From: a virus
Reading direction: 5' to 3' (one strand)
Virus record (IMG/VR): IMGVR_UViG_3300022912_000003
Length of the DNA stretch: 44,529 nt
The notes beneath the pieces were generated by a model that saw only the letters and a list, made by a program, of their open reading frames with translations, did no database searches and was not told where the DNA came from. The position numbers and the translations under genes were made by a program. Numbering within the stretch: position 1 is the first letter of the stretch; each line of letters starts with the position of its first letter. Shown here one piece after another: positions 1 through 44,529 of this stretch.

Positions 1-127
1 TACCTAATTTTACTATGTTCAGGCTTAGCGGAAACTATCCTGCAATAGTCCCAAGTATCAATCAATTAATAACTGTTGAAGTATATCGTATCACAGAGAA
101 AGTCTACAAGAAGATAGAACAGTTAGA
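1..127. repeat. Terminal direct repeat copy 1, identical to 44403-44529 (circular-assembly overlap)
   Basis: Read directly: tacctaattttactatgttcagg...aagatagaacagttaga is present at both window ends, 127/127 identical. Confidence 0.97.
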
Positions 128-245
128 ATTACCTTACAATTATCATGCTGAAACTATCACAACCGAATTTGGTGTCGCTACTATATATGTCTATAATACT
201 ATAGAAAGTGGCGACTGGAATAAACAAAGTAAAAGGAGGCTCTAA
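1..245 (+). CDS. gamma-glutamylcyclotransferase-like (AIG2/GGACT family) protein, C-terminal part of the junction-spanning gene
   Basis: In frame with 44312-44529 through the terminal repeat. Contains ..YPAIVP..VEVYRI..IEQLELPYNYH..ATIYVY typical of the GGCT-like fold, including the LE(x) Glu. Stop TAA at 243-245. Confidence 0.8.
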   Translation, partial: PNFTMFRLSGNYPAIVPSINQLITVEVYRITEKVYKKIEQLELPYNYHAETITTEFGVATIYVYNTIESGDWNKQSKRRL

Positions 246-445
246 TGAGAGCAATAAGACATGCGGCAATAGCAGTATTATCAATGATTTACACAAGTAT
301 GTGGTGGGTATCAATTCTATGGTATCCCGCAAAATGGGTAGCCCCAATATTAGCACTGTCAGTTGTTGGTGGGTTATTAATAATGACTTTTATCTGTATG
401 TGGGTTATAGATAATTGGGATTTTCGTAGCCCTAATTTAAGATGA
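245..445 (+). CDS. small membrane protein (about 2 TM helices)
   Basis: ATG overlaps the upstream stop (TAATG). Hydrophobic stretches AIAVLSMIYTSMWWVSILW and VAPILALSVVGGLLIMTFICMWV. Confidence 0.6.
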   Translation: MRAIRHAAIAVLSMIYTSMWWVSILWYPAKWVAPILALSVVGGLLIMTFICMWVIDNWDFRSPNLR

Positions 446-528
446 ACAAGTCTATAACTGTGATTGAGGTAATAGTCTCAATAATAACTGTACTAACAAT
501 AATAACAGGAGTAATTATCAATGGATGA
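442..528 (+). CDS. 28-aa hydrophobic peptide (putative)
   Basis: ATGA overlap with the upstream stop. MNKSITVIEVIVSIITVLTIITGVIING. Its stop overlaps the start region of the next gene. Below the ORF-track size cutoff. Confidence 0.3.
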   Translation: MNKSITVIEVIVSIITVLTIITGVIING

Positions 529-892
529 TTGGAATGGAAGATTATTAGAAGCCTATGATGCTTTAATAGCAGGGCTTAATAGTGTAAAGGACTTTGCTGT
601 AGAGCAAATACCAATAGTATTGCAGCAGCTCTTAGCATGGGAGTTTACAATAAATCTTATTGGGTTTGTATGTGCTATTGTTTTACTAATAATATTTACA
701 GGTGTGGTTTTATGGGGTTGTAAGTACTGTGTAGAAGAAGGTGAACCCCCTGTAATACCGATAATACTTTTAGTATCATCATTTATATATATACCCATTG
801 GATATTGGATTAATAATACTATTGTTTGGCTTAAAATCCTTATTGCACCTAAAGTATTCTTAATTGAATATCTGTCAGAACTTGTAAAATAA
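521..892 (+). CDS. membrane protein (about 3 TM helices)
   Basis: 123-aa ORF with long hydrophobic segments (LIGFVCAIVLLIIFTGVVLWG, PVIPIILLVSSFIYIPIGYWI). Part of a translationally coupled chain. Confidence 0.6.
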   Translation: MDDWNGRLLEAYDALIAGLNSVKDFAVEQIPIVLQQLLAWEFTINLIGFVCAIVLLIIFTGVVLWGCKYCVEEGEPPVIPIILLVSSFIYIPIGYWINNTIVWLKILIAPKVFLIEYLSELVK

Positions 893-999
893 TGAACACA
901 AAAACTAAATGGCGGATATACTGTAGAATGATAGCCTCAGTTATATTATTCATCGCAGGATTCACATTATTTGTACACTTAGTATCGTTAGTGAGGTAA
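892..999 (+). CDS. 35-aa single-pass membrane peptide (putative)
   Basis: TAATG overlap with the upstream stop. MNTKTKWRIYCRMIASVILFIAGFTLFVHLVSLVR. Confidence 0.35.
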   Translation: MNTKTKWRIYCRMIASVILFIAGFTLFVHLVSLVR

Positions 1000-1002
1000 C
1001 GT

Positions 1003-1257
1003 ATGAAATTTATACATAAATCAACACCGGCTATGACAGATGCTATGAAAAAATATCTCGTAGAACATCAATTATTAGAGAAATATTATGAAGAAATTAT
1101 AAAATTCTCCAATGAAGATGAAACTTGGAACCCTACTAATGTTGCAAAAAAACCTGCTGAAAGGTTCATTCTTGCCAGTTCAATATATGGTTATAGATTT
1201 TGGGAACAGCATAATGCTGCTTGTATCCTATTGCATAAAGGAGTCTACTATGTGTAA
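1003..1257 (+). CDS. FW-motif small protein family, paralog 1
   Basis: GAGGT RBS before the ATG. N-terminal KKYLVEHQLLEKY and C-terminal FILASSIYGYRFWEQH match the family pattern shared by 9 ORFs in this genome. Confidence 0.7.
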   Translation: MKFIHKSTPAMTDAMKKYLVEHQLLEKYYEEIIKFSNEDETWNPTNVAKKPAERFILASSIYGYRFWEQHNAACILLHKGVYYV

Positions 1258-1393
1258 ACAATTTGTTAAATCTGATACGTGCGGGTGTACTAAATGTGAC
1301 CCTGTACCAATATGGAAACAATGCTTTGCTATGTTATTCTTAGCAGTCTCATTCATTGGTTTCGTATACTTACTCATGGTGTGGAGTATCTGA
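1250..1393 (+). CDS. 47-aa protein with Cys-rich N-terminus and C-terminal TM helix (putative)
   Basis: AAAGGAG at 1237-1243, ATG at 1250. MCKQFVKSDTCGCTKCDPV...FAMLFLAVSFIGFVYLLMVWSI. Stop overlaps the next ATG (TGATG). Confidence 0.45.
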   Translation: MCKQFVKSDTCGCTKCDPVPIWKQCFAMLFLAVSFIGFVYLLMVWSI

Positions 1394-1614
1394 TGCCAAT
1401 TAAAATAGTGCAATCACTTCACTTATTCTTGACACAAAGACAATTACTGAAAACCTTTATATCTTTAACAGTGAAAGGTAATACTGTAAGAAATTTTATA
1501 GATCGCCCTTGTTCTTCTATAGACTCTGCGTTTAATTGGAGTATTTCATCACAGGGACACAGGTTTTGGGAGAATAAATCACGAGAATATGAAACATGGA
1601 AGGAGGGATTATAA
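1393..1614 (+). CDS. FW-motif small protein family, paralog 2
   Basis: Internal ATG of track ORF 1312-1614, chosen because it is coupled to the upstream stop. LHLFLTQRQLLKTF ... SAFNWSISSQGHRFWENK. Confidence 0.7.
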   Translation: MPIKIVQSLHLFLTQRQLLKTFISLTVKGNTVRNFIDRPCSSIDSAFNWSISSQGHRFWENKSREYETWKEGL

Positions 1615-1827
1615 ATGAAAATTGAAATAATACCAGAATTGCGTTTATATTTGATGCAGAATCAATTATTAAAAGAATTCACAGAAGAGGTGAGAGCATA
1701 TAGATCACTCAACCCAATGATGATGTGGAAAGAATGCAGAACAATAGATTGTTTTATTTGGAGAGAGTCTATACAAGGATATGAATTTTGGAGAATAGCC
1801 TGTCACAAATTTTATCAGGAGTTTTAA
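1615..1827 (+). CDS. FW-motif small protein family, paralog 3
   Basis: AAGGAGG RBS. LRLYLMQNQLLKEF ... CFIWRESIQGYEFWRIA. Start immediately follows the upstream TAA. Confidence 0.75.
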   Translation: MKIEIIPELRLYLMQNQLLKEFTEEVRAYRSLNPMMMWKECRTIDCFIWRESIQGYEFWRIACHKFYQEF

Positions 1828-2052
1828 ATGGATATTAAACTAACACAGAAATTACACCTGTATTTGATACAGCACAAGGCACTACATCTGTTTATTGATG
1901 AAGTGGAATCACGAGCAATAAGAAATACAATGTATAACCCTAATATAAGACATTCCTGTGTGAATAATTCCCTTCATTGGACTAATACACACCAAGGGGC
2001 ACAATTTTGGGAAGATATATACGAAGGTTTTTGTGCATGGGAGTATAGATAA
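1828..2052 (+). CDS. FW-motif small protein family, paralog 4
   Basis: LHLYLIQHKALHLF ... NSLHWTNTHQGAQFWEDIY. Start immediately follows the upstream TAA. Confidence 0.75.
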   Translation: MDIKLTQKLHLYLIQHKALHLFIDEVESRAIRNTMYNPNIRHSCVNNSLHWTNTHQGAQFWEDIYEGFCAWEYR

Positions 2053-2261
2053 TGATAATCCATAAGAGAGAGAAAGATTATCTTGTAAGACATCAATTAA
2101 TAGTTGAATTTGAGGAAGAATTCGATCAAGAATTTTTTGATGGATTGGATGATGAAGACCATACTATACGGATAGGCTCTGCATTTAATTGGGGTCGTTC
2201 AAAAAGAGGAAGTGATTTTTGGAATAGAGTACATTTAAACGTAATAAGAGGACAACACTAA
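2052..2261 (+). CDS. FW-motif small protein family, paralog 5
   Basis: TAATG overlap with the upstream stop. DYLVRHQLIVEF ... SAFNWGRSKRGSDFWNRVH. Confidence 0.75.
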   Translation: MIIHKREKDYLVRHQLIVEFEEEFDQEFFDGLDDEDHTIRIGSAFNWGRSKRGSDFWNRVHLNVIRGQH

Positions 2262-2280
2262 ACACGAAAGGAACAAATAA

Positions 2281-2361
2281 ATGATGGCAATAATTGCTAT
2301 GACGTATATTACAATAACGGCTACTATGACAGTAGTCAAATTAAAAGGAAGAACAAAATGA
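2281..2361 (+). CDS. 26-aa hydrophobic peptide (putative)
   Basis: AAAGGA RBS. MMAIIAMTYITITATMTVVKLKGRTK. ATGA overlap with the amidoligase start. Confidence 0.3.
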   Translation: MMAIIAMTYITITATMTVVKLKGRTK

Positions 2362-3890
2362 AAATCAAGTTCATTTTAGGCGGATTTTCACCTGAACAGG
2401 TGAGGTATATTGGTAAAAGTAGAAGGGCTTTTTCTAATATAGCAAAAGCTGAGGAGTTTGCATCTTTGAGAGGTAAAGCGTCTCTTAATGCAAAAACAAT
2501 AAGTGTGCAATTCGGAAGAATCCCGTCATGGTATCAAGCTATACGTGAAGGTATGATAAATCCTCCAAGCGGTAACAATGTATGGAGAGAGGTAGAAACA
2601 AAGTACGGAACGAAGAAAATAACCACAGGAATCTACTCCGTAGAGAAACCTGACTGCTATTTCAGTGATAATGTGGAAAGTAATGAGGTAGAGGCAACTC
2701 TATATTGTCCCGGATCACTAACAGAACATGACTGTGATAAAATTAGCAGGAATCTTACAAACTGTACGTTCAACCTACTGCCTTTAGTTATGAGTAGCCT
2801 TATAGCTAAAACAAAAGCATACTTTCTGAGGGAATCGCACGTAAAAACTACCATGAAAACAGATGGTATTGTCATAGAACTATCATTTGACGATACTAAG
2901 AGTACATCGTGTCCTCTATGTGGTGATGGGAAACCAACACGTAAAATACCAAATGGTATACACGTCTGTGAGAGCTGTTTTAGTGGCTTACCGCACTGCG
3001 AGCACTGTGCTGTAGTCATGATAAACAATGGTACGAGTAAATTATGCCCTGATTGTAAGAAAAAAGCAGTAAAATGCTCAAAATGTGGGACAAAGTTCAT
3101 CGCAAGAACATCTAAAGAGAAAAAAATCGGTAAATGTGCATCTTGTTATGAAAAATCAAGAGGTGTTGTGCAGAATTATAGTTATAACCCTGTGATTCCG
3201 CAATTTCTTGATATTCGTGGCAAAAGAGTTGTTTCTTATAGGGATAACTTTGCAAATGGAGTAGAGCCAAAACTATTTTTTGGATTTGAGAATGAAATGT
3301 ATGTGAAAAAACCACTTCACGAGAACATGGATAAAATACTTGAGGATGTTGGGCTCTTTGTATACTATAAAGACGATAGTTCTGTAAGAAAATCAGCAGG
3401 ATCAGACTGTAATAACGGGGTAGAGATGGTATCTTATCCTATGACATGGGAATTCTTCAACAAGCATCTGTACGATGGTCTACAAACCATTGATAATAAG
3501 GTTCTGACTGATGGGAACTGTGGATTACACGTACATTTCTCACGAGATGCCCTGAGTATACCACAGATGATAAACGTGGTGAAGTTCACTATGGATAATA
3601 AACCCTACATGATAAGAAGAAGTGGCAGGGGTGGTGAAAATTCCTTCTGTAAATATTCTGTTGATATGATGACAGGATTAAAACGAATAAATGACATCAA
3701 CCAGACTTTTGGTAGTCGGTGGGTATGGAACTTTAACAAACCAGCAACCATAGAATTTAGAGGGTTCTCAGGCTGTAGTAGCACATCTGAATTACGGGCT
3801 AAACTAATCTTTATCTTGTCAGTCCTTGAGGCAGGTAAAAATGGTACAATAACAATCGAAAAAATAGAAACAATAGAAAGGACATTTTAA
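2358..3890 (+). CDS. amidoligase (GCS2/glutamine-synthetase-like COOH-NH2 ligase, Amidoligase_2-type) with a ~270-aa N-terminal extension carrying multiple CxxC zinc ribbons
   Basis: C-terminal half carries FGFENEMYV, GVEMVSYPM, CGLHVHFS and IEFRGF in the order typical of the amidoligase_2 family. The N-terminal part has CPLCGDG..CESC..CEHC..CPDC..CSKC..CASC. Confidence 0.75.
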   Translation: MKIKFILGGFSPEQVRYIGKSRRAFSNIAKAEEFASLRGKASLNAKTISVQFGRIPSWYQAIREGMINPPSGNNVWREVETKYGTKKITTGIYSVEKPDCYFSDNVESNEVEATLYCPGSLTEHDCDKISRNLTNCTFNLLPLVMSSLIAKTKAYFLRESHVKTTMKTDGIVIELSFDDTKSTSCPLCGDGKPTRKIPNGIHVCESCFSGLPHCEHCAVVMINNGTSKLCPDCKKKAVKCSKCGTKFIARTSKEKKIGKCASCYEKSRGVVQNYSYNPVIPQFLDIRGKRVVSYRDNFANGVEPKLFFGFENEMYVKKPLHENMDKILEDVGLFVYYKDDSSVRKSAGSDCNNGVEMVSYPMTWEFFNKHLYDGLQTIDNKVLTDGNCGLHVHFSRDALSIPQMINVVKFTMDNKPYMIRRSGRGGENSFCKYSVDMMTGLKRINDINQTFGSRWVWNFNKPATIEFRGFSGCSSTSELRAKLIFILSVLEAGKNGTITIEKIETIERTF

Positions 3891-3891
3891 T

Positions 3892-5091
3892 ATGTGTTTA
3901 CTCATGTTGCAAAAAGGTGGGCATGTTATCCCAAAGGAGCATATAGAGCAAGCCTTTAAGACTAATAAAGACGGCTTGGGGTTTGCTTATGCTTCTGATA
4001 GTGTAATAAAACTACACAGATTCAAAACAACAAAACCATTCTTTAAGGCTTATTATAAAGCTGTACACGCAAACCCTGATGCAAACTTTCTTGTACATCT
4101 GAGGTTTGGTACGAGTGGTAGAAAAGATGACACTAATTGTCACCCGTTCTATGTTAATCCTAAGCTTGTGTTCGCACACAACGGAGTTATCCATTCTATT
4201 GCTGATGATCCTGAGAAGAAACTGTGTGACACAAGAATGTTCTGTGAATTAATCTTGAAAGAGGTTGATAAAGAGTTCCTATCTAATGAGGCACTATGCG
4301 AATTGATCCTATCATATATAGGAATTGGTAATAAGTTGGCGTTCCTTGATAATGAGGGGAAGTATACCATTATGAATGAGAGTGTAGGACATTGGAATGA
4401 AGGGGTATGGTATAGTAATATGAATTACAAATCAAACACCTATAAAACAAGGACTTATACACCCCCAAAAACGAGTAAAACTCCACACAGAAGTTCAGCA
4501 TGGTATCAGAATAACCGTTGGAATGGCACTGAGTTTATTAATAGGGCTACAGGTGAAGTAGTTCTTGATGATGAGGGTGATGAGCCTTATGATAATATTA
4601 CTCCATACTCACAGGGTGATCTCTATGATGATAACCCTGCATGGGGTTGGGGTGATATTGCAGGAGACCACATCGGTAATAACCATGAGGCAGGATGTCC
4701 TAATGAAGTAAAGGCTCTCGCTGAAACAAATGCTGTAAAACCATGTAAAGAGAATACCGTTCTCATGAGAAAAGCGGGGTCTGATTTTGCATGGAGTTGT
4801 AAACATAAGATCGGTAAAAAGATACAGTGCAATCATTGTGGTGAACCGAAGGGGACATTAATATCTCTTGATTGGCAGGGCTTTATGTGTTCAACTATGA
4901 AAGATAACACGATAGAGTGGCAATTTGAAATGCTTGGCTTAGAAGAAGTTGATATATATATATGTGAGCAATGTTTTACATCGCTTGAATATATCATGGA
5001 AGGCGACCTGACAAGTCAAGTTAGCAGGGTAATGACAAAAATCTATAAGAATAGATATGATATTATTCCTGAGAATATGCCGACAGTATGA
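3892..5091 (+). CDS. class-II (Ntn) glutamine amidotransferase-like protein with a Cys-rich C-terminal domain
   Basis: Starts MC.. (Cys2 nucleophile). DGLGFAY, HLRFGTSG, NCHPF and FAHNGVI match class-II GATase motifs. The C-terminal ~230 aa has CNHCGEP ... CEQC. Confidence 0.75.
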   Translation: MCLLMLQKGGHVIPKEHIEQAFKTNKDGLGFAYASDSVIKLHRFKTTKPFFKAYYKAVHANPDANFLVHLRFGTSGRKDDTNCHPFYVNPKLVFAHNGVIHSIADDPEKKLCDTRMFCELILKEVDKEFLSNEALCELILSYIGIGNKLAFLDNEGKYTIMNESVGHWNEGVWYSNMNYKSNTYKTRTYTPPKTSKTPHRSSAWYQNNRWNGTEFINRATGEVVLDDEGDEPYDNITPYSQGDLYDDNPAWGWGDIAGDHIGNNHEAGCPNEVKALAETNAVKPCKENTVLMRKAGSDFAWSCKHKIGKKIQCNHCGEPKGTLISLDWQGFMCSTMKDNTIEWQFEMLGLEEVDIYICEQCFTSLEYIMEGDLTSQVSRVMTKIYKNRYDIIPENMPTV

Positions 5092-5168
5092 TTGACATGT
5101 ATGACATAATGGCAGTAGTTGTAACTGCTCTGTTAGTGTACTTGGTTGATAAACTAATAAATAAGTAG
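5088..5168 (+). CDS. 26-aa single-pass membrane peptide (putative)
   Basis: ATGA overlap with the GATase stop. MIDMYDIMAVVVTALLVYLVDKLINK. Ends just before the RBS of the ATP-grasp gene. Confidence 0.3.
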   Translation: MIDMYDIMAVVVTALLVYLVDKLINK

Positions 5169-5176
5169 GAGGTATA

Positions 5177-5917
5177 ATGATCTATAGTACAACAAAAACA
5201 AGAAAAGGGGCTAAGTTAATAGCAGGATTGTGTGGGATGCGGACTACCGTATCCTTAGAGATGGCAAGGAATGCCCCATTTATAATACATTGGGGTACGA
5301 AGTGTGCAGAATCATTCAGTAGGAAACCAAGGCTGAATAGTAATCTACATTTGGTGAGGAATAAACTGACAGAGCTAACTATGTTGAGAGATGGTGACAT
5401 AAGAACAGTACCATTCTCAGAGAATCCTGATAGTGTTAGTTATCCAGCATTTGGTAGGTTATTTAATCATAGGGCAGGTACAGATATTCGTCTGTGCTTG
5501 TCAAGATTACACGCTGACTATGCCAAGAGTAATTTCTACAGTGAATATATAGATTCTAAAACAGAATACCGTGTCCATGTATTTAGAAATTGGGCTACAG
5601 ATAAGTACAATGTATTTAGAATACAGGAGAAATATCTCGAATCACCATTCAGCAATAAACCGTACTGTCGCAGTCGTGGCAATGGATTCCATCTGAGGAA
5701 CGTGAATAGGGAACAGTGGAGAGATTTTCCTGTGACTGTCAGGCAGTTAGCAACAAAGGCTTGTAGGGTCTTAAATAGAGACTTCGCCGCATTTGATATA
5801 ATTGTTACGCCTGATGATATACCGTATATTCTTGAAGCTAATTCAGCCCCCGGATGTGATGACCTTGGTGCATCGTTGTATGCTACAAGATTCCGTTCAT
5901 GGGCTGATTCATTATAG
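5177..5917 (+). CDS. ATP-grasp family ligase (RimK-like)
   Basis: AGGAGG RBS. EYRVHVF strand and FDIIVTPDDIPYILEANSAPG (E-x-N Mg/ATP motif) are characteristic of the ATP-grasp fold. Confidence 0.7.
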   Translation: MIYSTTKTRKGAKLIAGLCGMRTTVSLEMARNAPFIIHWGTKCAESFSRKPRLNSNLHLVRNKLTELTMLRDGDIRTVPFSENPDSVSYPAFGRLFNHRAGTDIRLCLSRLHADYAKSNFYSEYIDSKTEYRVHVFRNWATDKYNVFRIQEKYLESPFSNKPYCRSRGNGFHLRNVNREQWRDFPVTVRQLATKACRVLNRDFAAFDIIVTPDDIPYILEANSAPGCDDLGASLYATRFRSWADSL

Positions 5918-5925
5918 GAGGGACT

Positions 5926-6207
5926 ATGGATAGAAGTAACAATGCTAACGGATTATTGAGATTCTTGAAAGAGAATCAAGCGTACGAAAACTACATGAAA
6001 AAAACATCTAAGGATAGGGATTATAAATCCTTAGAAGATTTCATGGGGTTTGTAGAAATCATTGTAAACGAAGGGAGATATATTTCAGAAATATTTCGGA
6101 TATCTTTTAGTCGTGGGTTTTACCAAGAATATGGTGATGAACCATATTGGCACGGTATTGATATGAAATGGAGACAAGTATGTTGGGATTATTGTGATCG
6201 CCCCTAA
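5926..6207 (+). CDS. FW-motif small protein family, paralog 6 (divergent)
   Basis: GGAGGG RBS. LLRFLKENQAYENY ... YGDEPYWHGIDMKW. Confidence 0.6.
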   Translation: MDRSNNANGLLRFLKENQAYENYMKKTSKDRDYKSLEDFMGFVEIIVNEGRYISEIFRISFSRGFYQEYGDEPYWHGIDMKWRQVCWDYCDRP

Positions 6208-6466
6208 GTTAAGACTATTTCTAATAAAACGACAGGCTCTTGATCGGTTTGAATATAGACTTGATCCTGATAACTTTCCATATATGAATGACTGTTCAGA
6301 TGATTGTATGATTGAGGAAGCATTCGCTTGGGATGGAGACGATGATGAAGATTATTGGGAAGATTTGAATGGTGAATGGAATGATCTATGTGATACAATG
6401 TCAAACTTTAACATAGATGATATACTTAATGACTTTAGGAGTTTACATAGTTATGATACACTCTAA
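6194..6466 (+). CDS. FW-motif small protein family, paralog 7 (acidic variant)
   Basis: GTG start, 14-nt overlap with the upstream gene. LRLFLIKRQALDRF ... EAFAWDGDDDEDYWEDLNGEW. Confidence 0.6.
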   Translation: MIAPKLRLFLIKRQALDRFEYRLDPDNFPYMNDCSDDCMIEEAFAWDGDDDEDYWEDLNGEWNDLCDTMSNFNIDDILNDFRSLHSYDTL

Positions 6467-6701
6467 TCCTATATTCAGACATAGAATGCTTGTTACATTC
6501 TTATTAGAACGTCAAGCGTTGGATAAATTCCATTCCAATCTAAATAATGAAGATATAATAAATATGAGTACTGCCTGTAGCACCATAAATGTTAAAGCTG
6601 TGATATTCAATTCATTCTTTTGGAGTCAAACACCAGAAGGAGATGCGTATTGGGATTCATTACATCAGGAGTTTAGTAGTTTTTATATAGATTCTAATTA
6701 A
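6453..6701 (+). CDS. FW-motif small protein family, paralog 8
   Basis: Internal ATG of track ORF 6417-6701, preceded by TAGGAG. LVTFLLERQALDKF ... NSFFWSQTPEGDAYWDSLHQEF. Confidence 0.6.
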   Translation: MIHSNPIFRHRMLVTFLLERQALDKFHSNLNNEDIINMSTACSTINVKAVIFNSFFWSQTPEGDAYWDSLHQEFSSFYIDSN

Positions 6702-6707
6702 TCAATA

Positions 6708-6763
6708 ATAGTATATTATAATACTTATATAATATATATAATATAATAAGAGAGGTAAAAATG
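6708..6763 (+). promoter_or_regulatory. AT-rich promoter-like element plus RBS (TATAATATATATAATATAATAAGAGAGGTAAAAATG), copy A
   Basis: 59-bp intergenic gap. Near-identical element on the opposite strand at 39721-39765. Contains several TATAAT-like hexamers. Confidence 0.5.
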
Positions 6764-7012
6764 AGTTATGTGAAACATACACAAATGCCACAGACTGGAC
6801 AGTTTGTATTAATATGGAGTTACGATGGTAAAATTTGGAGCGACGTGTGTAAATGGATAGATGGTGTTTTATATCGTTATGATAAGAGCAGTGAGTGTGA
6901 TGATGAAAATTGTGGTTGTGATATCGGTTTTGAAGGGATAGATCAACACCCTGCTATGCAAGAAAACTATCAAGATTTAAATTATTTTACAATAAGAAAC
7001 GAAAGGAGTTAA
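6761..7012 (+). CDS. hypothetical protein (83 aa, Cys/acidic-rich)
   Basis: AGAGAGG RBS and ATG. First gene after the AT-rich element. Confidence 0.65.
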   Translation: MSYVKHTQMPQTGQFVLIWSYDGKIWSDVCKWIDGVLYRYDKSSECDDENCGCDIGFEGIDQHPAMQENYQDLNYFTIRNERS

Positions 7013-7127
7013 TATAAGCAATCAATTAACAATAGTAGATGACAGCACGTTATCAAATATAGTAGCAAGTCATAAGAAAGTATCTGAAACAGCTACACCA
7101 CCTGCACACGTAGAACAGAAAGCAGGG

Positions 7128-7622
7128 ATGGACTTTGTAAGTGAAGGATATATGAGGTCAGTGCTGAATAAAGAGTTTCCATTATGGTCTTGGGAAATAA
7201 AGAAGTATGAGTTACTTGGAGACAAGGAAGTAATCGTGCATGGTAGATTAACTATTAACGACAACAACACAGTAAGATTCTTTGATGCGGTAGCGTCGCA
7301 CAGAATAGCGGTTAGTAAAACCACAGGTGAATATGTCGATATAAGTAATAATATCAAAGCGGCTAACTCAGATTGTTTCAAGGTAGCAACTAACAGGTTG
7401 TGTAATGTAGCTGATGATGTGTACCGTAAATTAATAAGAGACCTATCCTTAACAGAGGAACAGGTTGATATAATAGACGGATTATTAGAAACATTAAACA
7501 ACACAACAACAGAAACGGAGATACGATCACGAATAGCAAGTGGTGCAGTGAACACCGACACATTTGACAAGTATGTCAATATGATAAAAGACGTAATAAA
7601 GAAAAAGATAGAGGAACATTAA
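7128..7622 (+). CDS. Rad52/Sak-like single-strand annealing protein (true start may lie upstream, frame open from 7014)
   Basis: ..VEQKAGMDFVSEGYMRSVLNKEFPLWSWEI.. resembles the Rad52/Sak core (Y.EG..v...N..FG..GWS.E). Sits in front of the SSB-like and helicase genes. Confidence 0.65.
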   Translation: MDFVSEGYMRSVLNKEFPLWSWEIKKYELLGDKEVIVHGRLTINDNNTVRFFDAVASHRIAVSKTTGEYVDISNNIKAANSDCFKVATNRLCNVADDVYRKLIRDLSLTEEQVDIIDGLLETLNNTTTETEIRSRIASGAVNTDTFDKYVNMIKDVIKKKIEEH

Positions 7623-8198
7623 ATGCCAAGATATGACCCATCAAAAGATATAAACCCTTACGTGAGATTTGTTGCAGGAGATTATCCCGCACATATCACT
7701 AAGGTTACAACAAGAATGGTTAACGTTCAGAAAGGCAAGTATAGAGCAGAGGTTTATAATATAACCTCTACTATAAACGAAGCCGTTAGTGGCACAACCT
7801 TCAAAACTATGGACAACAAAGGAGTAGAAAAAGAGGTCGAGGGTAAGCACTTCATTGATAAAGAAATACGACACAACGGAGTATTCAGATTTCTTGACCC
7901 ACTTGACATTGATGAATTTGAGTCAAACGAGGGTGGTAATGGAAAGTATATGAAGCTGTGCGAAGCTGTCGGTGCTGAACTAAAAGAAGTCAAAGAGGGT
8001 GAGCATACGTTATGGGAGTTTCCTGTAATAGATGAATCACACCTTATTGGTAAACCTATAATCGTGACAGTAGGACAAGGTAAGAAATATCTCAATAAAT
8101 CAAATGAGTGGGTGTATCCTATGATGGGTACAGACTTGTGTGTATGGGAAAGTGGAACACCTATTACTGATCCTGATAAAGAGGAATTACCCTTTTGA
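7623..8198 (+). CDS. putative ssDNA-binding protein
   Basis: Position between annealase and helicase. The C-terminus ..DPDKEELPF mimics the acidic-hydrophobic SSB tip (DDDIPF). Confidence 0.45.
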   Translation: MPRYDPSKDINPYVRFVAGDYPAHITKVTTRMVNVQKGKYRAEVYNITSTINEAVSGTTFKTMDNKGVEKEVEGKHFIDKEIRHNGVFRFLDPLDIDEFESNEGGNGKYMKLCEAVGAELKEVKEGEHTLWEFPVIDESHLIGKPIIVTVGQGKKYLNKSNEWVYPMMGTDLCVWESGTPITDPDKEELPF

Positions 8199-9520
8199 CG
8201 ATAGCTATTCCACCTAATTCGCCTGATGCAGAGATGGCGGTAATAGGTAGTGTAATGCAGACCCCTGCATTCTATGGTGATGTATCATTATATGTTAATG
8301 AGACAACACTGTACGATCAGACAAATAAACATGTATGGCAAATAATAAGAAACCTTATGGAAAACGGTAAGACTGTCGATTTTGTAACACTATCAAGTGC
8401 ATTAACAAAGGAAGATAAGGAAAAGTACGTTACTGCTTATACACTCTCACTGTATAGTGACAACGCAACATCATCTGTTGATCGTGTCACAATATATGCT
8501 AAGGAAGTGTATGAAAAGTACCTCATGCGTCTTGCAATCAAGCACGCAGGAGACTTAACGAGAACAGCCTATAATAATCCCTCGAATTTGTACAGTGTGT
8601 TGAACAGTGCTAACGCTACTATAAATGAGTTAATTGCTATGCTACCGTCGCATCCTTTCGACATGGGCGACGAATTAGACAAGACAATTATTACCCTTGG
8701 TAATGAGGAATCCAATCTTATCCCTGTAGGATTTGATAGTGTGGATGCCCTTGCCGGTGGTATGACTCGTGGAGAGGTTACTGTCATAGGCGGTAGACCG
8801 GGACACGGTAAAACAACATTCTCTCTAAACATTGCAAGTAATCTCGTATCGAGTGGTTACAAAGTCCTTATGATAAATAGGGAAATGACCAATATGGAGA
8901 TGCTTAAAAAACTAATAGTATTAGAGAGTGGTGCTCTATCGTATGGCAGAATGAGACGAGGTGATTTGTCCGATCTAAATAGAGAGGAAATAAATAGAGT
9001 TAGAGATTCCGTCCAAAAGAAATTTAACTCAGAACGATTCATGATGTGTGACAATATATTTGACATGGCATCTGCGGTAAATGTAATAAATCGGTTTAAG
9101 CCTGACGTAATTATAGACGATTACATCCAGCTTATCCGACCCGACAATCCGTCAGATCAACGTAGATTCCAAATAGAAAATATTGTGCACCAGTATAAAA
9201 GACTTGCAAAATCAATAAACTGTTCAGCCATACTTGTCTCTCAATTATCGAGAGCACTGGAAGCGAGAGGTCAAGGAGCGAGACCAATCCTTTCAGATTT
9301 GGCGGAATCGGGTACGATAGAACAAGTAGCAGAGAACGTGTGGTTTACATATTATGACTATAAAGTTTTTATGGGTCATAGTAAATCAGGTCAGAACGAG
9401 ATAGAAGTTATATGTGCGAAAGTGCGTTATGGTACAAGTGGTGTGTCTCACTGTGGTTACGATGGCGACAGAGTAAAGTTCTATGACTCTATAGATTCTT
9501 ACCGAAGTACGTTGTTTTAA
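8195..9520 (+). CDS. dnaB: DnaB-like replicative DNA helicase
   Basis: TTG start overlapping the upstream stop. N-terminal PPNSPDAEMAVIGSVM, Walker A GGRPGHGKTTFSLNIA, Walker B VIIDDYIQLI, SQLSRALEAR. Confidence 0.9.
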   Translation: MTIAIPPNSPDAEMAVIGSVMQTPAFYGDVSLYVNETTLYDQTNKHVWQIIRNLMENGKTVDFVTLSSALTKEDKEKYVTAYTLSLYSDNATSSVDRVTIYAKEVYEKYLMRLAIKHAGDLTRTAYNNPSNLYSVLNSANATINELIAMLPSHPFDMGDELDKTIITLGNEESNLIPVGFDSVDALAGGMTRGEVTVIGGRPGHGKTTFSLNIASNLVSSGYKVLMINREMTNMEMLKKLIVLESGALSYGRMRRGDLSDLNREEINRVRDSVQKKFNSERFMMCDNIFDMASAVNVINRFKPDVIIDDYIQLIRPDNPSDQRRFQIENIVHQYKRLAKSINCSAILVSQLSRALEARGQGARPILSDLAESGTIEQVAENVWFTYYDYKVFMGHSKSGQNEIEVICAKVRYGTSGVSHCGYDGDRVKFYDSIDSYRSTLF

Positions 9521-9526
9521 AAAAAT

Positions 9527-9557
9527 GGGGGCGGGTTTATTAACATGTCCCGTCCCC
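9527..9557. terminator. GC-rich hairpin (9-bp stem GGGGGCGGG/CCCGTCCCC). A canonical U-tract exists only for minus-strand transcripts
   Basis: Stem arms at 9527-9535 and 9549-9557 with one G-U pair. Preceded by A7 on + (T7 following on -). Sits right after the dnaB stop. Confidence 0.45.
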
Positions 9558-9576
9558 AGCCTAAACGGAGAAAACA

Positions 9577-9789
9577 ATGAGAGAGAAGACAAATTACAAG
9601 ATGTGGACAGATGATTATGGGTATAACTATAAAGTCAGCACACTAAGCCTTTCTGATATTATACATGTAGCGAGAAGAGTAATAACGGGGAGGATTCGCA
9701 GGCAGAATGCCAAGCAGTGGCTTGAAACATTCAGAGGTGAAGCCATTAGAAGGCAGAAATTGGAGGAATACGAACATGCAACTTCATAA
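9577..9789 (+). CDS. hypothetical basic protein (70 aa)
   Basis: ACGGAG RBS and ATG. Arg/Lys-rich. Confidence 0.55.
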   Translation: MREKTNYKMWTDDYGYNYKVSTLSLSDIIHVARRVITGRIRRQNAKQWLETFRGEAIRRQKLEEYEHATS

Positions 9790-10300
9790 TTATATAAGAA
9801 CAGTTTCAATTGAGAATAAAAGAACTAATGGTATTCTTGATGGTGATTGCCATGTGTTCCCGTGGATAGAGGGTGCTGTGTGTGGTGTATATCTTGGTGA
9901 AGATGAACTGATGCACTTCTGTTCAAGAACAAAGAAGATACCATATCACTTTGAGGATTGGAAGAATAGTTGGATAGGTCAGTTTATAGCATGGTGTTAC
10001 CATGATGTAGATATGATGGGAATGATAGAGGACTTCCCTGATTGTATATTCTGGTTTGTATGGAATACTGAGGACAAGCATCAATTAGTAGATGTATATT
10101 TATCAACGGAAGATAGGTATATACCATACAATGTGTACAGTGAATTACTTAGTGAGTACGATGTACGTCCTGTGGAGCCTATAGTTCAGGGTGATGTGAG
10201 GGATGCAATACAAGAAATGCCCATAGATATTATCATCAAAGACTATGACTTTGAAAATGAGTTTGGTGTTAATAATTGGGCAAAAGCGAATAAGGAATAG
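9776..10300 (+). CDS. hypothetical protein (174 aa)
   Basis: Internal ATG of track ORF 9707-10300, chosen because GGAGGA lies 8 nt upstream. 14-nt overlap with the previous gene. Confidence 0.6.
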   Translation: MQLHNYIRTVSIENKRTNGILDGDCHVFPWIEGAVCGVYLGEDELMHFCSRTKKIPYHFEDWKNSWIGQFIAWCYHDVDMMGMIEDFPDCIFWFVWNTEDKHQLVDVYLSTEDRYIPYNVYSELLSEYDVRPVEPIVQGDVRDAIQEMPIDIIIKDYDFENEFGVNNWAKANKE

Positions 10301-10302
10301 AT

Positions 10303-10581
10303 ATGGAAATACCAAGTGAGTTTAAAAACACGAATCCAATAGATAAGTGGATTAAAGTTGCCATGCTACACGAGGCTAATCAGCTTGCAGAATCAAAAGC
10401 TATTACCACAGACAAGCAAGGCATAGGATTGGACTTATGTTATTGTCCTAAATGTGGAAGAGTATTTAGTATGGAGATACTAAAGGGTGAAACATACCAA
10501 CAGTATTACAACGCTCTTCCAAAAACACAACACATAACATTATGTGATCCATGTTTCGTGGAGGTGTGTGATGAAAATTAG
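10303..10581 (+). CDS. hypothetical zinc-ribbon protein (92 aa)
   Basis: CYCPKCG ... CDPCF Cys pairs. Confidence 0.6.
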   Translation: MEIPSEFKNTNPIDKWIKVAMLHEANQLAESKAITTDKQGIGLDLCYCPKCGRVFSMEILKGETYQQYYNALPKTQHITLCDPCFVEVCDEN

Positions 10582-10780
10582 GCTTAGACCAAAAATAAAA
10601 CGATACTGCATTGAAAATCAAATCTTAGATAAGATAGAAGAGGAAGCTCATCTTCCTATGGACTTTCATGGGTTGAGTACATTCAGATGGGCTACCTCAA
10701 TATATGGTGCTCATTTTTGGATTAGACATGAAAGTGGTTTTAATAATTATTTAGAAAGAGGGGAAATATATGGCAATTAA
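10571..10780 (+). CDS. FW-motif small protein family, paralog 9
   Basis: GGAGG RBS 6 nt upstream of the ATG at 10571. IKRYCIENQILDKI ... STFRWATSIYGAHFWIRHE. Confidence 0.65.
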   Translation: MKIRLRPKIKRYCIENQILDKIEEEAHLPMDFHGLSTFRWATSIYGAHFWIRHESGFNNYLERGEIYGN

Positions 10781-10946
10781 AAAAGCAACGGGTGTGAAGA
10801 TTGATGAAGTTAAAAAGACAGCATTAATATCACTCGATAGATACAACACACTATTAGAGTGTGAAGAGGATTTGAGAGCGATAATGAGGTCTCTTAAATT
10901 AGGGGTTAGTATTCCAGAGAAATTCATGGGAGATAATAGACTATGA
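10770..10946 (+). CDS. hypothetical protein (58 aa)
   Basis: ORF just below the track cutoff fills the gap. Its stop overlaps the next ATG (ATGA). MAIKKATGVKIDEVKK... Confidence 0.45.
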   Translation: MAIKKATGVKIDEVKKTALISLDRYNTLLECEEDLRAIMRSLKLGVSIPEKFMGDNRL

Positions 10947-11251
10947 GACGAGCAAAGATAAGGATTGATAATGATATAGCATATCCAGTATTAAACATAC
11001 TGCGAAGGAATGGTGGATTTATCAATAGTGCAGAGATAGAGATGGTACTTAACATGGGTGGAGCAACAGTTAGGGGGTGTATACATTATCTTAGGGAGAG
11101 TGGACATCCTGTTATATCTACAGGCATGGGGTACAAGTACACAACCAACAAGAAAGAAATAAAGAGTTGTATAAAATCATTATTGCAGAGGGCAAGTAAG
11201 ATACAGTGTGCCGCTTATGCTTTAGATGATACATTAGATGCAATGGTATAA
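10943..11251 (+). CDS. winged-helix DNA-binding protein (putative transcription regulator)
   Basis: ..PVLNILRRNGGFINSAEIEMVLNMGGATVRGCIHYLRESGHPVIS.. resembles a wHTH of the HTH_11/BirA-N type. Confidence 0.5.
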   Translation: MRRAKIRIDNDIAYPVLNILRRNGGFINSAEIEMVLNMGGATVRGCIHYLRESGHPVISTGMGYKYTTNKKEIKSCIKSLLQRASKIQCAAYALDDTLDAMV

Positions 11252-11261
11252 GGAGAATAAC

Positions 11262-11498
11262 ATGAGTTTAGAATATGAATTATTAAAGAAGTCTATATCT
11301 AAAATTGACTTATCAAGATACGAAAAACAAATTCAAGAAGCTGTTGATAGTTATTTTAAGAATGGCGGGTTTAGTGATGAAATTTCAGAAGCCTTAAATG
11401 AATCAGAAATCGGGTGGAAGATTGCAGATGCTGTTGCTGATGCAGTGGAGAAGGCAGTAGATCAGTTTCATTTCGAGATAACAGTGTCCCCTAAATGA
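11262..11498 (+). CDS. hypothetical acidic protein (78 aa)
   Basis: AAGGAG RBS before the ATG at 11262 (internal to track ORF 11238-11498). Confidence 0.6.
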   Translation: MSLEYELLKKSISKIDLSRYEKQIQEAVDSYFKNGGFSDEISEALNESEIGWKIADAVADAVEKAVDQFHFEITVSPK

Positions 11499-11635
11499 AA
11501 AAACGTGAAACAATGAAAAAGAAAATCAACAGGCTTGCCAAGGAGTATTCTAATAATGGTAAGTGTTGGTGGGTGTATACTCATATAAAGGCTTATGCAT
11601 CTTATCACCATAACGATGAAAAGGAGGACAAGTAA
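11495..11635 (+). CDS. hypothetical basic protein (46 aa, putative)
   Basis: ATGA overlap upstream and TAATG overlap downstream. MKKRETMKKKINRLAKEY... Confidence 0.4.
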   Translation: MKKRETMKKKINRLAKEYSNNGKCWWVYTHIKAYASYHHNDEKEDK

Positions 11636-11946
11636 TGTATTGTGGTGAATGTGGAATACACGTAGTTTCTAATGCTATGTCAGGTTATTGTACAAGCTGT
11701 TTGCAAGATATGGTAAATAACAATCCATTAACCACTCAGGTTGGTGGGGATTGGTATAAGAAATTAAAGATACAACCTATCGACTATGTTATGTCCAATG
11801 ATTTAAATTACTTACAAGGAGCAGTAGTAAAGTATATCACAAGGCATAAAGCTAAGGGTGGTAAGGAGGACTTACTAAAAGCAATTCATTGTACAGAATT
11901 ACTAATTAAATATGAATATGGAGACGACGATGAGCAACAGAAGTGA
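11635..11946 (+). CDS. DUF3310-like protein with N-terminal zinc ribbon
   Basis: CGECG..CTSC followed by IQPIDYV...YLQGAVVKYITRHKAKGGKEDLLKAIHC, the pattern of the phage DUF3310 family. Confidence 0.6.
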   Translation: MYCGECGIHVVSNAMSGYCTSCLQDMVNNNPLTTQVGGDWYKKLKIQPIDYVMSNDLNYLQGAVVKYITRHKAKGGKEDLLKAIHCTELLIKYEYGDDDEQQK

Positions 11947-12202
11947 CAGGTTAAAGAATCTATCAAAGCTACCAGTATCAATGATGCTGTTAAATTCACT
12001 ATTCTCTTTAGTGGAATCTATGGCTGATAGACCTAATGAGGAAGAAAATATATTCTCTGACTTGGGTATAGTAGAATTACGTGTTGCGTTTAGAACACTA
12101 TCACATCTTGGGTATGCTACTGTAATAGAGAAAGAGGAAGAAGATCATATCTATTCATTAGACTACGCAACATTCTTTGCTGATATAGGAGGTATAGCAT
12201 GA
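11930..12202 (+). CDS. hypothetical protein (90 aa)
   Basis: GGAG 6 nt upstream of the ATG at 11930 (internal to track ORF 11912-12202). Confidence 0.55.
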   Translation: MSNRSDRLKNLSKLPVSMMLLNSLFSLVESMADRPNEEENIFSDLGIVELRVAFRTLSHLGYATVIEKEEEDHIYSLDYATFFADIGGIA

Positions 12203-12291
12203 TAGCCAGCTTTTTTATAGGTGTAGCTGTAGGACTTGGAGCGTTAATTATTATAATTGAGATTATAGAATGGAGTGATGAAAATGCTTAA
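12199..12291 (+). CDS. 30-aa single-pass membrane peptide (putative)
   Basis: ATGA overlap with the upstream stop. MIASFFIGVAVGLGALIIIIEIIEWSDENA. Confidence 0.35.
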   Translation: MIASFFIGVAVGLGALIIIIEIIEWSDENA

Positions 12292-12634
12292 AGCAGTTAA
12301 AGATTATTATACAATTGGAACTATAGGTAGGATGATAGATGAATGGACAGCTAATAGGTACATAGATTTAAAGGCTATACCTGACAAAGAATCTTATTGG
12401 TTCGAAGTTATGTGGCATCCAGAAGTAATGTGTGATCTGTATAAATGTTCTGATTGTCCATTAAAAGCCTTGTGTTCTCCTGATGTATTAGAGGCACTAA
12501 AGGAAAGTAAGATATTTGGCAAGGTATACTTTGCCTTCATTCAAGATAGACCAGAAAGGTATAGGGATTTAGTAGATGAACTACTTGGGAAACTTATGGA
12601 GTTACATGATAAATACAAGAGCGAAGGGCAATAG
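12284..12634 (+). CDS. hypothetical protein (116 aa)
   Basis: GGAG 8 nt upstream of the ATG at 12284. Alternative in-frame starts at 12275 (GTG) and 12278. Confidence 0.6.
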   Translation: MLKAVKDYYTIGTIGRMIDEWTANRYIDLKAIPDKESYWFEVMWHPEVMCDLYKCSDCPLKALCSPDVLEALKESKIFGKVYFAFIQDRPERYRDLVDELLGKLMELHDKYKSEGQ

Positions 12635-12956
12635 GATACAATTAAAGTTTATAGAACATTTGAAGGAGGAAGGGTGGCTTGTTGGTAAGGTGGAACAGAC
12701 AGGTAAGTTCGTTAAAGAGAAGGACTTGTTCGGACTATTTGATCTTGCCGGAATAAATCCATCACGAATCCTTCTTGCTCAGGTGACGTGCAATAGACCA
12801 CACACTCATGAGGATTATATAAAGTTTAGCAAGACTTATCCAGTACGCAAACTTGTTATAATGCAGGGTGTGTGGTATGACCACAAGGGTTGGAAGATAT
12901 TTACTTACTACAATGGTAGAAAGTATGTTAGAGATTTAAGGAAAGGAAAGCAATGA
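12606..12956 (+). CDS. PD-(D/E)xK nuclease, Holliday-junction-resolvase (Hjc)-like
   Basis: RAKGNRIQLKFIEHLKEEGWLVGKVEQ...KDLFGLFDLAG...ILLAQVT follows the G..E...L...G..V ... D ... (E/Q)VK layout of Hjc-type resolvases. GGAG RBS before 12606. Confidence 0.5.
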   Translation: MINTRAKGNRIQLKFIEHLKEEGWLVGKVEQTGKFVKEKDLFGLFDLAGINPSRILLAQVTCNRPHTHEDYIKFSKTYPVRKLVIMQGVWYDHKGWKIFTYYNGRKYVRDLRKGKQ

Positions 12957-13138
12957 AGATAACCTTGAATGAGTCAAAGGGGGTTATGGTATTAAAGCCC
13001 GAAACAGACATGGATTATTTTACACTTGGATGTCTTGGGGCTAAGATAACTCATACTCTTGTTACAGATAATGACGGGGTAAACCACATAACAATAAAAA
13101 AACAAGATATTTTAAATACCATACTAACTAAATTATAA
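12953..13138 (+). CDS. hypothetical protein (61 aa)
   Basis: ATGA overlap with the upstream stop. Confidence 0.55.
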   Translation: MKITLNESKGVMVLKPETDMDYFTLGCLGAKITHTLVTDNDGVNHITIKKQDILNTILTKL

Positions 13139-13147
13139 GGAGAATAA

Positions 13148-13543
13148 ATGTCAATATTATATGACGATATATTAGAACCAATAAAGGATATTATTATCGA
13201 AGTAGTCGGTGATACTATTCCAGTTGGTGTACTTGGGGTTCACGATGACCCTACAACAATGGGTAGAAACTGGATAACTATAAGGTTGTTCGGAGATGTA
13301 GAAATACACGAATCATCTGCCAACTCAATACAAAGGAGGTATCCAATTGAGGTACGTTACAACTATCGTGACGAAACTGATGACGCTACTGAGAAAGCCA
13401 TTACGGATTTCTTGGAGAAGATCGACACCAAGCTCTGGCAGGAACGAAACCAATCAAACGGTGGGTTCTATGGCGGAGAGTCGAAGATCGAATATGGGGA
13501 TAGACGGATACTCACCGATGTCATACACACAGAGGTCTTCTAA
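13148..13543 (+). CDS. hypothetical protein (131 aa)
   Basis: AAGGAG RBS. No function assignable. Confidence 0.6.
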   Translation: MSILYDDILEPIKDIIIEVVGDTIPVGVLGVHDDPTTMGRNWITIRLFGDVEIHESSANSIQRRYPIEVRYNYRDETDDATEKAITDFLEKIDTKLWQERNQSNGGFYGGESKIEYGDRRILTDVIHTEVF

Positions 13544-13544
13544 T

Positions 13545-14057
13545 ATGCCTAATCCAGCACGGGAGTGGAGTTATAATATGCCAACAACAGATTGGTTTAC
13601 TGGAATAGCAGATAGTCCTACAATAAAACCAGTAAGACGGTGCTTGAATTGTGGTGAGTTCTGTAATGATGATGGTACTGTTATAATGGATAGACAAGAG
13701 TTTCATAGACTTAGAACAATGGTAGGGTTGCGTGGAGATAAATATACATCAAAGATATTTGGAGCGTGTTGTTTCAGTCAGTGGACAGATGATGTTGGAT
13801 GCCATACAACCTATCGTTCACCTGAACGCAAGTTTGACAACAACTTGTACGAAGGGTTATTCCACATGGAGTTTCCACGATGTAACACTCCTGATGAACT
13901 TGCTATGTTGAGATCATATAGACAGGGAAGCATGCTGGACTTTGAAGTAGCACATGATGTAGGTGAAGATGATGCACCAAGACGTGAACCATCACCAACA
14001 AGGAGATTCTATACTACTACACCCACAAGTACAACTACAACGAGCGGGACGTGGTAA
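13545..14057 (+). CDS. hypothetical Cys-containing protein with Thr-rich C-terminus (170 aa)
   Basis: ATG 1 nt after the upstream TAA. The track ORF 13347-14057 N-terminal extension overlaps the previous gene and was trimmed. Confidence 0.55.
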   Translation: MPNPAREWSYNMPTTDWFTGIADSPTIKPVRRCLNCGEFCNDDGTVIMDRQEFHRLRTMVGLRGDKYTSKIFGACCFSQWTDDVGCHTTYRSPERKFDNNLYEGLFHMEFPRCNTPDELAMLRSYRQGSMLDFEVAHDVGEDDAPRREPSPTRRFYTTTPTSTTTTSGTW

Positions 14058-14302
14058 AATCTAAATCAGATAAACGAATAGTATTTAACTGTCAGATGTG
14101 TGTTTTAGTAGGGATGATTATAGCTATTGTTATTGTCACATTGGCTATACCAATTGTTGATGAACCTTCATGCCCCAAATACATATATGAAGTCAAGGGT
14201 GATGGATCTGCCCTTGCAAAAGATTGCAATGAACATGAATGGAGAGGGATACCTCCACGATATGGAGTCATCCGAGTATGGCAGGTTGGTGAGGTGGGAT
14301 GA
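14051..14302 (+). CDS. small membrane protein (1 TM)
   Basis: GTG start overlapping the upstream end. MCVLVGMIIAIVIVTLAIPIV hydrophobic helix. ATGA overlap with the downstream methylase. Confidence 0.45.
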   Translation: MVKSKSDKRIVFNCQMCVLVGMIIAIVIVTLAIPIVDEPSCPKYIYEVKGDGSALAKDCNEHEWRGIPPRYGVIRVWQVGEVG

Positions 14303-14883
14303 GATTCGACGCGACCTGTGAGGACAACATGACCCTAATGGCTCGATACCCCGACAACTACTTCGATTTAGCTATAGTCGATCCGCCGTATGGGGATGGG
14401 ACTATAAAAGGCCGAAACACCACTTTAGATAAAAATTGGAATTTCAAGCCAGACAAAGAGTATTTTACAGAATTATTCAGAGTGAGTAAAAATCAAATCG
14501 TTTGGGGCGGGAATTATTTTGATTTACCTATCAATAAACATTTTGTGATTTGGGATAAAAAACAGTTCATGAACAACCAGTTTGCGAGATGCGAATATGC
14601 TTGGTCGAGTTTAAGATATAATGCAAATATTTTCCAATGCTTCTACAATTCAGACCACCGAATGCATCCCACTCAAAAACCCGTAAAATTATATCAATGG
14701 CTCTTACAAAACTATGCCAAACCAGGTGATAAAATACTCGATACACATTTAGGTTCAATGTCTATCGCTATTGCCTGTCATAAAGAGGGCTTTGATCTTA
14801 CTGGTTGTGAGATTGACCGAGAATATTACGATGCAGGCATGAAAAGACTTGAACAGGCTATGGCACAGCAAGAATTATTTTAA
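14299..14883 (+). CDS. DNA methyltransferase, N6-adenine/N4-cytosine type (DPPY motif), orphan
   Basis: LAIVDPPYGDG (motif IV) near the N-terminus and ILDTHLGSMSIAIAC (AdoMet motif I-like) near the C-terminus, a beta-class order. No adjacent endonuclease. Confidence 0.8.
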   Translation: MRFDATCEDNMTLMARYPDNYFDLAIVDPPYGDGTIKGRNTTLDKNWNFKPDKEYFTELFRVSKNQIVWGGNYFDLPINKHFVIWDKKQFMNNQFARCEYAWSSLRYNANIFQCFYNSDHRMHPTQKPVKLYQWLLQNYAKPGDKILDTHLGSMSIAIACHKEGFDLTGCEIDREYYDAGMKRLEQAMAQQELF

Positions 14884-14933
14884 TACTACAACGACACCTG
14901 TTGATGAAACGCTTAACTTAGAAAAGGGATAAC

Positions 14934-15557
14934 ATGAAGATATTAAACTTATACGCAGGTATAGGTGGTAACAGGTTGTTATGGGGAAACGGAATAGATG
15001 AAGTAACCGCAATTGAATATGACCAAGAGATAGCAAATGCATATAAAAGTGCGTTCCCATCTGATGAAGTATTAGTTTGTGATGCCCATGAGTTCTTACT
15101 TGACAACTACAGGGACTATGATTTTATATGGGCATCACCACCATGCCCAAGTCATTCAGATATAAGAAGATGTGGAGTCCACGCAGGACAGTATGGTGCT
15201 ATATATCCTGACATGGGGTTGTATCAGGAGATAATCTTACTACAGAACTTCGCACGTACAGATACAAGATGGGTTGTTGAGAATGTAAAGCCATACTATC
15301 CACCATTAATACCACCATCACATCATTTGCATAGACATTTATATTGGAGTAACTTTCATATTGATAACTTTAATGTCACTGATAGTAGAAAACATAACGA
15401 TATAGTTGGTTCTTCAACGGTTTATGGTTTTAATATTACAGATACACCAATAAGAAATAAAAGAAAGGTATTAAGAAACATGGTTGACCCTGAACTTGGC
15501 AACCATATATTTAATTGTGCTCTTGACAGTATAACAGAACAAGGAGAATTATTTTAA
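14934..15557 (+). CDS. C5-cytosine DNA methyltransferase-like protein, unusually short (207 aa)
   Basis: LNLYAGIGGN (motif I), WASPPCPSHS (PC motif IV), VVENV (motif VI), C-terminal ..LGNHI.. (motif X-like). Very little room for a target-recognition domain. Confidence 0.6.
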   Translation: MKILNLYAGIGGNRLLWGNGIDEVTAIEYDQEIANAYKSAFPSDEVLVCDAHEFLLDNYRDYDFIWASPPCPSHSDIRRCGVHAGQYGAIYPDMGLYQEIILLQNFARTDTRWVVENVKPYYPPLIPPSHHLHRHLYWSNFHIDNFNVTDSRKHNDIVGSSTVYGFNITDTPIRNKRKVLRNMVDPELGNHIFNCALDSITEQGELF

Positions 15558-15796
15558 TGGATATTGAAGAAATGATAAATGGTTGGAATACTAAGTATGA
15601 TGAGGGTTTTACACCTCAAGAGCTTGCAGATGTGGCTATTTCTTACGGTTTAGACCCCAAACTGCTTAGGGAGACCATAGGGGTGGTAACAGCGATGGTT
15701 AAGGACAATGTGATACTTACTTATCATTGTGACGTAATAGTTGCTGTACGGTGCTGTTTAGAAGGTCGAAAACCTCATTGGACTGAGTGGGATTAG
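15557..15796 (+). CDS. hypothetical protein (79 aa)
   Basis: TAATG overlap with the upstream stop. Confidence 0.55.
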   Translation: MDIEEMINGWNTKYDEGFTPQELADVAISYGLDPKLLRETIGVVTAMVKDNVILTYHCDVIVAVRCCLEGRKPHWTEWD

Positions 15797-15799
15797 AAT

Positions 15800-16030
15800 A
15801 TGAGTAATACACTATCATTAAGCGGAGAAACATATCACTATTTAGGTTGGACAATAGAAACCATGAGATTTATGGATGAAGATGACCATACTAATAGTCA
15901 TACTCGTGTTGTTGCATCAAATGGTGGTGACACGGTGTATAAGATTAGATGTGAAAATCACGGATTAGACAACATGGATTTAGCCAGAGCAATCTTTATT
16001 ATAAAGAAAGCAATAAGACGGGGTGTTTAA
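15800..16030 (+). CDS. hypothetical protein (76 aa), last gene of the + arm
   Basis: ORF with the stop TAA at 16028-16030 abutting the stop of the convergent minus-strand gene. Confidence 0.55.
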   Translation: MSNTLSLSGETYHYLGWTIETMRFMDEDDHTNSHTRVVASNGGDTVYKIRCENHGLDNMDLARAIFIIKKAIRRGV

Positions 16031-16975
16031 TTACCACGTCTCTATCATAGACATATTTATACTATAAAGGTTAGGAGCAACAGTAGTTCTCTTAATCTTA
16101 TTAGATGTCATCCTGTATAATGAGAATTCATCATCACCACTATTAGGTTGAAACAAGAATGAAATGAATTTACCACGCAATGCAGATAAGTGAGTAATCA
16201 AGTTACTCATGTCTGCACCAACAAAATCACTAAATGCCAGTGACCACGCCTGCCTGTCTTCGTATGTAAGATGGTCAGGCGTTTCAAAATTATTATATCT
16301 GTATTCGTAGAACTCACCTTCATTAACTATCTCAGTGCTTGACTCTATACTAAACTCTTCACTTGTAATGTCAGCACCATGAGGTAATTCATAATACTCG
16401 CCCCAATGTATCCCACCTATCTTAACCTTATCGCCTTCTTCCCAAGGTTGTTCAGCCACGTTCTTTACTATATCTATAAAGAGATATTCATAATATTGTG
16501 AATCATTAGTGAAGAAGGTTGTCACGATATTCTTTGTATCACTATCTGGATCAACAGAAACAAACCCACCGTAGCTACCGTTGAGTTGTAATTGATTTAC
16601 GTTTAACGGAGCACCAGATGAATATGTGTCACTACCAACATCTCTATTGGCAAATTTAAGCCTTATATTTACAGGGATTGTATCATCAAAATTGTGATTA
16701 GTTATTGATAAATGAAAGTTAGTGGGGAGATCAGCCACCTCAGTATAATTCGTCTTTACTATTAACCTTAGTATCTGTCTATTATCTATATTATAGTTGA
16801 ACTCAATCTGTGGGTGAGCTTTACCAGTAAATAGAGAAACGTATTCATCCCCATTGTTTCCAGTGCTATTAATAATTCTATATGATACACTGTTATCAAA
16901 ACCAAATGTATTAGGTACTACACCCTTATAATAATTGATCTGCCCTTGGTCTATAAATAATCTTGGAAAAGCCAT
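16031..16975 (-). CDS. distal tail / baseplate-associated structural protein (314 aa), last gene of the late arm
   Basis: Position after the tape measure and the 848-aa tail protein. Start overlaps the upstream stop. Confidence 0.45.
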   Translation of the reverse strand: MAFPRLFIDQGQINYYKGVVPNTFGFDNSVSYRIINSTGNNGDEYVSLFTGKAHPQIEFNYNIDNRQILRLIVKTNYTEVADLPTNFHLSITNHNFDDTIPVNIRLKFANRDVGSDTYSSGAPLNVNQLQLNGSYGGFVSVDPDSDTKNIVTTFFTNDSQYYEYLFIDIVKNVAEQPWEEGDKVKIGGIHWGEYYELPHGADITSEEFSIESSTEIVNEGEFYEYRYNNFETPDHLTYEDRQAWSLAFSDFVGADMSNLITHLSALRGKFISFLFQPNSGDDEFSLYRMTSNKIKRTTVAPNLYSINMSMIETW

Positions 16976-19521
16976 TATACTTTGTAACCTCTATTTAATT
17001 GTTCAACTGGTACATCTAATAGGTCTACGTCAGATTCCATCTTATTAACGAAATCAGTAAACCCAAGTGATGTTGACACTCTTTCTTTATTCTTATTCAA
17101 TGATCTACTAACTTTAAAGTAACCACTGTACTCTATCACTTGTCCATTCTTTACATTGGTGAATGTAATCTCATTACCTTTAGTGGTATAACTTACTTCT
17201 GACAATACCTTTATCCTACCAGTGTAGGTCATTGTCACTGACTCATCACTGCCAATATTGCTAAATAATATCCTGCCACCACCGTATGTAATACTACCAA
17301 CCCCAAAACTGCCAGACTGTATATCATCCTCTGGTACTTCTTCATCTGTAATCCCTATATTTAAATCATGTAATTGTAATAACTTCACATCAACACCCTT
17401 ATCATTCTTTTGTGTTTCCTCTACAATAAAGTATGGATAGATAGTTTGACCATTTCTTATATTCTCTACTGTATAATCCTCACTGTTAAATGTGATACCT
17501 TTGTAGAGACTATCAAACTTTATAATATCACCAGTCTTTATACCCATGTAACTTGGGGGCAACTTCACTGTAAATATTGAATGAAGGTTGCAATGAAACC
17601 CAAGCCTAAAGTTTCTAAGCATTAAAGCATTCTCGTTGTCTCTCAAGTAGTCAGCCTCAAATACAAGAGTCGTCTTGGAATCATCCTCGTTCAAACCAAG
17701 CAGATCATAGTCGTAACCATCAACTAACCCGTAGCTTGTTATATCTTTATAATTATCATTCAAGTAATCCATATTATATCTTACTGCTACTTTAGTATAT
17801 AGTTTAGCTATATCACTCCTCTTGGCAGTCATAGAAATGATTTCTTTACTCTTAATCGTAGTGGTCACATCATCATTAGAATAGGTATCTTTTATTCTTG
17901 ATATGTCAAATTGACCATCCTGATTCATGAATGGGAACACGTTTGTATTAGAAGCTATGCCCTCCAATAATTTCTTAGAATTAATTTCTTTAAATGAAGT
18001 AAAATTAACGTTATAGCTTGGTGATGGAATGAAGTCAAATGATGGTGCAAAATGGTCGAACCCAAGCTCTACAGATATGATGTCTTCCATAACATCTTCT
18101 ACGAAATTAGAGAATAATCCATTTGCCATTCTACGTCCAAACACTGCGGCAAATAACCTTTTATTTGTAAAGTTTGTCATGTTGTATACACTTGACAAAG
18201 TTGTGCTATCCAACCTTAATGAGCATCTCGCCGAGAAAGTATCATATATATTTCCACTGAGGTACAGCAGAAAGTATAAATTATTATAATCAATATTATC
18301 AGGGGCTAACATCATTGAATGGTCAAAGTCCACCTCTTCATCAAAGTTGAACCCAGAGATTTGTTCTATAGGGAAATATCCCGGCAGAGAAAAGGCAACC
18401 TCAAAGTTAGGGCTATAATCATCTATGGACTCAGCGTGCATATTACCTGAAAAGTTTGCGATTACTTTTATGTCCCCTGATATATCCTCTGGCGATTCAA
18501 AAATAAAGTTAATCCCATACCCCTCGGTATTCAGGCTACCTATACCTAAATGGATAAGGTCAACTTCATTTGCTATTCCATTTTCTCTAAAAGTTATATC
18601 TCTGGCAAGAAGAGCTTCTACATCCCCATCCTTTTTCAATGTTGTACTATTACTACCCCTAAAAAATAACACCTGTATATTATCATCAGTGAGTGGGTTA
18701 GAATCATCCTCGCCTATCAACTTAGGAGTGAAGACAATATGGTTCTCCCTCTCTTCATACTGCTCATCTATTGTATAACCATCAAGGTTGTAAGCTGTGT
18801 TTTTTAATATAGTCGCATATTTATCGCCGTTTTCAATAAATAGAAAATTAGTATCAGGGTTTTGATAACCAACAATATTGGTGTCGTGGGTAGCCACTCT
18901 TCCGTCTGCAATAACCTTGATCTCTCCATCTAATATCTCGTTTACAACATTGCGTTCATAAATAAATATAGGAGATTTATCAACATACCCGTATACCATA
19001 GGCATCGGCTTATTCTTATTCTTCTCAGGGACATTATCCCCACTGCCAGTCCAATGCTCTTCAAGTGGGAGGTCTCTGTGTAGTTCTCGCTCAGTCACAT
19101 TCTCAATAGTTAATGTAACACTCTTCTCACTCTCTACTACATCACGTATAACCCCACCGTATATTGTCATTGCCTCATCAATACCGGATGATTGAGACAG
19201 AAGTTTGACAGATACATTCTTGTTAAATACCTTGCCACCGTATAATTCACTAAAGCGTTTGCCATTCTTGAATGGGGCTGGCGTATTCACCATTGTCACT
19301 GTCATATTAGATATTTTAAACTTACTCTCAAAGTAATCTATCGATTCCTTGACTTTACTTACACTTTGTACAAGAGGGAGAGCTTGATCTATATTACCAT
19401 TACTAAATGACACATCAGCACCATCAACCCCTATACCACTGATAGTAATATAGTAGTTAAGGTGGAAGTTTCTTCCGAGTAAATCTCTTTCAAACTTACG
19501 TGTTTCGGTTTCAATTGGCAT
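16975..19521 (-). CDS. large distal tail protein (848 aa; tail tip/Dit-Tal-like position)
   Basis: Immediately downstream of the tape measure, with an ATG/stop overlap. Size and position typical of a siphovirus tail-tip protein. Confidence 0.55.
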   Translation of the reverse strand: MPIETETRKFERDLLGRNFHLNYYITISGIGVDGADVSFSNGNIDQALPLVQSVSKVKESIDYFESKFKISNMTVTMVNTPAPFKNGKRFSELYGGKVFNKNVSVKLLSQSSGIDEAMTIYGGVIRDVVESEKSVTLTIENVTERELHRDLPLEEHWTGSGDNVPEKNKNKPMPMVYGYVDKSPIFIYERNVVNEILDGEIKVIADGRVATHDTNIVGYQNPDTNFLFIENGDKYATILKNTAYNLDGYTIDEQYEERENHIVFTPKLIGEDDSNPLTDDNIQVLFFRGSNSTTLKKDGDVEALLARDITFRENGIANEVDLIHLGIGSLNTEGYGINFIFESPEDISGDIKVIANFSGNMHAESIDDYSPNFEVAFSLPGYFPIEQISGFNFDEEVDFDHSMMLAPDNIDYNNLYFLLYLSGNIYDTFSARCSLRLDSTTLSSVYNMTNFTNKRLFAAVFGRRMANGLFSNFVEDVMEDIISVELGFDHFAPSFDFIPSPSYNVNFTSFKEINSKKLLEGIASNTNVFPFMNQDGQFDISRIKDTYSNDDVTTTIKSKEIISMTAKRSDIAKLYTKVAVRYNMDYLNDNYKDITSYGLVDGYDYDLLGLNEDDSKTTLVFEADYLRDNENALMLRNFRLGFHCNLHSIFTVKLPPSYMGIKTGDIIKFDSLYKGITFNSEDYTVENIRNGQTIYPYFIVEETQKNDKGVDVKLLQLHDLNIGITDEEVPEDDIQSGSFGVGSITYGGGRILFSNIGSDESVTMTYTGRIKVLSEVSYTTKGNEITFTNVKNGQVIEYSGYFKVSRSLNKNKERVSTSLGFTDFVNKMESDVDLLDVPVEQLNRGYKV

Positions 19522-22463
19522 TAAGCTATCCCTATATCTGCACCACGTCTAATGGCACGTTTAATTTTTGGTATTGCATCGAACTCAATAAAGTCGTCAC
19601 TAAGCACATTACCACTGAATGTGATATGAACGTCACCTCCGCTCAAAGAACGGCTATCTGGTCTATCTATGGGCGTTATTCGTACATGTTCTCGCCCTTT
19701 CTCACCTACAGTTATGTTCTCAGCACCACTTGTAGTAAATTCACCACCCTTAGCAAACTTCTGTGGCTTAGGTTGAGCGAGTACAAGAGCTGTTGAGAAA
19801 GCCGCTTGCAATAGTGCCGCTTTATTTGCTGGGATGGCAAACAATGTGCCAGTTATAGCTGGATTCTTTGTAAGAGTCACAGCAAGATTCATAGCTATTT
19901 CGGCTATAGACATTGCTTGTTTGGCTTTATGTAGTTTAACCAGAGATTTGTATGCTTCATCTTTTATCTTTTGCTCTTCTGCTTTCTTTCTCTTATCAGA
20001 TGATCTTTGAAATGCCCCTGTCGCTCTTAAAGCATCGAGCTCTCTATTCATATTATTCTGAATAGATGCCTCTTTCCTTGCATGTACTTGGTCTATTATG
20101 GCGATTACTCCATCGCCCCATGTTTTGTATAACTCAAGGCTTTGCTCTAAAGTAGATTGTTCGTGAGTTAAGTCTATATTTCCCAACATACTTTTATGTA
20201 ACTTATCATTTGCATCTATTAATTTTTTTATCTCTGCCGGTCTAAGGTCAGCCTCAAGTTTTTCAATATCTCTTTTTGTATTTATCCATCGTATGTTTTC
20301 TTTTAATTGAGAGAGTATTCTTTTATCTGTGTTATTGTACAGGCTTAATTCTAATTGCTTGACAGATATCCCCTGCCTTATGGCATTAGCTTTATCTCTT
20401 TGTCCTTGTATAAACGAGGTTATATCTTTTTCTTCTGCGTCCTTAAACCTCTGATACATTATCTCGTACTGTTTTACAATCTCTGCTGGTGTTAACCCAG
20501 AGTCTTCAAGGGTCTTATTTAACTTTATTAATTTTAATCTATATTTTTCTGTGATGGCATCTGCACCAGAGAGACTGCCAAGCAGTGCTCTATCTAATGC
20601 AACTTGAAAATCTAATAGAGACTCGGCTGTGATGGCTAATTCCTCGTTTAATCTCTCCTGTTCTGCCCTCCACTCTTTAGTAAAGTCTTTTGCCTTAGCA
20701 GTAGTATTTATTATATCTATTAATCCATCACCATATCTATTGATCCATTTGACAGCCTGAACGAGCCCCTCAGCAAATATAATCCCTGATGCAACCCTAA
20801 AGGCTCTTGTTGCCTTTACTGCTGCCCATGTAGTGGCAGTGTATACTTTTAATCCCTCTTTTAAGACGGCTACTCTTATGGCTGCAATTTTTGTTGCTGC
20901 AGATAAGTACCCCATGGCGAGAACAAGAGACCCTATCGCAAGAGTGTACCCCTGTAGTCTATCGGTATCAATTATTGTGGTAGCAAACTTTGTAAGTAAC
21001 CTTGTAGTTGGAAGAAGGATGTCCCCAAGCTCTGTCATAGTGGTTATGAGATTCTCATTGAAAGACCTAAGTACATTTTCAAACTCTTCAAGAGTTCTTG
21101 CCCTATCACCTTGGGCTTTAGTAGTTGATTTAAGTATTAAATCCAACCTTAGTTGAATTTTCTGTTGTGCTGTGAGCTCACCATTAGTTAAGCGAATCCC
21201 TTGTCTTAGAGCCTCAGTCTTTAACATAGTATCAGTTATGATAATGTTATATTTCCTAATGGCTTCATGATTACCAACAAGGGCAGAGGTGAAGTTATTC
21301 ATCACCTGTGTATCAGTGACTCCGGGAAAGAAGGAAGCAACGTCTAATGATAATTGAACCATTGTCTTGGACATTGATATAGCTCTTTTTTCAGCAAATC
21401 CCATAGAATCAAATAATGAAAAGATGTTTGCTGTCATCTCAAAGGTTGAGTTTTTAGATATGTTCATGCTCTTGGCTAACTTAGTAGCCCAGACCTGCAT
21501 ACCCTTTGAATTATCCTCAAACAGAACATTCATTCTGTTTACAGTCTCATTAAATTCAGATGACTTTGTGATAAATTTAAATAAGGTTCTGGTCATTACT
21601 GTAACAGCAAATGATGCAAGTAATATTTTTGACCTTAGTGTGGCAAAGGCATTATTTAATAACCTGCTACTTCCAAGCCCAAGCACATTCGCTTTGTGTT
21701 GTTGAGCCATCTCTGTATTCAAACCCCTGACCTGTATTCGTAACTGCCTGTAAGCTACCTCGCTACCCTTCATGGCAGCCTTGACAAGTTTCTGATCTAT
21801 AGCTGTATTTTTTAATGTAGTGTTATGGACTTTTAATTGGACATTTAGTTCTCTAACCCTTGCACTATTTTTTAACCATTCAAGTCTTGCTTTCTTTGCT
21901 GCAATATTAGCTTTATTGGTTGTCGCTGTAGCTTCTTTGTCAGCCTGTATTTTTTCACGTATGCGTCTTTTATTTTCTTTTACAGCAAGAGTAAACTTAC
22001 TCATAGCAGCTTCGTTACCCTTTAAGGCTTTATTGTATCCTGTTAATGGAACAAGGGCTGCCCCAACACTCGCATTTAATGCCAGCATCTCAGCCTTCAT
22101 TTCACGAACTTTAATCGTTGCTTTCTTCTGGAGGGTAATCGCTTTTTCTTTTGTCGCCGCCGATCGTTTCTCTTTGATAAGAACAATATCCATAGCCCCG
22201 GCAAGCTCTTTCACATCATTTGTTAATGCTTCATTAGCTCTCCGGAGTAGTTCTGTAAATTTTTCAGCAGTAATATTTGCTTTAGTGAGTTCTTTGGTTT
22301 TTGTAAATTGTACAGCTAAGGCAACGGCAAGATTTTCTCCTGCCTTCTCTTGCTCTTTTGTTGTTATAATAAGAGGTCTAAAGACTGAGGCAAGCTCCTT
22401 AATATCTACCGTAAGAACCTTTATGTCTTTCCCGAAACTTAATACTGCATTATCACTTGGCAT
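19521..22463 (-). CDS. tail tape measure protein (980 aa)
   Basis: Long Ala/Lys/Glu/Leu-rich coiled-coil sequence with central hydrophobic segments (GYTLAIGSLVLAMGYLSAATKIAAI). Located after two small chaperone-sized genes. Confidence 0.85.
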   Translation of the reverse strand: MPSDNAVLSFGKDIKVLTVDIKELASVFRPLIITTKEQEKAGENLAVALAVQFTKTKELTKANITAEKFTELLRRANEALTNDVKELAGAMDIVLIKEKRSAATKEKAITLQKKATIKVREMKAEMLALNASVGAALVPLTGYNKALKGNEAAMSKFTLAVKENKRRIREKIQADKEATATTNKANIAAKKARLEWLKNSARVRELNVQLKVHNTTLKNTAIDQKLVKAAMKGSEVAYRQLRIQVRGLNTEMAQQHKANVLGLGSSRLLNNAFATLRSKILLASFAVTVMTRTLFKFITKSSEFNETVNRMNVLFEDNSKGMQVWATKLAKSMNISKNSTFEMTANIFSLFDSMGFAEKRAISMSKTMVQLSLDVASFFPGVTDTQVMNNFTSALVGNHEAIRKYNIIITDTMLKTEALRQGIRLTNGELTAQQKIQLRLDLILKSTTKAQGDRARTLEEFENVLRSFNENLITTMTELGDILLPTTRLLTKFATTIIDTDRLQGYTLAIGSLVLAMGYLSAATKIAAIRVAVLKEGLKVYTATTWAAVKATRAFRVASGIIFAEGLVQAVKWINRYGDGLIDIINTTAKAKDFTKEWRAEQERLNEELAITAESLLDFQVALDRALLGSLSGADAITEKYRLKLIKLNKTLEDSGLTPAEIVKQYEIMYQRFKDAEEKDITSFIQGQRDKANAIRQGISVKQLELSLYNNTDKRILSQLKENIRWINTKRDIEKLEADLRPAEIKKLIDANDKLHKSMLGNIDLTHEQSTLEQSLELYKTWGDGVIAIIDQVHARKEASIQNNMNRELDALRATGAFQRSSDKRKKAEEQKIKDEAYKSLVKLHKAKQAMSIAEIAMNLAVTLTKNPAITGTLFAIPANKAALLQAAFSTALVLAQPKPQKFAKGGEFTTSGAENITVGEKGREHVRITPIDRPDSRSLSGGDVHITFSGNVLSDDFIEFDAIPKIKRAIRRGADIGIA

Positions 22464-22800
22464 CTTTCATCGCTCTTTTCTCGGCAACTTGTGTTGCGTG
22501 CTTAATTATTTTATATGTGTCCAACCATCTATTCGGTTGTTCACCATACGATCCATTATAAGGACTTATTCCAAAGTCCATACAGTAGATATATCTACCT
22601 ATTTCCTTGTTAGCTTGCTCATCAAATACCACATTTGGGCAAGCAAAAAGGGGAAGCTGTGCTGACACAGCTAATGCTATATCAAAGTCTTCCCCCTTAG
22701 TTGTGTTTAACATCTTTGTTTCGTCTATTAAACTATCTATAACTTTCCATACATCTTTCTCGCCCTTGAACTCAACTCTTCTGTATTTACCATCAATCAT
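22453..22800 (-). CDS. tail assembly chaperone-position protein (115 aa)
   Basis: AGGAGG RBS. Overlaps the tape measure start by 11 nt. Confidence 0.45.
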   Translation of the reverse strand: MIDGKYRRVEFKGEKDVWKVIDSLIDETKMLNTTKGEDFDIALAVSAQLPLFACPNVVFDEQANKEIGRYIYCMDFGISPYNGSYGEQPNRWLDTYKIIKHATQVAEKRAMKDAK

Positions 22801-22880
22801 AATAGGAGGTGTTTCTGAATATGGAAACTCGTGATATTTACAATCGCCCCCACACCACTTTTGAGTGTGGTAGTTTAGTC

Positions 22881-23207
22881 CTAATGTGAGGGCTTCTCTT
22901 CCCCCACATTTTGGTAATCCCTAATGTGGTTAAGAAGTTCCATACCTTCGTCTTCACTTAACTGTGTTAGTACTGAATCAATTGGAAATCCATCAGACCC
23001 TAATTTAAAGCCTTTGAAATTTCCACCTACAATACCTCGCCTCAACCAAGCTGTCTTTGCTTTTGACAGTCCAGTTGTTGAGTAAGTATCATCATCATGG
23101 TATCTAATAACAACCATATCTTTACACAAGTCCATCTCATCAAGAGACATTTCCCTTATGTCAACACTTTTGCCAGTTGTTAGTTTTACAGTTTTCTTGT
23201 TCATCAC
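22881..23207 (-). CDS. tail assembly chaperone-position protein (108 aa)
   Basis: Directly downstream of the putative tail tube gene. Confidence 0.45.
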   Translation of the reverse strand: MMNKKTVKLTTGKSVDIREMSLDEMDLCKDMVVIRYHDDDTYSTTGLSKAKTAWLRRGIVGGNFKGFKLGSDGFPIDSVLTQLSEDEGMELLNHIRDYQNVGEEKPSH

Positions 23208-23218
23208 GTTCCTTTATT

Positions 23219-24271
23219 TTAAGTTACTATTACGTTAAGCAGTTCGGTTGATCCTGTTGCAGGGTCTACCATCTTTATTTCTGCTTTAATTTTCTGATAA
23301 TCACCGTCTTCATATTCTGCTGTTTCAATTATACCGAAAGGCATATTAAAACCAATTGCTGTTGCACTCGCCCAAGTAGCGTTGTTCGCTAAATATAAGG
23401 CTGTATTAGCCGGTGTTGCTCCACCAGTTGATACTGTGCCAACTCGTTGCTTTTGTATCCAATCTGATGTGTTAGCATCAAACTTAACAGTACACGTAGC
23501 CATAACATTCAAGTTAGGCATAGATCGTTCATAGGCTTCTGGAAGCCCATAGTCTCCGCCAACAACTTTATTACCAAGGAATGTTACAGGGTTCTCTACT
23601 AAGAACTCAAATGCATCAAGTATGACTTCGTCTTCCATAACAATCTTCTGTTCAGTAAAGTCACTCAAGTACAAGTAATTCCTTGTGAAAGGAGTTATTG
23701 TATAAGTAGCTGCTGCACTTGCAGTAGATGAGAATACATCTCGTGTCTTTAATGTAGCTTCAAATGTAAATCGTCCACCATCTTCATTGGAGTCCGCAAT
23801 CAATTTCAAGTTATCAATAACACAACCCTTCATCGTATAAGATGAATTAGGTGATGCCACCCCTTGGAATACAACTGTTAATGTGTTCTCTGCTCCACTT
23901 GCTGCTGCTCCCTGTAAAAAGTGTGCTGGTGCATGTTTCTCTGAAATCGAAACATCTACTGGTGCTGTTGAAGCTGCTACCCCAAGAGCATTTTGTACAA
24001 GTGGTAAGATATTAGCTGTAGTTAATACACCACTAATAGTAACCTCAGTAACCGCTCCCGGTGTATGTTCATATAGATCACCTGTATTCAAAACTCTACC
24101 GAGCGAACCAGACCTCTGTTCTCTAATTCTTAAATCTCCTATAGTGGGATACTTCACTGCGTCATCAACTTCAATTTCGATAACAGTCGTTACGGCTGTA
24201 CCCACTGTAGTCTCTTCTGCTATTCCTACTTGCCACTCTTTAGGATTAAATGCTGCTGTATTATAAGCCAT
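23219..24271 (-). CDS. major tail (tube) protein (350 aa)
   Basis: Gene order tube-chaperones-tape measure. Ala/Thr/Val-rich beta-type composition. AAAGGA RBS. Confidence 0.6.
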   Translation of the reverse strand: MAYNTAAFNPKEWQVGIAEETTVGTAVTTVIEIEVDDAVKYPTIGDLRIREQRSGSLGRVLNTGDLYEHTPGAVTEVTISGVLTTANILPLVQNALGVAASTAPVDVSISEKHAPAHFLQGAAASGAENTLTVVFQGVASPNSSYTMKGCVIDNLKLIADSNEDGGRFTFEATLKTRDVFSSTASAAATYTITPFTRNYLYLSDFTEQKIVMEDEVILDAFEFLVENPVTFLGNKVVGGDYGLPEAYERSMPNLNVMATCTVKFDANTSDWIQKQRVGTVSTGGATPANTALYLANNATWASATAIGFNMPFGIIETAEYEDGDYQKIKAEIKMVDPATGSTELLNVIVT

Positions 24272-24274
24272 CTC

Positions 24275-24454
24275 TTATCCTTTCTTTTCTTTACTGTTGC
24301 TTAGTTTCTTGACGGTAACATAACCGACAAGCTGAGTGGGTATCTTATCCACTTCTACTTCCTTGCCATTTAAAAGGGAGTGATACATCTTGCTATCCAA
24401 TCCACTTGTTCTGACATTCTTATCATTAAAATTTTCTATAAGTTTTATCTTCAT
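24275..24454 (-). CDS. hypothetical protein (59 aa), one residue below the track cutoff
   Basis: MKIKLIENFNDKNVRTSGLDSKMYHSLLNGKEVEVDKIPTQLVGYVTVKKLSNSKEKKG fills the gap between 24456 and 24271. GGAG-type RBS (cggagataac ATG). Confidence 0.5.
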   Translation of the reverse strand: MKIKLIENFNDKNVRTSGLDSKMYHSLLNGKEVEVDKIPTQLVGYVTVKKLSNSKEKKG

Positions 24455-24455
24455 G

Positions 24456-25421
24456 TTATCTCCGACTCATTTGTATACTACCAATGGATGCATTATCAAC
24501 CTCGATACTTGCACCATATAATTCTATTTCCCATTCGTCTAACACTGTCGCAACAGCATCATCATCTCTACCTTGAAACCTAATGTGCATACCATGTCCT
24601 ACTGGTTGGTATAGCCCTGTTATTGTTTCAGAGTCAAGTATCTTCAACTGTTTCAAACCAGTTGAGTCGCTACCATAGACTGTAAATTTACCTGTACCAA
24701 TCGCTCCGCCTTCACCTGTATCTATAACTACTTTTAACAGTTCGTATGTGCCTGAATACTCACCTCGAACATCAACCAACCGTAGGGGATTATCAGCACT
24801 TGGGCTTACTACCTCTCTGATAATTCCACCACTTGAATCCATTGTCACATCTCTTGACAACTTAATCTCGCCATCGACGAGTCCACCTATGGTAGCGAAA
24901 ACTTCTTCTTCTAATACTTTAACATCCTCATGCTTGGGCTTAGATGCTTTCAATAACATCCAAGCACATGTCAATGCTGTCAATCTTACGATCACATAAT
25001 CAAAGTTACCTTCTTTATCTTTCCAATGTTCTCTTGGTAATCTACTATCAAGGTGTGAATTGATAAATCGTGATGCATTCTTTCTGTATCTGAGCTTTAA
25101 ATCAGCCCATGTTGATCCACCTTCAACCCTATGCAGATTTAGATTGGTGGGGTGATTCACATATAACACATCATCAGTAGTGTTATAGTACCAGTTACCA
25201 CCAGTCCCTTGGTTGACTTCTTCAATCGAGCCTACTTTGTAATCTGACATGTCTACACCATCAATAAATAGAGTCCCTATAAGCCCCGTGTTAACAGACC
25301 TAAATAATTGTTCAATCCCCACAGATGGTTGTGACCATCCAGCCACAAGTACCTTAGAGTCAAACTTATCTATATGACTATAGACATCTTTTATATCTGT
25401 ATCTGTACAGTAAATATCCAT
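24456..25421 (-). CDS. virion structural protein (321 aa)
   Basis: Coupled to the upstream gene (ATG/stop overlap at 25421). Lies in the structural operon. Confidence 0.5.
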   Translation of the reverse strand: MDIYCTDTDIKDVYSHIDKFDSKVLVAGWSQPSVGIEQLFRSVNTGLIGTLFIDGVDMSDYKVGSIEEVNQGTGGNWYYNTTDDVLYVNHPTNLNLHRVEGGSTWADLKLRYRKNASRFINSHLDSRLPREHWKDKEGNFDYVIVRLTALTCAWMLLKASKPKHEDVKVLEEEVFATIGGLVDGEIKLSRDVTMDSSGGIIREVVSPSADNPLRLVDVRGEYSGTYELLKVVIDTGEGGAIGTGKFTVYGSDSTGLKQLKILDSETITGLYQPVGHGMHIRFQGRDDDAVATVLDEWEIELYGASIEVDNASIGSIQMSRR

Positions 25422-26665
25422 TAGTTAAAAGCTACCAATCTAATTGTTGCGTTTACTTCTTGGTTCATAGACCTTGCATAAATATTAGGAGTAACGTTGG
25501 CTACGTTAGCAGTGGTGTCGTTCTCACCACTATGAGCTGAATCAAACTTACACCAAACTTTAAACGCTCCATCAGTAGGGCAATTTGTCAATGTATATTT
25601 AGCGGCGTCTCCACCAGTACCACCCTCTTCATAATTAATAGTCCCTGTGCCACCATTTGGTCTGATAAGGTTTCCCTCTCCATCATCATACATTATGTCA
25701 TCAACTGGATAAGTACCCTTAGTAAACACAGTACCACTGCCGGGCACAGCCGCAGGTAAAGAACCTTGTGCTGGGAATATCCCTACATTAAGCATCGTGT
25801 TACCTGTGCCATCTGTTATTGTTATAGCACTTGTTGAAAGGTTTGAATTAGAGGTTACTCTGATGTCCCCACTTACAATAGCAATTGAACATTTACGTTC
25901 TTTCGCATCCAACGCATCAATAACTGTCTGTATCTTAGATAGGATACCATTTGTTCCACCGATGTTGACATTGGATGAATCTGTTGTAAAAGCTATGTTT
26001 GTAGCTCCTGCCCCATCTATTGCAAGGTTAATATCATATAGGGTTGATACTGTTAACCCTGATGGAGTATCGTTGGTTACACCAGTAACTCCCATCTCAT
26101 GGTATCCAGCATCATAAAATTTAATTGCCATTGAACCCGGAACAATGCCATCTGTGTCACATACAGTCCCGTGGTCTCCTGCAAAGTCTGTTCCACTTGC
26201 ATTGCCATCTTTATCTGTGACAATGGATGATAAGTCTCCGTCAACATCGTTTGAGTCTGCGGCTGATGTGAACTCGTTATATGCAACAATCCTTGGGTTT
26301 GGTAAAACCATAAACTCACCACTTCTTATTAAGTGACTCGTATATATATATGGCTGTGCTTCATTTACTGCTGGCACAAAAGCATCTCCACCTGCGCCTG
26401 CATCATAATATTGTTGTACCTTGAACATAAGTTCTACTGCTATATTACCAACATTTTCTATTCCGATAAACTTAAAGTCGTCTAATGAGTTTACTGCTTT
26501 AGATGAGGTGTCTAATCCAAGCACCTGTATAGGGATATTAGAGCTATCAACATCAACTCGTACCTCTATTGTTTCTGTAACATCTTGTGTGAGAGATGGG
26601 TTGAATTTTCTAAGCACACCATCCAGTGTTGCCTCCATCGTTGCACTTGAAACTAAATCTGCCAT
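25421..26665 (-). CDS. virion structural protein (414 aa, Gly/Thr/Asn-rich)
   Basis: Structural operon context. Composition typical of fibre/decoration proteins. Confidence 0.5.
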   Translation of the reverse strand: MADLVSSATMEATLDGVLRKFNPSLTQDVTETIEVRVDVDSSNIPIQVLGLDTSSKAVNSLDDFKFIGIENVGNIAVELMFKVQQYYDAGAGGDAFVPAVNEAQPYIYTSHLIRSGEFMVLPNPRIVAYNEFTSAADSNDVDGDLSSIVTDKDGNASGTDFAGDHGTVCDTDGIVPGSMAIKFYDAGYHEMGVTGVTNDTPSGLTVSTLYDINLAIDGAGATNIAFTTDSSNVNIGGTNGILSKIQTVIDALDAKERKCSIAIVSGDIRVTSNSNLSTSAITITDGTGNTMLNVGIFPAQGSLPAAVPGSGTVFTKGTYPVDDIMYDDGEGNLIRPNGGTGTINYEEGGTGGDAAKYTLTNCPTDGAFKVWCKFDSAHSGENDTTANVANVTPNIYARSMNQEVNATIRLVAFN

Positions 26666-26674
26666 CTTATCTCC

Positions 26675-27196
26675 TTAAATATCTGCCCATGCACTACCAT
26701 TATAGTCTTGCACGGTATTAGTTGTTTCATTATATATTATCATTCCTGCGACTGCTGTAACAGCATCTCGCTCGCCAGTTGTTAACTTTGGTAGTATTAC
26801 TGGTTTTATGCTTGCACTCATATCAAGGCAGGCATTAGTGTCTGGTGCGTCTATTTGTATACCTATTGTGTTACCAGATGTATCAATCATTAAAAGCTTA
26901 TTAGTATCAAGCTTATCCATAACAAAGAAATCTGCTACACCTGAAATACCAACCTGTAACGAACTTGTGTTAATGCTAAATACTTTAGTGCCATCCAACT
27001 GGTTTACTCTAAGCAGTTCTCCATTAGAAGCAACTGGCTCAAATGCTATACTTTCTTTCTTGAGTTGTATAGGTAATGAAATGCCTGCACCATCTTTCAA
27101 TACGGTGTAAGTTGTTGCGTCCAATCCTGTATTGGCATTGTTAAGTTCAATCAAGTCCTTATAGAACTCTGATGGTGGTTTACCAGTTAAGCTCAT
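26675..27196 (-). CDS. fibre-like structural protein (173 aa)
   Basis: C-terminal LPKLTTGERDAVTAVAGMIIYNETTNTVQDYNGSAWADI resembles a motif I associate with phage fibre/collar C-termini (recognition only, not searched). Confidence 0.4.
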   Translation of the reverse strand: MSLTGKPPSEFYKDLIELNNANTGLDATTYTVLKDGAGISLPIQLKKESIAFEPVASNGELLRVNQLDGTKVFSINTSSLQVGISGVADFFVMDKLDTNKLLMIDTSGNTIGIQIDAPDTNACLDMSASIKPVILPKLTTGERDAVTAVAGMIIYNETTNTVQDYNGSAWADI

Positions 27197-27444
27197 TTAC
27201 CAAACTTCCATTTAATAGCGATTAAAGCCTTTAACACATCAAGAGCTTCTTTCATAATGATCTTGCGTTCAGCATTAGTAAGTTTCTTGTCCTCATAAGC
27301 CTCTTGCAAAGCCTCTGCAACTTCCTTGACTTCCTTGAATACTTTACGCCACTTGGCACTTATTACTGTTAATATTCCACCCAAGACAAGCACCAATAAA
27401 TATAGTGCATTCCCCCAAGTAAACCAATCTGTTATCCAACCCAT
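27193..27444 (-). CDS. holin-like small membrane protein (83 aa)
   Basis: One N-terminal TM helix (GNALYLLVLVLGGILTVISA) followed by a highly charged tail. Overlaps the stop of the transglycosylase gene. Confidence 0.4.
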   Translation of the reverse strand: MGWITDWFTWGNALYLLVLVLGGILTVISAKWRKVFKEVKEVAEALQEAYEDKKLTNAERKIIMKEALDVLKALIAIKWKFGK

Positions 27445-27905
27445 AATTTATTATCCTTTAAAAATTTCTCTGAACTTCCTTTACCGCCTGCAGTATTGTA
27501 TACTCTCTTGTAGTATTCAGCCTGTCCCTCGTAATCATCCTGCATTGGGATAGGTTTTGAATCACGTCTGTAATGTAACCTTGCAAACATTATCTGTAGA
27601 ACAAGACTACCAAGTACACTGTCAATAGGGTTATCAGGATCAAACCCATGAGAGAGTAACACTGTAGCGTATCTCTTTCCTATAGCAAAGTTATCCCATA
27701 TATCTCTAACAGTGCTTTGCTCCATCTGCCAGAACCCGACAGTTCCATATCTCGTATTGAAACCGTCTTGAGACAGATTCATGTAAAGGCTCTCAGTCAT
27801 ACCAGTCCTAAATAAGAGAGCTTTTACCTCTGGACTATAGAGGTCTAATTCATCTAACGAATACCTTATCAGGTAGTTTATATCACTAAGATATTGACTT
27901 CGCAA
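27432..27905 (-). CDS. lytic transglycosylase (SLT-domain) endolysin candidate
   Basis: Ordered motifs MTES (catalytic Glu-Ser), GFWQM (GLMQ-like), VYNTAGG (AYNxG-like). Confidence 0.6.
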   Translation of the reverse strand: MRSQYLSDINYLIRYSLDELDLYSPEVKALLFRTGMTESLYMNLSQDGFNTRYGTVGFWQMEQSTVRDIWDNFAIGKRYATVLLSHGFDPDNPIDSVLGSLVLQIMFARLHYRRDSKPIPMQDDYEGQAEYYKRVYNTAGGKGSSEKFLKDNKLWVG

Positions 27906-28314
27906 CTTTTCTTTTCAGTGGTGTTAACGGTTTGCCAAAGATGACGTTAGGTTGATAAGCAACAGCACCTATTTCAAATATCTCATTCTTTTTATATGAG
28001 ACATACTGTAGGTTCATTGGAATCTTATCATCAAATCCATACATTTGTATTCCAAAAACAATTCCTTTACCTTGTTTCCCAAAGTCATAAGGAAGTGCAA
28101 TTCCAATACCATGTATATTACCATCACCATCCCTTGCGATAATCAAATCCTTCGGATGCATAGGCTGGTCTTCAACCTGTATCCAAGCATTACAATTATC
28201 AGGGAAATCAAATAAGTTAAATGAATAGTCGCCATCAACTACATTGCTCTTAGGCTTTGTAGGCGACTTTGGTTTCATTGCTTTAACTTCGTCTATTGAT
28301 TTATTTTTTACCAT
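27886..28314 (-). CDS. hypothetical protein (142 aa)
   Basis: Coupled ORF in the late operon. Confidence 0.5.
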   Translation of the reverse strand: MVKNKSIDEVKAMKPKSPTKPKSNVVDGDYSFNLFDFPDNCNAWIQVEDQPMHPKDLIIARDGDGNIHGIGIALPYDFGKQGKGIVFGIQMYGFDDKIPMNLQYVSYKKNEIFEIGAVAYQPNVIFGKPLTPLKRKVAKSIS

Positions 28315-28666
28315 CGTCTTCTCCTGTGATTATCCAATCTAACAATTCAAGGTTAGCTGGACTTATCCTGATATAATCGTTCTCAAGATATTTTCTATCT
28401 ACTGTATCAAACTTAATTGTAACTTCATCATTTAAGAGGTCAACATATTCTTTATTAACTTCTTCGGTCTTGTCTTCTGGTATTACACCATCTACTTCAT
28501 ACTTGGCAAGTAATTTATCCTTTACCTCATTGTAAGCCTTGATAGCGGGACTCATTTCATGCTTTAGTCTATTGATCCTCGCTGATGCACCACCAAAGAT
28601 TGGTTCTTGTGATAATGCGTTTAATGGTTCTATACTTCTAAGTAAAACTCCTGTTGTAACTTTCAT
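28301..28666 (-). CDS. hypothetical protein (121 aa)
   Basis: GGAG RBS. Late operon. Confidence 0.5.
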   Translation of the reverse strand: MKVTTGVLLRSIEPLNALSQEPIFGGASARINRLKHEMSPAIKAYNEVKDKLLAKYEVDGVIPEDKTEEVNKEYVDLLNDEVTIKFDTVDRKYLENDYIRISPANLELLDWIITGEDDGKK

Positions 28667-28673
28667 TGTTCTC

Positions 28674-28949
28674 CTATATTAAAGTCACTATTGTTATTAA
28701 TAAACCTAAAACTGTGGCAAAGCCACCTATATATTTTAAGTTAGTAATTCTTTTTTGTTTGATAGCGTCAAGTCCGTTACGGAAAACCTCAAGATTAAGG
28801 ATACGTTCTCCATCTTCAACTTGTACTTGTTCCATCCTATCCACGGTATCCGCAATTATCTCTTGCTTGTACCATGATTGTACGCGGTACTCGTCAACAA
28901 GAATGTTGCCATCTGTGTCTTTAGGGATAGGTCTTGGTTCAAAAACCAT
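28674..28949 (-). CDS. hypothetical protein with C-terminal TM anchor (91 aa)
   Basis: C-terminal IGGFATVLGLLITIVTLI. Confidence 0.5.
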   Translation of the reverse strand: MVFEPRPIPKDTDGNILVDEYRVQSWYKQEIIADTVDRMEQVQVEDGERILNLEVFRNGLDAIKQKRITNLKYIGGFATVLGLLITIVTLI

Positions 28950-28950
28950 A

Positions 28951-29286
28951 TTAAGTCTTAGTAAACCAAAGGGCGGTTGTTAAACAAAGATATGTAATAT
29001 TAGCACCTGCGGCTAAAGACTCTGCCGTGTTAGCTCCACTTGCATTCAGTTGGTCGCCCAAGAATGGAAAGACATCACAAGCATTTGCACCTGCATTTCT
29101 AATCGTTACTTCAAGCCCAACCTCTGCGGTTGGCATTGTTACAGCGTCACCTACGTTAGCACATGTTGCAACATTGTTTATCCCTGATGTTAAGTCTTCG
29201 CCAGTTCCCTGTGTACTACCAGTGTTGGCTGTAATTGAAGCCTGTACGGGTACAAAGAGCTCTGTTACTTTTAATTCATTTGCCAT
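28951..29286 (-). CDS. 111-aa structural-module protein, paralog B of a tandem pair
   Basis: About half of the residues are identical to 29305-29640 (MANEL.., GINNV, RNA, DVFP, SLAAGANITY, WF.KT). AGGAGAAT RBS. Confidence 0.65.
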   Translation of the reverse strand: MANELKVTELFVPVQASITANTGSTQGTGEDLTSGINNVATCANVGDAVTMPTAEVGLEVTIRNAGANACDVFPFLGDQLNASGANTAESLAAGANITYLCLTTALWFTKT

Positions 29287-29304
29287 TTTTCTATTCTCCT
29301 ATTA

Positions 29305-29640
29305 TTAAGTTTTTGCGAACCATACTAATGTGCTTACACAGAAGTATGTGATATTTGCACCAGCCGCTAATGATGCGGCGGTGTCTGCACCTGCACCAAG
29401 ATTTGCCCCACTTGCTGGGAACACATCAATTGATTGAGCCGCATCTGCATTCCGTACTGTTACCTTTAATCCTGCTTCACCAGTTGGTAATACAACTGAG
29501 TCTCCATTCACTACACTAACAGTTACATTGTTTATTCCGGGCAAAAGTTCTGTCGCCCCTGTTTGACCGCCACCAGACAAAGCTGTCAAGCCAGTAGCCA
29601 GTGGATGTATTAATTTTGCTATTCTTAGTTCATTAGCCAT
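29305..29640 (-). CDS. 111-aa structural-module protein, paralog A of a tandem pair
   Basis: See 28951-29286. Same length and strong RBS (AGGAGAAT). Confidence 0.65.
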   Translation of the reverse strand: MANELRIAKLIHPLATGLTALSGGGQTGATELLPGINNVTVSVVNGDSVVLPTGEAGLKVTVRNADAAQSIDVFPASGANLGAGADTAASLAAGANITYFCVSTLVWFAKT

Positions 29641-29659
29641 ATTATTCTCCTAAATTTTA

Positions 29660-32600
29660 TTATAATGTTACGCCTATATGAGAGTTCATATAGTCTATTG
29701 AATTATTTACTGCTGTGGTAACTTTTATTACAAGTCCTTCACTGGCTGATCCATCTACCGCAGTTGCTAATGACGCTCGTTTATATGCAAAGTGTTCATC
29801 ATTCGCTACATCGTTATTTGTTCCGTGATCTGTACTTAATGATGTTAATGCACCAGTTCCCGGTACAAATGCTGACGCATGATAAGTCCACCCAGTAGCC
29901 TTATGGTGTAACAACTCGATATTTAATCCTGTTTCGCTTGCACCCATTTTACCAGTAGTTTCAAAGTCGGTTAATGTAAATGCTCGATTACCCCAATCTT
30001 CGTATTTACAGAAGCCATAGTTAAATGTAAACGCACCAGCAGAGCCAGTTAGCGTGTAAGTAATTTGCCCCAACCACTTCTTTGATGTTTCATAGTAAGC
30101 ATCTGTTGTAGCCGTATCAGTATCCGCAACAATGATCTCAGAATCAGCATCATTCTTTACACCTGCATCTGTTATTGATACACCCGTAACAGTTAAAACC
30201 AAATCAGTTCCACCTGCTCCACTTGCTACACAAAAGGCGTGAGCCGCATGTGATTGACCAGCAGTACCGTATGTTTGTGTAACTGAACCACCTATAGTTA
30301 GCGTAACATCTTCAACTGGGGCAGAATAAAATCCTGCTGTGTAGTGTGAGTCAGAGTTACCAAAGTCACTGACAGTATAAGATTTAAATGATGGTGTTCC
30401 ACCAACTGTATATTCAACTCCAGCACCATCTTGGAAGTATAGAAGGTTGTCGGCTTTGCCGTAGATTGACCAGTATGACGCAATCGCTGTTGGAGTGGTT
30501 GCTTCTGGATAGTGCATTGTTACGTTGGATGTGTCCTCGACCAATCTCCAACCTTCAGTTGAATTTGCTATTCCTGATATGAAGCCACCTGAAATGAGTC
30601 CACCAATTCCATACCCTGTATAATCATCATTTGGTGTTAATGTCGGTACTGTTGCTGATGAACCTGCATTTTGAATTGCCCCACCATTTGCTGCCCTAAA
30701 AGCACCTGTTTCAAATGTAAATCTTTTTGCCCCGCCTGTAAACACTTGTATTGTACTTCCTGATGAAATAAAATATTCTTGATCTAATTCCAGATGTATC
30801 TTATTCCCCACAGGCACAATGATGTCACCACCGAAGGTTGCGGAGAGGCTACCACTATTATTCTGTAAAACTAATTGATTAATCCAAGAAATCCCTGCAT
30901 CTGCCACCCCTGCTATTGCAGTTCTAAATCTAACAGCACCGTCAGAAAACATTATTGAATTGGCTTCATCACTTGCGTTTGTACTAATATATTTCCATGT
31001 ATCCGTAGAACTGGAATGATAAGCATTAGCACTTACCCATGTTTTAGTCCCGTCTGCTTGAGTAGTTTCACTACTTAACCCTGCTGTACCACCAACCTGC
31101 AATGCACTAACTGTTGATGTCCATGTGGCGAGGTTTTCGGTTTCGATGCCTACGTTGGCGTTATTAGCTATCGTTAGGGCATCTGTGAATGTTGGAGTTG
31201 AGTCAAGTGATGCAAGTGCCCCAACTTTAAACACAAATGTCCCATGAAGCATTGCTATCGCATTTGATTCATCCGTAGATATTGTTTTGAAAGAACCATC
31301 ATGATATAAATTATTCGTTAGATATAAATGGCGTGATGCCGCAGGTGTTGCATGAGCAAAGAGTGCCGCATTTCCACCAATCTGCAAGGCTCTCCATCCT
31401 GATTGCCAATTTTCCAGAGACGAAACGCCTATGCCTACATTAGCATCATTCGCTATCGTGAGGGCATCAATCCATGTGATATCTGTGTCTACTGTGCCTG
31501 AGCCTGCTACCCTAAATACATGAGTACCACTTAGTTGTCTGTATGCTGACGCTTCATCTGTATTCTGATACTTCCATAATCCATCTGCTAAAGCTACATA
31601 TGAATTATGAGAAAGGGTCATTAATTTTGTTGCTCCGGCTGTAGTGGACGATGACCATGCCCCATTACCACCAAGTTGTACAACTGATAAATCTCCATGC
31701 CAAATTTCAGGCACAACATTTATGCCAACATTACCATCAAAATTACCTTCTGCACCACCAAATACAACATTCCCACCACCAAAGGAAATATCTGCTAATC
31801 CTTCGGCATCAATTCCAAGTGTACTCGTTGCATCTTCTGCATAGACAAAGGCAGTATGACCCCCAACAATAAATGATATATTGTCAGATTGGAACTTGAT
31901 ATATGTGTCTAAATCGCCATTGTGATAAATATATTCATCAACTAAAAGATTACCATTAAAAGCTATGTTCTGAGTTGTATGTCCAAGTGTTAAATCTCCA
32001 TCTGCATCTGAGAATAAAAAGTTTGTTAATGACCCAGCAACTTGTTGTGACATTCTAACATCTATATCTTCTGTGCCATCACCAGTATCAGATGCATCTA
32101 TGTTGATAGACGCATTTACATCTGTGACTGCACAATCTGTATCTTTAAATTCTAAGGCAGGTAGTGCACTTCTACCAATAACAATGTTATCAATGTTACC
32201 AGCCGCATCAGCGACTAATGCCTTTGATGCGGCTTTAGTCCCTGCTGTAATTCCATTAATTTTAGAAGCATCCGTAGCTTGAAAATGTTCACTACCAACA
32301 TATAAAGATGTAGCAGGTACATACAAGTCTACTAAACTAACAACCTTTGGAGTTGTAGTGTCAATGTAGAATATATCAGTACCGTCTTCTTTTTGTACTA
32401 ACATGACCTCTGCCGAATCAGCAGTAATCGTAAGTTTATCAGTAAGTGACATAGCCGCAACTTCATTAGCAAGTGTTGCATTAGTTACAGTCCCATCATT
32501 ACCATTGTGCTTATCAAACCAACTTGATATGCCCATAGTGGCACTATCGTAACCTGCAATTCCACCAATCTGTATTAGTGATAAATTATCAAGAACATAA

Positions 32601-33574
32601 GTACCCTGAGTATCACTACCAGATACAATAGAAATAACAAAATCAGTTGGGGAAGATTTGGATGTAAACTCTATAGTTAATCCAGTTCCCGCAGTCAATG
32701 GGATAGTAGTGGCTACTGAGCCAAAACTATTCGTGATGGTAATTGCACCATCCCCATCAAAGGCTACTGGCTCTGCAAGGTCATAAGTAAATCTATATCT
32801 TTTAGCCCCAACACCTGCAACGGCTAAGTTAGCCTGTGTCTGAGTTAGTGTAGATGTTTGATTTGCTGACCATGTAAATGTTGCATTGCCACCAGTGTCT
32901 ACAAAATCATTTGTAGCATCCCAGTTAGCGTGAGTTGCAAAAGCACCTTCTGTCAAATTTTCTGTTTGATTGGCTTTCCAGTATTTAAACGGTGTTCCGC
33001 CATTAGCATAAGCCGCAACTTCTGCGGCAGTCAAGTTTAAATTGAATAGCTCAACAAGTACAAACTGTCCCTCAAATTCATAAGTTGTTCCACCTGATTC
33101 AGTGGCAACTCTCATAACTCCTGCATTGTCAAGGGTTAATGCGGCGGTGCTAATATCAACTGCAACTCCACTAAGGAGTCCATTAACATAAGCAAGTGCG
33201 TTACCATCTCTATCAAACGTAACAAACACATCTACTTCTGTGTTGTCACTAAATGCACTTGCACTTATGATAGCTGATACATCAACTGTACCATCATCAA
33301 GACGAATCCAAAGATCATCTTCTTTAAGTTCTAATCCCCAACCAATTCCACCAGCTTCTTTATTAATAAGATATTGTTCTGCTGACGCAAGGTCGAGAGG
33401 TCTAAATTTTAAATGTATACTAAAATCACCAGTCCCTACATCAAGGTTGGCATCGTCTGCCATCTCAACATAATCTCCATCTCCATCAAATCTGTAATAA
33501 GGGCTTGGTAAGGTGTTTGCGGCTTGGTTAAAAAATTCCGCTATGCTAATTGGGTTTCCGCCTGATACTCTCAT
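29660..33574 (-). CDS. 1304-aa fibre/adhesin-like virion protein with N-terminal LamG (concanavalin-like) domain and internal repeats
   Basis: YYRFDGDGDYVEMADDANLDVGTGDFSIHLKFRP...VDVFVTFDRDGNALAYVNG is LamG-like. At least three ~100-aa repeats containing ..W.DALTIAN.ANVGI...W...LQ.GG.. Confidence 0.65.
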   Translation of the reverse strand: MRVSGGNPISIAEFFNQAANTLPSPYYRFDGDGDYVEMADDANLDVGTGDFSIHLKFRPLDLASAEQYLINKEAGGIGWGLELKEDDLWIRLDDGTVDVSAIISASAFSDNTEVDVFVTFDRDGNALAYVNGLLSGVAVDISTAALTLDNAGVMRVATESGGTTYEFEGQFVLVELFNLNLTAAEVAAYANGGTPFKYWKANQTENLTEGAFATHANWDATNDFVDTGGNATFTWSANQTSTLTQTQANLAVAGVGAKRYRFTYDLAEPVAFDGDGAITITNSFGSVATTIPLTAGTGLTIEFTSKSSPTDFVISIVSGSDTQGTYVLDNLSLIQIGGIAGYDSATMGISSWFDKHNGNDGTVTNATLANEVAAMSLTDKLTITADSAEVMLVQKEDGTDIFYIDTTTPKVVSLVDLYVPATSLYVGSEHFQATDASKINGITAGTKAASKALVADAAGNIDNIVIGRSALPALEFKDTDCAVTDVNASINIDASDTGDGTEDIDVRMSQQVAGSLTNFLFSDADGDLTLGHTTQNIAFNGNLLVDEYIYHNGDLDTYIKFQSDNISFIVGGHTAFVYAEDATSTLGIDAEGLADISFGGGNVVFGGAEGNFDGNVGINVVPEIWHGDLSVVQLGGNGAWSSSTTAGATKLMTLSHNSYVALADGLWKYQNTDEASAYRQLSGTHVFRVAGSGTVDTDITWIDALTIANDANVGIGVSSLENWQSGWRALQIGGNAALFAHATPAASRHLYLTNNLYHDGSFKTISTDESNAIAMLHGTFVFKVGALASLDSTPTFTDALTIANNANVGIETENLATWTSTVSALQVGGTAGLSSETTQADGTKTWVSANAYHSSSTDTWKYISTNASDEANSIMFSDGAVRFRTAIAGVADAGISWINQLVLQNNSGSLSATFGGDIIVPVGNKIHLELDQEYFISSGSTIQVFTGGAKRFTFETGAFRAANGGAIQNAGSSATVPTLTPNDDYTGYGIGGLISGGFISGIANSTEGWRLVEDTSNVTMHYPEATTPTAIASYWSIYGKADNLLYFQDGAGVEYTVGGTPSFKSYTVSDFGNSDSHYTAGFYSAPVEDVTLTIGGSVTQTYGTAGQSHAAHAFCVASGAGGTDLVLTVTGVSITDAGVKNDADSEIIVADTDTATTDAYYETSKKWLGQITYTLTGSAGAFTFNYGFCKYEDWGNRAFTLTDFETTGKMGASETGLNIELLHHKATGWTYHASAFVPGTGALTSLSTDHGTNNDVANDEHFAYKRASLATAVDGSASEGLVIKVTTAVNNSIDYMNSHIGVTL

Positions 33575-33577
33575 ACG

Positions 33578-33901
33578 TTATCTCCAATCAACATGAAATA
33601 AACAATCAGCAGCACCATTGGTTAAGGTCTCTGCTGTTGTACTATTTGCAACTACAATTCCTGTTTGCATCGCATAAGAAAGTAAATCTTGTGTGCCAAA
33701 AAAGTTAGACTGTGCGTCTACTTTAAATCTTAATTTTGGGGTTGTTCCATCTACTGGTAAAGAGGATGCATCAAAAATCATTATCCATTGGTCAGCTCCA
33801 TTGTTGTACCCATGTACACCAAAAAACTCACCCTTAGATGATTTACCTACTAAAGATGATGCATACGCTCCATGCGTTGTTGATCTTACAAATCTTGCCA
33901 T
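33578..33901 (-). CDS. hypothetical head-associated protein (107 aa)
   Basis: First gene after the major capsid gene. AGGAGAAT RBS. Confidence 0.5.
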   Translation of the reverse strand: MARFVRSTTHGAYASSLVGKSSKGEFFGVHGYNNGADQWIMIFDASSLPVDGTTPKLRFKVDAQSNFFGTQDLLSYAMQTGIVVANSTTAETLTNGAADCLFHVDWR

Positions 33902-33948
33902 TCTATATTCTCCTGTTCCGCTTAATTCTACTAAATGCCATGTATGTT

Positions 33949-33980
33949 TGAGGGCTGTACTTTATCGACTACAACCCTCA
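33949..33980 (-). promoter_or_regulatory. 11-bp-stem hairpin (one mismatch) just downstream of the major capsid gene; possible attenuator or mRNA stabiliser
   Basis: Arms tgagggctgta (33949-33959) and tacaaccctca (33970-33980). No clear U-tract. Confidence 0.35.
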
Positions 33981-34006
33981 GAAAGTCGTTGATTAAACTC
34001 TAAGGT

Positions 34007-34903
34007 TTAAGGATTGAGTATCGCAATACCCTTTAAGTGATTAGAACTATCTGTCATGATTGATCCATAAACAAGATCAGCAACAGTTTTCCAACCAAGG
34101 TAATCAATATCATACTGTGATTGCATTCTTACACCACGTTGCACAGCGAAAGCCAATGCAGTTTTGTGGAAGAAGTAACCAACGTGCGTACCTGTAGCGG
34201 CGGCACTTGATATGATATTAGACACATGTAAAGGCATCCCGTATAGACTTGGTATTTTACCAGTCAAAAGAGCATTTGATCCACCAGAGTAATCCCAAGT
34301 AATGTATCTACTATTAGCTAATAGATCAGCATATACTGTTGGATTAACAACTACAGCCATCTGACCATCCTGCCAAGGAATGTCATTAGTACCAAGAGCG
34401 GCAATTACCGTTTCAAGGTTAACGTCACTTAAAACATTAGCTGCTGTTAAGTTTTGGTCTGTTGTCATACCACGCAATTTAGCTTCGAGAGCTGTGTCAA
34501 ATACTTTAGAGAGAGCATAGCCCATAGACTGTGCATACTTACTAAATAATTCTCCGTGTGCTTGAATGACTGCGATGTCTTCAAGAATCTTAGCAGCGTA
34601 CTTGTGCTGATCGACAACTAAGTCAATAGCATTTTCTGTGTTTTCAGTGTACGTTACACCAGTATTAGCAACTTTAGTTCCAGTTGCAACTTCTTGAATC
34701 TGAGGGATATGTATTGTGTCCCCCTCACTCTGTATCATAGCACTAAAGTCATCACACAATGGTGCAAATACAAGGTTCTTTTCAAAGTATCGAAATACAG
34801 GGTTTGCCCAAAGTTCAGGTACAAAAGCATCTAAACTTGTTCCGGCTAAATCACCTTGTCCCGATCCAGTTGTGGCGTTTCCGCCCCATGCTGTAATAGG
34901 CAT
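34007..34903 (-). CDS. major capsid protein (HK97-fold type)
   Basis: Follows the scaffold gene. FVPELWANPVFRYFEKNLVFAPLCDDFSAMIQSEGDTIHIP resembles the N-terminal region of many HK97-like capsid proteins. 298 aa. Confidence 0.8.
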   Translation of the reverse strand: MPITAWGGNATTGSGQGDLAGTSLDAFVPELWANPVFRYFEKNLVFAPLCDDFSAMIQSEGDTIHIPQIQEVATGTKVANTGVTYTENTENAIDLVVDQHKYAAKILEDIAVIQAHGELFSKYAQSMGYALSKVFDTALEAKLRGMTTDQNLTAANVLSDVNLETVIAALGTNDIPWQDGQMAVVVNPTVYADLLANSRYITWDYSGGSNALLTGKIPSLYGMPLHVSNIISSAAATGTHVGYFFHKTALAFAVQRGVRMQSQYDIDYLGWKTVADLVYGSIMTDSSNHLKGIAILNP

Positions 34904-34915
34904 AATTTATTCCTT

Positions 34916-35446
34916 TTATTTAACGCCTATTGTGGTTTTAACATATTCATTCCATGCTGACCCTCTCAGGTCTTCTGGCTTCATATCGGCTGGATTGGTA
35001 GTAGCTCCTTCGCTTGCCCCATCCTTCCGTAGATGTTGAAAGGTGCTTGTGTCAGTAGGCTTAGTAGCATCTACCGTTTCACAAAACTCTTCAATAATTT
35101 TTAAATCCCATTCGGCGTATTCTTTTCGTTTGTCTTCATCTTGGACATATTCTTTTAAAAGGGCTTCTTTTCGCTTATTTCCATACTCATCCCAAGTTTC
35201 TAAACTTCCCTTGGTCTTTGCATGAAGTGCCACCTCTTCGTCGTACTTCGTCTGTAAATCTTTTAAATCTGTCTGTAGTCCTGTGTTAGCATTAGTACCA
35301 GCGTCCTTTAAGTCTTTCACCTCTTGCTCGGCTCTCTGTGCTCGCTCACGCAGTCCTTTAGAATAATTTACTTCTGAGTTGTACATTTCTTTGAACTTTT
35401 CTTGTCCTTTGCTGTCACTGTCTGTGACTTGGTCTTGATCTGACAT
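34916..35446 (-). CDS. scaffolding protein
   Basis: 176 aa, highly charged Lys/Glu/Asp-rich helical sequence directly upstream of the capsid gene. Confidence 0.65.
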   Translation of the reverse strand: MSDQDQVTDSDSKGQEKFKEMYNSEVNYSKGLRERAQRAEQEVKDLKDAGTNANTGLQTDLKDLQTKYDEEVALHAKTKGSLETWDEYGNKRKEALLKEYVQDEDKRKEYAEWDLKIIEEFCETVDATKPTDTSTFQHLRKDGASEGATTNPADMKPEDLRGSAWNEYVKTTIGVK

Positions 35447-35515
35447 CTAATCTCCTGATTTTATGTTATTTCGTTGGGTGTAATTTAGGGAATGATACCC
35501 CACAATTCCTAATTT

Positions 35516-36301
35516 TTACTGACAAAGTGACATGACGTTTAGATTCTCCGTCTTATCAGCACAGTTTCTACGTGATCTTACCCACCCACCGCATTCACAT
35601 CTGTACATCTGATATGGGAATACTTTGGTGTGATAGAACTCAACATCTTCTGTCAAGTTGGCAGAACCACAAATGTTACAATGCTTCTCTCCGTCATGTT
35701 CAAATAGAGCTACGTTAGGATGTGTTGACATCCAAGGTCTTAGTTCTATGTAAACCTTTTCAAGTAGGTCAACGTCATTGATGCAATAGTTTATCATATC
35801 AGTAAACGCCACCATATCTTCTTTCATACATTTAGCCCATAGCTCAAAGCCTTCATGTTTTGTTTTCCTACCCAACCCAAGGAACTCTCCAAGTGCATCA
35901 AGCGAGTTATGTGCGAACTTAAATCTACGTTTAGCAATCTCAAGTGTATCTATGATTGCAAATGGTCTTGGCGGTGGCATGTGGTGGAATGCAAACCTTG
36001 TATTCAAAACTGCAATGTCAAACTTCCTTGCATTGTGAGCAACGATCATATCAGCTTCCTCTAACCATTTCCATACAGTCTCTACAACATAGCTATCATC
36101 TTCCGGGTTATTGACATAGTCATCCCCTTCCGGCAGTGACACAGACATAGTCTCGTCGCTCCCAAGCCATTTTGCACAGACACATAAAACATAACCATCC
36201 CTTTCAAGCATAACATTTGGGATGTTAGCCTTCCAAACATTCCATACGAATGCTTCCTTTGGTGCTGTTTCTATGTCAAGTATTAGTATCTTTGCGTTCA
36301 T
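35516..36301 (-). CDS. DnaQ/PolB-type 3'-5' exonuclease (RNase H-like fold, DEDDy) with C-terminal zinc ribbon
   Basis: ExoI ILDIETAP, ExoII VAHNARKFDIAVL, ExoIII YCINDVDLL. The C-terminus has CNICG...CECGG. Confidence 0.7.
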   Translation of the reverse strand: MNAKILILDIETAPKEAFVWNVWKANIPNVMLERDGYVLCVCAKWLGSDETMSVSLPEGDDYVNNPEDDSYVVETVWKWLEEADMIVAHNARKFDIAVLNTRFAFHHMPPPRPFAIIDTLEIAKRRFKFAHNSLDALGEFLGLGRKTKHEGFELWAKCMKEDMVAFTDMINYCINDVDLLEKVYIELRPWMSTHPNVALFEHDGEKHCNICGSANLTEDVEFYHTKVFPYQMYRCECGGWVRSRRNCADKTENLNVMSLCQ

Positions 36302-36909
36302 AAAGTGAACTCCCTGTGTTTAAACGTCTTCCACCAATTACGTGAAAGAGGTTTGTTACTGTTAATCGCACTCTTAAAACCAAACTCAAGGTTTTCTACG
36401 AGTTGCTCATTTAAAATCTTTCTCTTCGCTCCCCCCGGTCTATAGCTGTCAGGGATGTTATAGAACTCCCTTTGTCCTACAGTAGTCCCTTGTGTTGCAT
36501 AAAACTTTTCTCCTGCATAAAAACCCTTCCAGTCCCCAAGGTCAACAACGAATCCCTCATTGTGTGCCTTTCCATATTCCTCAAACTCTGGATAACTTAA
36601 AAGTTCTATAGTCATGCCAGTAACCCTTGCCTTCATACCATCACGTAGCATACCACTGTCTACAAGCGGGGTTGTCGAGCTATTGCCTCGTGCAGTTCGT
36701 ATGTCTGTAGTGACTGAATGCAGTGGTTTAAAAGGATTACCATGTACGTCAATTCCATGATCCAACCTGAGCCTCAAGTCTCTAAGCAAGTCTTCACCTG
36801 CGAAGTCCATAAAACTCTGATAGAACTTATCAGACTCATGAGAGATGCCTTCGGTGTACTTCTGCATCACACGCATGAACGAGATAAATCTACTCTTCGT
36901 CCTTGACAT
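36298..36909 (-). CDS. head/virion morphogenesis protein (minor head protein position)
   Basis: Directly after the portal. ..FKPLHSVTTDIRTARGNSSTTPLVDSGMLRDG.. resembles virion-morphogenesis (Mu G / HK97 gp10-like) motifs. Confidence 0.4.
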   Translation of the reverse strand: MSRTKSRFISFMRVMQKYTEGISHESDKFYQSFMDFAGEDLLRDLRLRLDHGIDVHGNPFKPLHSVTTDIRTARGNSSTTPLVDSGMLRDGMKARVTGMTIELLSYPEFEEYGKAHNEGFVVDLGDWKGFYAGEKFYATQGTTVGQREFYNIPDSYRPGGAKRKILNEQLVENLEFGFKSAINSNKPLSRNWWKTFKHREFTL

Positions 36910-38233
36910 CTTCGTCCTCGTCTTCCTGTTGCATCCTATTGTCAGCCATTGGGTTTTCTATGGCTTTAACATTTAATCTTTCATTGATAGCTTGATTCTC
37001 TACGATAAGTCTCTCAGCTTCAACCTCATCGATGTTCTTATCCATACGCATCTTCAAGTCAATGATACTTACTAACCCGTTCGTCAGTTCAAATGTATCT
37101 TTCACAGTCTGCTCTGATGGGCTGTTTGGATATTCTTTCTCGGTAAAGTTAACAAAGAACTCATTGCCAATGTTAACTCCTTTGTTCTTACCTATGATCT
37201 GTTCCTTACCAAAGAAGATATTTTCATAACCTTCCCATCTTGCAAAGTCATCAACATAGTCATCAAGCCTTTCAAAGTCTTTTATGTTTAGCGATACACC
37301 ACTTGGTACTTCGCCACCCTCGTTAGACCACTGAACCCACATCTGCCTTGAGACAGCAAAGGCTTCGATAAGAAACTTCACAGCTTCGATAGTACCCGGA
37401 AGGTCGCCACCCGCATTAGCAATGCCAAACTTATCCTTTGAACCACCACGAATAATTCTATCACTACCCATCTTCAATTTCTTTTGATCTGGTGAGTCGG
37501 TCATCATCCAAGGTTGCCCAAACATTAAGAACCTCAGTCCAAGCCCAAGCTCAGTAAGAGCGATGTTCACCTGTTCATTTGAAGAGATAGCATCTACTGC
37601 TCCATTGGAATACGGAAGGTCTACAAGTTCCTCATCATGTGTAAACACTACAGGAAACGTACCAAGCCCATGTGGAGTGTTAGTTAATATTTGTCCATCC
37701 TCTACGAACCTTATCAAACTCTTTTCATCTATGTAAACATACACATCCTTCGCTCCACGCACAGGATTCTCTATGATTTGTCTCTCAGGATAAATCAAAG
37801 CTACTGGTTTTCTGATATCATCATTTTCATTAATCACATCATAGAAAGTAATCGGGGTGTAGTTGAATACACCGTCTTCCATTCCTATCACAGTTGCCAT
37901 TGATCCGTTAAGGTTGGTTAACCTCTCAAGTTCTTTATTGTATCTATCTTTGTTTGCTATGGCACCCCTGTAGATTTCTCCACCAACTCTACTTGGGTTT
38001 AATTTGTAAACACCAGACATCTTCTTTACAAACTTCTTCACGAAGTTCATTTTGAAAACAGGTATTTCTCTTAGTGATTCACTATCAAAGTATCCACTGA
38101 TGTACTGGTCTGTGTTATTGTTAGTGTAGTAATCCATAGACTTTGTAACTTGCTTACGCCTGTTAGTGAGGTACTCACTTTTAAAATCTATATGGACATC
38201 TTTAATTATTTGTTCTATCGTTCTTACAGCCAT
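36890..38233 (-). CDS. portal protein
   Basis: 447-aa gene immediately downstream of terL, with an acidic C-terminus (QQEDEDEDVKDEE). Confidence 0.75.
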   Translation of the reverse strand: MAVRTIEQIIKDVHIDFKSEYLTNRRKQVTKSMDYYTNNNTDQYISGYFDSESLREIPVFKMNFVKKFVKKMSGVYKLNPSRVGGEIYRGAIANKDRYNKELERLTNLNGSMATVIGMEDGVFNYTPITFYDVINENDDIRKPVALIYPERQIIENPVRGAKDVYVYIDEKSLIRFVEDGQILTNTPHGLGTFPVVFTHDEELVDLPYSNGAVDAISSNEQVNIALTELGLGLRFLMFGQPWMMTDSPDQKKLKMGSDRIIRGGSKDKFGIANAGGDLPGTIEAVKFLIEAFAVSRQMWVQWSNEGGEVPSGVSLNIKDFERLDDYVDDFARWEGYENIFFGKEQIIGKNKGVNIGNEFFVNFTEKEYPNSPSEQTVKDTFELTNGLVSIIDLKMRMDKNIDEVEAERLIVENQAINERLNVKAIENPMADNRMQQEDEDEDVKDEE

Positions 38234-38234
38234 G

Positions 38235-39539
38235 TTATCCCCTACTTGAAGTCCCTACGAAAACTCTCTTTATCGGCTCAATGTTGGTAAAGAAATATCT
38301 TACCATATCCATGCCATGTTCGTTTATTCCGTCCTTTAGTGGTGTGTCCATGTGTGATTTCTCTGGATAACGATACCCCTCAAAGTCCTGTATAATTGGT
38401 GCACAATGAACTTTGTCAACGTGGATACGTCTAATACCTTCTGCATTACAGAGGATACTTCTTACGTGGTTTACACTATTTTTAATGTCAACTGCTTGTG
38501 AGTCAAGTGTGTAGTAAATATCTTTTCCAAGTATCTTACTCAGAACTTGGTAGTCACTCATACCTGCCGCACCTTGCATAGCCCTACCTGCTGGATCACC
38601 GTAGTATCTCACCACCTTGTAAGGCTTCTCTTTAATCATATTTCCTAATTCTGGTGTAGTGATATTCTTTTCATGTGCTATACAATCAATGAGGTAGAAG
38701 TGTTTGACACCACCCTCATAAGCTATCTGCCACCACCCAACAGCAGGCATTCTGTACCCAACATCCATCGCACAATATGTTGGCTTGTTTGGATCATAAG
38801 GATAAGTTCCTGTGTCCGTCTCTCTTTTAAATTTGTAGACCATACCAGCGAAAGAAACAAACTTAGCACAGTACTCTTGACTCCACTCTTCTTCCGACAT
38901 AGTCGCTCTGGCTTCTTTTAAATCCTCATCTTCGTATCCATCAGGAAACATGATGTTGTTCTGCCAAGTTGGACTGTTGTAACTAAACCAGTTATTGTTT
39001 ACTTCTGGAAGAATGTATCTATCATAGACCCAATTGAATCCTTCTGGCGTAGTGATAAACAAAACATCTCCTTTTCGATCTGAAACAGTAGCACGTAGAT
39101 ATTTGTTGTACAGGTCTTCCTTGATCTTAGCAGCTTCATCAATCACGAGTAAGTCAAGCCCCTCACCAACTAAGTTGTCAGGGTTGGTAGCTGACTTCGC
39201 CTCAAACGTACTGCCCCATGCAAAGTTAATGAACTGATCCTTCTCTGACTTACGAAGAATCGGCATCTGATGTTTAGTAACACAGTCAGCATAGACTTCC
39301 CTGAATACTTTATCAGCAAGAGAATATGTTGGAGCGACAATCCACGCACGCTTATCTTCCTGCAATATTACTGATTCAATCTCTTTTGCAGCAGCAACGG
39401 ACTTTCCCCATCTACGACCACAGATAAACACAACGAATCTTTTAGTCCCTGTACCAAAGTGTAGAACCTTCTGACCATCATGAGGCTCATAACCAAAGCC
39501 CTTGAATATCTTTTTCTTATACTCAATTGATGTCTTCAT
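38235..39539 (-). CDS. terL: terminase large subunit
   Basis: Walker A VFICGRRWGKS, Walker B LDLLVIDEAAKI, C-terminal nuclease-like region (AMDVGY.., YGDPAG). Confidence 0.9.
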   Translation of the reverse strand: MKTSIEYKKKIFKGFGYEPHDGQKVLHFGTGTKRFVVFICGRRWGKSVAAAKEIESVILQEDKRAWIVAPTYSLADKVFREVYADCVTKHQMPILRKSEKDQFINFAWGSTFEAKSATNPDNLVGEGLDLLVIDEAAKIKEDLYNKYLRATVSDRKGDVLFITTPEGFNWVYDRYILPEVNNNWFSYNSPTWQNNIMFPDGYEDEDLKEARATMSEEEWSQEYCAKFVSFAGMVYKFKRETDTGTYPYDPNKPTYCAMDVGYRMPAVGWWQIAYEGGVKHFYLIDCIAHEKNITTPELGNMIKEKPYKVVRYYGDPAGRAMQGAAGMSDYQVLSKILGKDIYYTLDSQAVDIKNSVNHVRSILCNAEGIRRIHVDKVHCAPIIQDFEGYRYPEKSHMDTPLKDGINEHGMDMVRYFFTNIEPIKRVFVGTSSRG

Positions 39540-39726
39540 TAACGGTCTTTCTTAGTTTTTTAATACTGTCCTTAACTTTGTCTCTGCTAACAACGGTTGT
39601 TCTAAAATACGCTCTACCTCGCCTTGATTCACCCATATACTGTTCTGCACTTTTAATAAAATCATCAGCATCATCAGCTAATTTATCTATGTATTTTATG
39701 AACTCTTTTTCAATCAAAATTTTCAC
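39523..39726 (-). CDS. hypothetical small protein between terS and terL (start uncertain: GTG 39726, ATT 39720 or TTG 39717)
   Basis: The ORF follows the AT-rich element. AGAGAGG abuts the GTG, so a start 6-9 nt further in is more plausible. Confidence 0.5.
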   Translation of the reverse strand: MKILIEKEFIKYIDKLADDADDFIKSAEQYMGESRRGRAYFRTTVVSRDKVKDSIKKLRKTVNEDIN

Positions 39727-39765
39727 CTCTCTTATATTATATATATATTATATACTATTAGTATT
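39721..39765 (-). promoter_or_regulatory. AT-rich promoter-like element plus RBS (TATAATATATATATAATATAAGAGAGGTGAAAAT), copy B
   Basis: The reverse complement is near-identical to 6728-6760 on the + strand. Confidence 0.5.
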
Positions 39766-39788
39766 ATTAATATAAGTACTTCGTACTC

Positions 39789-40466
39789 TTATATATTACT
39801 ATTAAAAGAGGAATCCCCAAAGACTTCTTTCTCTTTTTTTTCTAATCCTTTTAACCATGCTCTCCTTTTCTCTGCCGTAGGCTTTCCCGCTCCCATAAGC
39901 GGATAATCAACAGCATTCGCACGTTTACGAAGTTCATAGTATTGGTTCTGTTCTGATGATTCACCTCGTTGTTTTACCCTTTCTTTAGCTTTAACCTTCT
40001 CTTCTTTAATCCTATCAGTAATGATATCATCAACATTGACTCGCTCCATAGCTTCTTCAAACTCAGCATCAATAACATCATCAGTGTCTTCAATAACAAC
40101 TTCTGACATAGCTTCTTGAAACTTCTGATATGGACTATCAATTCTAATGGTGAGGGTATTACTAATCTTTTCATGCAGTTCAAGGACTAACTTCGCAGCA
40201 GCTACAGACCCACTGATAGCTTCATCCATCATGGATTCTACTACGTGAGTCAGTTTATGGCTTGCTGTATCCATATACATATCCCAAATCATTGACTTAT
40301 ACAATGGGTTCTTTAGTACCTTGCTCACAAGAGCAGGAGCACAACCAAAAGACTTTGCAATCTCTTTATAAGTTAGTTGAGGGTTATTCGTATAAATTTT
40401 AATTATTCCACACTCTGTTAAGCTCATGTTCCCACTTAACGCAAGTGCCTTCATATCTTTGTTCAC
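39789..40466 (-). CDS. terS: terminase small subunit (HTH-containing). Start set at GTG 40466; the longest ORF reaches ATG 40493
   Basis: HTH LTYKEIAKSFGCAPALVSKVLKN. Position upstream of terL. AAAGGA lies 6 nt upstream of GTG 40466, whereas ATG 40493 has no RBS and lies inside the predicted tRNA. Confidence 0.65.
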   Translation of the reverse strand: MNKDMKALALSGNMSLTECGIIKIYTNNPQLTYKEIAKSFGCAPALVSKVLKNPLYKSMIWDMYMDTASHKLTHVVESMMDEAISGSVAAAKLVLELHEKISNTLTIRIDSPYQKFQEAMSEVVIEDTDDVIDAEFEEAMERVNVDDIITDRIKEEKVKAKERVKQRGESSEQNQYYELRKRANAVDYPLMGAGKPTAEKRRAWLKGLEKKEKEVFGDSSFNSNI

Positions 40467-40484
40467 ATGATTTCCTTTATTTTG

Positions 40485-40556
40485 AGCCAACATAAGGAGT
40501 CGAACCCTAATCTTCTGGGTACAAACCAGTGGTAATAGCCATTATACTACATTGGC
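40485..40556 (-). tRNA. tRNA-Thr(UGU)-like gene, 72 nt, no encoded CCA
   Basis: Hand-folded cloverleaf: acceptor GCCAATG/TGTTGGC (2 G-U), U8, A14, G18G19, A21, anticodon loop TT-TGT-AC, 4-nt variable loop, T arm TAGGG-TTCGACT-CCTTA with G53, T54, T55, C56, A58, C61. Confidence 0.65.
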
Positions 40557-40742
40557 AGTAGATGTAATATACGACATGATACCCTATACAAGTCAAATTA
40601 ACAATATTATTCAAATAATCAGGGGTTGTACTGGTCAAATTAGAATTAATAATTTTGGATGAGGAGGCTATGCCTACTACTGCCAAATTGTCATACCCCC
40701 CTACCCCTTCATAACCTGTTGGTTTTATTGGACTTATGAGAA

Positions 40743-41002
40743 TGGCATGGTTATTGCCAACATAAATGTAACAGTTTGTAACAACATGACCTGCCAGGAT
40801 GTCATATAATTGTGGCATGATATTTGTTGAGTAAAAGTGTGCCGATATGGCATAGTTTCAGCCCAATTCTATGGCATGATATTTGCCTACTGACATTTTG
40901 TACTGAATTAATGGCATGAATTTTTGGCACAATTTTTGCCCTACTGACAAATTGTCTTGGCATGGTTGTTGCTATGTAAATATCACTTGGCATGATGTTT
41001 GC
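40743..41002 (+). repeat. Array of TGGCAY-N5-TTGC (sigma-54 -24/-12-like) motifs, all in + orientation
   Basis: Full matches at 40743-40757, 40872-40886, 40925-40939 (TGGCAC-aattt-TTGC), 40958-40972 and 40988-41002. Degenerate copies at 40813, 40848 and 40912. Confidence 0.8.
40767..40786 (+). repeat. Phased direct repeat TGTAACAGTT-TGTAACAACA (10-bp period), left copy
   Basis: Read directly. Related pair at 41009-41028. Confidence 0.7.
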
Positions 41003-41008
41003 TGTAAG

Positions 41009-41028
41009 TTGTAACAACTTGTAACAGT
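41009..41028 (+). repeat. Phased direct repeat TTGTAACAAC-TTGTAACAGT (10-bp period), right copy
   Basis: Read directly. Same two half-sites as 40767-40786 but in swapped order. Confidence 0.7.
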
Positions 41029-41129
41029 TTAAATAGACCTTGTGAGATTGTTGGAAATGTCTTACATTAAGGCATGGGAAAAACCGATAAAATAACACCA
41101 ACAAAAACAGTCATAGGAGTGCGTTTAAA

Positions 41130-41381
41130 ATGAAAATTACATATTGGAAAATTCAAAACCAAATAGCTGACGAAACATATAGTATCCGTGCAAGAACCAA
41201 GGAGGATGCTATTGAGCAACTGATAGGAAATGATTTGATAGGTGATTATCGTGACCCTGAAACGGGAATCATAACAGTAGAAAAAATTACTATTGAATAT
41301 ATAGATGCTATAGATTTAATTAGGGCATGTTATTCCACGGGTAACGAAACCCCTGTAAAAAAAATTAGATTGAATATATAG
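41130..41381 (+). CDS. hypothetical early protein (83 aa), first gene of the + arm
   Basis: TAGGAG RBS. Confidence 0.6.
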   Translation: MKITYWKIQNQIADETYSIRARTKEDAIEQLIGNDLIGDYRDPETGIITVEKITIEYIDAIDLIRACYSTGNETPVKKIRLNI

Positions 41382-41383
41382 AT

Positions 41384-41491
41384 ATGAATAAAAAAACATC
41401 TCATAAATCAATATGTAAAATGATTTTAACACTATCAATAGTGACAAGTTTAATAATCATATTTGTTCAGGGAATTACACATATAAGATAA
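41384..41491 (+). CDS. 35-aa single-pass membrane peptide (putative)
   Basis: MNKKTSHKSICKMILTLSIVTSLIIIFVQGITHIR. Confidence 0.35.
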   Translation: MNKKTSHKSICKMILTLSIVTSLIIIFVQGITHIR

Positions 41492-41574
41492 CTTCATTAA
41501 ACGAGTGATTTATATAAATGGTTTATATGAATCCCCAATTAACAAAATCAATAAATTCATGAAAGGAATTTATA

Positions 41575-42291
41575 ATGTTAAAGAATCCAAAATACAGGGA
41601 AAAGGAAACTGTACTATCATTTAGACCTAATAAGGATGGAAAATTCCCTATTAAATCTTATCATGTCCCAAAAGTGCAAAAGATGTTAAAAGATGGGATA
41701 ATTTTCAATCACGGCAAACAGAATGAAATCAGAAAACAGAATAATCTGCCGTTGAATGACTACCCTTCAAAAGCTGAAATGGATTTCATGATAGATTGCG
41801 ATTTTAGAAGGCAATATACAGTGTCTTTGCCACTTGGTGTCTTAATGATGTCAAATACTTCACAGATGTTTTATGAGATCTGTGAGGAACTACTTGAAAG
41901 CTGTTTAAATGGTGAAATTGGAAAAGCACCATATAACAGGAATGAAAATGAATTCGTGCAAATGAAAACCTCGATACAAGTTAGCAAAGTTTTGAAAAAG
42001 AATTTAACAACTGTGTCAAGAAAATCAGATGCCCGATTTTTCAATGAGATAACAAAAGCGATTCATTCATTTGCTGATTTTTGCAAAAACCTGGAAACAC
42101 CAACCAATTCAAAAATCGATGGAATAAATGATCTGATTAAAATATCAATGACATCCATCATGACAGAGATTGAGGCACTTTATGAGATTTTCAAAGGCGA
42201 TAAAAAAGAAAAAGCAGAATTGCCTATTGTGAATAATGTCGAAGATGCCTCGCAGGATGCCCCCCCTGTCACAAGAGCAAAAAAAAGATAA
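41575..42291 (+). CDS. hypothetical early protein (238 aa)
   Basis: AAAGGA RBS. Followed by a strong terminator. Confidence 0.65.
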   Translation: MLKNPKYREKETVLSFRPNKDGKFPIKSYHVPKVQKMLKDGIIFNHGKQNEIRKQNNLPLNDYPSKAEMDFMIDCDFRRQYTVSLPLGVLMMSNTSQMFYEICEELLESCLNGEIGKAPYNRNENEFVQMKTSIQVSKVLKKNLTTVSRKSDARFFNEITKAIHSFADFCKNLETPTNSKIDGINDLIKISMTSIMTEIEALYEIFKGDKKEKAELPIVNNVEDASQDAPPVTRAKKR

Positions 42292-42308
42292 TTAATCTTA
42301 ATTAACTA

Positions 42309-42348
42309 ATATCTCCCCGAATTAATTTTTGGGGAGATATTTATTTTT
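42309..42348 (+). terminator. Rho-independent terminator
   Basis: Perfect 10-bp stem atatctcccc/ggggagatat, 12-nt loop, followed by ttattttt. Confidence 0.85.
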
Positions 42349-42398
42349 AGAAAATTTCACAAATTTTTAAGGTGCTGAATCCTATCACCTGTACAAAA

Positions 42399-42434
42399 CA
42401 TAGGATTATAAATTGATACATAGGATTATAAATT
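42399..42434 (+). repeat. Tandem duplication cataggattataaatt-gata-cataggattataaatt immediately upstream of an ATG
   Basis: Read directly. A variant of the junction element recurring at 42772, 43010 and 43102. Confidence 0.85.
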
Positions 42435-42587
42435 ATGTCACAGAAACCACAGAAAGAATATTTCTATAATATCTATACAGGTAAAATGATTTGCCGTGAG
42501 TATAATTCTGTAGGAAAGGCTATAGTTAGCGAAGTTACAGATAAAGACAAAGTATTAGAAATATTAATGGGATTTAATTCTAATTAG
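42435..42587 (+). CDS. hypothetical protein (50 aa, MSQ start)
   Basis: MSQKPQKEYFYNIYTGKMICREYNSV... The start context is shared with the following genes. Confidence 0.45.
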   Translation: MSQKPQKEYFYNIYTGKMICREYNSVGKAIVSEVTDKDKVLEILMGFNSN

Positions 42588-42596
42588 GAGTATATA

Positions 42597-42791
42597 ATGT
42601 CACAGGAACAAACTGTAAAAATCACAGGTAATGGAGATGTATTTTTCTTTGATTATAATTTCAAAACTGGTTATGAACATAGTGAGAACTATATAAAAAG
42701 GAATAAGGGTAAATTTATAATGAAGGTATATTATAAAAACCGTGGTGGCACAGGAAATCTATGGACTCACATAAAAACAATAGGAGTATAA
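42597..42791 (+). CDS. hypothetical protein (64 aa, MSQ start)
   Basis: TAGGAGTATATA-ATGTCACAGGA start context. Confidence 0.6.
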   Translation: MSQEQTVKITGNGDVFFFDYNFKTGYEHSENYIKRNKGKFIMKVYYKNRGGTGNLWTHIKTIGV

Positions 42792-42794
42792 ATT

Positions 42795-43031
42795 ATGTCA
42801 TTGGATAAAATAATACGAATAGACGAAGGTGGTGTGTGGGATGAAAACTTTTTTGATATACGGATGGATGTGGAATTAGGCAAGTGGCAAGGACACTGTC
42901 GTCACGTACAAAATGATAAACTAAAATATGTTGTTGTGGCTATAAATGAAGGTGGCTATAATAATACAGGTGTATGTGGTGAGTGTGTATCTGAGGCAAT
43001 TATAAAACTAAACAATAAGGATTATAAATGA
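42795..43031 (+). CDS. hypothetical protein (78 aa, MSL start)
   Basis: AATAGGAGTATAAATT-ATGTCA start context. Confidence 0.6.
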   Translation: MSLDKIIRIDEGGVWDENFFDIRMDVELGKWQGHCRHVQNDKLKYVVVAINEGGYNNTGVCGECVSEAIIKLNNKDYK

Positions 43032-43124
43032 AACTCAGTAAAAAGAAAATATTAGCTATATTGTGTGATGCTGAAAAGGTATTTAATGAGACATCCTTCA
43101 CTAAAAACAATAGGAGTATAAATT

Positions 43125-43595
43125 ATGTCACAGGATAAATTTATTAGACAGAGTGAACTCAGTCGTAAATATGATGAGGTGAGTATAAATGCTAAAAAAG
43201 AATTTATAAAAGAAATCGAAGGTGTAAAATTTAACTGTAATTTTGATTGTAACGGTTGTGCTAAAACAAAGGATTTAAAAGTGGGTGATCGTGTCAGTAT
43301 ATATAGCAAAGAAAAAGGTTGTTGTACAGATTGCTATAATGCGCTTGGCTATATTAGACACCAACCTACTGACGAAGAGTATAAAATATATACACGATTG
43401 TTTAAAAACAATAATCAGGATGGATTTTGGACACCAAACGGATGTTCATTGCCTCGTGAGTTACGAAGTGTAATTTGTCTATCATATAGTTGTTATGATT
43501 CACAGGTGAGTAGAGAGGATAGACTAAAACTATGTGATGCACGAGATAAATTTATGAGAGCAAAAAGCGGTCAATGGAGAAGGGATAGCAAATGA
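43125..43595 (+). CDS. Cys-rich putative metal-binding protein (156 aa, MSQ start)
   Basis: CNFDCNGC, GCCTDC, GCSLPRELRSVICLSYSC. Faint resemblance to the CxxCxxCC (YkgJ-like) family. Confidence 0.55.
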   Translation: MSQDKFIRQSELSRKYDEVSINAKKEFIKEIEGVKFNCNFDCNGCAKTKDLKVGDRVSIYSKEKGCCTDCYNALGYIRHQPTDEEYKIYTRLFKNNNQDGFWTPNGCSLPRELRSVICLSYSCYDSQVSREDRLKLCDARDKFMRAKSGQWRRDSK

Positions 43596-43780
43596 AAGTT
43601 GAATTTATAATATATGACCCTAAAACATATAAATGGGTTAAAGATTTTTTATACTTGTGTCATGCATACAGGTATTTAATGAGACATCCTTCACTAAAAA
43701 TGTGTAAGGTCAGTAATAAAAAAAATCACAGCTTATTAGTAAAAATACTAAAAGCAAGTTTCACAGGGGGTAGAAAATGA
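43592..43780 (+). CDS. hypothetical protein (62 aa)
   Basis: ATGA overlap with the upstream stop. Contains one copy of a 31-nt repeat. Confidence 0.5.
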   Translation: MKVEFIIYDPKTYKWVKDFLYLCHAYRYLMRHPSLKMCKVSNKKNHSLLVKILKASFTGGRK

Positions 43781-44022
43781 AAGTTAGATTATTTGTAGCA
43801 GTAGAGTATGTAAATAAACCAACTGCAAAAGAAAATGATACAAATATAATTGGTGATGTGGAGACAAGTTGTGAGGAAGCATATAATAGCCTGTGCTATA
43901 AAAAAGACTGTTGTGGTTTTATGAACCCAATTATAGACAATATCGTTATTTATGAATTGGGCAGGAAAACAACTTATCGTGTAAATCCTGCCCCACATTT
44001 TTTTGAGGTACGAAACAGATAA
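43777..44022 (+). CDS. hypothetical protein (81 aa)
   Basis: ATGA overlap with the upstream stop. Confidence 0.55.
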   Translation: MKVRLFVAVEYVNKPTAKENDTNIIGDVETSCEEAYNSLCYKKDCCGFMNPIIDNIVIYELGRKTTYRVNPAPHFFEVRNR

Positions 44023-44061
44023 CAATAAGAGGTGATAATGAGAAAAGTATAATAATATCAT

Positions 44062-44078
44062 GTGCCCCTTCGGGGCAC
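44062..44078 (+). promoter_or_regulatory. Short GC-rich hairpin gtgcccc-ttc-ggggcac in an AT-rich spacer
   Basis: 7-bp perfect stem. No U-tract downstream. Confidence 0.4.
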
Positions 44079-44107
44079 TCTCACATCACTATAAATTGGA
44101 GCATAGA

Positions 44108-44152
44108 ATGAAAGTTGATACAGTAAAAAAAGACCGGAGGAATAAAAAGTGA
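44108..44152 (+). CDS. 14-aa basic leader peptide ORF (putative) coupled to the next gene
   Basis: TGGAG RBS. MKVDTVKKDRRNKK. Its TGA overlaps the GTG start of 44149 (GTGA). Confidence 0.25.
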   Translation: MKVDTVKKDRRNKK

Positions 44153-44310
44153 GTTGTTGTGATGGGTGGGAATACTCCGATAAAGAGGTAAATGGAGTAT
44201 GTAAGGATTGTGGTATGCCAACAGTAGGCGGACACGCACAAGAAGGGTGTCATTATAGCCCCGTAGTGTGTGAAACCTGTGGATGGTCGCCTTGTGACCA
44301 AAGTTGTTAA
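44149..44310 (+). CDS. 53-aa Cys-rich (9 Cys) small protein, GTG start
   Basis: GGAGG 8 nt upstream of the GTG. (M)SCCDGWEYSDKEVNGVCKDCGMPTVGGHAQEGCHYSPVVCETCGWSPCDQSC. Absent from the track because it is under 60 aa. Confidence 0.55.
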   Translation: MSCCDGWEYSDKEVNGVCKDCGMPTVGGHAQEGCHYSPVVCETCGWSPCDQSC

Positions 44311-44311
44311 T

Positions 44312-44529
44312 ATGAAATTATTAGCAACGTATGGAACATTACGCAAGGGTCACTATAATAATTATTTATTGAGAAATAGTGAACTTCTTGGAGAGAATAT
44401 TCTACCTAATTTTACTATGTTCAGGCTTAGCGGAAACTATCCTGCAATAGTCCCAAGTATCAATCAATTAATAACTGTTGAAGTATATCGTATCACAGAG
44501 AAAGTCTACAAGAAGATAGAACAGTTAGA
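44312..44529 (+). CDS. gamma-glutamylcyclotransferase-like (AIG2/GGACT family) protein, N-terminal part; continues at 128-245 after circular closure
   Basis: MKLLATYGTLRKGHYNNYLL.. is the hallmark YGTL+.G N-terminus of GGCT-like enzymes. The ORF is open to the window end and in frame through the repeat. Confidence 0.8.
   Translation, partial: MKLLATYGTLRKGHYNNYLLRNSELLGENILPNFTMFRLSGNYPAIVPSINQLITVEVYRITEKVYKKIEQL
44403..44529. repeat. Terminal direct repeat copy 2, identical to 1-127
   Basis: See 1-127. Confidence 0.97.

Follow-up and report, generated by a model that had tools for sequence, protein, structure and literature searches.

Nine small related genes and an enzyme cassette

The window analysed here, a stretch of 44,529 nucleotides of viral DNA (IMG/VR record IMGVR_UViG_3300022912_000003), carries nine open reading frames (ORFs) of one family of small proteins. 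All nine are located on the + strand at the positions listed in an earlier note, which had been made from the sequence without database searches. Five of them precede a group of enzyme genes, namely copy 1 (1003..1257, 84 aa), copy 2 (1393..1614, 73 aa), copy 3 (1615..1827, 70 aa), copy 4 (1828..2052, 74 aa) and copy 5 (2052..2261, 69 aa). Copy 6 (5926..6207, 93 aa), copy 7 (6194..6466, 90 aa, GTG start) and copy 8 (6453..6701, 82 aa) follow the enzyme genes, and copy 9 (10571..10780, 69 aa) is isolated, 3.9 kb downstream of the remaining copies. The start of copy 8 is ambiguous, with 6417, 6429 or 6453 as candidates. In sum, the nine genes take up 2,139 nt or 4.8% of the genome, close to the roughly 2 kb given before. 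Each of them ends with TAA, and the coupled junctions claimed for the copies at 1393–2261 were found as TAA-ATG at 1614/1615 and 1827/1828 and as TAATG at 2050–2054. GGAG-type Shine-Dalgarno sequences are located upstream of eight of the nine copies, the exception being copy 7 with only a GGGA before its GTG codon. Copy 1, with a GAGG 5′ of its start, is annotated as a gene in public assemblies. A scan for promoters and terminators performed no better than with shuffled sequences.

An ORF of 47 aa (1250..1393, + strand) separates copy 1 from copy 2; it is rich in Cys, includes a hydrophobic segment and does not belong to the family. Its ATG at 1250 lies within ORF 1112–1393 and its TGA overlaps the ATG of copy 2 at 1393. 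Public gene calls contain no gene for 1250–1393 and move the start of copy 2 from 1393 back to 1312; the coding status of the 47-aa ORF is uncertain.

The first enzyme gene (2358..3890, + strand, 510 aa) encodes an amidoligase, a glutamine-synthetase-like carboxylate-amine ligase with a catalytic domain at about residues 305–507 and a CxxC-rich N-terminal region. It matched PHROG 2443 ‘amidoligase enzyme’ with E = 3e-7 and Pfam Amidoligase_2 with E = 9e-4, the latter under the curated cut-off. A jackhmmer search started from this protein recruited the GATase-adjacent ORF in virtually all GATase loci, and in nearly every locus this ORF is located upstream of the GATase gene. The model of an amidoligase homologue matched the folds of glutamine synthetase, GmaS and YbdK. 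The second gene (3892..5091, + strand, 399 aa) encodes a class II glutamine amidotransferase (GATase) of the Ntn type with an N-terminal Cys (Pfam GATase_4, E = 2.4e-6, 27.2 bits at a cut-off of 23), in which the MC start and the motifs HFR..T.G, HPF and HNG are conserved. It is followed by a gene for a RimK-like ATP-grasp ligase (5177..5917, + strand, 246 aa; PHROG 2599, E = 3.9e-17), which also showed a weak match to Pfam Dala_Dala_lig_C. Because window positions 1–127 repeat 44403–44529 as a 127-nt terminal repeat, a GGCT-like gene (GGACT/AIG2, gamma-glutamyl cyclotransferase-like; + strand) runs from its 5′ part at 44270..44529 on into its 3′ part at 128..245, about 750 nt upstream of copy 1. 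Its product comprises 125 aa with a precomputed PF06094 assignment. The resulting gene order starts with the GGCT-like gene and three small ORFs, of which two are hydrophobic, and continues with five family copies, amidoligase, GATase, ATP-grasp and three family copies.

This order corresponds to a LUZ24-type cassette on one early-strand block. As cited in PMC10580990 and PMC3890496, the cassette was predicted in 2009 by Iyer, Abhiman, Burroughs and Aravind and consists of a COOH-NH2 ligase/Amidoligase_2, a class II GATase, a RimK-like ATP-grasp and a GGCT/AIG2 protein. Its function has been the subject of speculation on cell-wall modification or metabolites (PMC10580990); the literature found on the cassette holds speculation only, and its passages on the cassette do not mention a partner domain. 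The window shares the amidoligase, GATase, ATP-grasp and GGCT-like genes with LUZ24. Unlike LUZ24, which lacks the small-domain family, the window has its cassette split and flanked by eight family copies.

Family membership and predicted fold

The relationship between the copies was assessed with leave-one-out HMMs scored against the full set of 385 six-frame ORFs from the window. E values from 1.6e-8 to 8.9e-14 were obtained for eight copies, each ranked directly behind the training members (copy 1, 2.6e-9; copy 2, which carries both motifs, 2.4e-12; copy 3, 8.9e-14; copy 4, 4.5e-13; copy 5, 6.7e-10; copy 7, 1.6e-11; copy 8, 3.4e-11; copy 9, 1.6e-8). Among the same 385 ORFs there was no tenth copy, the next-best ORF having E = 0.53. 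Copy 6 scored weakly by this approach (E = 0.18), better with a broader profile of 41 sequences (E = 0.009) and with hhalign (E = 5e-4), and it can be aligned over its whole length with each of the two repeats in an outside homologue, P0132 (E = 1e-5 and 6e-5). It retains the N-terminal helix, and its C-terminal motif is broken by a 6-residue insertion. Through P0132 we accept copy 6 as a degenerate ninth family member.

The bipartite pattern described in the earlier note, in which an N-terminal helix and a C-terminal aromatic motif are conserved on either side of a variable middle, is statistically real by these values, more weakly so for copy 6, and is borne out by alignment and motif counts. 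The core pattern reads L..FL...Q.L..F followed by F.W..(T/S)(P)(E)G..(F/Y)W and is hydrophobic and aromatic in character. The strict C-terminal motif [FL].W..[ST]..G..[FY]W occurred six times in the window and not once in 100 shuffles, and the N-terminal helix pattern six times versus a shuffle mean of 0.22; all occurrences of both lie inside the listed family ORFs. The signature is present overall, with a degenerate motif in copy 6 as well as in copy 1, where the first W is missing (FILASSIYGYRFW), and in copy 7, where the Gly is substituted (FAWDGDDDEDYW). The linker between both blocks comprises about 20–26 residues in the six parsable copies and is not conserved. Pairwise identity among the nine copies ranges from 16 to 39%; at this level of protein identity, synonymous sites between copies are saturated.

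In an alignment of 41 sequences, only the positions L, L, F, W, G and W are invariant or nearly so. Neither a conserved polar residue nor a C-terminus usable as ligation site was identified in the nine copies or in this alignment, and CxxC pairs and a conserved C-terminal Glu were likewise absent from both. The nine C-termini are all different (YYV, EGL, QEF, EYR, GQH, DRP, DTL, DSN and YGN). The canonical TPEG motif is found in copy 8 only, and within the window the ‘E’ position of this motif is occupied by Q, Q, Q, R, Y, D, E or Y. Isoelectric points span 4.05 to 9.74, with the very acidic copy 7 at the lower end.

AlphaFold2 modelling of copy 3 with the 41 sequences resulted in three predicted helices (residues 7–15, 19–32 and 56–69; pLDDT 83.9, pTM 0.71), with the conserved aromatic residues forming the core and the variable residues the surface. 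The domain of about 65–85 residues is thus predicted to be a compact, small three-helix fold. The structure comparison suggested before revealed no analogue of this model in PDB or BFVD (Foldseek, nothing at E < 0.1), and the one match in a profile search of PDB sequences, to a helix of Csm5, was at chance level. Pfam, NCBIfam and PADLOC yielded nothing meaningful for the copies or for outside members, with no PADLOC defence model matching at E ≤ 0.01. The only matches were PHROG families of ‘unknown function’ (16354, 25460, 10949 and 20568, also 30073 and 38635), so the earlier statement that the proteins belong to no named family stands. Outside members matched these PHROGs with E values down to 4e-18 and the window copies with 3.5e-5 to 1e-2, the latter mostly through nothing but the C-terminal motif and, in some cases, a few residues before it. 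PHROGs 16354, 25460, 10949 and 20568 represent the same domain, split over several families with no name and no record of arrays or enzyme linkage. As no catalytic or acceptor residue is conserved, the domain is most likely a non-enzymatic binding module.

Distribution of the family and its link to the amidoligase-GATase pair

The family profile, a check which the earlier note had proposed, is significant in the window and also far beyond it: a search of 1.84 billion protein representatives retrieved 1,069 clusters (defined at 50% identity) at E ≤ 1e-3, nearly all of them viral or metagenomic. The domain occurs as single genes of about 70 aa, in arrays of up to 14 gene copies and as 2–8 repeats within long proteins, which reach 964 aa. 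Family loci were located by a degenerate DNA motif scan, and enzyme and control loci by GATase and DnaB alignments. Matches of the motif scan proved to be true members in 109 of 120 cases in viral contigs versus 28 of 120 in bacterial genomes. GenBank phages searched with tblastn are almost devoid of members, with three finds only: the motif in a PAK_P3-like gp073, one 735-kb uncultured phage and one Microviridae record. A literature search returned nothing on the domain.

The commonest neighbours of the family are replication and recombination genes (DnaA-like, DnaB, ERF, NinB/NinG, methylase). Some large arrays (L004, L036 and L040), like the five-repeat protein P0013, are encoded in replication regions where no enzyme gene is visible. 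When 75 long family proteins were scanned with Pfam, no fusion partner recurred; two outside members are fused to Pfam HTH_39. Megablast of window positions 1–12000 against 50,697 phage records gave no match, and the closest terminase relatives of the window phage are only about 32% identical. JGI and ENA metagenomes contain the same uncultured phage at about 100% identity, and its family genes are conserved at about 100% in independent metagenomes. We conclude that the family is widespread and mainly phage-borne, with even larger arrays elsewhere, and is not peculiar to this genome.

The window copies are as distant from one another as from homologues in unrelated phages, and several have nearer relatives in other phages than inside their own genome; the nearest outside relative of copy 8, for instance, is P0128 (40% identical). 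The earlier note had read the array as a within-genome expansion. As a recent burst this is not borne out by the distances, and a recent expansion in situ was ruled out, several copies being closer to members from other phages. The copies are genuine genes and represent old, deeply diverged paralogues. The copy-number variation which the note had suggested looking for was seen between near-identical strains: an additional paralogue pair and a gene remnant distinguish loci L008–L010, and L413 exceeds L412 by one copy (10 versus 9). Diverged paralogues of copy 4 (P0115) and copy 5 (P0062, 42% identical) are present in a variant strain. In these respects the arrays resemble the EsaG immunity genes, which form tandem strings of diversified paralogues evolving by recombination (PMC9484751): both consist of non-identical paralogues arranged head to tail, with copy-number differences between strains and recombination scars. 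Unlike EsaG, which provides bacterial immunity against a cognate toxin, the family is non-homologous, is located in phages and flanks a ligase.

A link of this family to the amidoligase/class II GATase pair is new here. Family members were detected in 13 of 80 GATase-anchored viral loci versus 1 of 80 DnaB-anchored control loci (Fisher p = 0.0012), as scored on stop-to-stop ORFs within limited flanks and with a p value that ignores phylogeny. The control set had the same total size and also samples early regions. All family hits at GATase loci lie on the same strand as the enzyme genes, and 17 of 20 free-standing hits are located within 3 kb of the pair, where 41% were expected (p = 6e-5). Family genes usually abut the pair, the gap being 4–31 nt in five distinct loci, or six including a near-duplicate. 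The link involves at least 16 GATase lineages below 60% identity. Unrelated large phages likewise have family copies on both sides of the enzymes: L006 has one copy, two amidoligase-GATase pairs and then 13 copies, and L412/L413 have three copies, two such pairs and then 9 or 10 copies.

In two loci, L146 and L148, the family domain is fused to the amidoligase. Among the best 120 homologues of the L148 amidoligase, 19 carry an N-terminal family domain and three of these carry two. Downstream of the fused genes lies a GATase gene, with no free-standing copy nearby. The catalytic domain of the fused enzyme matches glutamine synthetase, GmaS and YbdK, and the N-domain model of one fused enzyme (P0218) is helical too. 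An ATP-grasp gene was detected in none of the 13 family-positive GATase loci and is present in 11 family-negative ones; an ATP-grasp link of the kind found in graspetide-like systems was ruled out on these counts.

Neighbourhood and fusion mark the family as a candidate accessory of the cassette, yet not a universal one. Only 16% of the GATase loci have the family nearby, and about 95% of the family loci have no GATase or amidoligase within the approximately 10 kb examined. No family members were found in the cultured phage LUZ24, which has the same cassette, or in L134 and L211, close relatives of the window phage that encode the enzymes.

Possible roles of the domain

Tentatively, we favour the explanation that the copies are diversified non-enzymatic binding subunits, or adaptors, of the amidoligase-GATase. 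The family is tied to the enzyme because it is preferentially encoded beside the pair and is fused to the N-terminus of the amidoligase in a whole clade. Free-standing copies would act in trans as accessory subunits, recruiting the molecule to be amidated or ligated, or directing or regulating the enzyme, and every diverged paralogue would offer its own binding specificity. Binding by the domain, its contact with the amidoligase and a correspondence between paralogue diversity and target diversity are all three inferred. The earlier suggestion of adaptors for the neighbouring ligases accordingly has two sides: for the amidoligase-GATase it gained support from the comparison with DnaB loci (13/80 versus 1/80), the abutment and the 19 of 120 fusions, and for the ATP-grasp it lost it.

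The strongest competitor, which we consider somewhat unlikely, sees the copies as autonomous early binders for host takeover or counter-defence that would work without the ligase cassette, every paralogue having its own host or defence protein as target, and the co-location as the result of a shared, plastic early region. In its favour, no enzyme pair is seen at the majority of family loci, copy numbers vary between near-identical strains, a pattern typical of arms-race genes, and both surfaces and charge show high diversity. The usual neighbours (genes for DnaA-like proteins, DnaB, ERF, NinB/NinG and methylase) agree with it and would also fit a general early-region role. Autonomous binding leaves unexplained why the domain is recurrently fused to the N-terminus of the amidoligase (19 of the 120 best homologues, some doubled) and why it directly abuts the pair in many lineages; moreover, the DnaB controls also stem from early regions, yet only 1 of 80 was positive, and PADLOC defence models gave no match. 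A function as small nucleic-acid-binding or transcription-regulatory early proteins of helix-turn-helix-like type appears improbable. The short turn between helices 1 and 2, the two HTH_39 fusions and the location amid replication and recombination genes agree with it; against it stand the lack of similarity to DNA-binding folds in PDB or BFVD, the lack of conserved basic residues, the strongly acidic character of several copies (pI down to 4.05) and the 75 long members without a recurrent DNA-binding-domain fusion. The reading that the ORFs are not real, but chance similarities or non-coding, can be regarded as refuted: the promoter and terminator scan may speak for it, but leave-one-out E values down to 1e-14, more than 1,000 homologous clusters elsewhere, Shine-Dalgarno sites, coupled junctions and the conservation in independent metagenomes leave it with a negligible probability.

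The earlier note had also considered the copies as alternative substrates of the ligases, i.e. small proteins or carriers which are amidated, glutamylated or ligated in analogy to Pup/PafA, LysW/LysX, ribosomal protein S6/RimK or RiPP precursor arrays with one enzyme. The cassette, with its glutamine-synthetase-like ligase, RimK-like ATP-grasp and gamma-glutamyl cyclotransferase-like gene, is indeed surrounded by genes for multiple small proteins, a conserved ‘recognition’ helix is combined with a variable segment, and the repeats within polypeptides resemble multi-core precursors. Nevertheless, this idea was weakened to a quite unlikely one: none of the potential ligation sites (Glu, Gln, Lys, Thr or the C-terminal residue) is conserved, the domain is predicted to be stably folded rather than a disordered tag or leader, an ATP-grasp was detected in 11 family-negative GATase loci and in none of the 13 family-positive ones, and it would be unusual for an enzyme to carry its own substrate as a fusion in one or two copies. 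Pup is an intrinsically disordered protein of about 60–70 aa with a C-terminal GGQ or GGE, whose partners PafA and Dop are glutamine-synthetase-like ligases. Compared by description, the family likewise consists of small proteins beside a carboxylate-amine ligase of glutamine synthetase fold, but it is predicted to be folded, has no conserved C-terminus and has a class II GATase rather than a proteasome as partner; a C-terminal Gly-Gly-Gln/Glu with disorder was found in none of the nine copies. LysW, an amino-group carrier protein with a zinc ribbon and an acidic tail with a conserved C-terminal Glu, is the partner of LysX, a RimK-family ATP-grasp. As in LysW/LysX and S6/RimK, a small, sometimes acidic protein is encoded beside a RimK-like ATP-grasp, with copy 7 following the ATP-grasp gene; unlike LysW, the family shows neither a zinc-ribbon core nor an acidic, Glu-ended tail, and no co-occurrence with ATP-grasp across phages. 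The donor or acceptor residues and the ATP-grasp co-occurrence expected for a RiPP or graspetide were likewise not found, the acidic TPEG position being unconserved in the window.

The adaptor explanation may be extended further, although we regard this extension as clearly less probable: the domain would be the missing targeting component of the enzyme pair, the pair would be a machine for protein- or macromolecule-directed amidation or ligation, and the copies would deliver it to different targets. Some phages would then encode the small proteins as part of the enzyme and others as multiple free proteins, with host or phage molecules as targets. If true, this would constitute a phage-encoded system of post-translational modification that is programmable through interchangeable specificity subunits.

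The cassette of amidoligase and class II GATase, with or without ATP-grasp and GGCT, is found in hundreds of phages including abundant marine phages, and LUZ24-like Pseudomonas phages carrying it are used in therapy research. To our knowledge, no function of the cassette has been established experimentally since its prediction in 2009. A domain that recurs beside the amidoligase or fused to it provides an experimental entry point, and the targets of the small proteins would probably reveal the substrate of the enzyme. The domain itself represents a large uncharacterised family which is unnamed in curated databases. Its clusters number more than 1,000, its arrays reach 14 copies and it is repeated within proteins; it therefore deserves a family definition. 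If the paralogues differ in specificity, the arrays would constitute a compact natural library of small helical binders.

Nine copies of an unnamed helical domain

The window carries an identical 127-nt direct repeat at both ends (1-127 and 44403-44529), which identifies it as a complete genome of ~44.4 kb assembled as a circle. The same genome was found again, ~100% identical, in JGI and ENA metagenomes, and no close relative of this phage was present among 50,697 GenBank phage records. An earlier note on this DNA had proposed a family of nine short ORFs, named here by their start coordinates (1003, 1393, 1615, 1828, 2052, 5926, 6194, 6453 and 10571). All nine were present on the + strand, each ending with TAA, and their total length is 2,139 nt (4.8% of the genome). 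A GGAG-type ribosome-binding site precedes eight copies; copy 6194 has GGGA only, ahead of a GTG start. The coupled junctions, TAA-ATG or TAATG, were likewise recovered at 1614/1615, 1827/1828 and 2050-2054.

The shared pattern proposed for these ORFs proved statistically sound. The strict C-terminal motif occurred six times in the window and never in 100 shuffles, the N-terminal helix pattern six times versus 0.22 times in the average shuffle, and all occurrences of both were confined to the nine ORFs. Leave-one-out HMMs scored against all 385 six-frame window ORFs of at least 40 aa recovered eight copies with E-values of 1.6e-8 to 8.9e-14, each ranking right behind the eight training copies. 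No further copy was found among the 385 ORFs, the best unrelated one reaching only E = 0.53. Copy 5926 scored weakly (E = 0.18 in the leave-one-out search, 0.009 against a broader profile, 5e-4 by hhalign). Since it nevertheless aligned full length to both repeats of the two-domain outside homologue P0132 (E = 1e-5 and 6e-5), with a six-residue insertion in its aromatic motif, we count the set as eight solid members and one degenerate member.

A HMMER profile of the eight solid copies, run on 1.84 billion representative proteins, matched 1,069 clusters at E ≤ 1e-3, of which 43 reached E ≤ 1e-10. One group of matches comprises free-standing proteins of 65-90 aa that share the architecture of the window copies, the other longer proteins with 2-8 tandem domain repeats, including P0010 (417 aa). 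Three long proteins, P0008 (557 aa), the extremely acidic P0009 (964 aa) and P0013 (434 aa; locus L414, 10001-11305), consist almost wholly of five to eight or more such domains; the P0013 gene lies between primase and DNA polymerase genes, with no ligase in view. Pfam searches of 75 long proteins gave matches of single family-containing proteins to domains of eukaryotic type (IRS-type PTB, TB2/DP1/HVA22, lunapark zinc ribbon) and to BspA-type LRR, which may reflect chimeric gene models or an occurrence beyond phages.

An alignment of 41 sequences yielded the consensus L..FL...(Q/G).L.kF..N, a variable stretch and I..AF.W..TPEG..FW..l...(F/W), whose invariant or almost invariant positions are limited to L, L, F, W, G and W. 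The earlier note had recognised no named family, and none was found for the domain: Pfam, NCBIfam and PADLOC gave no match, the matching PHROGs (16354, 25460, 10949, 20568, 30073 and 38635) are all annotated as of unknown function, and a literature search returned nothing on it. From the same alignment AlphaFold2 predicted a compact three-helix domain (helices 7-15, 19-32 and 56-69; pLDDT 83.9, pTM 0.71), for which neither PDB nor BFVD contained a significant structural neighbour. Conserved residues are hydrophobic, aromatic or glycine; linker, C-terminal tail and net charge vary (pI 4.05 to 9.74 across the nine copies), and conservation extends neither to a polar residue nor to the C-terminus. 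Such a pattern is typical of a structural scaffold whose surfaces have diversified, not of enzymes or ligatable tags.

Most of the family is viral. True members were present in 109 of the 120 viral contigs matched by a degenerate DNA pattern for W..TPEG..[FY]W, versus 28 of 120 bacterial-genome stretches. Among GenBank phages it is rare; only one 735-kb uncultured phage, one Microviridae record and, by motif, PAK_P3-like gp073 were found. The hypothetical protein gp073 of the cultured Pseudomonas phage PAK_P3 (YP_008857708.1; L007, 1339-1581) has a perfect C-terminal motif, SAFVWSDTPEGYDFW, and an N-terminal part without profile match; it may offer an experimental handle in a tractable phage.

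Arrays and copy-number differences

Multi-copy arrays typify the family and not the window genome alone. Fourteen copies lie in a 20-kb stretch on the 185-kb contig L006 (NCBI GCA_964450735.1), 12 and 13 on the 97-kb and 20.8-kb contigs L412 (ENA ERZ27249457) and L413 (ENA ERZ27249312), 12 on the 266-kb contig L036, six on the 16.5-kb contig L004 and seven on the 2.2-kb contig L005. Only one copy is in view at 92 of the 109 viral family loci, so nine in 44 kb stand at the dense end of the range.

The copy-number variation that the earlier note had suggested looking for does exist. Short contigs from three further samples (L008, L009 and L010; ENA ERZ27250217, ERZ27250255 and ERZ27250158) come from a variant strain and contain, in this order, copy 2052 (98% identical in nucleotides), 66 nt left over from the 3′ end of copy 1828 and lacking a start, two extra paralogues (P0115 and P0062), and a pre-amidoligase intergenic region ~74% identical to that of the window (compared with 1994-2351). 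This arrangement is a recombination scar and a difference in array copy number; L412 and L413 also differ by one copy. A recent burst within the genome was ruled out: the copies are only 16-39% identical to each other and several are closer to members from other phages (6453 to P0128, 40%; 2052 to P0062, 42%). The examined flanks of relatives of the window phage, with the same synteny and DnaB 35-48% identical, contained no family copy. Two distant relatives by DnaB (both 48%) are L134 (IMGVR_UViG_3300030329_002785; TerL 51%, portal 39%, same synteny), in which no ATP-grasp gene was detectable, and L211 (IMGVR_UViG_3300020472_000005).

Association with the amidoligase-GATase pair

An enzyme cassette harbours eight window copies: five precede and three follow the genes for a glutamine-synthetase-like amidoligase (2358-3890), a class II glutamine amidotransferase with N-terminal Cys (GATase, 3892-5091) and a RimK-like ATP-grasp protein (5177-5917). 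Together with a GGACT/AIG2-like gene (125 aa), which crosses the genome junction (44270-44529, then 128-245) ~750 nt upstream of copy 1003, these enzymes form the gene set annotated in LUZ24-like phages. Several CxxC pairs resembling zinc ribbons occur in the N-terminal half of the amidoligase (residues ~185-270) and in the C-terminal extension of the GATase (~305-365); they lie outside the core enzyme domains and may be extra targeting or interaction modules. Small ORFs at 245-445, 521-892, 892-999 and 1250-1393 (66, 123, 35 and 47 aa), located between the GGACT/AIG2-like gene and the array, gave no family assignment. Those of 123 and 35 aa appear hydrophobic and membrane-like, and that of 47 aa is Cys-rich with a hydrophobic segment. 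Elsewhere, a 92-aa ORF with a zinc-ribbon-like CPKC...CDPC pattern (10303-10581) shares 11 nt with the start of the isolated copy 10571, and a single tRNA-Thr (anticodon TGT; 40484-40556, - strand) is located close to where the structural module ends with the terminase.

Proximity of family and enzymes was tested in both directions with a control. Starting from the family, GATase or amidoligase was directly adjacent in five loci, namely four of the 120 motif-scan viral loci (including L014, L031 and L115) and L006. Starting from the enzyme, an alignment of six GATases retrieved 80 viral loci (1.18 Mb), of which 13 contained the family, always on the enzyme strand, versus one of 80 matched DnaB-anchored loci (1.17 Mb; Fisher p = 0.0012). 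Seventeen of 20 free-standing matches lay within 3 kb of the enzyme pair (expected 41%; p = 6e-5), with gaps of 4-31 nt in five distinct loci (six counting a near-duplicate), and the family-positive loci represent at least 16 GATase lineages at <60% identity. The flanking layout of the window recurs in the largest arrays with visible context. The large phages L006, L412 and L413 carry a tandemly duplicated enzyme pair between 12-14 family genes, arranged as one copy, two pairs and 13 copies in L006 and as three copies, two pairs and nine or ten copies in L412/L413. The link does not extend to the ATP-grasp protein: 11 of the 80 GATase loci encode homologues of it, none of them family-positive.

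The domain is also fused to the amidoligase. Upstream of the GATase, loci L146 and L148 encode an ORF of ~500 aa with a family domain at its N-terminus and a C-terminal part recruited by jackhmmer from the window amidoligase (E ~1e-42). Among the best 120 of 301 homologues of the L148 protein, 19 carried the N-terminal domain, three of them two in tandem. Both fused genes examined, P0203 and P0218, have a GATase downstream and no free copy nearby. The AlphaFold2 model of P0218 (pLDDT 88.2) combines a helical N-domain with a beta-rich middle part and a catalytic domain, with glutamine synthetases, GmaS and YbdK as top Foldseek matches (E = 3e-4, probability up to 0.96).

The link has clear limits. 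The family was seen in only 16% of GATase loci and is missing from LUZ24, which has the full cassette, and the enzyme pair is represented without it in L134 and L211 (GATase kept in both, amidoligase also in L134). Conversely, about 95% of family loci showed no enzyme in the ~10 kb examined, and the genes most often found beside the family overall belong to replication and recombination (DnaA-C HTH, DnaB, ERF, C5 methylase and NinG/NinB). The domain is thus neither required by the enzyme nor restricted to it.

Possible roles of the domain

We tentatively regard the domain as a small non-enzymatic binding module serving as a facultative accessory of the amidoligase-GATase enzyme, on which it would act in cis as a fusion and in trans as a separate protein. 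It might recruit a molecule for amidation or ligation, or direct or regulate the enzyme, and nine diverged copies could then confer nine specificities. The many family loci without enzymes, and a copy-number variation that resembles an arms race, would suit autonomous binders for early host takeover or counter-defence which only share an accessory region with the cassette; the amidoligase fusions do not fit such binders, an alternative that we consider rather unlikely. It is improbable that the family proteins are substrates or carriers comparable to Pup, LysW, S6 or RiPP precursors, because no acceptor residue or C-terminus is conserved, the domain is predicted to be folded and the ATP-grasp protein is missing from family-positive loci. 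Nucleic-acid binding appears more improbable still, and the chance that the family is an artefact is practically negligible.

Two later papers (PMC10580990, PMC3890496) treat the function of the LUZ24-type set as unknown and trace its prediction to Iyer et al. 2009. The cassette was known solely as a computational prediction and the domain solely as anonymous PHROGs, and we came across no mention that the two are linked or fused. What is new is that this phage amidoligase cassette, itself known, occurs together with a multiplied partner domain that had gone unrecognised. The interest of this finding lies mainly in the definition of a large unnamed phage domain family and in a partner that makes the long-unknown function of the cassette approachable by experiment.

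Follow-up and report, generated by a model that had tools for sequence, protein, structure and literature searches.

A divergent copy of a phage early-gene cassette

The early locus of this phage is, to judge from its sequence, a highly divergent copy of a known phage early-gene cassette consisting of an amidoligase, a class II glutamine amidotransferase (GATase), a RimK-like ATP-grasp ligase, and a γ-glutamyl cyclotransferase (GGCT). In the window, the whole 44,529-nucleotide stretch analyzed, the four genes form a single plus-strand unit heading the replication module, and all four enzymes are intact, with complete sets of catalytic residues. The most likely role of the cassette, put forward tentatively, would be to make, extend, and trim a γ-glutamyl peptide or amide during the early phase of infection.

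Three tightly packed plus-strand genes were present in the ORF list at exactly the coordinates of the first-pass annotation: gene 1 (2358-3890; 510 amino acids), gene 2 (3892-5091; 399 amino acids), and gene 3 (5177-5917; 246 amino acids). All motifs quoted there were located at the expected places in their translations. Genes 1 and 2 are separated by 1 nucleotide. The membrane-peptide ORF noted as bridging genes 2 and 3 lies at 5088-5168 on the plus strand and encodes a hydrophobic peptide of 26 amino acids (MIDMYDIMAVVVTALLVYLVDKLINK); its start overlaps the stop of gene 2 (ATGA), by which the two are predicted to be translationally coupled. It is followed after 8 nucleotides by gene 3, which is preceded by an AGGAGG Shine-Dalgarno sequence. 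No terminator-like sites were found on the plus strand between positions 1 and 9000. Placement in the early arm was borne out, as DnaB (8195-9520) is encoded on the plus-strand early/replication arm, while the terminase and the major head protein lie on the minus-strand arm. Since homologues exist for all three genes, distant relatives retain the invariant motif residues, and the gene order recurs in other phages, genes 1 to 3 are not chance ORFs.

The GGCT-like gene reported nearby is also real. The last 127 nucleotides of the window (44403-44529) duplicate the first (1-127), and this gene, encoding a GGACT/AIG2-like γ-glutamyl(amine) cyclotransferase on the plus strand, is therefore split by the window boundary, with its N-terminal part at 44270-44529 and its C-terminal part at 128-245, where the stop codon ends. 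It could start with GTG at 44270 or with an alternative ATG at 44312 (MKLLATYGTL). The gene matched PHROG 2520 (gamma-glutamyl cyclotransferase; E value, 1.5e-17), the precomputed annotation of the same gene in contigs L005 to L007 is Pfam PF06094 (GGACT), and both a YGTL motif and the Glu of VEVY can be read in the sequence. It sits 2.1 kb upstream of gene 1, within the same early unit.

Many small membrane ORFs populate the early arm, one of them being the micropeptide of the cassette. As previously described, a small-protein family (nine paralogues) flanks the cassette on both sides, and the phage also encodes two DNA methylases, one of the N6/N4 type (14299-14883) and a short one of the C5 type (14934-15557).

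Domain content of the cassette proteins

Gene 1 can be divided into three parts. Residues 1 to 177 (2358-2888) form a lineage-specific N-terminal region that is absent from the orthologue in contig L003, a relative at 29 to 43% identity. An exhaustive HMMER search identified no homologues of this region, and all 1,023 relatives matched only residues ∼160 to 510; AlphaFold gave no confident fold for residues 1 to 57 and 68 to 177 (pLDDT, <50). Residues 178 to 272 (2889-3173; pLDDT, 80 to 92) contain six CxxC pairs, starting at 185, 204, 214, 230, 240, and 260, arranged as tandem LIM-like zinc fingers and followed by a conserved Y274...P278 motif. Their profile matched LIM domains in the PDB (2e-5), and C214/217, C230/233, C240/243, and C260/263 were nearly invariant among 26 to 61 distant homologues, while the copy number of the fingers varied among relatives. 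The remainder, residues 273 to 510 (3174-3890), corresponds to an Amidoligase_2 catalytic core, a carboxylate-amine ligase of the glutamine synthetase (GS) fold. Although gene 1 by itself fell under the Pfam cutoff (19.6 versus 22 bits), PF12224 was matched by 24 of its 26 aligned homologues, and Foldseek identified type III GS (3o6x; 5.5e-5), GS 8fbp, YbdK (1r8g/1tt4), PafA/Dop, and γ-glutamate-cysteine ligase (γ-GCL; 2gwc). The motifs FGFENEMYV (308 to 316), GVEMVSYPM (354 to 362), CGLHVHFS (388 to 395), and IEFRGF (465 to 470) include much of the set that is invariant in distant homologues, namely, G309-x-E311-x-E313, D340, E356, P361, G389-x-H391, R424, and E466-x-R468. Profile and predicted structure thus uphold the earlier assignment to Amidoligase_2, with intact catalytic residues and an E-x-E pair that aligns with those of homologues.

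Gene 2 begins with a compact Cys-Ntn class II GATase domain (residues 1 to 180; 3892-4431) with Cys2 as the putative nucleophile. This domain exceeded the cutoff for Pfam GATase_4 (27.2 bits), matched the GlmS glutaminase (2e-10), 3mdn (1e-8), and PurF (1e-7) in PDB profile searches, and was modeled with a pLDDT of >90; Foldseek returned GlmS (8.6e-7) and EgtC (2.5e-5). Its motifs are MCLLM (1 to 5), DGLGFAY (27 to 33), HLRFGTSG (69 to 76), NCHPF (82 to 86), and FAHNGVI (94 to 100). C2, R71, N97, G98, and D113 correspond to Cys1, Arg73, Asn98, Gly99, and Asp123 of GlmS and are invariant in the family, so that profile, predicted structure, and all five glutamine-site residues agree with the class II assignment made from the letters. 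A linker predicted to be disordered follows (residues 181 to 309; 4432-4818; pLDDT, 29 to 55) and is unalignable among homologues. The small C-terminal domain (residues 310 to 399; 4819-5091; pLDDT, 63 to 82) carries a CxxC...CxxC zinc ribbon (C313/C316 and C358/C361) and is kept in the L003 protein P0003; an analogous ribbon occurs in gp19 of Pseudomonas phage LUZ24, and such ribbons were counted in 32 of the 80 viral loci and, by lineage, in about 15 of 24. The protein is stand-alone, with no fused synthase domain.

Gene 3 (5177-5917) encodes a RimK-like ATP-grasp ligase with a short pre-ATP-grasp region. It was below the Pfam cutoff; however, it matched PHROG 2599 (3.9e-17), and its family profile matched RimK structures (7qys, 1e-11; 5zct/4iwx, 2e-10) better than Ddl (2e-4), in keeping with the family first proposed. 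The motifs EYRVHVF (130 to 136) and FDIIV...EANSAPG (206 to 226) are accompanied by R94, R132, D207, and E220-x-N222. The E-x-N named among the expected catalytic residues aligns, but the canonical Lys position is occupied by R94, an invariant Arg.

The micropeptide has a 25-amino-acid positional counterpart in L003 (MYDLLILSTLCIFAVILINQWEERK) between the orthologous genes. None was present in LUZ24, Xanthomonas phage DES1, or 21 other GATase/ATP-grasp junctions, and just two weak candidates were identified in 80 further loci. Conservation of the micropeptide is restricted to the clade of this phage.

γ-Glutamyl chemistry as the favored reading

Ligase, ATP-grasp enzyme, Ntn hydrolase, and cyclotransferase are the same four enzyme types that make up the γ-glutamyl (glutathione) cycle. 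This match points to glutamate-centered chemistry and makes a γ-glutamyl peptide or amide the most likely product, so the peptide- or γ-glutamyl-type adduct suggested in the first-pass annotation stands as the best available reading. Beyond the folds and the integrity of the active sites, it is something we infer throughout. The common species would be a γ-glutamyl amide bearing a free α-amino-acid head group. All structural neighbors of gene 1 (GS, YbdK/GCS2, γ-GCL, and PafA/Dop) activate the γ-carboxylate of glutamate, and gene 1, with the fold of GS, γ-GCL, YbdK, PauA, and PafA, could spend ATP on activating a glutamate-type carboxylate for ligation to an amine, although its sequence cannot tell which carboxylate is activated. 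Gene 3 may add glutamate onto a free carboxylate. Because the pocket residues that hold the α-amino and α-carboxylate groups of glutamine in GlmS are kept, gene 2 could cut the γ-amide of glutamine or of γ-glutamyl-X through Cys2, and the GGACT would convert γ-glutamyl-amines to 5-oxoproline and the amine. EgtC, a stand-alone γ-glutamyl amidohydrolase as close structurally to gene 2 as the GlmS glutaminase domain, works next to the GS-fold ligase EgtA and offers a model for gene 2 beside gene 1. A circumstantial link comes from a yeast two-hybrid screen in which the LUZ24 early protein gp9 bound the host γ-glutamylpolyamine synthetase PauA2 (PMC4635203). By analogy, docking of the enzymes, either to one another or to a host-specific macromolecule, is suggested by the variable zinc-finger arrays of genes 1 and 2 together with the lineage-specific N terminus of gene 1.

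Linkage across phages and competing readings

Across 80 sampled viral loci, the amidoligase lay directly upstream of the GATase in all 72 that could be assessed, usually overlapping or abutting it. The ATP-grasp gene was present in 26, directly downstream of the pair in 21 of these, and about two thirds of loci had the pair with neither an ATP-grasp gene nor a detected GGACT (found in 5 of 80, with a weak HMM built from three sequences). Among 35 assessable metagenome loci viewed from the ATP-grasp gene, 24 had a GATase upstream. Downstream genes included a DnaB-like helicase in 64 loci and a DNA polymerase in about 40. Genes 1 to 3 are co-conserved in L003 and, remotely, in LUZ24 and DES1, which bears out part of the proposed three-gene co-conservation; the conserved functional unit, however, is the obligately adjacent amidoligase-GATase pair, and the ATP-grasp ligase is accessory.

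This obligate, self-sufficient pairing raises the possibility, one we consider doubtful but worth weighing, that the products of genes 1 and 2 are the two subunits of a glutamine-dependent amidotransferase, with the ATP-grasp ligase and GGACT as optional tailoring enzymes. Gene 2 would hydrolyze glutamine and pass ammonia to gene 1, which would convert X-COOH to X-CONH2 on an acceptor at the expense of ATP, comparable to GatD/MurT or to a GS run with channeled ammonia. If a ligase and a hydrolase both acted on one γ-glutamyl bond, the result would be a futile cycle, and loci that have the pair alone would then need an intervening step; this favors an amidotransferase, which avoids the problem. 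In addition, gene 2 retains every glutamine-binding and catalytic residue of true amidotransferases and has the GlmS glutaminase domain as its top profile and fold match, the one-nucleotide spacing suggests cotranslation and complex formation, and the zinc modules on both proteins could serve as docking surfaces. To our knowledge, however, the glutaminase domain of every characterized class II amidotransferase is fused to its synthase, and the characterized stand-alone protein EgtC is a hydrolase, whereas gene 2 is unfused and no GATase-amidoligase fusion was found among the relatives examined. The cyclotransferase of this phage, LUZ24, and DES1 would also be left unexplained.

The small-protein arrays and methylases had been taken as compatible with a modification or antidefense role. 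Neither lies beside the cassette in any clustered related locus, and they give this role no support. A DNA base as the target likewise gained no specific support, and hypermodification, in which, for example, a carboxylated or hydroxymethylated pyrimidine would be amidated or glutamylated to shield the genome from restriction, is very improbable. The cassette does head a replication module in a phage with two orphan methylases, zinc ribbons can bind nucleic acid, and phage bases containing amide and glutamyl groups exist. Against this, the methylases are not co-conserved, the early-arm ORFs scanned included no hydroxymethylase, dioxygenase, base-exchange transglycosylase, or kinase that could supply a modifiable base, and the gene 2 pocket fits the head group of free glutamine or of a γ-glutamyl compound. 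The cassette-bearing LUZ24-like phages and phiEco32 are not known to have hypermodified DNA.

Relatives such as MEP402 (gp10) encode, just downstream of the pair, a CxxC...CxxC zinc-ribbon protein of 56 to 75 amino acids with an acidic tail (40% D/E); of 31 unique sequences, 22 have Glu and 2 have Gln as the final residue. Such a protein could be the substrate of a pupylation- or LysW-style tagging or carrier-protein system, in which the GS-fold and/or RimK-like ligase would act on its C-terminal glutamate, with zinc fingers determining which host or phage protein is targeted. PafA/Dop are among the fold neighbors of gene 1, its zinc fingers vary in copy number, and gene 3 belongs to the RimK family, whose enzymes modify protein C termini (S6 and LysW). 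The small protein was also anticorrelated with a zinc ribbon fused on the GATase (Fisher, 1.7e-10), but it is stand-alone in only two or three lineages, making this mostly a clade effect. No such protein was found in the window (best HMM E value, 0.26), the gene 2 zinc-ribbon domain ends in PENMPTV rather than an acidic Glu tail, and the pocket of gene 2 expects a free α-amino group that a protein-embedded residue would not have. The zinc-finger case for a macromolecular target is one of analogy, and tagging is considered unlikely here.

γ-Glutamyl linkages also occur in peptidoglycan stem peptides, which are amidated by ligase-plus-glutaminase pairs. Modification of a cell envelope precursor, in which, for example, the γ-D-Glu/mDAP stem peptide would be amidated or extended, could alter the surface and exclude superinfecting phages, and the many small membrane ORFs of the early arm, the micropeptide among them, would fit. 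The suggestion has been credited to Iyer et al. (2009). It is cited as a standing conjecture in PMC10580990 and PMC11706807. Yet none of the three enzymes carries a signal peptide or a membrane anchor, and the cassette is linked to replication rather than lysis or envelope genes. Moreover, an amidoligase-plus-GATase pair was reported in a Poseidoniales virus (PMC11706807), and an amidoligase, a stand-alone glutaminase, and an adjacent ATP-grasp gene were reported in a nanohaloarchaeal virus (bioRxiv 10.1101/2025.02.15.638363), both assigned to archaea that lack peptidoglycan. An envelope target is accordingly rated improbable.

Comparison with known cassettes

The comparative genomics description of the cassette reportedly dates from 2009. 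A 2009 conjecture is the sole basis cited in PMC3890496, PMC6209634, PMC10580990, and PMC11706807, and the searchable literature yielded no experimental function, substrate, product, or phenotype for any member, which agrees with the first-pass view that comparative genomics had noted the system but that no product had been determined. Known carriers are LUZ24-like phages, Pa11-like phages, phiEco32, DES1, and marine OM43 phages. LUZ24 gp18, gp19, gp21, and gp22 are remote homologues in identical order and also head the replication module; hhalign matched gene 1 to gp18 with 95% probability and gene 3 to gp21 with 98.8%. DES1 and L003 share the gene order of this phage. The locus is therefore a real, well-conserved feature in a marine phage, of a kind that is not new and is found in cultured phages.

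Genome context of the cassette

The last 127 nt of the window (44403-44529) exactly repeat nt 1-127, an overlap left by assembly. The window is a complete phage genome, circular or terminally redundant, and its true form is a 44,402-bp circle. The same phage was also found on metagenome contigs of 44,542 to 44,543 bp. The plus-strand arm runs from about 41.1 kb, across the junction, to 16 kb and carries a DnaB-like helicase gene (8195-9520, +, TTG start) and two DNA methylase genes, and the large terminase (38235-39539, −) and major head protein (34007-34903, −) are encoded on the minus-strand arm; the name early arm, used in the first-pass annotation, is therefore fair. The helicase was the sole replication protein recognized among the scanned early-arm ORFs, where no DNA polymerase or primase was identified; most related loci have polymerase genes after the cassette.

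The amidoligase (gene 1, 2358-3890, +, 510 aa), class-II glutamine amidotransferase (GATase; gene 2, 3892-5091, +, 399 aa), and RimK-like ATP-grasp genes (gene 3, 5177-5917, +, 246 aa) were recovered in the ORF list at exactly the positions originally proposed, together with a 26-aa hydrophobic micro-ORF (5088-5168, +), and every motif quoted for the three proteins was located in the translations. A single nucleotide separates genes 1 and 2, the stop codon of gene 2 overlaps the start of the micro-ORF (ATGA), and an AGGAGG site precedes gene 3. No terminator-like sites were found on the plus strand between 1 and 9000, and promoter and terminator scans gave a signal no higher than in shuffled sequence. 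The GGCT-like gene that had been noticed nearby proved to encode a 125-aa γ-glutamylamine cyclotransferase (GGACT; PF06094; PHROG 2520, E value, 1.5e−17) and sits 2.1 kb upstream of gene 1. It appears split (44270-44529 plus 128-245, +) because the junction of the window ends cuts through it. Just upstream of the annotated GGACT start, and overlapping it, is a 53-aa Cys-rich ORF (44149-44310, +; MSCCDGWEY...CKDCG...CETCGWSPCDQSC) whose Cys residues show CxxC...CxxC spacing. The JGI contigs list it as a gene, and it may encode another cassette-associated zinc-ribbon protein.

Putative small membrane proteins are unusually frequent in the early arm. Between GGACT and gene 1, hydrophobic ORFs of 26 to 123 aa with predicted membrane segments lie at 245-445, 442-528, 521-892, 892-999, and 2281-2361 (all +), and the stop codon of a 26-aa ORF in this run overlaps the start of gene 1 (ATGA). 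The same strand encodes nine paralogous proteins of 70 to 100 aa with the motifs L..(Y/F)L...Q.L..F and (F/W)xW...G..(F/Y)W, five upstream of the cassette and three downstream of it (1003-1257, 1312-1614, 1615-1827, 1828-2052, 2052-2261, 5926-6207, 6194-6466, 6417-6701, and 10544-10780); this family gave weak matches only, to PHROG 16354 (unknown function). Further along the arm, an N6/N4 DNA methylase gene (14299-14883, +) with a DPPY motif near the N terminus of its product lies immediately before a gene for a C5 cytosine methylase (14934-15557, +). The latter product (207 aa) matches only the first 82 of 324 positions of the Pfam profile and may be truncated or unusually compact, and no restriction enzyme gene adjoins the two methylases. 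A single tRNA-Thr gene (anticodon TGT; 40484-40556, −) sits where the late arm meets the second plus-strand block and overlaps a mechanical ORF at 40507-40818.

The amidoligase combines a glutamine synthetase-like core with a zinc-finger segment

As a single sequence, gene 1 scored just under the cutoff for Pfam PF12224, Amidoligase_2 (19.6 bits against 22; E value, 9e−4); 24 of 26 aligned homologues matched this profile (best E value, 1.2e−11), and gene 1 itself matched the PHROG amidoligase family (3.4e−7). A word-indexed homologue search returned only gene 1 itself and no close relatives. Exhaustive HMMER searching identified 1023 relatives, all aligning only to residues ∼160 to 510, and placed gene-1-like proteins in more than 1000 clusters at 50% identity; over the core, only one relative was more than 30% identical. 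Two alignments (26 and 61 sequences) showed G309-x-E311-x-E313, D340, E356, P361, G389-x-H391, R424, and E466-x-R468 to be invariant. The acidic, His, and Arg residues of the Amidoligase_2 metal/ATP site (G-x-E-x-E, H-x-H, R, and E-x-R) are present, with roles that would follow by analogy.

The AlphaFold model was confident for residues 178 to 510, and Foldseek matched this core to glutamine synthetases (GS) III and I, YbdK, and γ-glutamylcysteine ligase (γ-GCL) at probabilities of 0.8 to 1.0, and also to PafA/Dop, with modest TM-scores (0.2 to 0.33) because the core alone aligns. The predicted core is thus GS-like in fold and belongs to Amidoligase_2 by family profile. GS, YbdK/GCS2, γ-glutamylcysteine ligase, and PafA/Dop all activate the γ-carboxylate of glutamate. 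Single-sequence PDB searches with genes 1 and 3 gave no informative match. Six CxxC pairs form a Cys-rich segment that behaves like tandem LIM-type zinc fingers, and four of them (at 214, 230, 240, and 260) are nearly invariant in both alignments. Residues 1 to 177 had no HMMER homologues and no confident structure, and the closest orthologue, on a marine contig (L003), does not share the region.

The GATase retains a glutamine-type pocket and lacks a synthase domain

Gene 2 scored above the Pfam GATase_4 cutoff. Residues 1 to 180 were modeled as an Ntn domain with pLDDT above 90 and the αββα fold of class-II GATases. The nearest structures in Foldseek were the glutaminase domain of GlmS (8.6e−7) and the stand-alone γ-glutamyl amidohydrolase EgtC (2.5e−5), followed by PurF (2e−3), and the family profile matched GlmS, 3mdn, and PurF. 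The protein starts MCLLM, and C2, conserved in over 90% of homologues, aligned with Cys1 of GlmS; R71, N97, G98, and D113, invariant in 28 sequences, map to GlmS Arg73, Asn98, Gly99, and Asp123. In GlmS, Cys1 and these four residues supply the nucleophile, the ligands of the α-carboxylate and α-amino groups, and the oxyanion hole. Since the glutamine-site residues are kept, gene 2 should, as judged from its sequence, accept glutamine itself or any γ-glutamyl-X compound whose amino-acid head group is free.

No fused acceptor or synthase domain of the kind found in PurF, GlmS, AsnB, or GltS was identified in gene 2, and its architecture is of the stand-alone EgtC/YafJ type. Residue 180 is followed by a disordered linker of about 125 residues and then by an approximately 90-aa zinc-ribbon domain (CxxC...CxxC, C313 and C358), which ends ...PENMPTV. 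This domain is conserved in L003 and paralleled in gp19 of Pseudomonas phage LUZ24.

The ATP-grasp protein is a RimK-type variant

As a single sequence, gene 3 fell under the Pfam cutoffs and matched PHROG 2599 (3.9e−17); its homologues carried PF08443. The family profile matched RimK structures best among ATP-grasp families (1e−11 to 2e−10, against 2e−4 for the D-Ala-D-Ala ligase Ddl). D207, E220-x-N222, and R132 are invariant and fit the published ATP-grasp residue template (PMC4431377). Gene 3 departs from the RimK type in two places: an invariant Arg94 aligned with the canonical Lys that ends RAGNYA strand 2 in RimK, and the Gly-rich ssxGbGl loop reads HRAGTDI, with G-x-D for G-x-G. The Arg also occurs in LUZ24 gp21 and in the protein of Xanthomonas phage DES1, making it a family trait, and the variant is probably still functional. 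Membership of the R2K clade, an idea raised by R94, was rejected, as the family matches RimK and the R2K definition concerns other features (PMC4431377).

The amidoligase-GATase pair is the conserved unit

With the cassette as the query, megablast gave no match among 50,697 phage records, and gene 3 alone as a query retrieved no related loci from viral contigs. The closest relative, the 4.7-kb L003 contig, carries all three genes in matching order (34%, 29%, and 43% identity) and a 25-aa hydrophobic ORF in the slot of the micro-ORF. Eighty IMG/VR loci with the same GATase subfamily were scanned with HMMs from alignments built here. In 77 of 80, the amidoligase gene directly preceded the GATase gene and shared its strand; this held for 72/72 with enough upstream sequence. 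ATP-grasp genes were present in 26 loci (21 directly downstream, 4 upstream, and 1 elsewhere), the GATase zinc ribbon in 32 (about 15 of 24 lineages), and GGACT, for which the HMM was weak, in 5. A DnaB-like helicase gene followed in 64 of the loci, and genes for polymerases or exonucleases did so in 34 to 40. From the reverse direction, among 80 metagenome loci recovered with the ATP-grasp profile, the GATase was upstream of the ATP-grasp gene in 24 of the 35 that could be assessed.

Because the pair is always adjacent and the ATP-grasp and GGCT genes vary, the stable unit is the amidoligase-GATase pair: it is obligate, the ATP-grasp is optional, and ATP-grasp and GGCT are frequent accessories. 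The three-enzyme set proposed as a conserved unit was thus not borne out (72/72 assessable loci for the pair against 26/80 for the ATP-grasp). Such a self-sufficient pair in most phages is better accounted for if genes 1 and 2 form a glutamine-dependent amidotransferase, the main rival to the pathway favored below. That role would leave GGACT unexplained and would require a non-fused class-II glutaminase, for which we know of no precedent; we consider it rather unlikely.

The first-pass annotation had also recruited the methylases and the flanking small-protein arrays as partners of the cassette. Both were absent from all 82 related loci clustered and were rejected in this role. Hypermodification of DNA, one of the roles weighed for the cassette, is highly improbable. 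The micro-ORF was likewise considered as a general part of the cassette and rejected, being absent at LUZ24, DES1, and 21 other GATase/ATP-grasp junctions; with only two weak candidates in the 80 ATP-grasp loci, it is confined to the clade of the phage studied here.

The cassette is very widespread. It occurs in phages infecting Pseudomonas, Escherichia, Xanthomonas, Rhizobium, and marine methylotrophs, reportedly also in archaeal viruses, and it always belongs to an early or replication module. In DES1, consecutive genes encode GGCT, amidoligase, GATase, and ATP-grasp, and the pair is also present in phage MEP402. DES1 (contig L001) has two such pairs (3762-6328 and 7275-9821), one flanked by GGCT and ATP-grasp and the second 1 kb further downstream. 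Two further families of very acidic mini-proteins, each in 13 loci (L025, L028, L031, L049-L056, L060, and L063), directly follow the GATase in a clade without ATP-grasp; one is about 39 aa (MLTWYIVVE...DEYVHDMEGN) and the other about 50 to 85 aa, ending CCRGDCK or CCQLGDIK.

A LysW- or Pup-like protein in related phages

Just downstream of the amidoligase-GATase(-ATP-grasp) genes, 34 to 36 related loci encode a small acidic protein of 56 to 75 aa, among them MEP402 gp10 (L002:4546-4740) and the proteins at L067:2031-2249 and L025:4843-5016 in IMG/VR loci. Its CxxC...CxxC zinc ribbon (MRCxACxKxLxDFESTRK...DLCNxCF) is followed by a tail of 40% D/E that terminates in Glu in 22 of 31 unique sequences, and the protein resembles the carrier protein LysW, or Pup. 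No stand-alone LysW-like zinc-ribbon protein with an acidic, Glu-ended tail was found in the window; the protein occurs in 2 to 3 other lineages only. Fused and stand-alone zinc ribbons were anti-correlated (27 loci fused only, 34 stand-alone only, 1 both; Fisher's exact test, 1.7e−10). The stand-alone HMM failed to detect the fused GATase tails, and fusion or fission of one module was set aside as a lead, its signal collapsing to 2 to 3 lineages when clustered at 60% identity.

The variable zinc-finger arrays and the lineage-specific N terminus of gene 1 look like targeting modules, which by analogy hints that the partner may be a host-specific macromolecule. These features could be accommodated by protein tagging or carrier chemistry: the zinc-finger arrays of the amidoligase and GATase would anchor both enzymes to a host-specific protein or to a small LysW/Pup-like zinc-ribbon protein of the type that is free-standing in MEP-type relatives, the ligases would build a γ-glutamyl or oligo-Glu mark, and the Ntn hydrolase and GGACT would edit or erase it. 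Such glutamate-based tagging of macromolecules by phages seems improbable, both as a general reading of the cassette and in this specific form. If true, it would be a viral counterpart of pupylation or of LysW-type carrier chemistry, serving host takeover or anti-defense.

A candidate γ-glutamyl pathway

The locus encodes four intact enzymes in one predicted transcription unit; the two core enzymes, amidoligase and GATase, form an obligate pair, and each carries a zinc module. We infer that what the four have in common is a γ-glutamyl amide whose α-amino-acid head is free, because the structural relatives of gene 1 all make such a bond, gene 2 keeps a pocket for a free α-amino-acid head group, GGACT-family enzymes need this head group for cyclization, and RimK-type enzymes add glutamate to a carboxylate. 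We therefore tentatively favor, at somewhat less than an even chance, a make-extend-trim pathway in which the ligases would make and extend a γ-glutamyl peptide or amide and gene 2 and GGACT would trim it. The first-pass interpretation was broadly right in its amide-bond chemistry and over-extended in its conserved unit and in the neighbors it recruited.

The cassette was reportedly described by comparative genomics in Iyer et al. 2009, a study known here as summarized by later authors. It has been annotated in LUZ24-like (PMC3890496) and Pa11-like phages (PMC6209634), and two recent papers (PMC10580990, 2023; PMC11706807, 2025) go no further than the 2009 proposal of changes to the cell wall, exclusion of superinfecting phages, or secondary metabolites. 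No experimental function was found in the literature searched, where comparative mentions alone turned up (the 2009 original through citing papers). Modification of the envelope, in keeping with the first of these suggestions, is decidedly improbable; the same gene types have been reported in viruses assigned to archaea (PMC11706807; bioRxiv 10.1101/2025.02.15.638363), which weighs against a peptidoglycan-specific target. Circumstantially, a yeast two-hybrid interaction links the early protein gp9 of LUZ24 to PauA2, the γ-glutamylpolyamine synthetase of the host (PMC4635203). Learning what the cassette makes would probably bring to light either a new metabolite of phage origin or host-protein modification of a new kind.

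Comparison with known systems

The Pup ligase PafA and the deamidase Dop are GS-fold enzymes acting on the γ-carboxyl(amide) of a C-terminal Glu or Gln. They are weak fold neighbors of gene 1 (E values, 6e−3 to 8e−3); the likeness is at superfamily level only, and no Pup-like GGQ/GGE protein is present. In the polyglutamylation of ribosomal protein S6 by RimK/RimABK and in the LysX/LysW amino-group carrier systems, RimK-family ligases act on the C-terminal glutamates of proteins. RimK structures are the best match of the gene 3 family profile, and the zinc-ribbon protein of related phages shares an acidic, Glu-terminated tail with LysW. Gene 3 differs in R94 for the canonical Lys, in its deviating Gly-rich loop, and in a truncated N-terminal domain, and the window lacks a LysW-like protein, RimA/RimB, and LysZ/Y/J/K genes.

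The four fold types of the cassette are those of the γ-glutamyl (Meister) cycle of glutathione metabolism, which comprises γ-glutamylcysteine ligase, glutathione synthetase, γ-glutamyl transpeptidase (GGT), and γ-glutamyl cyclotransferase. In both, a carboxylate-amine ligase of GS fold occurs together with an ATP-grasp ligase, an Ntn hydrolase of a γ-glutamyl amide, and a cyclotransferase of GGCT fold. However, the cassette Ntn enzyme is a Cys-nucleophile class-II GATase, whereas GGT has a Thr nucleophile; the ATP-grasp is RimK-like rather than GshB-like; and there is no 5-oxoprolinase or dipeptidase. In fold terms, genes 1 and 2 correspond to EgtA and EgtC of mycobacterial ergothioneine biosynthesis, where a GS-fold γ-glutamyl ligase is likewise encoded with a stand-alone amidohydrolase of class-II GATase fold and EgtC later removes the γ-glutamyl handle. 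EgtC is among the best structural matches of gene 2, but gene 2 is shorter (domain of about 180 aa) and has a zinc ribbon, gene 1 belongs to Amidoligase_2 and not to the EgtA/GshA family, and EgtB, EgtD, and EgtE homologues are missing.

The cassette of LUZ24 (Bruynoghevirus) comprises gp16 (COOH-NH2 ligase), gp18 (amidoligase), gp19 (GATase), gp21 (RimK-like ATP-grasp), and gp22 (GGCT), and this type also occurs in UFV-P2, Pa11/TC6, phiEco32, DES1, and the OM43 phages MEP401/402. The differences lie in sequence identity at or below the detection limit, with no LUZ24 match in tblastn, in the position of GGACT (2.1 kb upstream here, GGCT directly downstream in LUZ24), in the 177-aa lineage-specific N terminus and six CxxC pairs of gene 1, and in the 26-aa hydrophobic ORF in place of gp20. 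A second ligase of the COOH-NH2_lig family (PF14395) was not detected at an E value below 1e−3 with a single-sequence HMM of LUZ24 gp16, a search of limited sensitivity, and Pfam scanning covered a part of the window ORFs. All three genes are nevertheless remote homologues of their LUZ24 counterparts (hhalign, 95%, 89%, and 98.8% for genes 1 to 3). Both phages have the order amidoligase, GATase, small gene, ATP-grasp, with the amidoligase directly upstream of the GATase, a GATase with CxxC...CxxC at its C terminus, ATP-grasp and GGCT genes within the early unit, and the set upstream of helicase/replication genes (directly upstream of the primase/helicase in LUZ24). The locus is thus a very divergent new member of a known phage cassette. 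As this phage is uncultured, its copy gives little experimental leverage, and the function would be better worked out in cultured carriers such as LUZ24; the obligate pair, the optional ATP-grasp, the intact glutamine-type pocket, the zinc modules, and the LysW-like protein of related clades narrow the hypotheses that can be tested in LUZ24 or phiEco32.

Follow-up and report, generated by a model that had tools for sequence, protein, structure and literature searches.

An array of sigma-54-type -24/-12 elements at the head of the early arm of a marine phage genome, with counterparts in unrelated uncultured phages

The window analyzed here (IMG/VR record IMGVR_UViG_3300022912_000003; 44,529 nt) comes from a circular assembly and represents a complete phage genome; its first 127 nt recur as its last 127 nt, which puts the genome size at about 44.4 kb. 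Independent assemblies of this phage exist from several marine metagenomes (one of them JGI 3300028173 contig Ga0257118_1000397), but they are 99.98–100% identical and therefore provide no informative SNPs. Plus-strand genes (1–16030 and 41130–44529) comprise the early and replication functions, including DnaB (8195–9520), two methylases, and an amidoligase/GATase cassette. Minus-strand genes (16031–40493) are structural and include TerL (38235–39539), a capsid gene, and a 1304-aa tape-measure-like ORF. The two arms are separated by a divergent spacer of 573 nt (40557–41129) that is bordered by a minus-strand tRNA-Thr(TGT) gene and a plus-strand early ORF at 41130. This setting, a minus-strand tRNA/terS arm facing away from a plus-strand early arm, had been described in a first-pass annotation made from the sequence alone, and its coordinates were confirmed. 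The tRNA was the sole structured RNA match when the window was searched with Rfam. The genes that frame the spacer are as follows:

39789–40493, minus strand: TerS-like protein of 234 aa with a weak N-terminal wHTH match, upstream of TerL
40484–40556, minus strand: tRNA-Thr(TGT), first gene of the divergent late arm
41130–41381, plus strand: first early ORF, encoding 83 aa; an AGGAG precedes its ATG by 10 nt; no family match

Within 260 nt of this spacer, five exact plus-strand matches to TGGCAY-N5-TTGC begin at 40743, 40872, 40925, 40958, and 40988, at the positions given by the first-pass annotation. All five are co-oriented with the early genes and lie 128–387 nt before the early ORF at 41130, in agreement with the earlier description that they point toward these genes. 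The whole window contains six such matches (0.21 expected), a number that was reached in 0 of 100 shuffles; the sixth (19837–19851, minus strand) is located within a CDS. The GG and GC dinucleotides are exactly ten bases apart in all five spacer sites, and a G follows TGGCAY in four of them. When one mismatch was allowed, the core TGGCATG-N4-TTG had its sole intergenic occurrence in the window in this spacer.

To score these sites, we used a position weight matrix (PWM) of 19 positions built from 108 non-redundant, experimentally supported bacterial sigma-54 promoters, with phage sequence excluded from training. The training promoters comprised the E. coli EcoCyc set, the Barrios et al. 1999 compilation, and Desulfomicrobium RegPrecise promoters (S2 Table of PMC12316311; S3 Table of the same paper contains protein motifs and no promoter PWM). 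The five spacer sites outscore every other position on either strand of the genome (19.6, 18.3, 15.6, 15.3, and 15.3 bits), and their scores correspond to the 33rd–69th percentile of the leave-one-out scores of the 108 promoters. Comparison with 2000 shuffles of the spacer, a control of the kind that had been proposed alongside the initial reading, gave six plus-strand sites at ≥12 bits (0.036 expected) and five at ≥15 bits (0.009 expected). The genome outside the spacer contains five sites at ≥12 bits, compared with about 2.6 expected genome-wide, and this is background. Elements of the TGGCATG type are present in the training set (E. coli pspG, zraS, yeaG, and ddpX; P. putida xylA), and by this sequence comparison such -24 elements are normal for sigma-54. 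The eight copies of the motif are listed here, all on the plus strand:

40743–40757, plus strand: sigma-54-type -24/-12 element 1, TGGCATGGTTATTGC, exact match (15.3 bits, 33rd percentile of real promoters)
40813–40827, plus strand: weak element TGGCATGATATTTGT, with TTGT replacing TTGC (12.8 bits)
40848–40862, plus strand: degenerate copy TGGCATAGTTTCAGC, -24 half whole and -12 half poor (4.7 bits)
40872–40886, plus strand: sigma-54-type element 2, TGGCATGATATTTGC, exact match (15.6 bits)
40912–40926, plus strand: degenerate copy TGGCATGAATTTTTG, -24 half alone (0.2 bits), overlapping the site 13 nt further on at 40925
40925–40939, plus strand: sigma-54-type element 3, TGGCACAATTTTTGC, exact match (15.3 bits)
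40958–40972, plus strand: sigma-54-type element 4, TGGCATGGTTGTTGC, top site of the genome (19.6 bits, 69th percentile)
40988–41002, plus strand: sigma-54-type element 5, TGGCATGATGTTTGC, exact match and nearest to the early genes (18.3 bits)

The start-to-start spacings of these copies are, in order, 70, 35, 24, 40, 13, 33, and 30 nt. The first-pass annotation had placed the copies at 40813, 40848, and 40912 together as three degenerate sites. All three are present as TGGCAT hexamers, but they are not equals: only 40813 keeps a usable -12 half and is, from its sequence, a plausible weak site, whereas the low scores of 40848 and 40912 imply that these are only -24-like halves. Element 1 is close to a palindrome (TGGCA-N7-TGCCA). 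If the C of the GC dinucleotide is taken as position -12, transcription from element 5 is predicted to start at about 41014, so that a leader of about 116 nt would precede the ATG at 41130.

Other repeats and sequence elements surround the sites. A longer unit, CTACTGACAWWTTGT, follows the -12 element of two sites (40887–40902 and 40941–40956), and a relic of it lies further upstream; the two copies and the relic that had been reported earlier were thus recovered. The elements around the sites are:

40587–40651, plus strand: two GTCAAATTA-containing 23-nt repeats, 42 nt apart (repeat family D6, two copies)
40677–40692, plus strand: relic of the CTACTGACAWWTTGT unit, CTACTGCCAAATTGTC, without a properly spaced -24 element (family D4, spacing checked)
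40695–40712, plus strand: C-rich tract ATACCCCCCTACCCCTTC, located 31 nt ahead of site 1
40767–40783, plus strand: TGTAACAGTTTGTAACA, beginning at the predicted start of site 1 (repeat family D7, two copies only)
40887–40902, plus strand: unit CTACTGACATTTTGTA, directly behind the -12 element of site 2 and spanning its predicted start (repeat family D4)
40941–40956, plus strand: unit CTACTGACAAATTGTC, directly behind the -12 element of site 3 (repeat family D4), including the palindrome GACAA-A-TTGTC
41010–41026, plus strand: TGTAACAACTTGTAACA, beginning at the predicted start of site 5 (repeat family D7, two copies only)

The two repeats at 40587–40651 precede the first predicted start by about 130 and 170 nt. 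Enhancer sites (UAS) of sigma-54 promoters usually lie at that upstream distance, and these repeats may be a candidate enhancer, a lead only that could also be a chance match. The C-rich tract at 40695–40712 may mark a genome end (cos). A CCCCTCCCCCGCCCC-like C-rich tract also precedes the arrays of the largest array-bearing phage family (see below), 25–50 nt upstream of the first site. If the tract is a cohesive end, the array lies within a few hundred bases of a DNA end, on the side away from terS, and by analogy with lambda this end would be packaged last and injected first.

We searched the phage for the proteins that a sigma-54 promoter would need. No Pfam match to Sigma54_activat, Sigma54_DBD, Sigma54_CBD, or Sigma54_AID was found among the 48 non-structural ORFs of the window, DnaB was the only P-loop protein among these 48 ORFs, and a GAFTGA-type motif was present in none of the reading frames of the window. 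Pfam, PHROGs, and the GAFTGA scan were all negative for a phage-encoded activator or sigma-54-like factor, and about 2 Mb of array-flanking DNA from other phages also encodes no GAFTGA protein. The earlier remark that no bEBP gene was visible in this phage is borne out, given that both the Sigma54_activat match and the GAFTGA motif are absent from the window. A sigma-70 consensus scan of 40581–41130 returned zero plus-strand candidates, leaving the early arm without a conventional promoter ahead of it. Without an activator, sigma-54 holoenzyme forms closed complexes that are stable but silent.

Similar arrays exist in many other phages. Two TGGCATG-N4-TTG sites 10–40 nt apart were found in at least 120 IMG/VR contigs, and the TGGCACG version of this two-site array was also found in at least 120, mostly different, contigs. 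The same scan with composition-matched scrambles returned 11 and 12 contigs, the scrambled control motifs containing CpG and being an imperfect match to the query motif. The 120 loci among the matches listed in the TGGCATG scan fall into 60 clusters at 70% nucleotide identity, and their GC content ranges from 22% to 62%. With one vote per cluster, the positions outside the search pattern show clear preferences, namely C after TTG (0.82) followed by A/T (0.87), a purine after TGGCATG (0.83), and T before TGG (0.68), and these preferences are unchanged when the two largest clusters are removed. Judged by sequence, these positions follow the extended sigma-54 consensus, and a binding site private to a phage would have no reason to copy the weaker preferences of sigma-54.

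The genomic positions of these arrays are also informative. Among the matches listed, 44 of the 81 arrays with genes on both sides (54%, vs. 25% expected) are located in a divergent spacer with a same-strand gene ahead. About 30 loci among the matches listed have a divergent TerL, 25–35% identical to that of the window, at 0.8–1.6 kb upstream, and the TerL of the window, which starts 1204 nt from the first site, has the same layout. Most of these TerL-flanked loci belong to one 36-member cluster, in which the array and TerL are separated by genes for an M15 peptidase and for a TerS-like protein of about 130 aa. Neither protein shows similarity, profile searches included, to the 234-aa and 67-aa proteins of the window; for TerS, phmmer up to E = 1 and a profile search up to E = 10 were both empty. 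When the 72 window proteins were compared by BLAST and phmmer with the proteins encoded within 4 kb of the 120 arrays, only TerL and a methylase were matched.

Arrays are also carried by genomes of other types. In phi29-like linear genomes of about 11 kb (encoding a protein-primed PolB, a gp16 ATPase, a connector, and a phi29-type capsid), each terminal inverted repeat contains 2–3 sites that are 55–170 nt from the end and face inward, and contigs of 94–224 kb (jumbo-phage) contain 10–30 sites of ≥13 bits in regions of 3–5 kb with small ORFs. The commonest site spacing elsewhere is 25–29 nt, some loci are built of 17-nt tandem units, and in some families convergent site pairs are about 20 nt apart. 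DnaA-box-like TTATCCACA repeats directly follow the array in some other phages. A BLAST search of cultured phages with an array as query returned one single-site match, in a metagenomic Zobellviridae genome, which is uninformative. In the literature, our coverage of which is incomplete, we met no report of phage genomes with stacked sigma-54 sites. The first-pass annotation had regarded sigma-54 promoters in this phage as unusual if real; this view calls for revision, given that such arrays are common in uncultured phages and occur at the positions expected of early promoters.

The closer relatives of the phage present a different picture. DNA and TerL searches of cultured phages revealed nothing closer than about 32% identity, an IMG/VR peptide-pattern search returned only relatives of 22% identity, and in a database of 5.8 billion proteins TerL identity falls from 100% straight to 54%. 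Five relatives with 50–54% identical TerL (L129, L131, L133, L135, and L137; 33–34% GC) have the same divergent terS/early layout. The equivalent spacer of relatives L129–L138 contains neither a sigma-54-like site nor a repeat array. These array-less relatives have a conserved sigma-70-like TTGAAA-17-TATATT directly ahead of terS, and the early strand of L131 carries a sigma-70-like TAGACA-16-TATAAT. The absence of the array at 50–54% TerL identity implies that it is a lineage-specific replacement and was not ancestral to this phage group. The first-pass annotation had made its sigma-54 reading depend on conservation of the motif in related phages; the closer relatives lack the array, and the motif recurs in unrelated phages. 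TerL has no cultured relative, whether it is taken from the array-less phages or from the largest array family, and a search of genome contigs for the host matched only binned phage-like MAG contigs and distant prophages.

Based on these results, we propose, with a probability of roughly 55%, that the array offers the host sigma-54 (RpoN) holoenzyme a bank of docking sites that serve as tandem early promoters. If the promoter and sink readings are summed, it appears quite probable that sigma-54, alone or as holoenzyme, is the protein that binds here. To our knowledge, sigma-54 is the only protein with this DNA specificity. The motif stays constant while flanking proteins, genome type, and GC content vary, and this is best explained by a conserved host protein. 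Likewise, the lack of conservation in the flanking TerS and early proteins favors a host factor such as sigma-54 over sites for TerS, an iteron-binding initiator, or a repressor. The first-pass annotation had offered sigma-54 promoters or a sigma-54 sink as its first option. The identity of the binder in that option is supported by promoter-like PWM scores and by recurrence in about 60 unrelated clusters; the sites may fire as promoters or may only bind sigma-54. Its two other options, replication iterons and sites for TerS or another phage protein, would not be expected to yield a motif kept across phages whose neighboring TerS-like and early proteins have no detectable homology to those of the window.

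Under the promoter reading, the early arm opens with five good and one weak -24/-12 elements directed at its genes, sigma-54 holoenzyme would bind these sites, and transcription would start about 12 nt after each GC. Because the closed complexes are stable but silent, firing would require an ATP-dependent activator, which might be supplied by a host bEBP or by an unrecognized phage factor. The array would lie near the leading end of the packaged DNA. In this role it would be the sigma-54 analogue of the A1–A3 promoters of T7; many phages carry stacked early promoters at the end of the genome that is first to enter the cell. The location at the head of the early arm, the common orientation, the lack of a sigma-70-like promoter, and the inward-facing sites of the phi29-like genomes all point to early promoters. 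Other observations do not fit this reading easily: a bEBP is absent not only from the window but also from the roughly 2 Mb of array-flanking DNA of other phages, the relatives with 50–54% identical TerL and the same architecture manage without a site or array, and convergent pairs about 20 nt apart, as found in some families, make little sense as promoters. In addition, spacings of 13–70 nt in this phage and of mostly 25–29 nt elsewhere are smaller than the footprint of the polymerase, and neighboring sites therefore cannot all hold holoenzyme. The tight spacing, the 17-nt tandem units, and the convergent pairs leave room for a role as a sink or landing pad.

We consider unlikely a sigma-54 trap, in which the sites would be occupied by sigma-54 or its holoenzyme without being intended for transcription. 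The hundreds of high-affinity sites present on replicated genomes would titrate scarce sigma-54 and thereby silence host programs, of which the stress, nitrogen, motility, and RNA-repair responses would conceivably be shut down; in a variant of this idea, the genome end would gain a barrier or landing pad from the bound complexes. In favor of a trap, no activator is encoded here or in other array-bearing phages, some families have convergent pairs, and spacings are often too tight for simultaneous polymerases (mode 25–29 nt, with some 17-nt tandem units); the stability of closed complexes without an activator is established knowledge. However, the sites in the window all face early genes for which no other promoter is evident, the bias toward a downstream same-strand gene holds across loci, and the inward sites in phi29-like terminal repeats match known early-promoter positions. 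Moreover, one infecting genome provides only 5–6 sites, so that any sink effect would come late in infection, which argues against a trap.

It is very unlikely that the repeats are packaging sites bound by the neighboring TerS-like wHTH protein, in the manner of cosB R sites or pac, despite the location of the array about 250 nt from the tRNA/terS/TerL operon, the TerL gene 0.8–1.6 kb away in about 30 other loci, and the adjoining C-rich tract as a candidate cos. The TerS-like proteins of the largest family have no detectable similarity to that of the window, whereas the DNA motif is identical, and arrays occur where no TerS acts (phi29-like terminal repeats and the small-ORF regions of jumbo phages). 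A private TerS site would be very unlikely to match at least 11 sigma-54 consensus positions by chance, and the C-rich tract stands between terS and the array, which differs from cosB.

That the repeats are replication-origin iterons recognized by an initiator of the phage seems scarcely probable. The sites are direct repeats in one orientation in non-coding DNA, at a switch of gene orientation and GC skew, and in some other phages DnaA-box-like repeats come right after the array. Nonetheless, their spacing is irregular (13–70 nt) and out of helical phase, the spacer has no DnaA box, no sharp AT-rich unwinding element adjoins the array, the array has no initiator gene beside it (about 12 kb separate it from DnaB at 8195–9520, the replication gene closest to it), and a private initiator would not fit a motif conserved among unrelated phages. 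Operators for a repressor or Cro-like phage regulator of the divergent early and late arms are equally improbable: the position between divergent transcription units is typical, site 1 is near-palindromic, and the phage encodes small HTH proteins (HTH_11 at 10943–11251; wHTH in the terS-like ORF), but most sites are non-palindromic, only TerL and a methylase among the window proteins have relatives near other arrays, and the match to the sigma-54 consensus, flanks included, would have to be a coincidence.

Sigma-54 promoters are seen as tightly gated bacterial switches that need a dedicated ATPase activator, and phage early promoters are expected to be strong, activator-free, and dependent on sigma-70. 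Against this background, we tentatively raise the possibility, drawn from sequence comparison, that sigma-54 docking stacks are a widespread, undescribed phage device at the first-entering or early end of the genome that captures host sigma-54 holoenzyme. The lineages using such a device might include cos-type siphoviruses, phi29-like podoviruses, and jumbo phages. Its purpose could perhaps be early transcription through a stress-activated host bEBP or a non-canonical phage activator, or else the sequestration of sigma-54, which would disable host responses that depend on it. Should a phage launch its program from stacked sigma-54 sites with no activator of its own, infection may be coupled to the state of the host (nitrogen limitation, membrane stress, or RNA damage); alternatively, sigma-54 complexes may be opened in a novel way, or the sites may act as a sponge for a host sigma factor. 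Any of these three outcomes would be new phage biology. With at least 60 uncultured-phage clusters carrying arrays, both where early promoters are expected and within terminal repeats, the observation goes beyond a curiosity of one contig.

With respect to known systems, the elements resemble those of bacterial promoters such as glnAp2, pspA, and Pu in having the form TGGCA(C/T)G-N4-TTGC(A/T), with scores within the range of the 108 promoters. Bacterial sigma-54 promoters, however, are single and paired with a cognate bEBP and upstream sites, whereas here the elements are multiple, a bEBP gene is absent, and no clear enhancer is seen apart from the two-copy repeat at 40587–40651.

Host sigma-54-type elements are also known from Pseudomonas phage YuA, in which sigma-54 promoters were active in a promoter trap (Ceyssens et al. 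2008; re-examined in PMC10914365). YuA is a virulent siphovirus without its own RNA polymerase, and its three sites are single, dispersed, and located in the late (structural) region. The present phage packs 5–6 sites into 260 nt where the early arm begins, and outside the spacer none stands out from the background.

The holoenzyme-binding aspect has precedents as well. 6S RNA titrates sigma-70 holoenzyme, and non-productive intragenic sigma-54 sites exist in E. coli and Salmonella. High-affinity holoenzyme binding without productive transcription is an established phenomenon that a trap would share, and we found no description of a DNA array acting as a sigma-54 sponge in the literature, as far as our incomplete coverage extends. 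The effects of rpoN on Salmonella phages are indirect (PMC8744999).

As in lambda cosB or pac, short repeated sites lie beside a small-terminase gene and a candidate cos sequence. The R1–R3 sites of lambda cosB are bound by gpNu1. In the present case, the motif is common to phages with unrelated TerS and to phages without TerS, and the sites and terS lie on opposite sides of the C-rich tract, unlike in cosB.

Positional parallels are the early promoters of T7 (A1/A2/A3), phi29 (C2), and PRD1, which are located near the leading genome end or the termini. As in these phages, several co-oriented promoter-type elements lie within a few hundred bases before what would be the first-expressed genes, and the array may, as in T7, be placed at the entering DNA end, which for this phage we only infer. 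The T7, phi29, and PRD1 promoters depend on sigma-70/sigma-A and fire without an activator, whereas an AAA+ activator is required at sigma-54 sites. The sigma-54-like sites in the terminal repeats of our phi29-like contigs face inward, at the positions where phi29 and PRD1 have their early promoters.

Outside the window, large phage contigs (19-224 kb) contain small-ORF regions in which 10-30 high-scoring sigma-54-like sites of the -24/-12 type are found within a few kb, on one or both strands, as in the following viral contigs:

L031 1400-4450, dense region of sigma-54-like sites
L039 6500-9400, dense region of sigma-54-like sites
L044 200-3900, dense region of sigma-54-like sites
L062 7000-9950, dense region of sigma-54-like sites
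L072 840-4560, dense region of sigma-54-like sites

In some array families (L100, L060, L068, L012, and L019), the sites form convergent pairs, in which a plus-strand site is followed about 20 nt on by a minus-strand site with a period of 43-47 nt (e.g., L100 3584-3720; L060 5680-5800), an arrangement that is difficult to square with simple promoter function. Two further array loci carry a 17-nt tandem repeat, TGGCATGTGATTTGTTT, in 7-8 copies (L117 13519-13621; L096 25-130), and the overlap of the sites in these repeats is too tight for simultaneous binding.

Two other sequence elements were found near the arrays. The first site in the window is preceded at a distance of 25-50 nt by a C-rich tract (CCCCTCCCCCGCCCC-like; 40695-40712). 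Such a tract, which may be a cohesive-end site, is shared at this position with the largest array family (25 of 103 arrays; L004, L005, L021, L022, L036, and L040, among others). DnaA-box-like TTATCCACA repeats are located directly after or inside the array region in some members of the family (three in L028 at about 8300-8400; L005 at about 7040; L109 at about 12420), and are absent from the window's spacer.

A sixth exact match to TGGCAC-N5-TTGC is present in the window at 19837-19851 (minus strand; 14.7 bits), within a 980-aa ORF. It points the same way as the late genes, and the next gene starts about 330 nt downstream of it; its occurrence does not exceed what chance would produce. The array-less relatives share a sigma-70-like promoter (TTGAAA/TTGAAT-17-TATATT) directly upstream of terS (L131 4137-4165; L135 4021-4049; L137 4213-4241). 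In the window, the terS-like ORF is annotated as starting at 40493, which places its first 10 nt within the 3' end of tRNA-Thr (40484-40493); the ATG at 40454 may be the true start. On the early side, the predicted leader (41012-41135) folds more stably than shuffled sequences (-26.7 kcal/mol, z = -2.8), with its AGGAG ribosome-binding site paired within the predicted fold. The first and second early ORFs are separated by a very AT-rich stretch (41382-41574; 22-25% GC), inside which lies a possible hydrophobic 35-aa ORF (41385-41492).

The window begins and ends with an identical 127 nt (1-127 and 44403-44529), a hallmark of circular assemblies made with k=127, and the true genome is therefore about 44,402 bp. 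A gene cassette at 15-5917 comprises:

15-245, GGACT-like gamma-glutamyl cyclotransferase
2358-3890, amidoligase
3892-5091, class-II glutamine amidotransferase
5177-5917, ATP-grasp-like protein

The amidoligase is also present in the array-less relative L135. The head-morphogenesis module includes a gene (35516-36301, minus strand) whose 261-aa product carries RNase_H_2 / RNase_T-like exonuclease domains (precomputed Pfam hits, identical JGI contig).

Four array-bearing contigs (L273, L286, L304, and L319) represent linear genomes of phi29-like phages, each about 11 kb long. All four end on both sides in terminal inverted repeats, which measure at least about 260 nt, and each repeat contains 2-3 inward-facing sigma-54-like sites (15-21 bits). 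Nextera adapter sequence at the ends of the L273 contig suggests that these are true physical ends.
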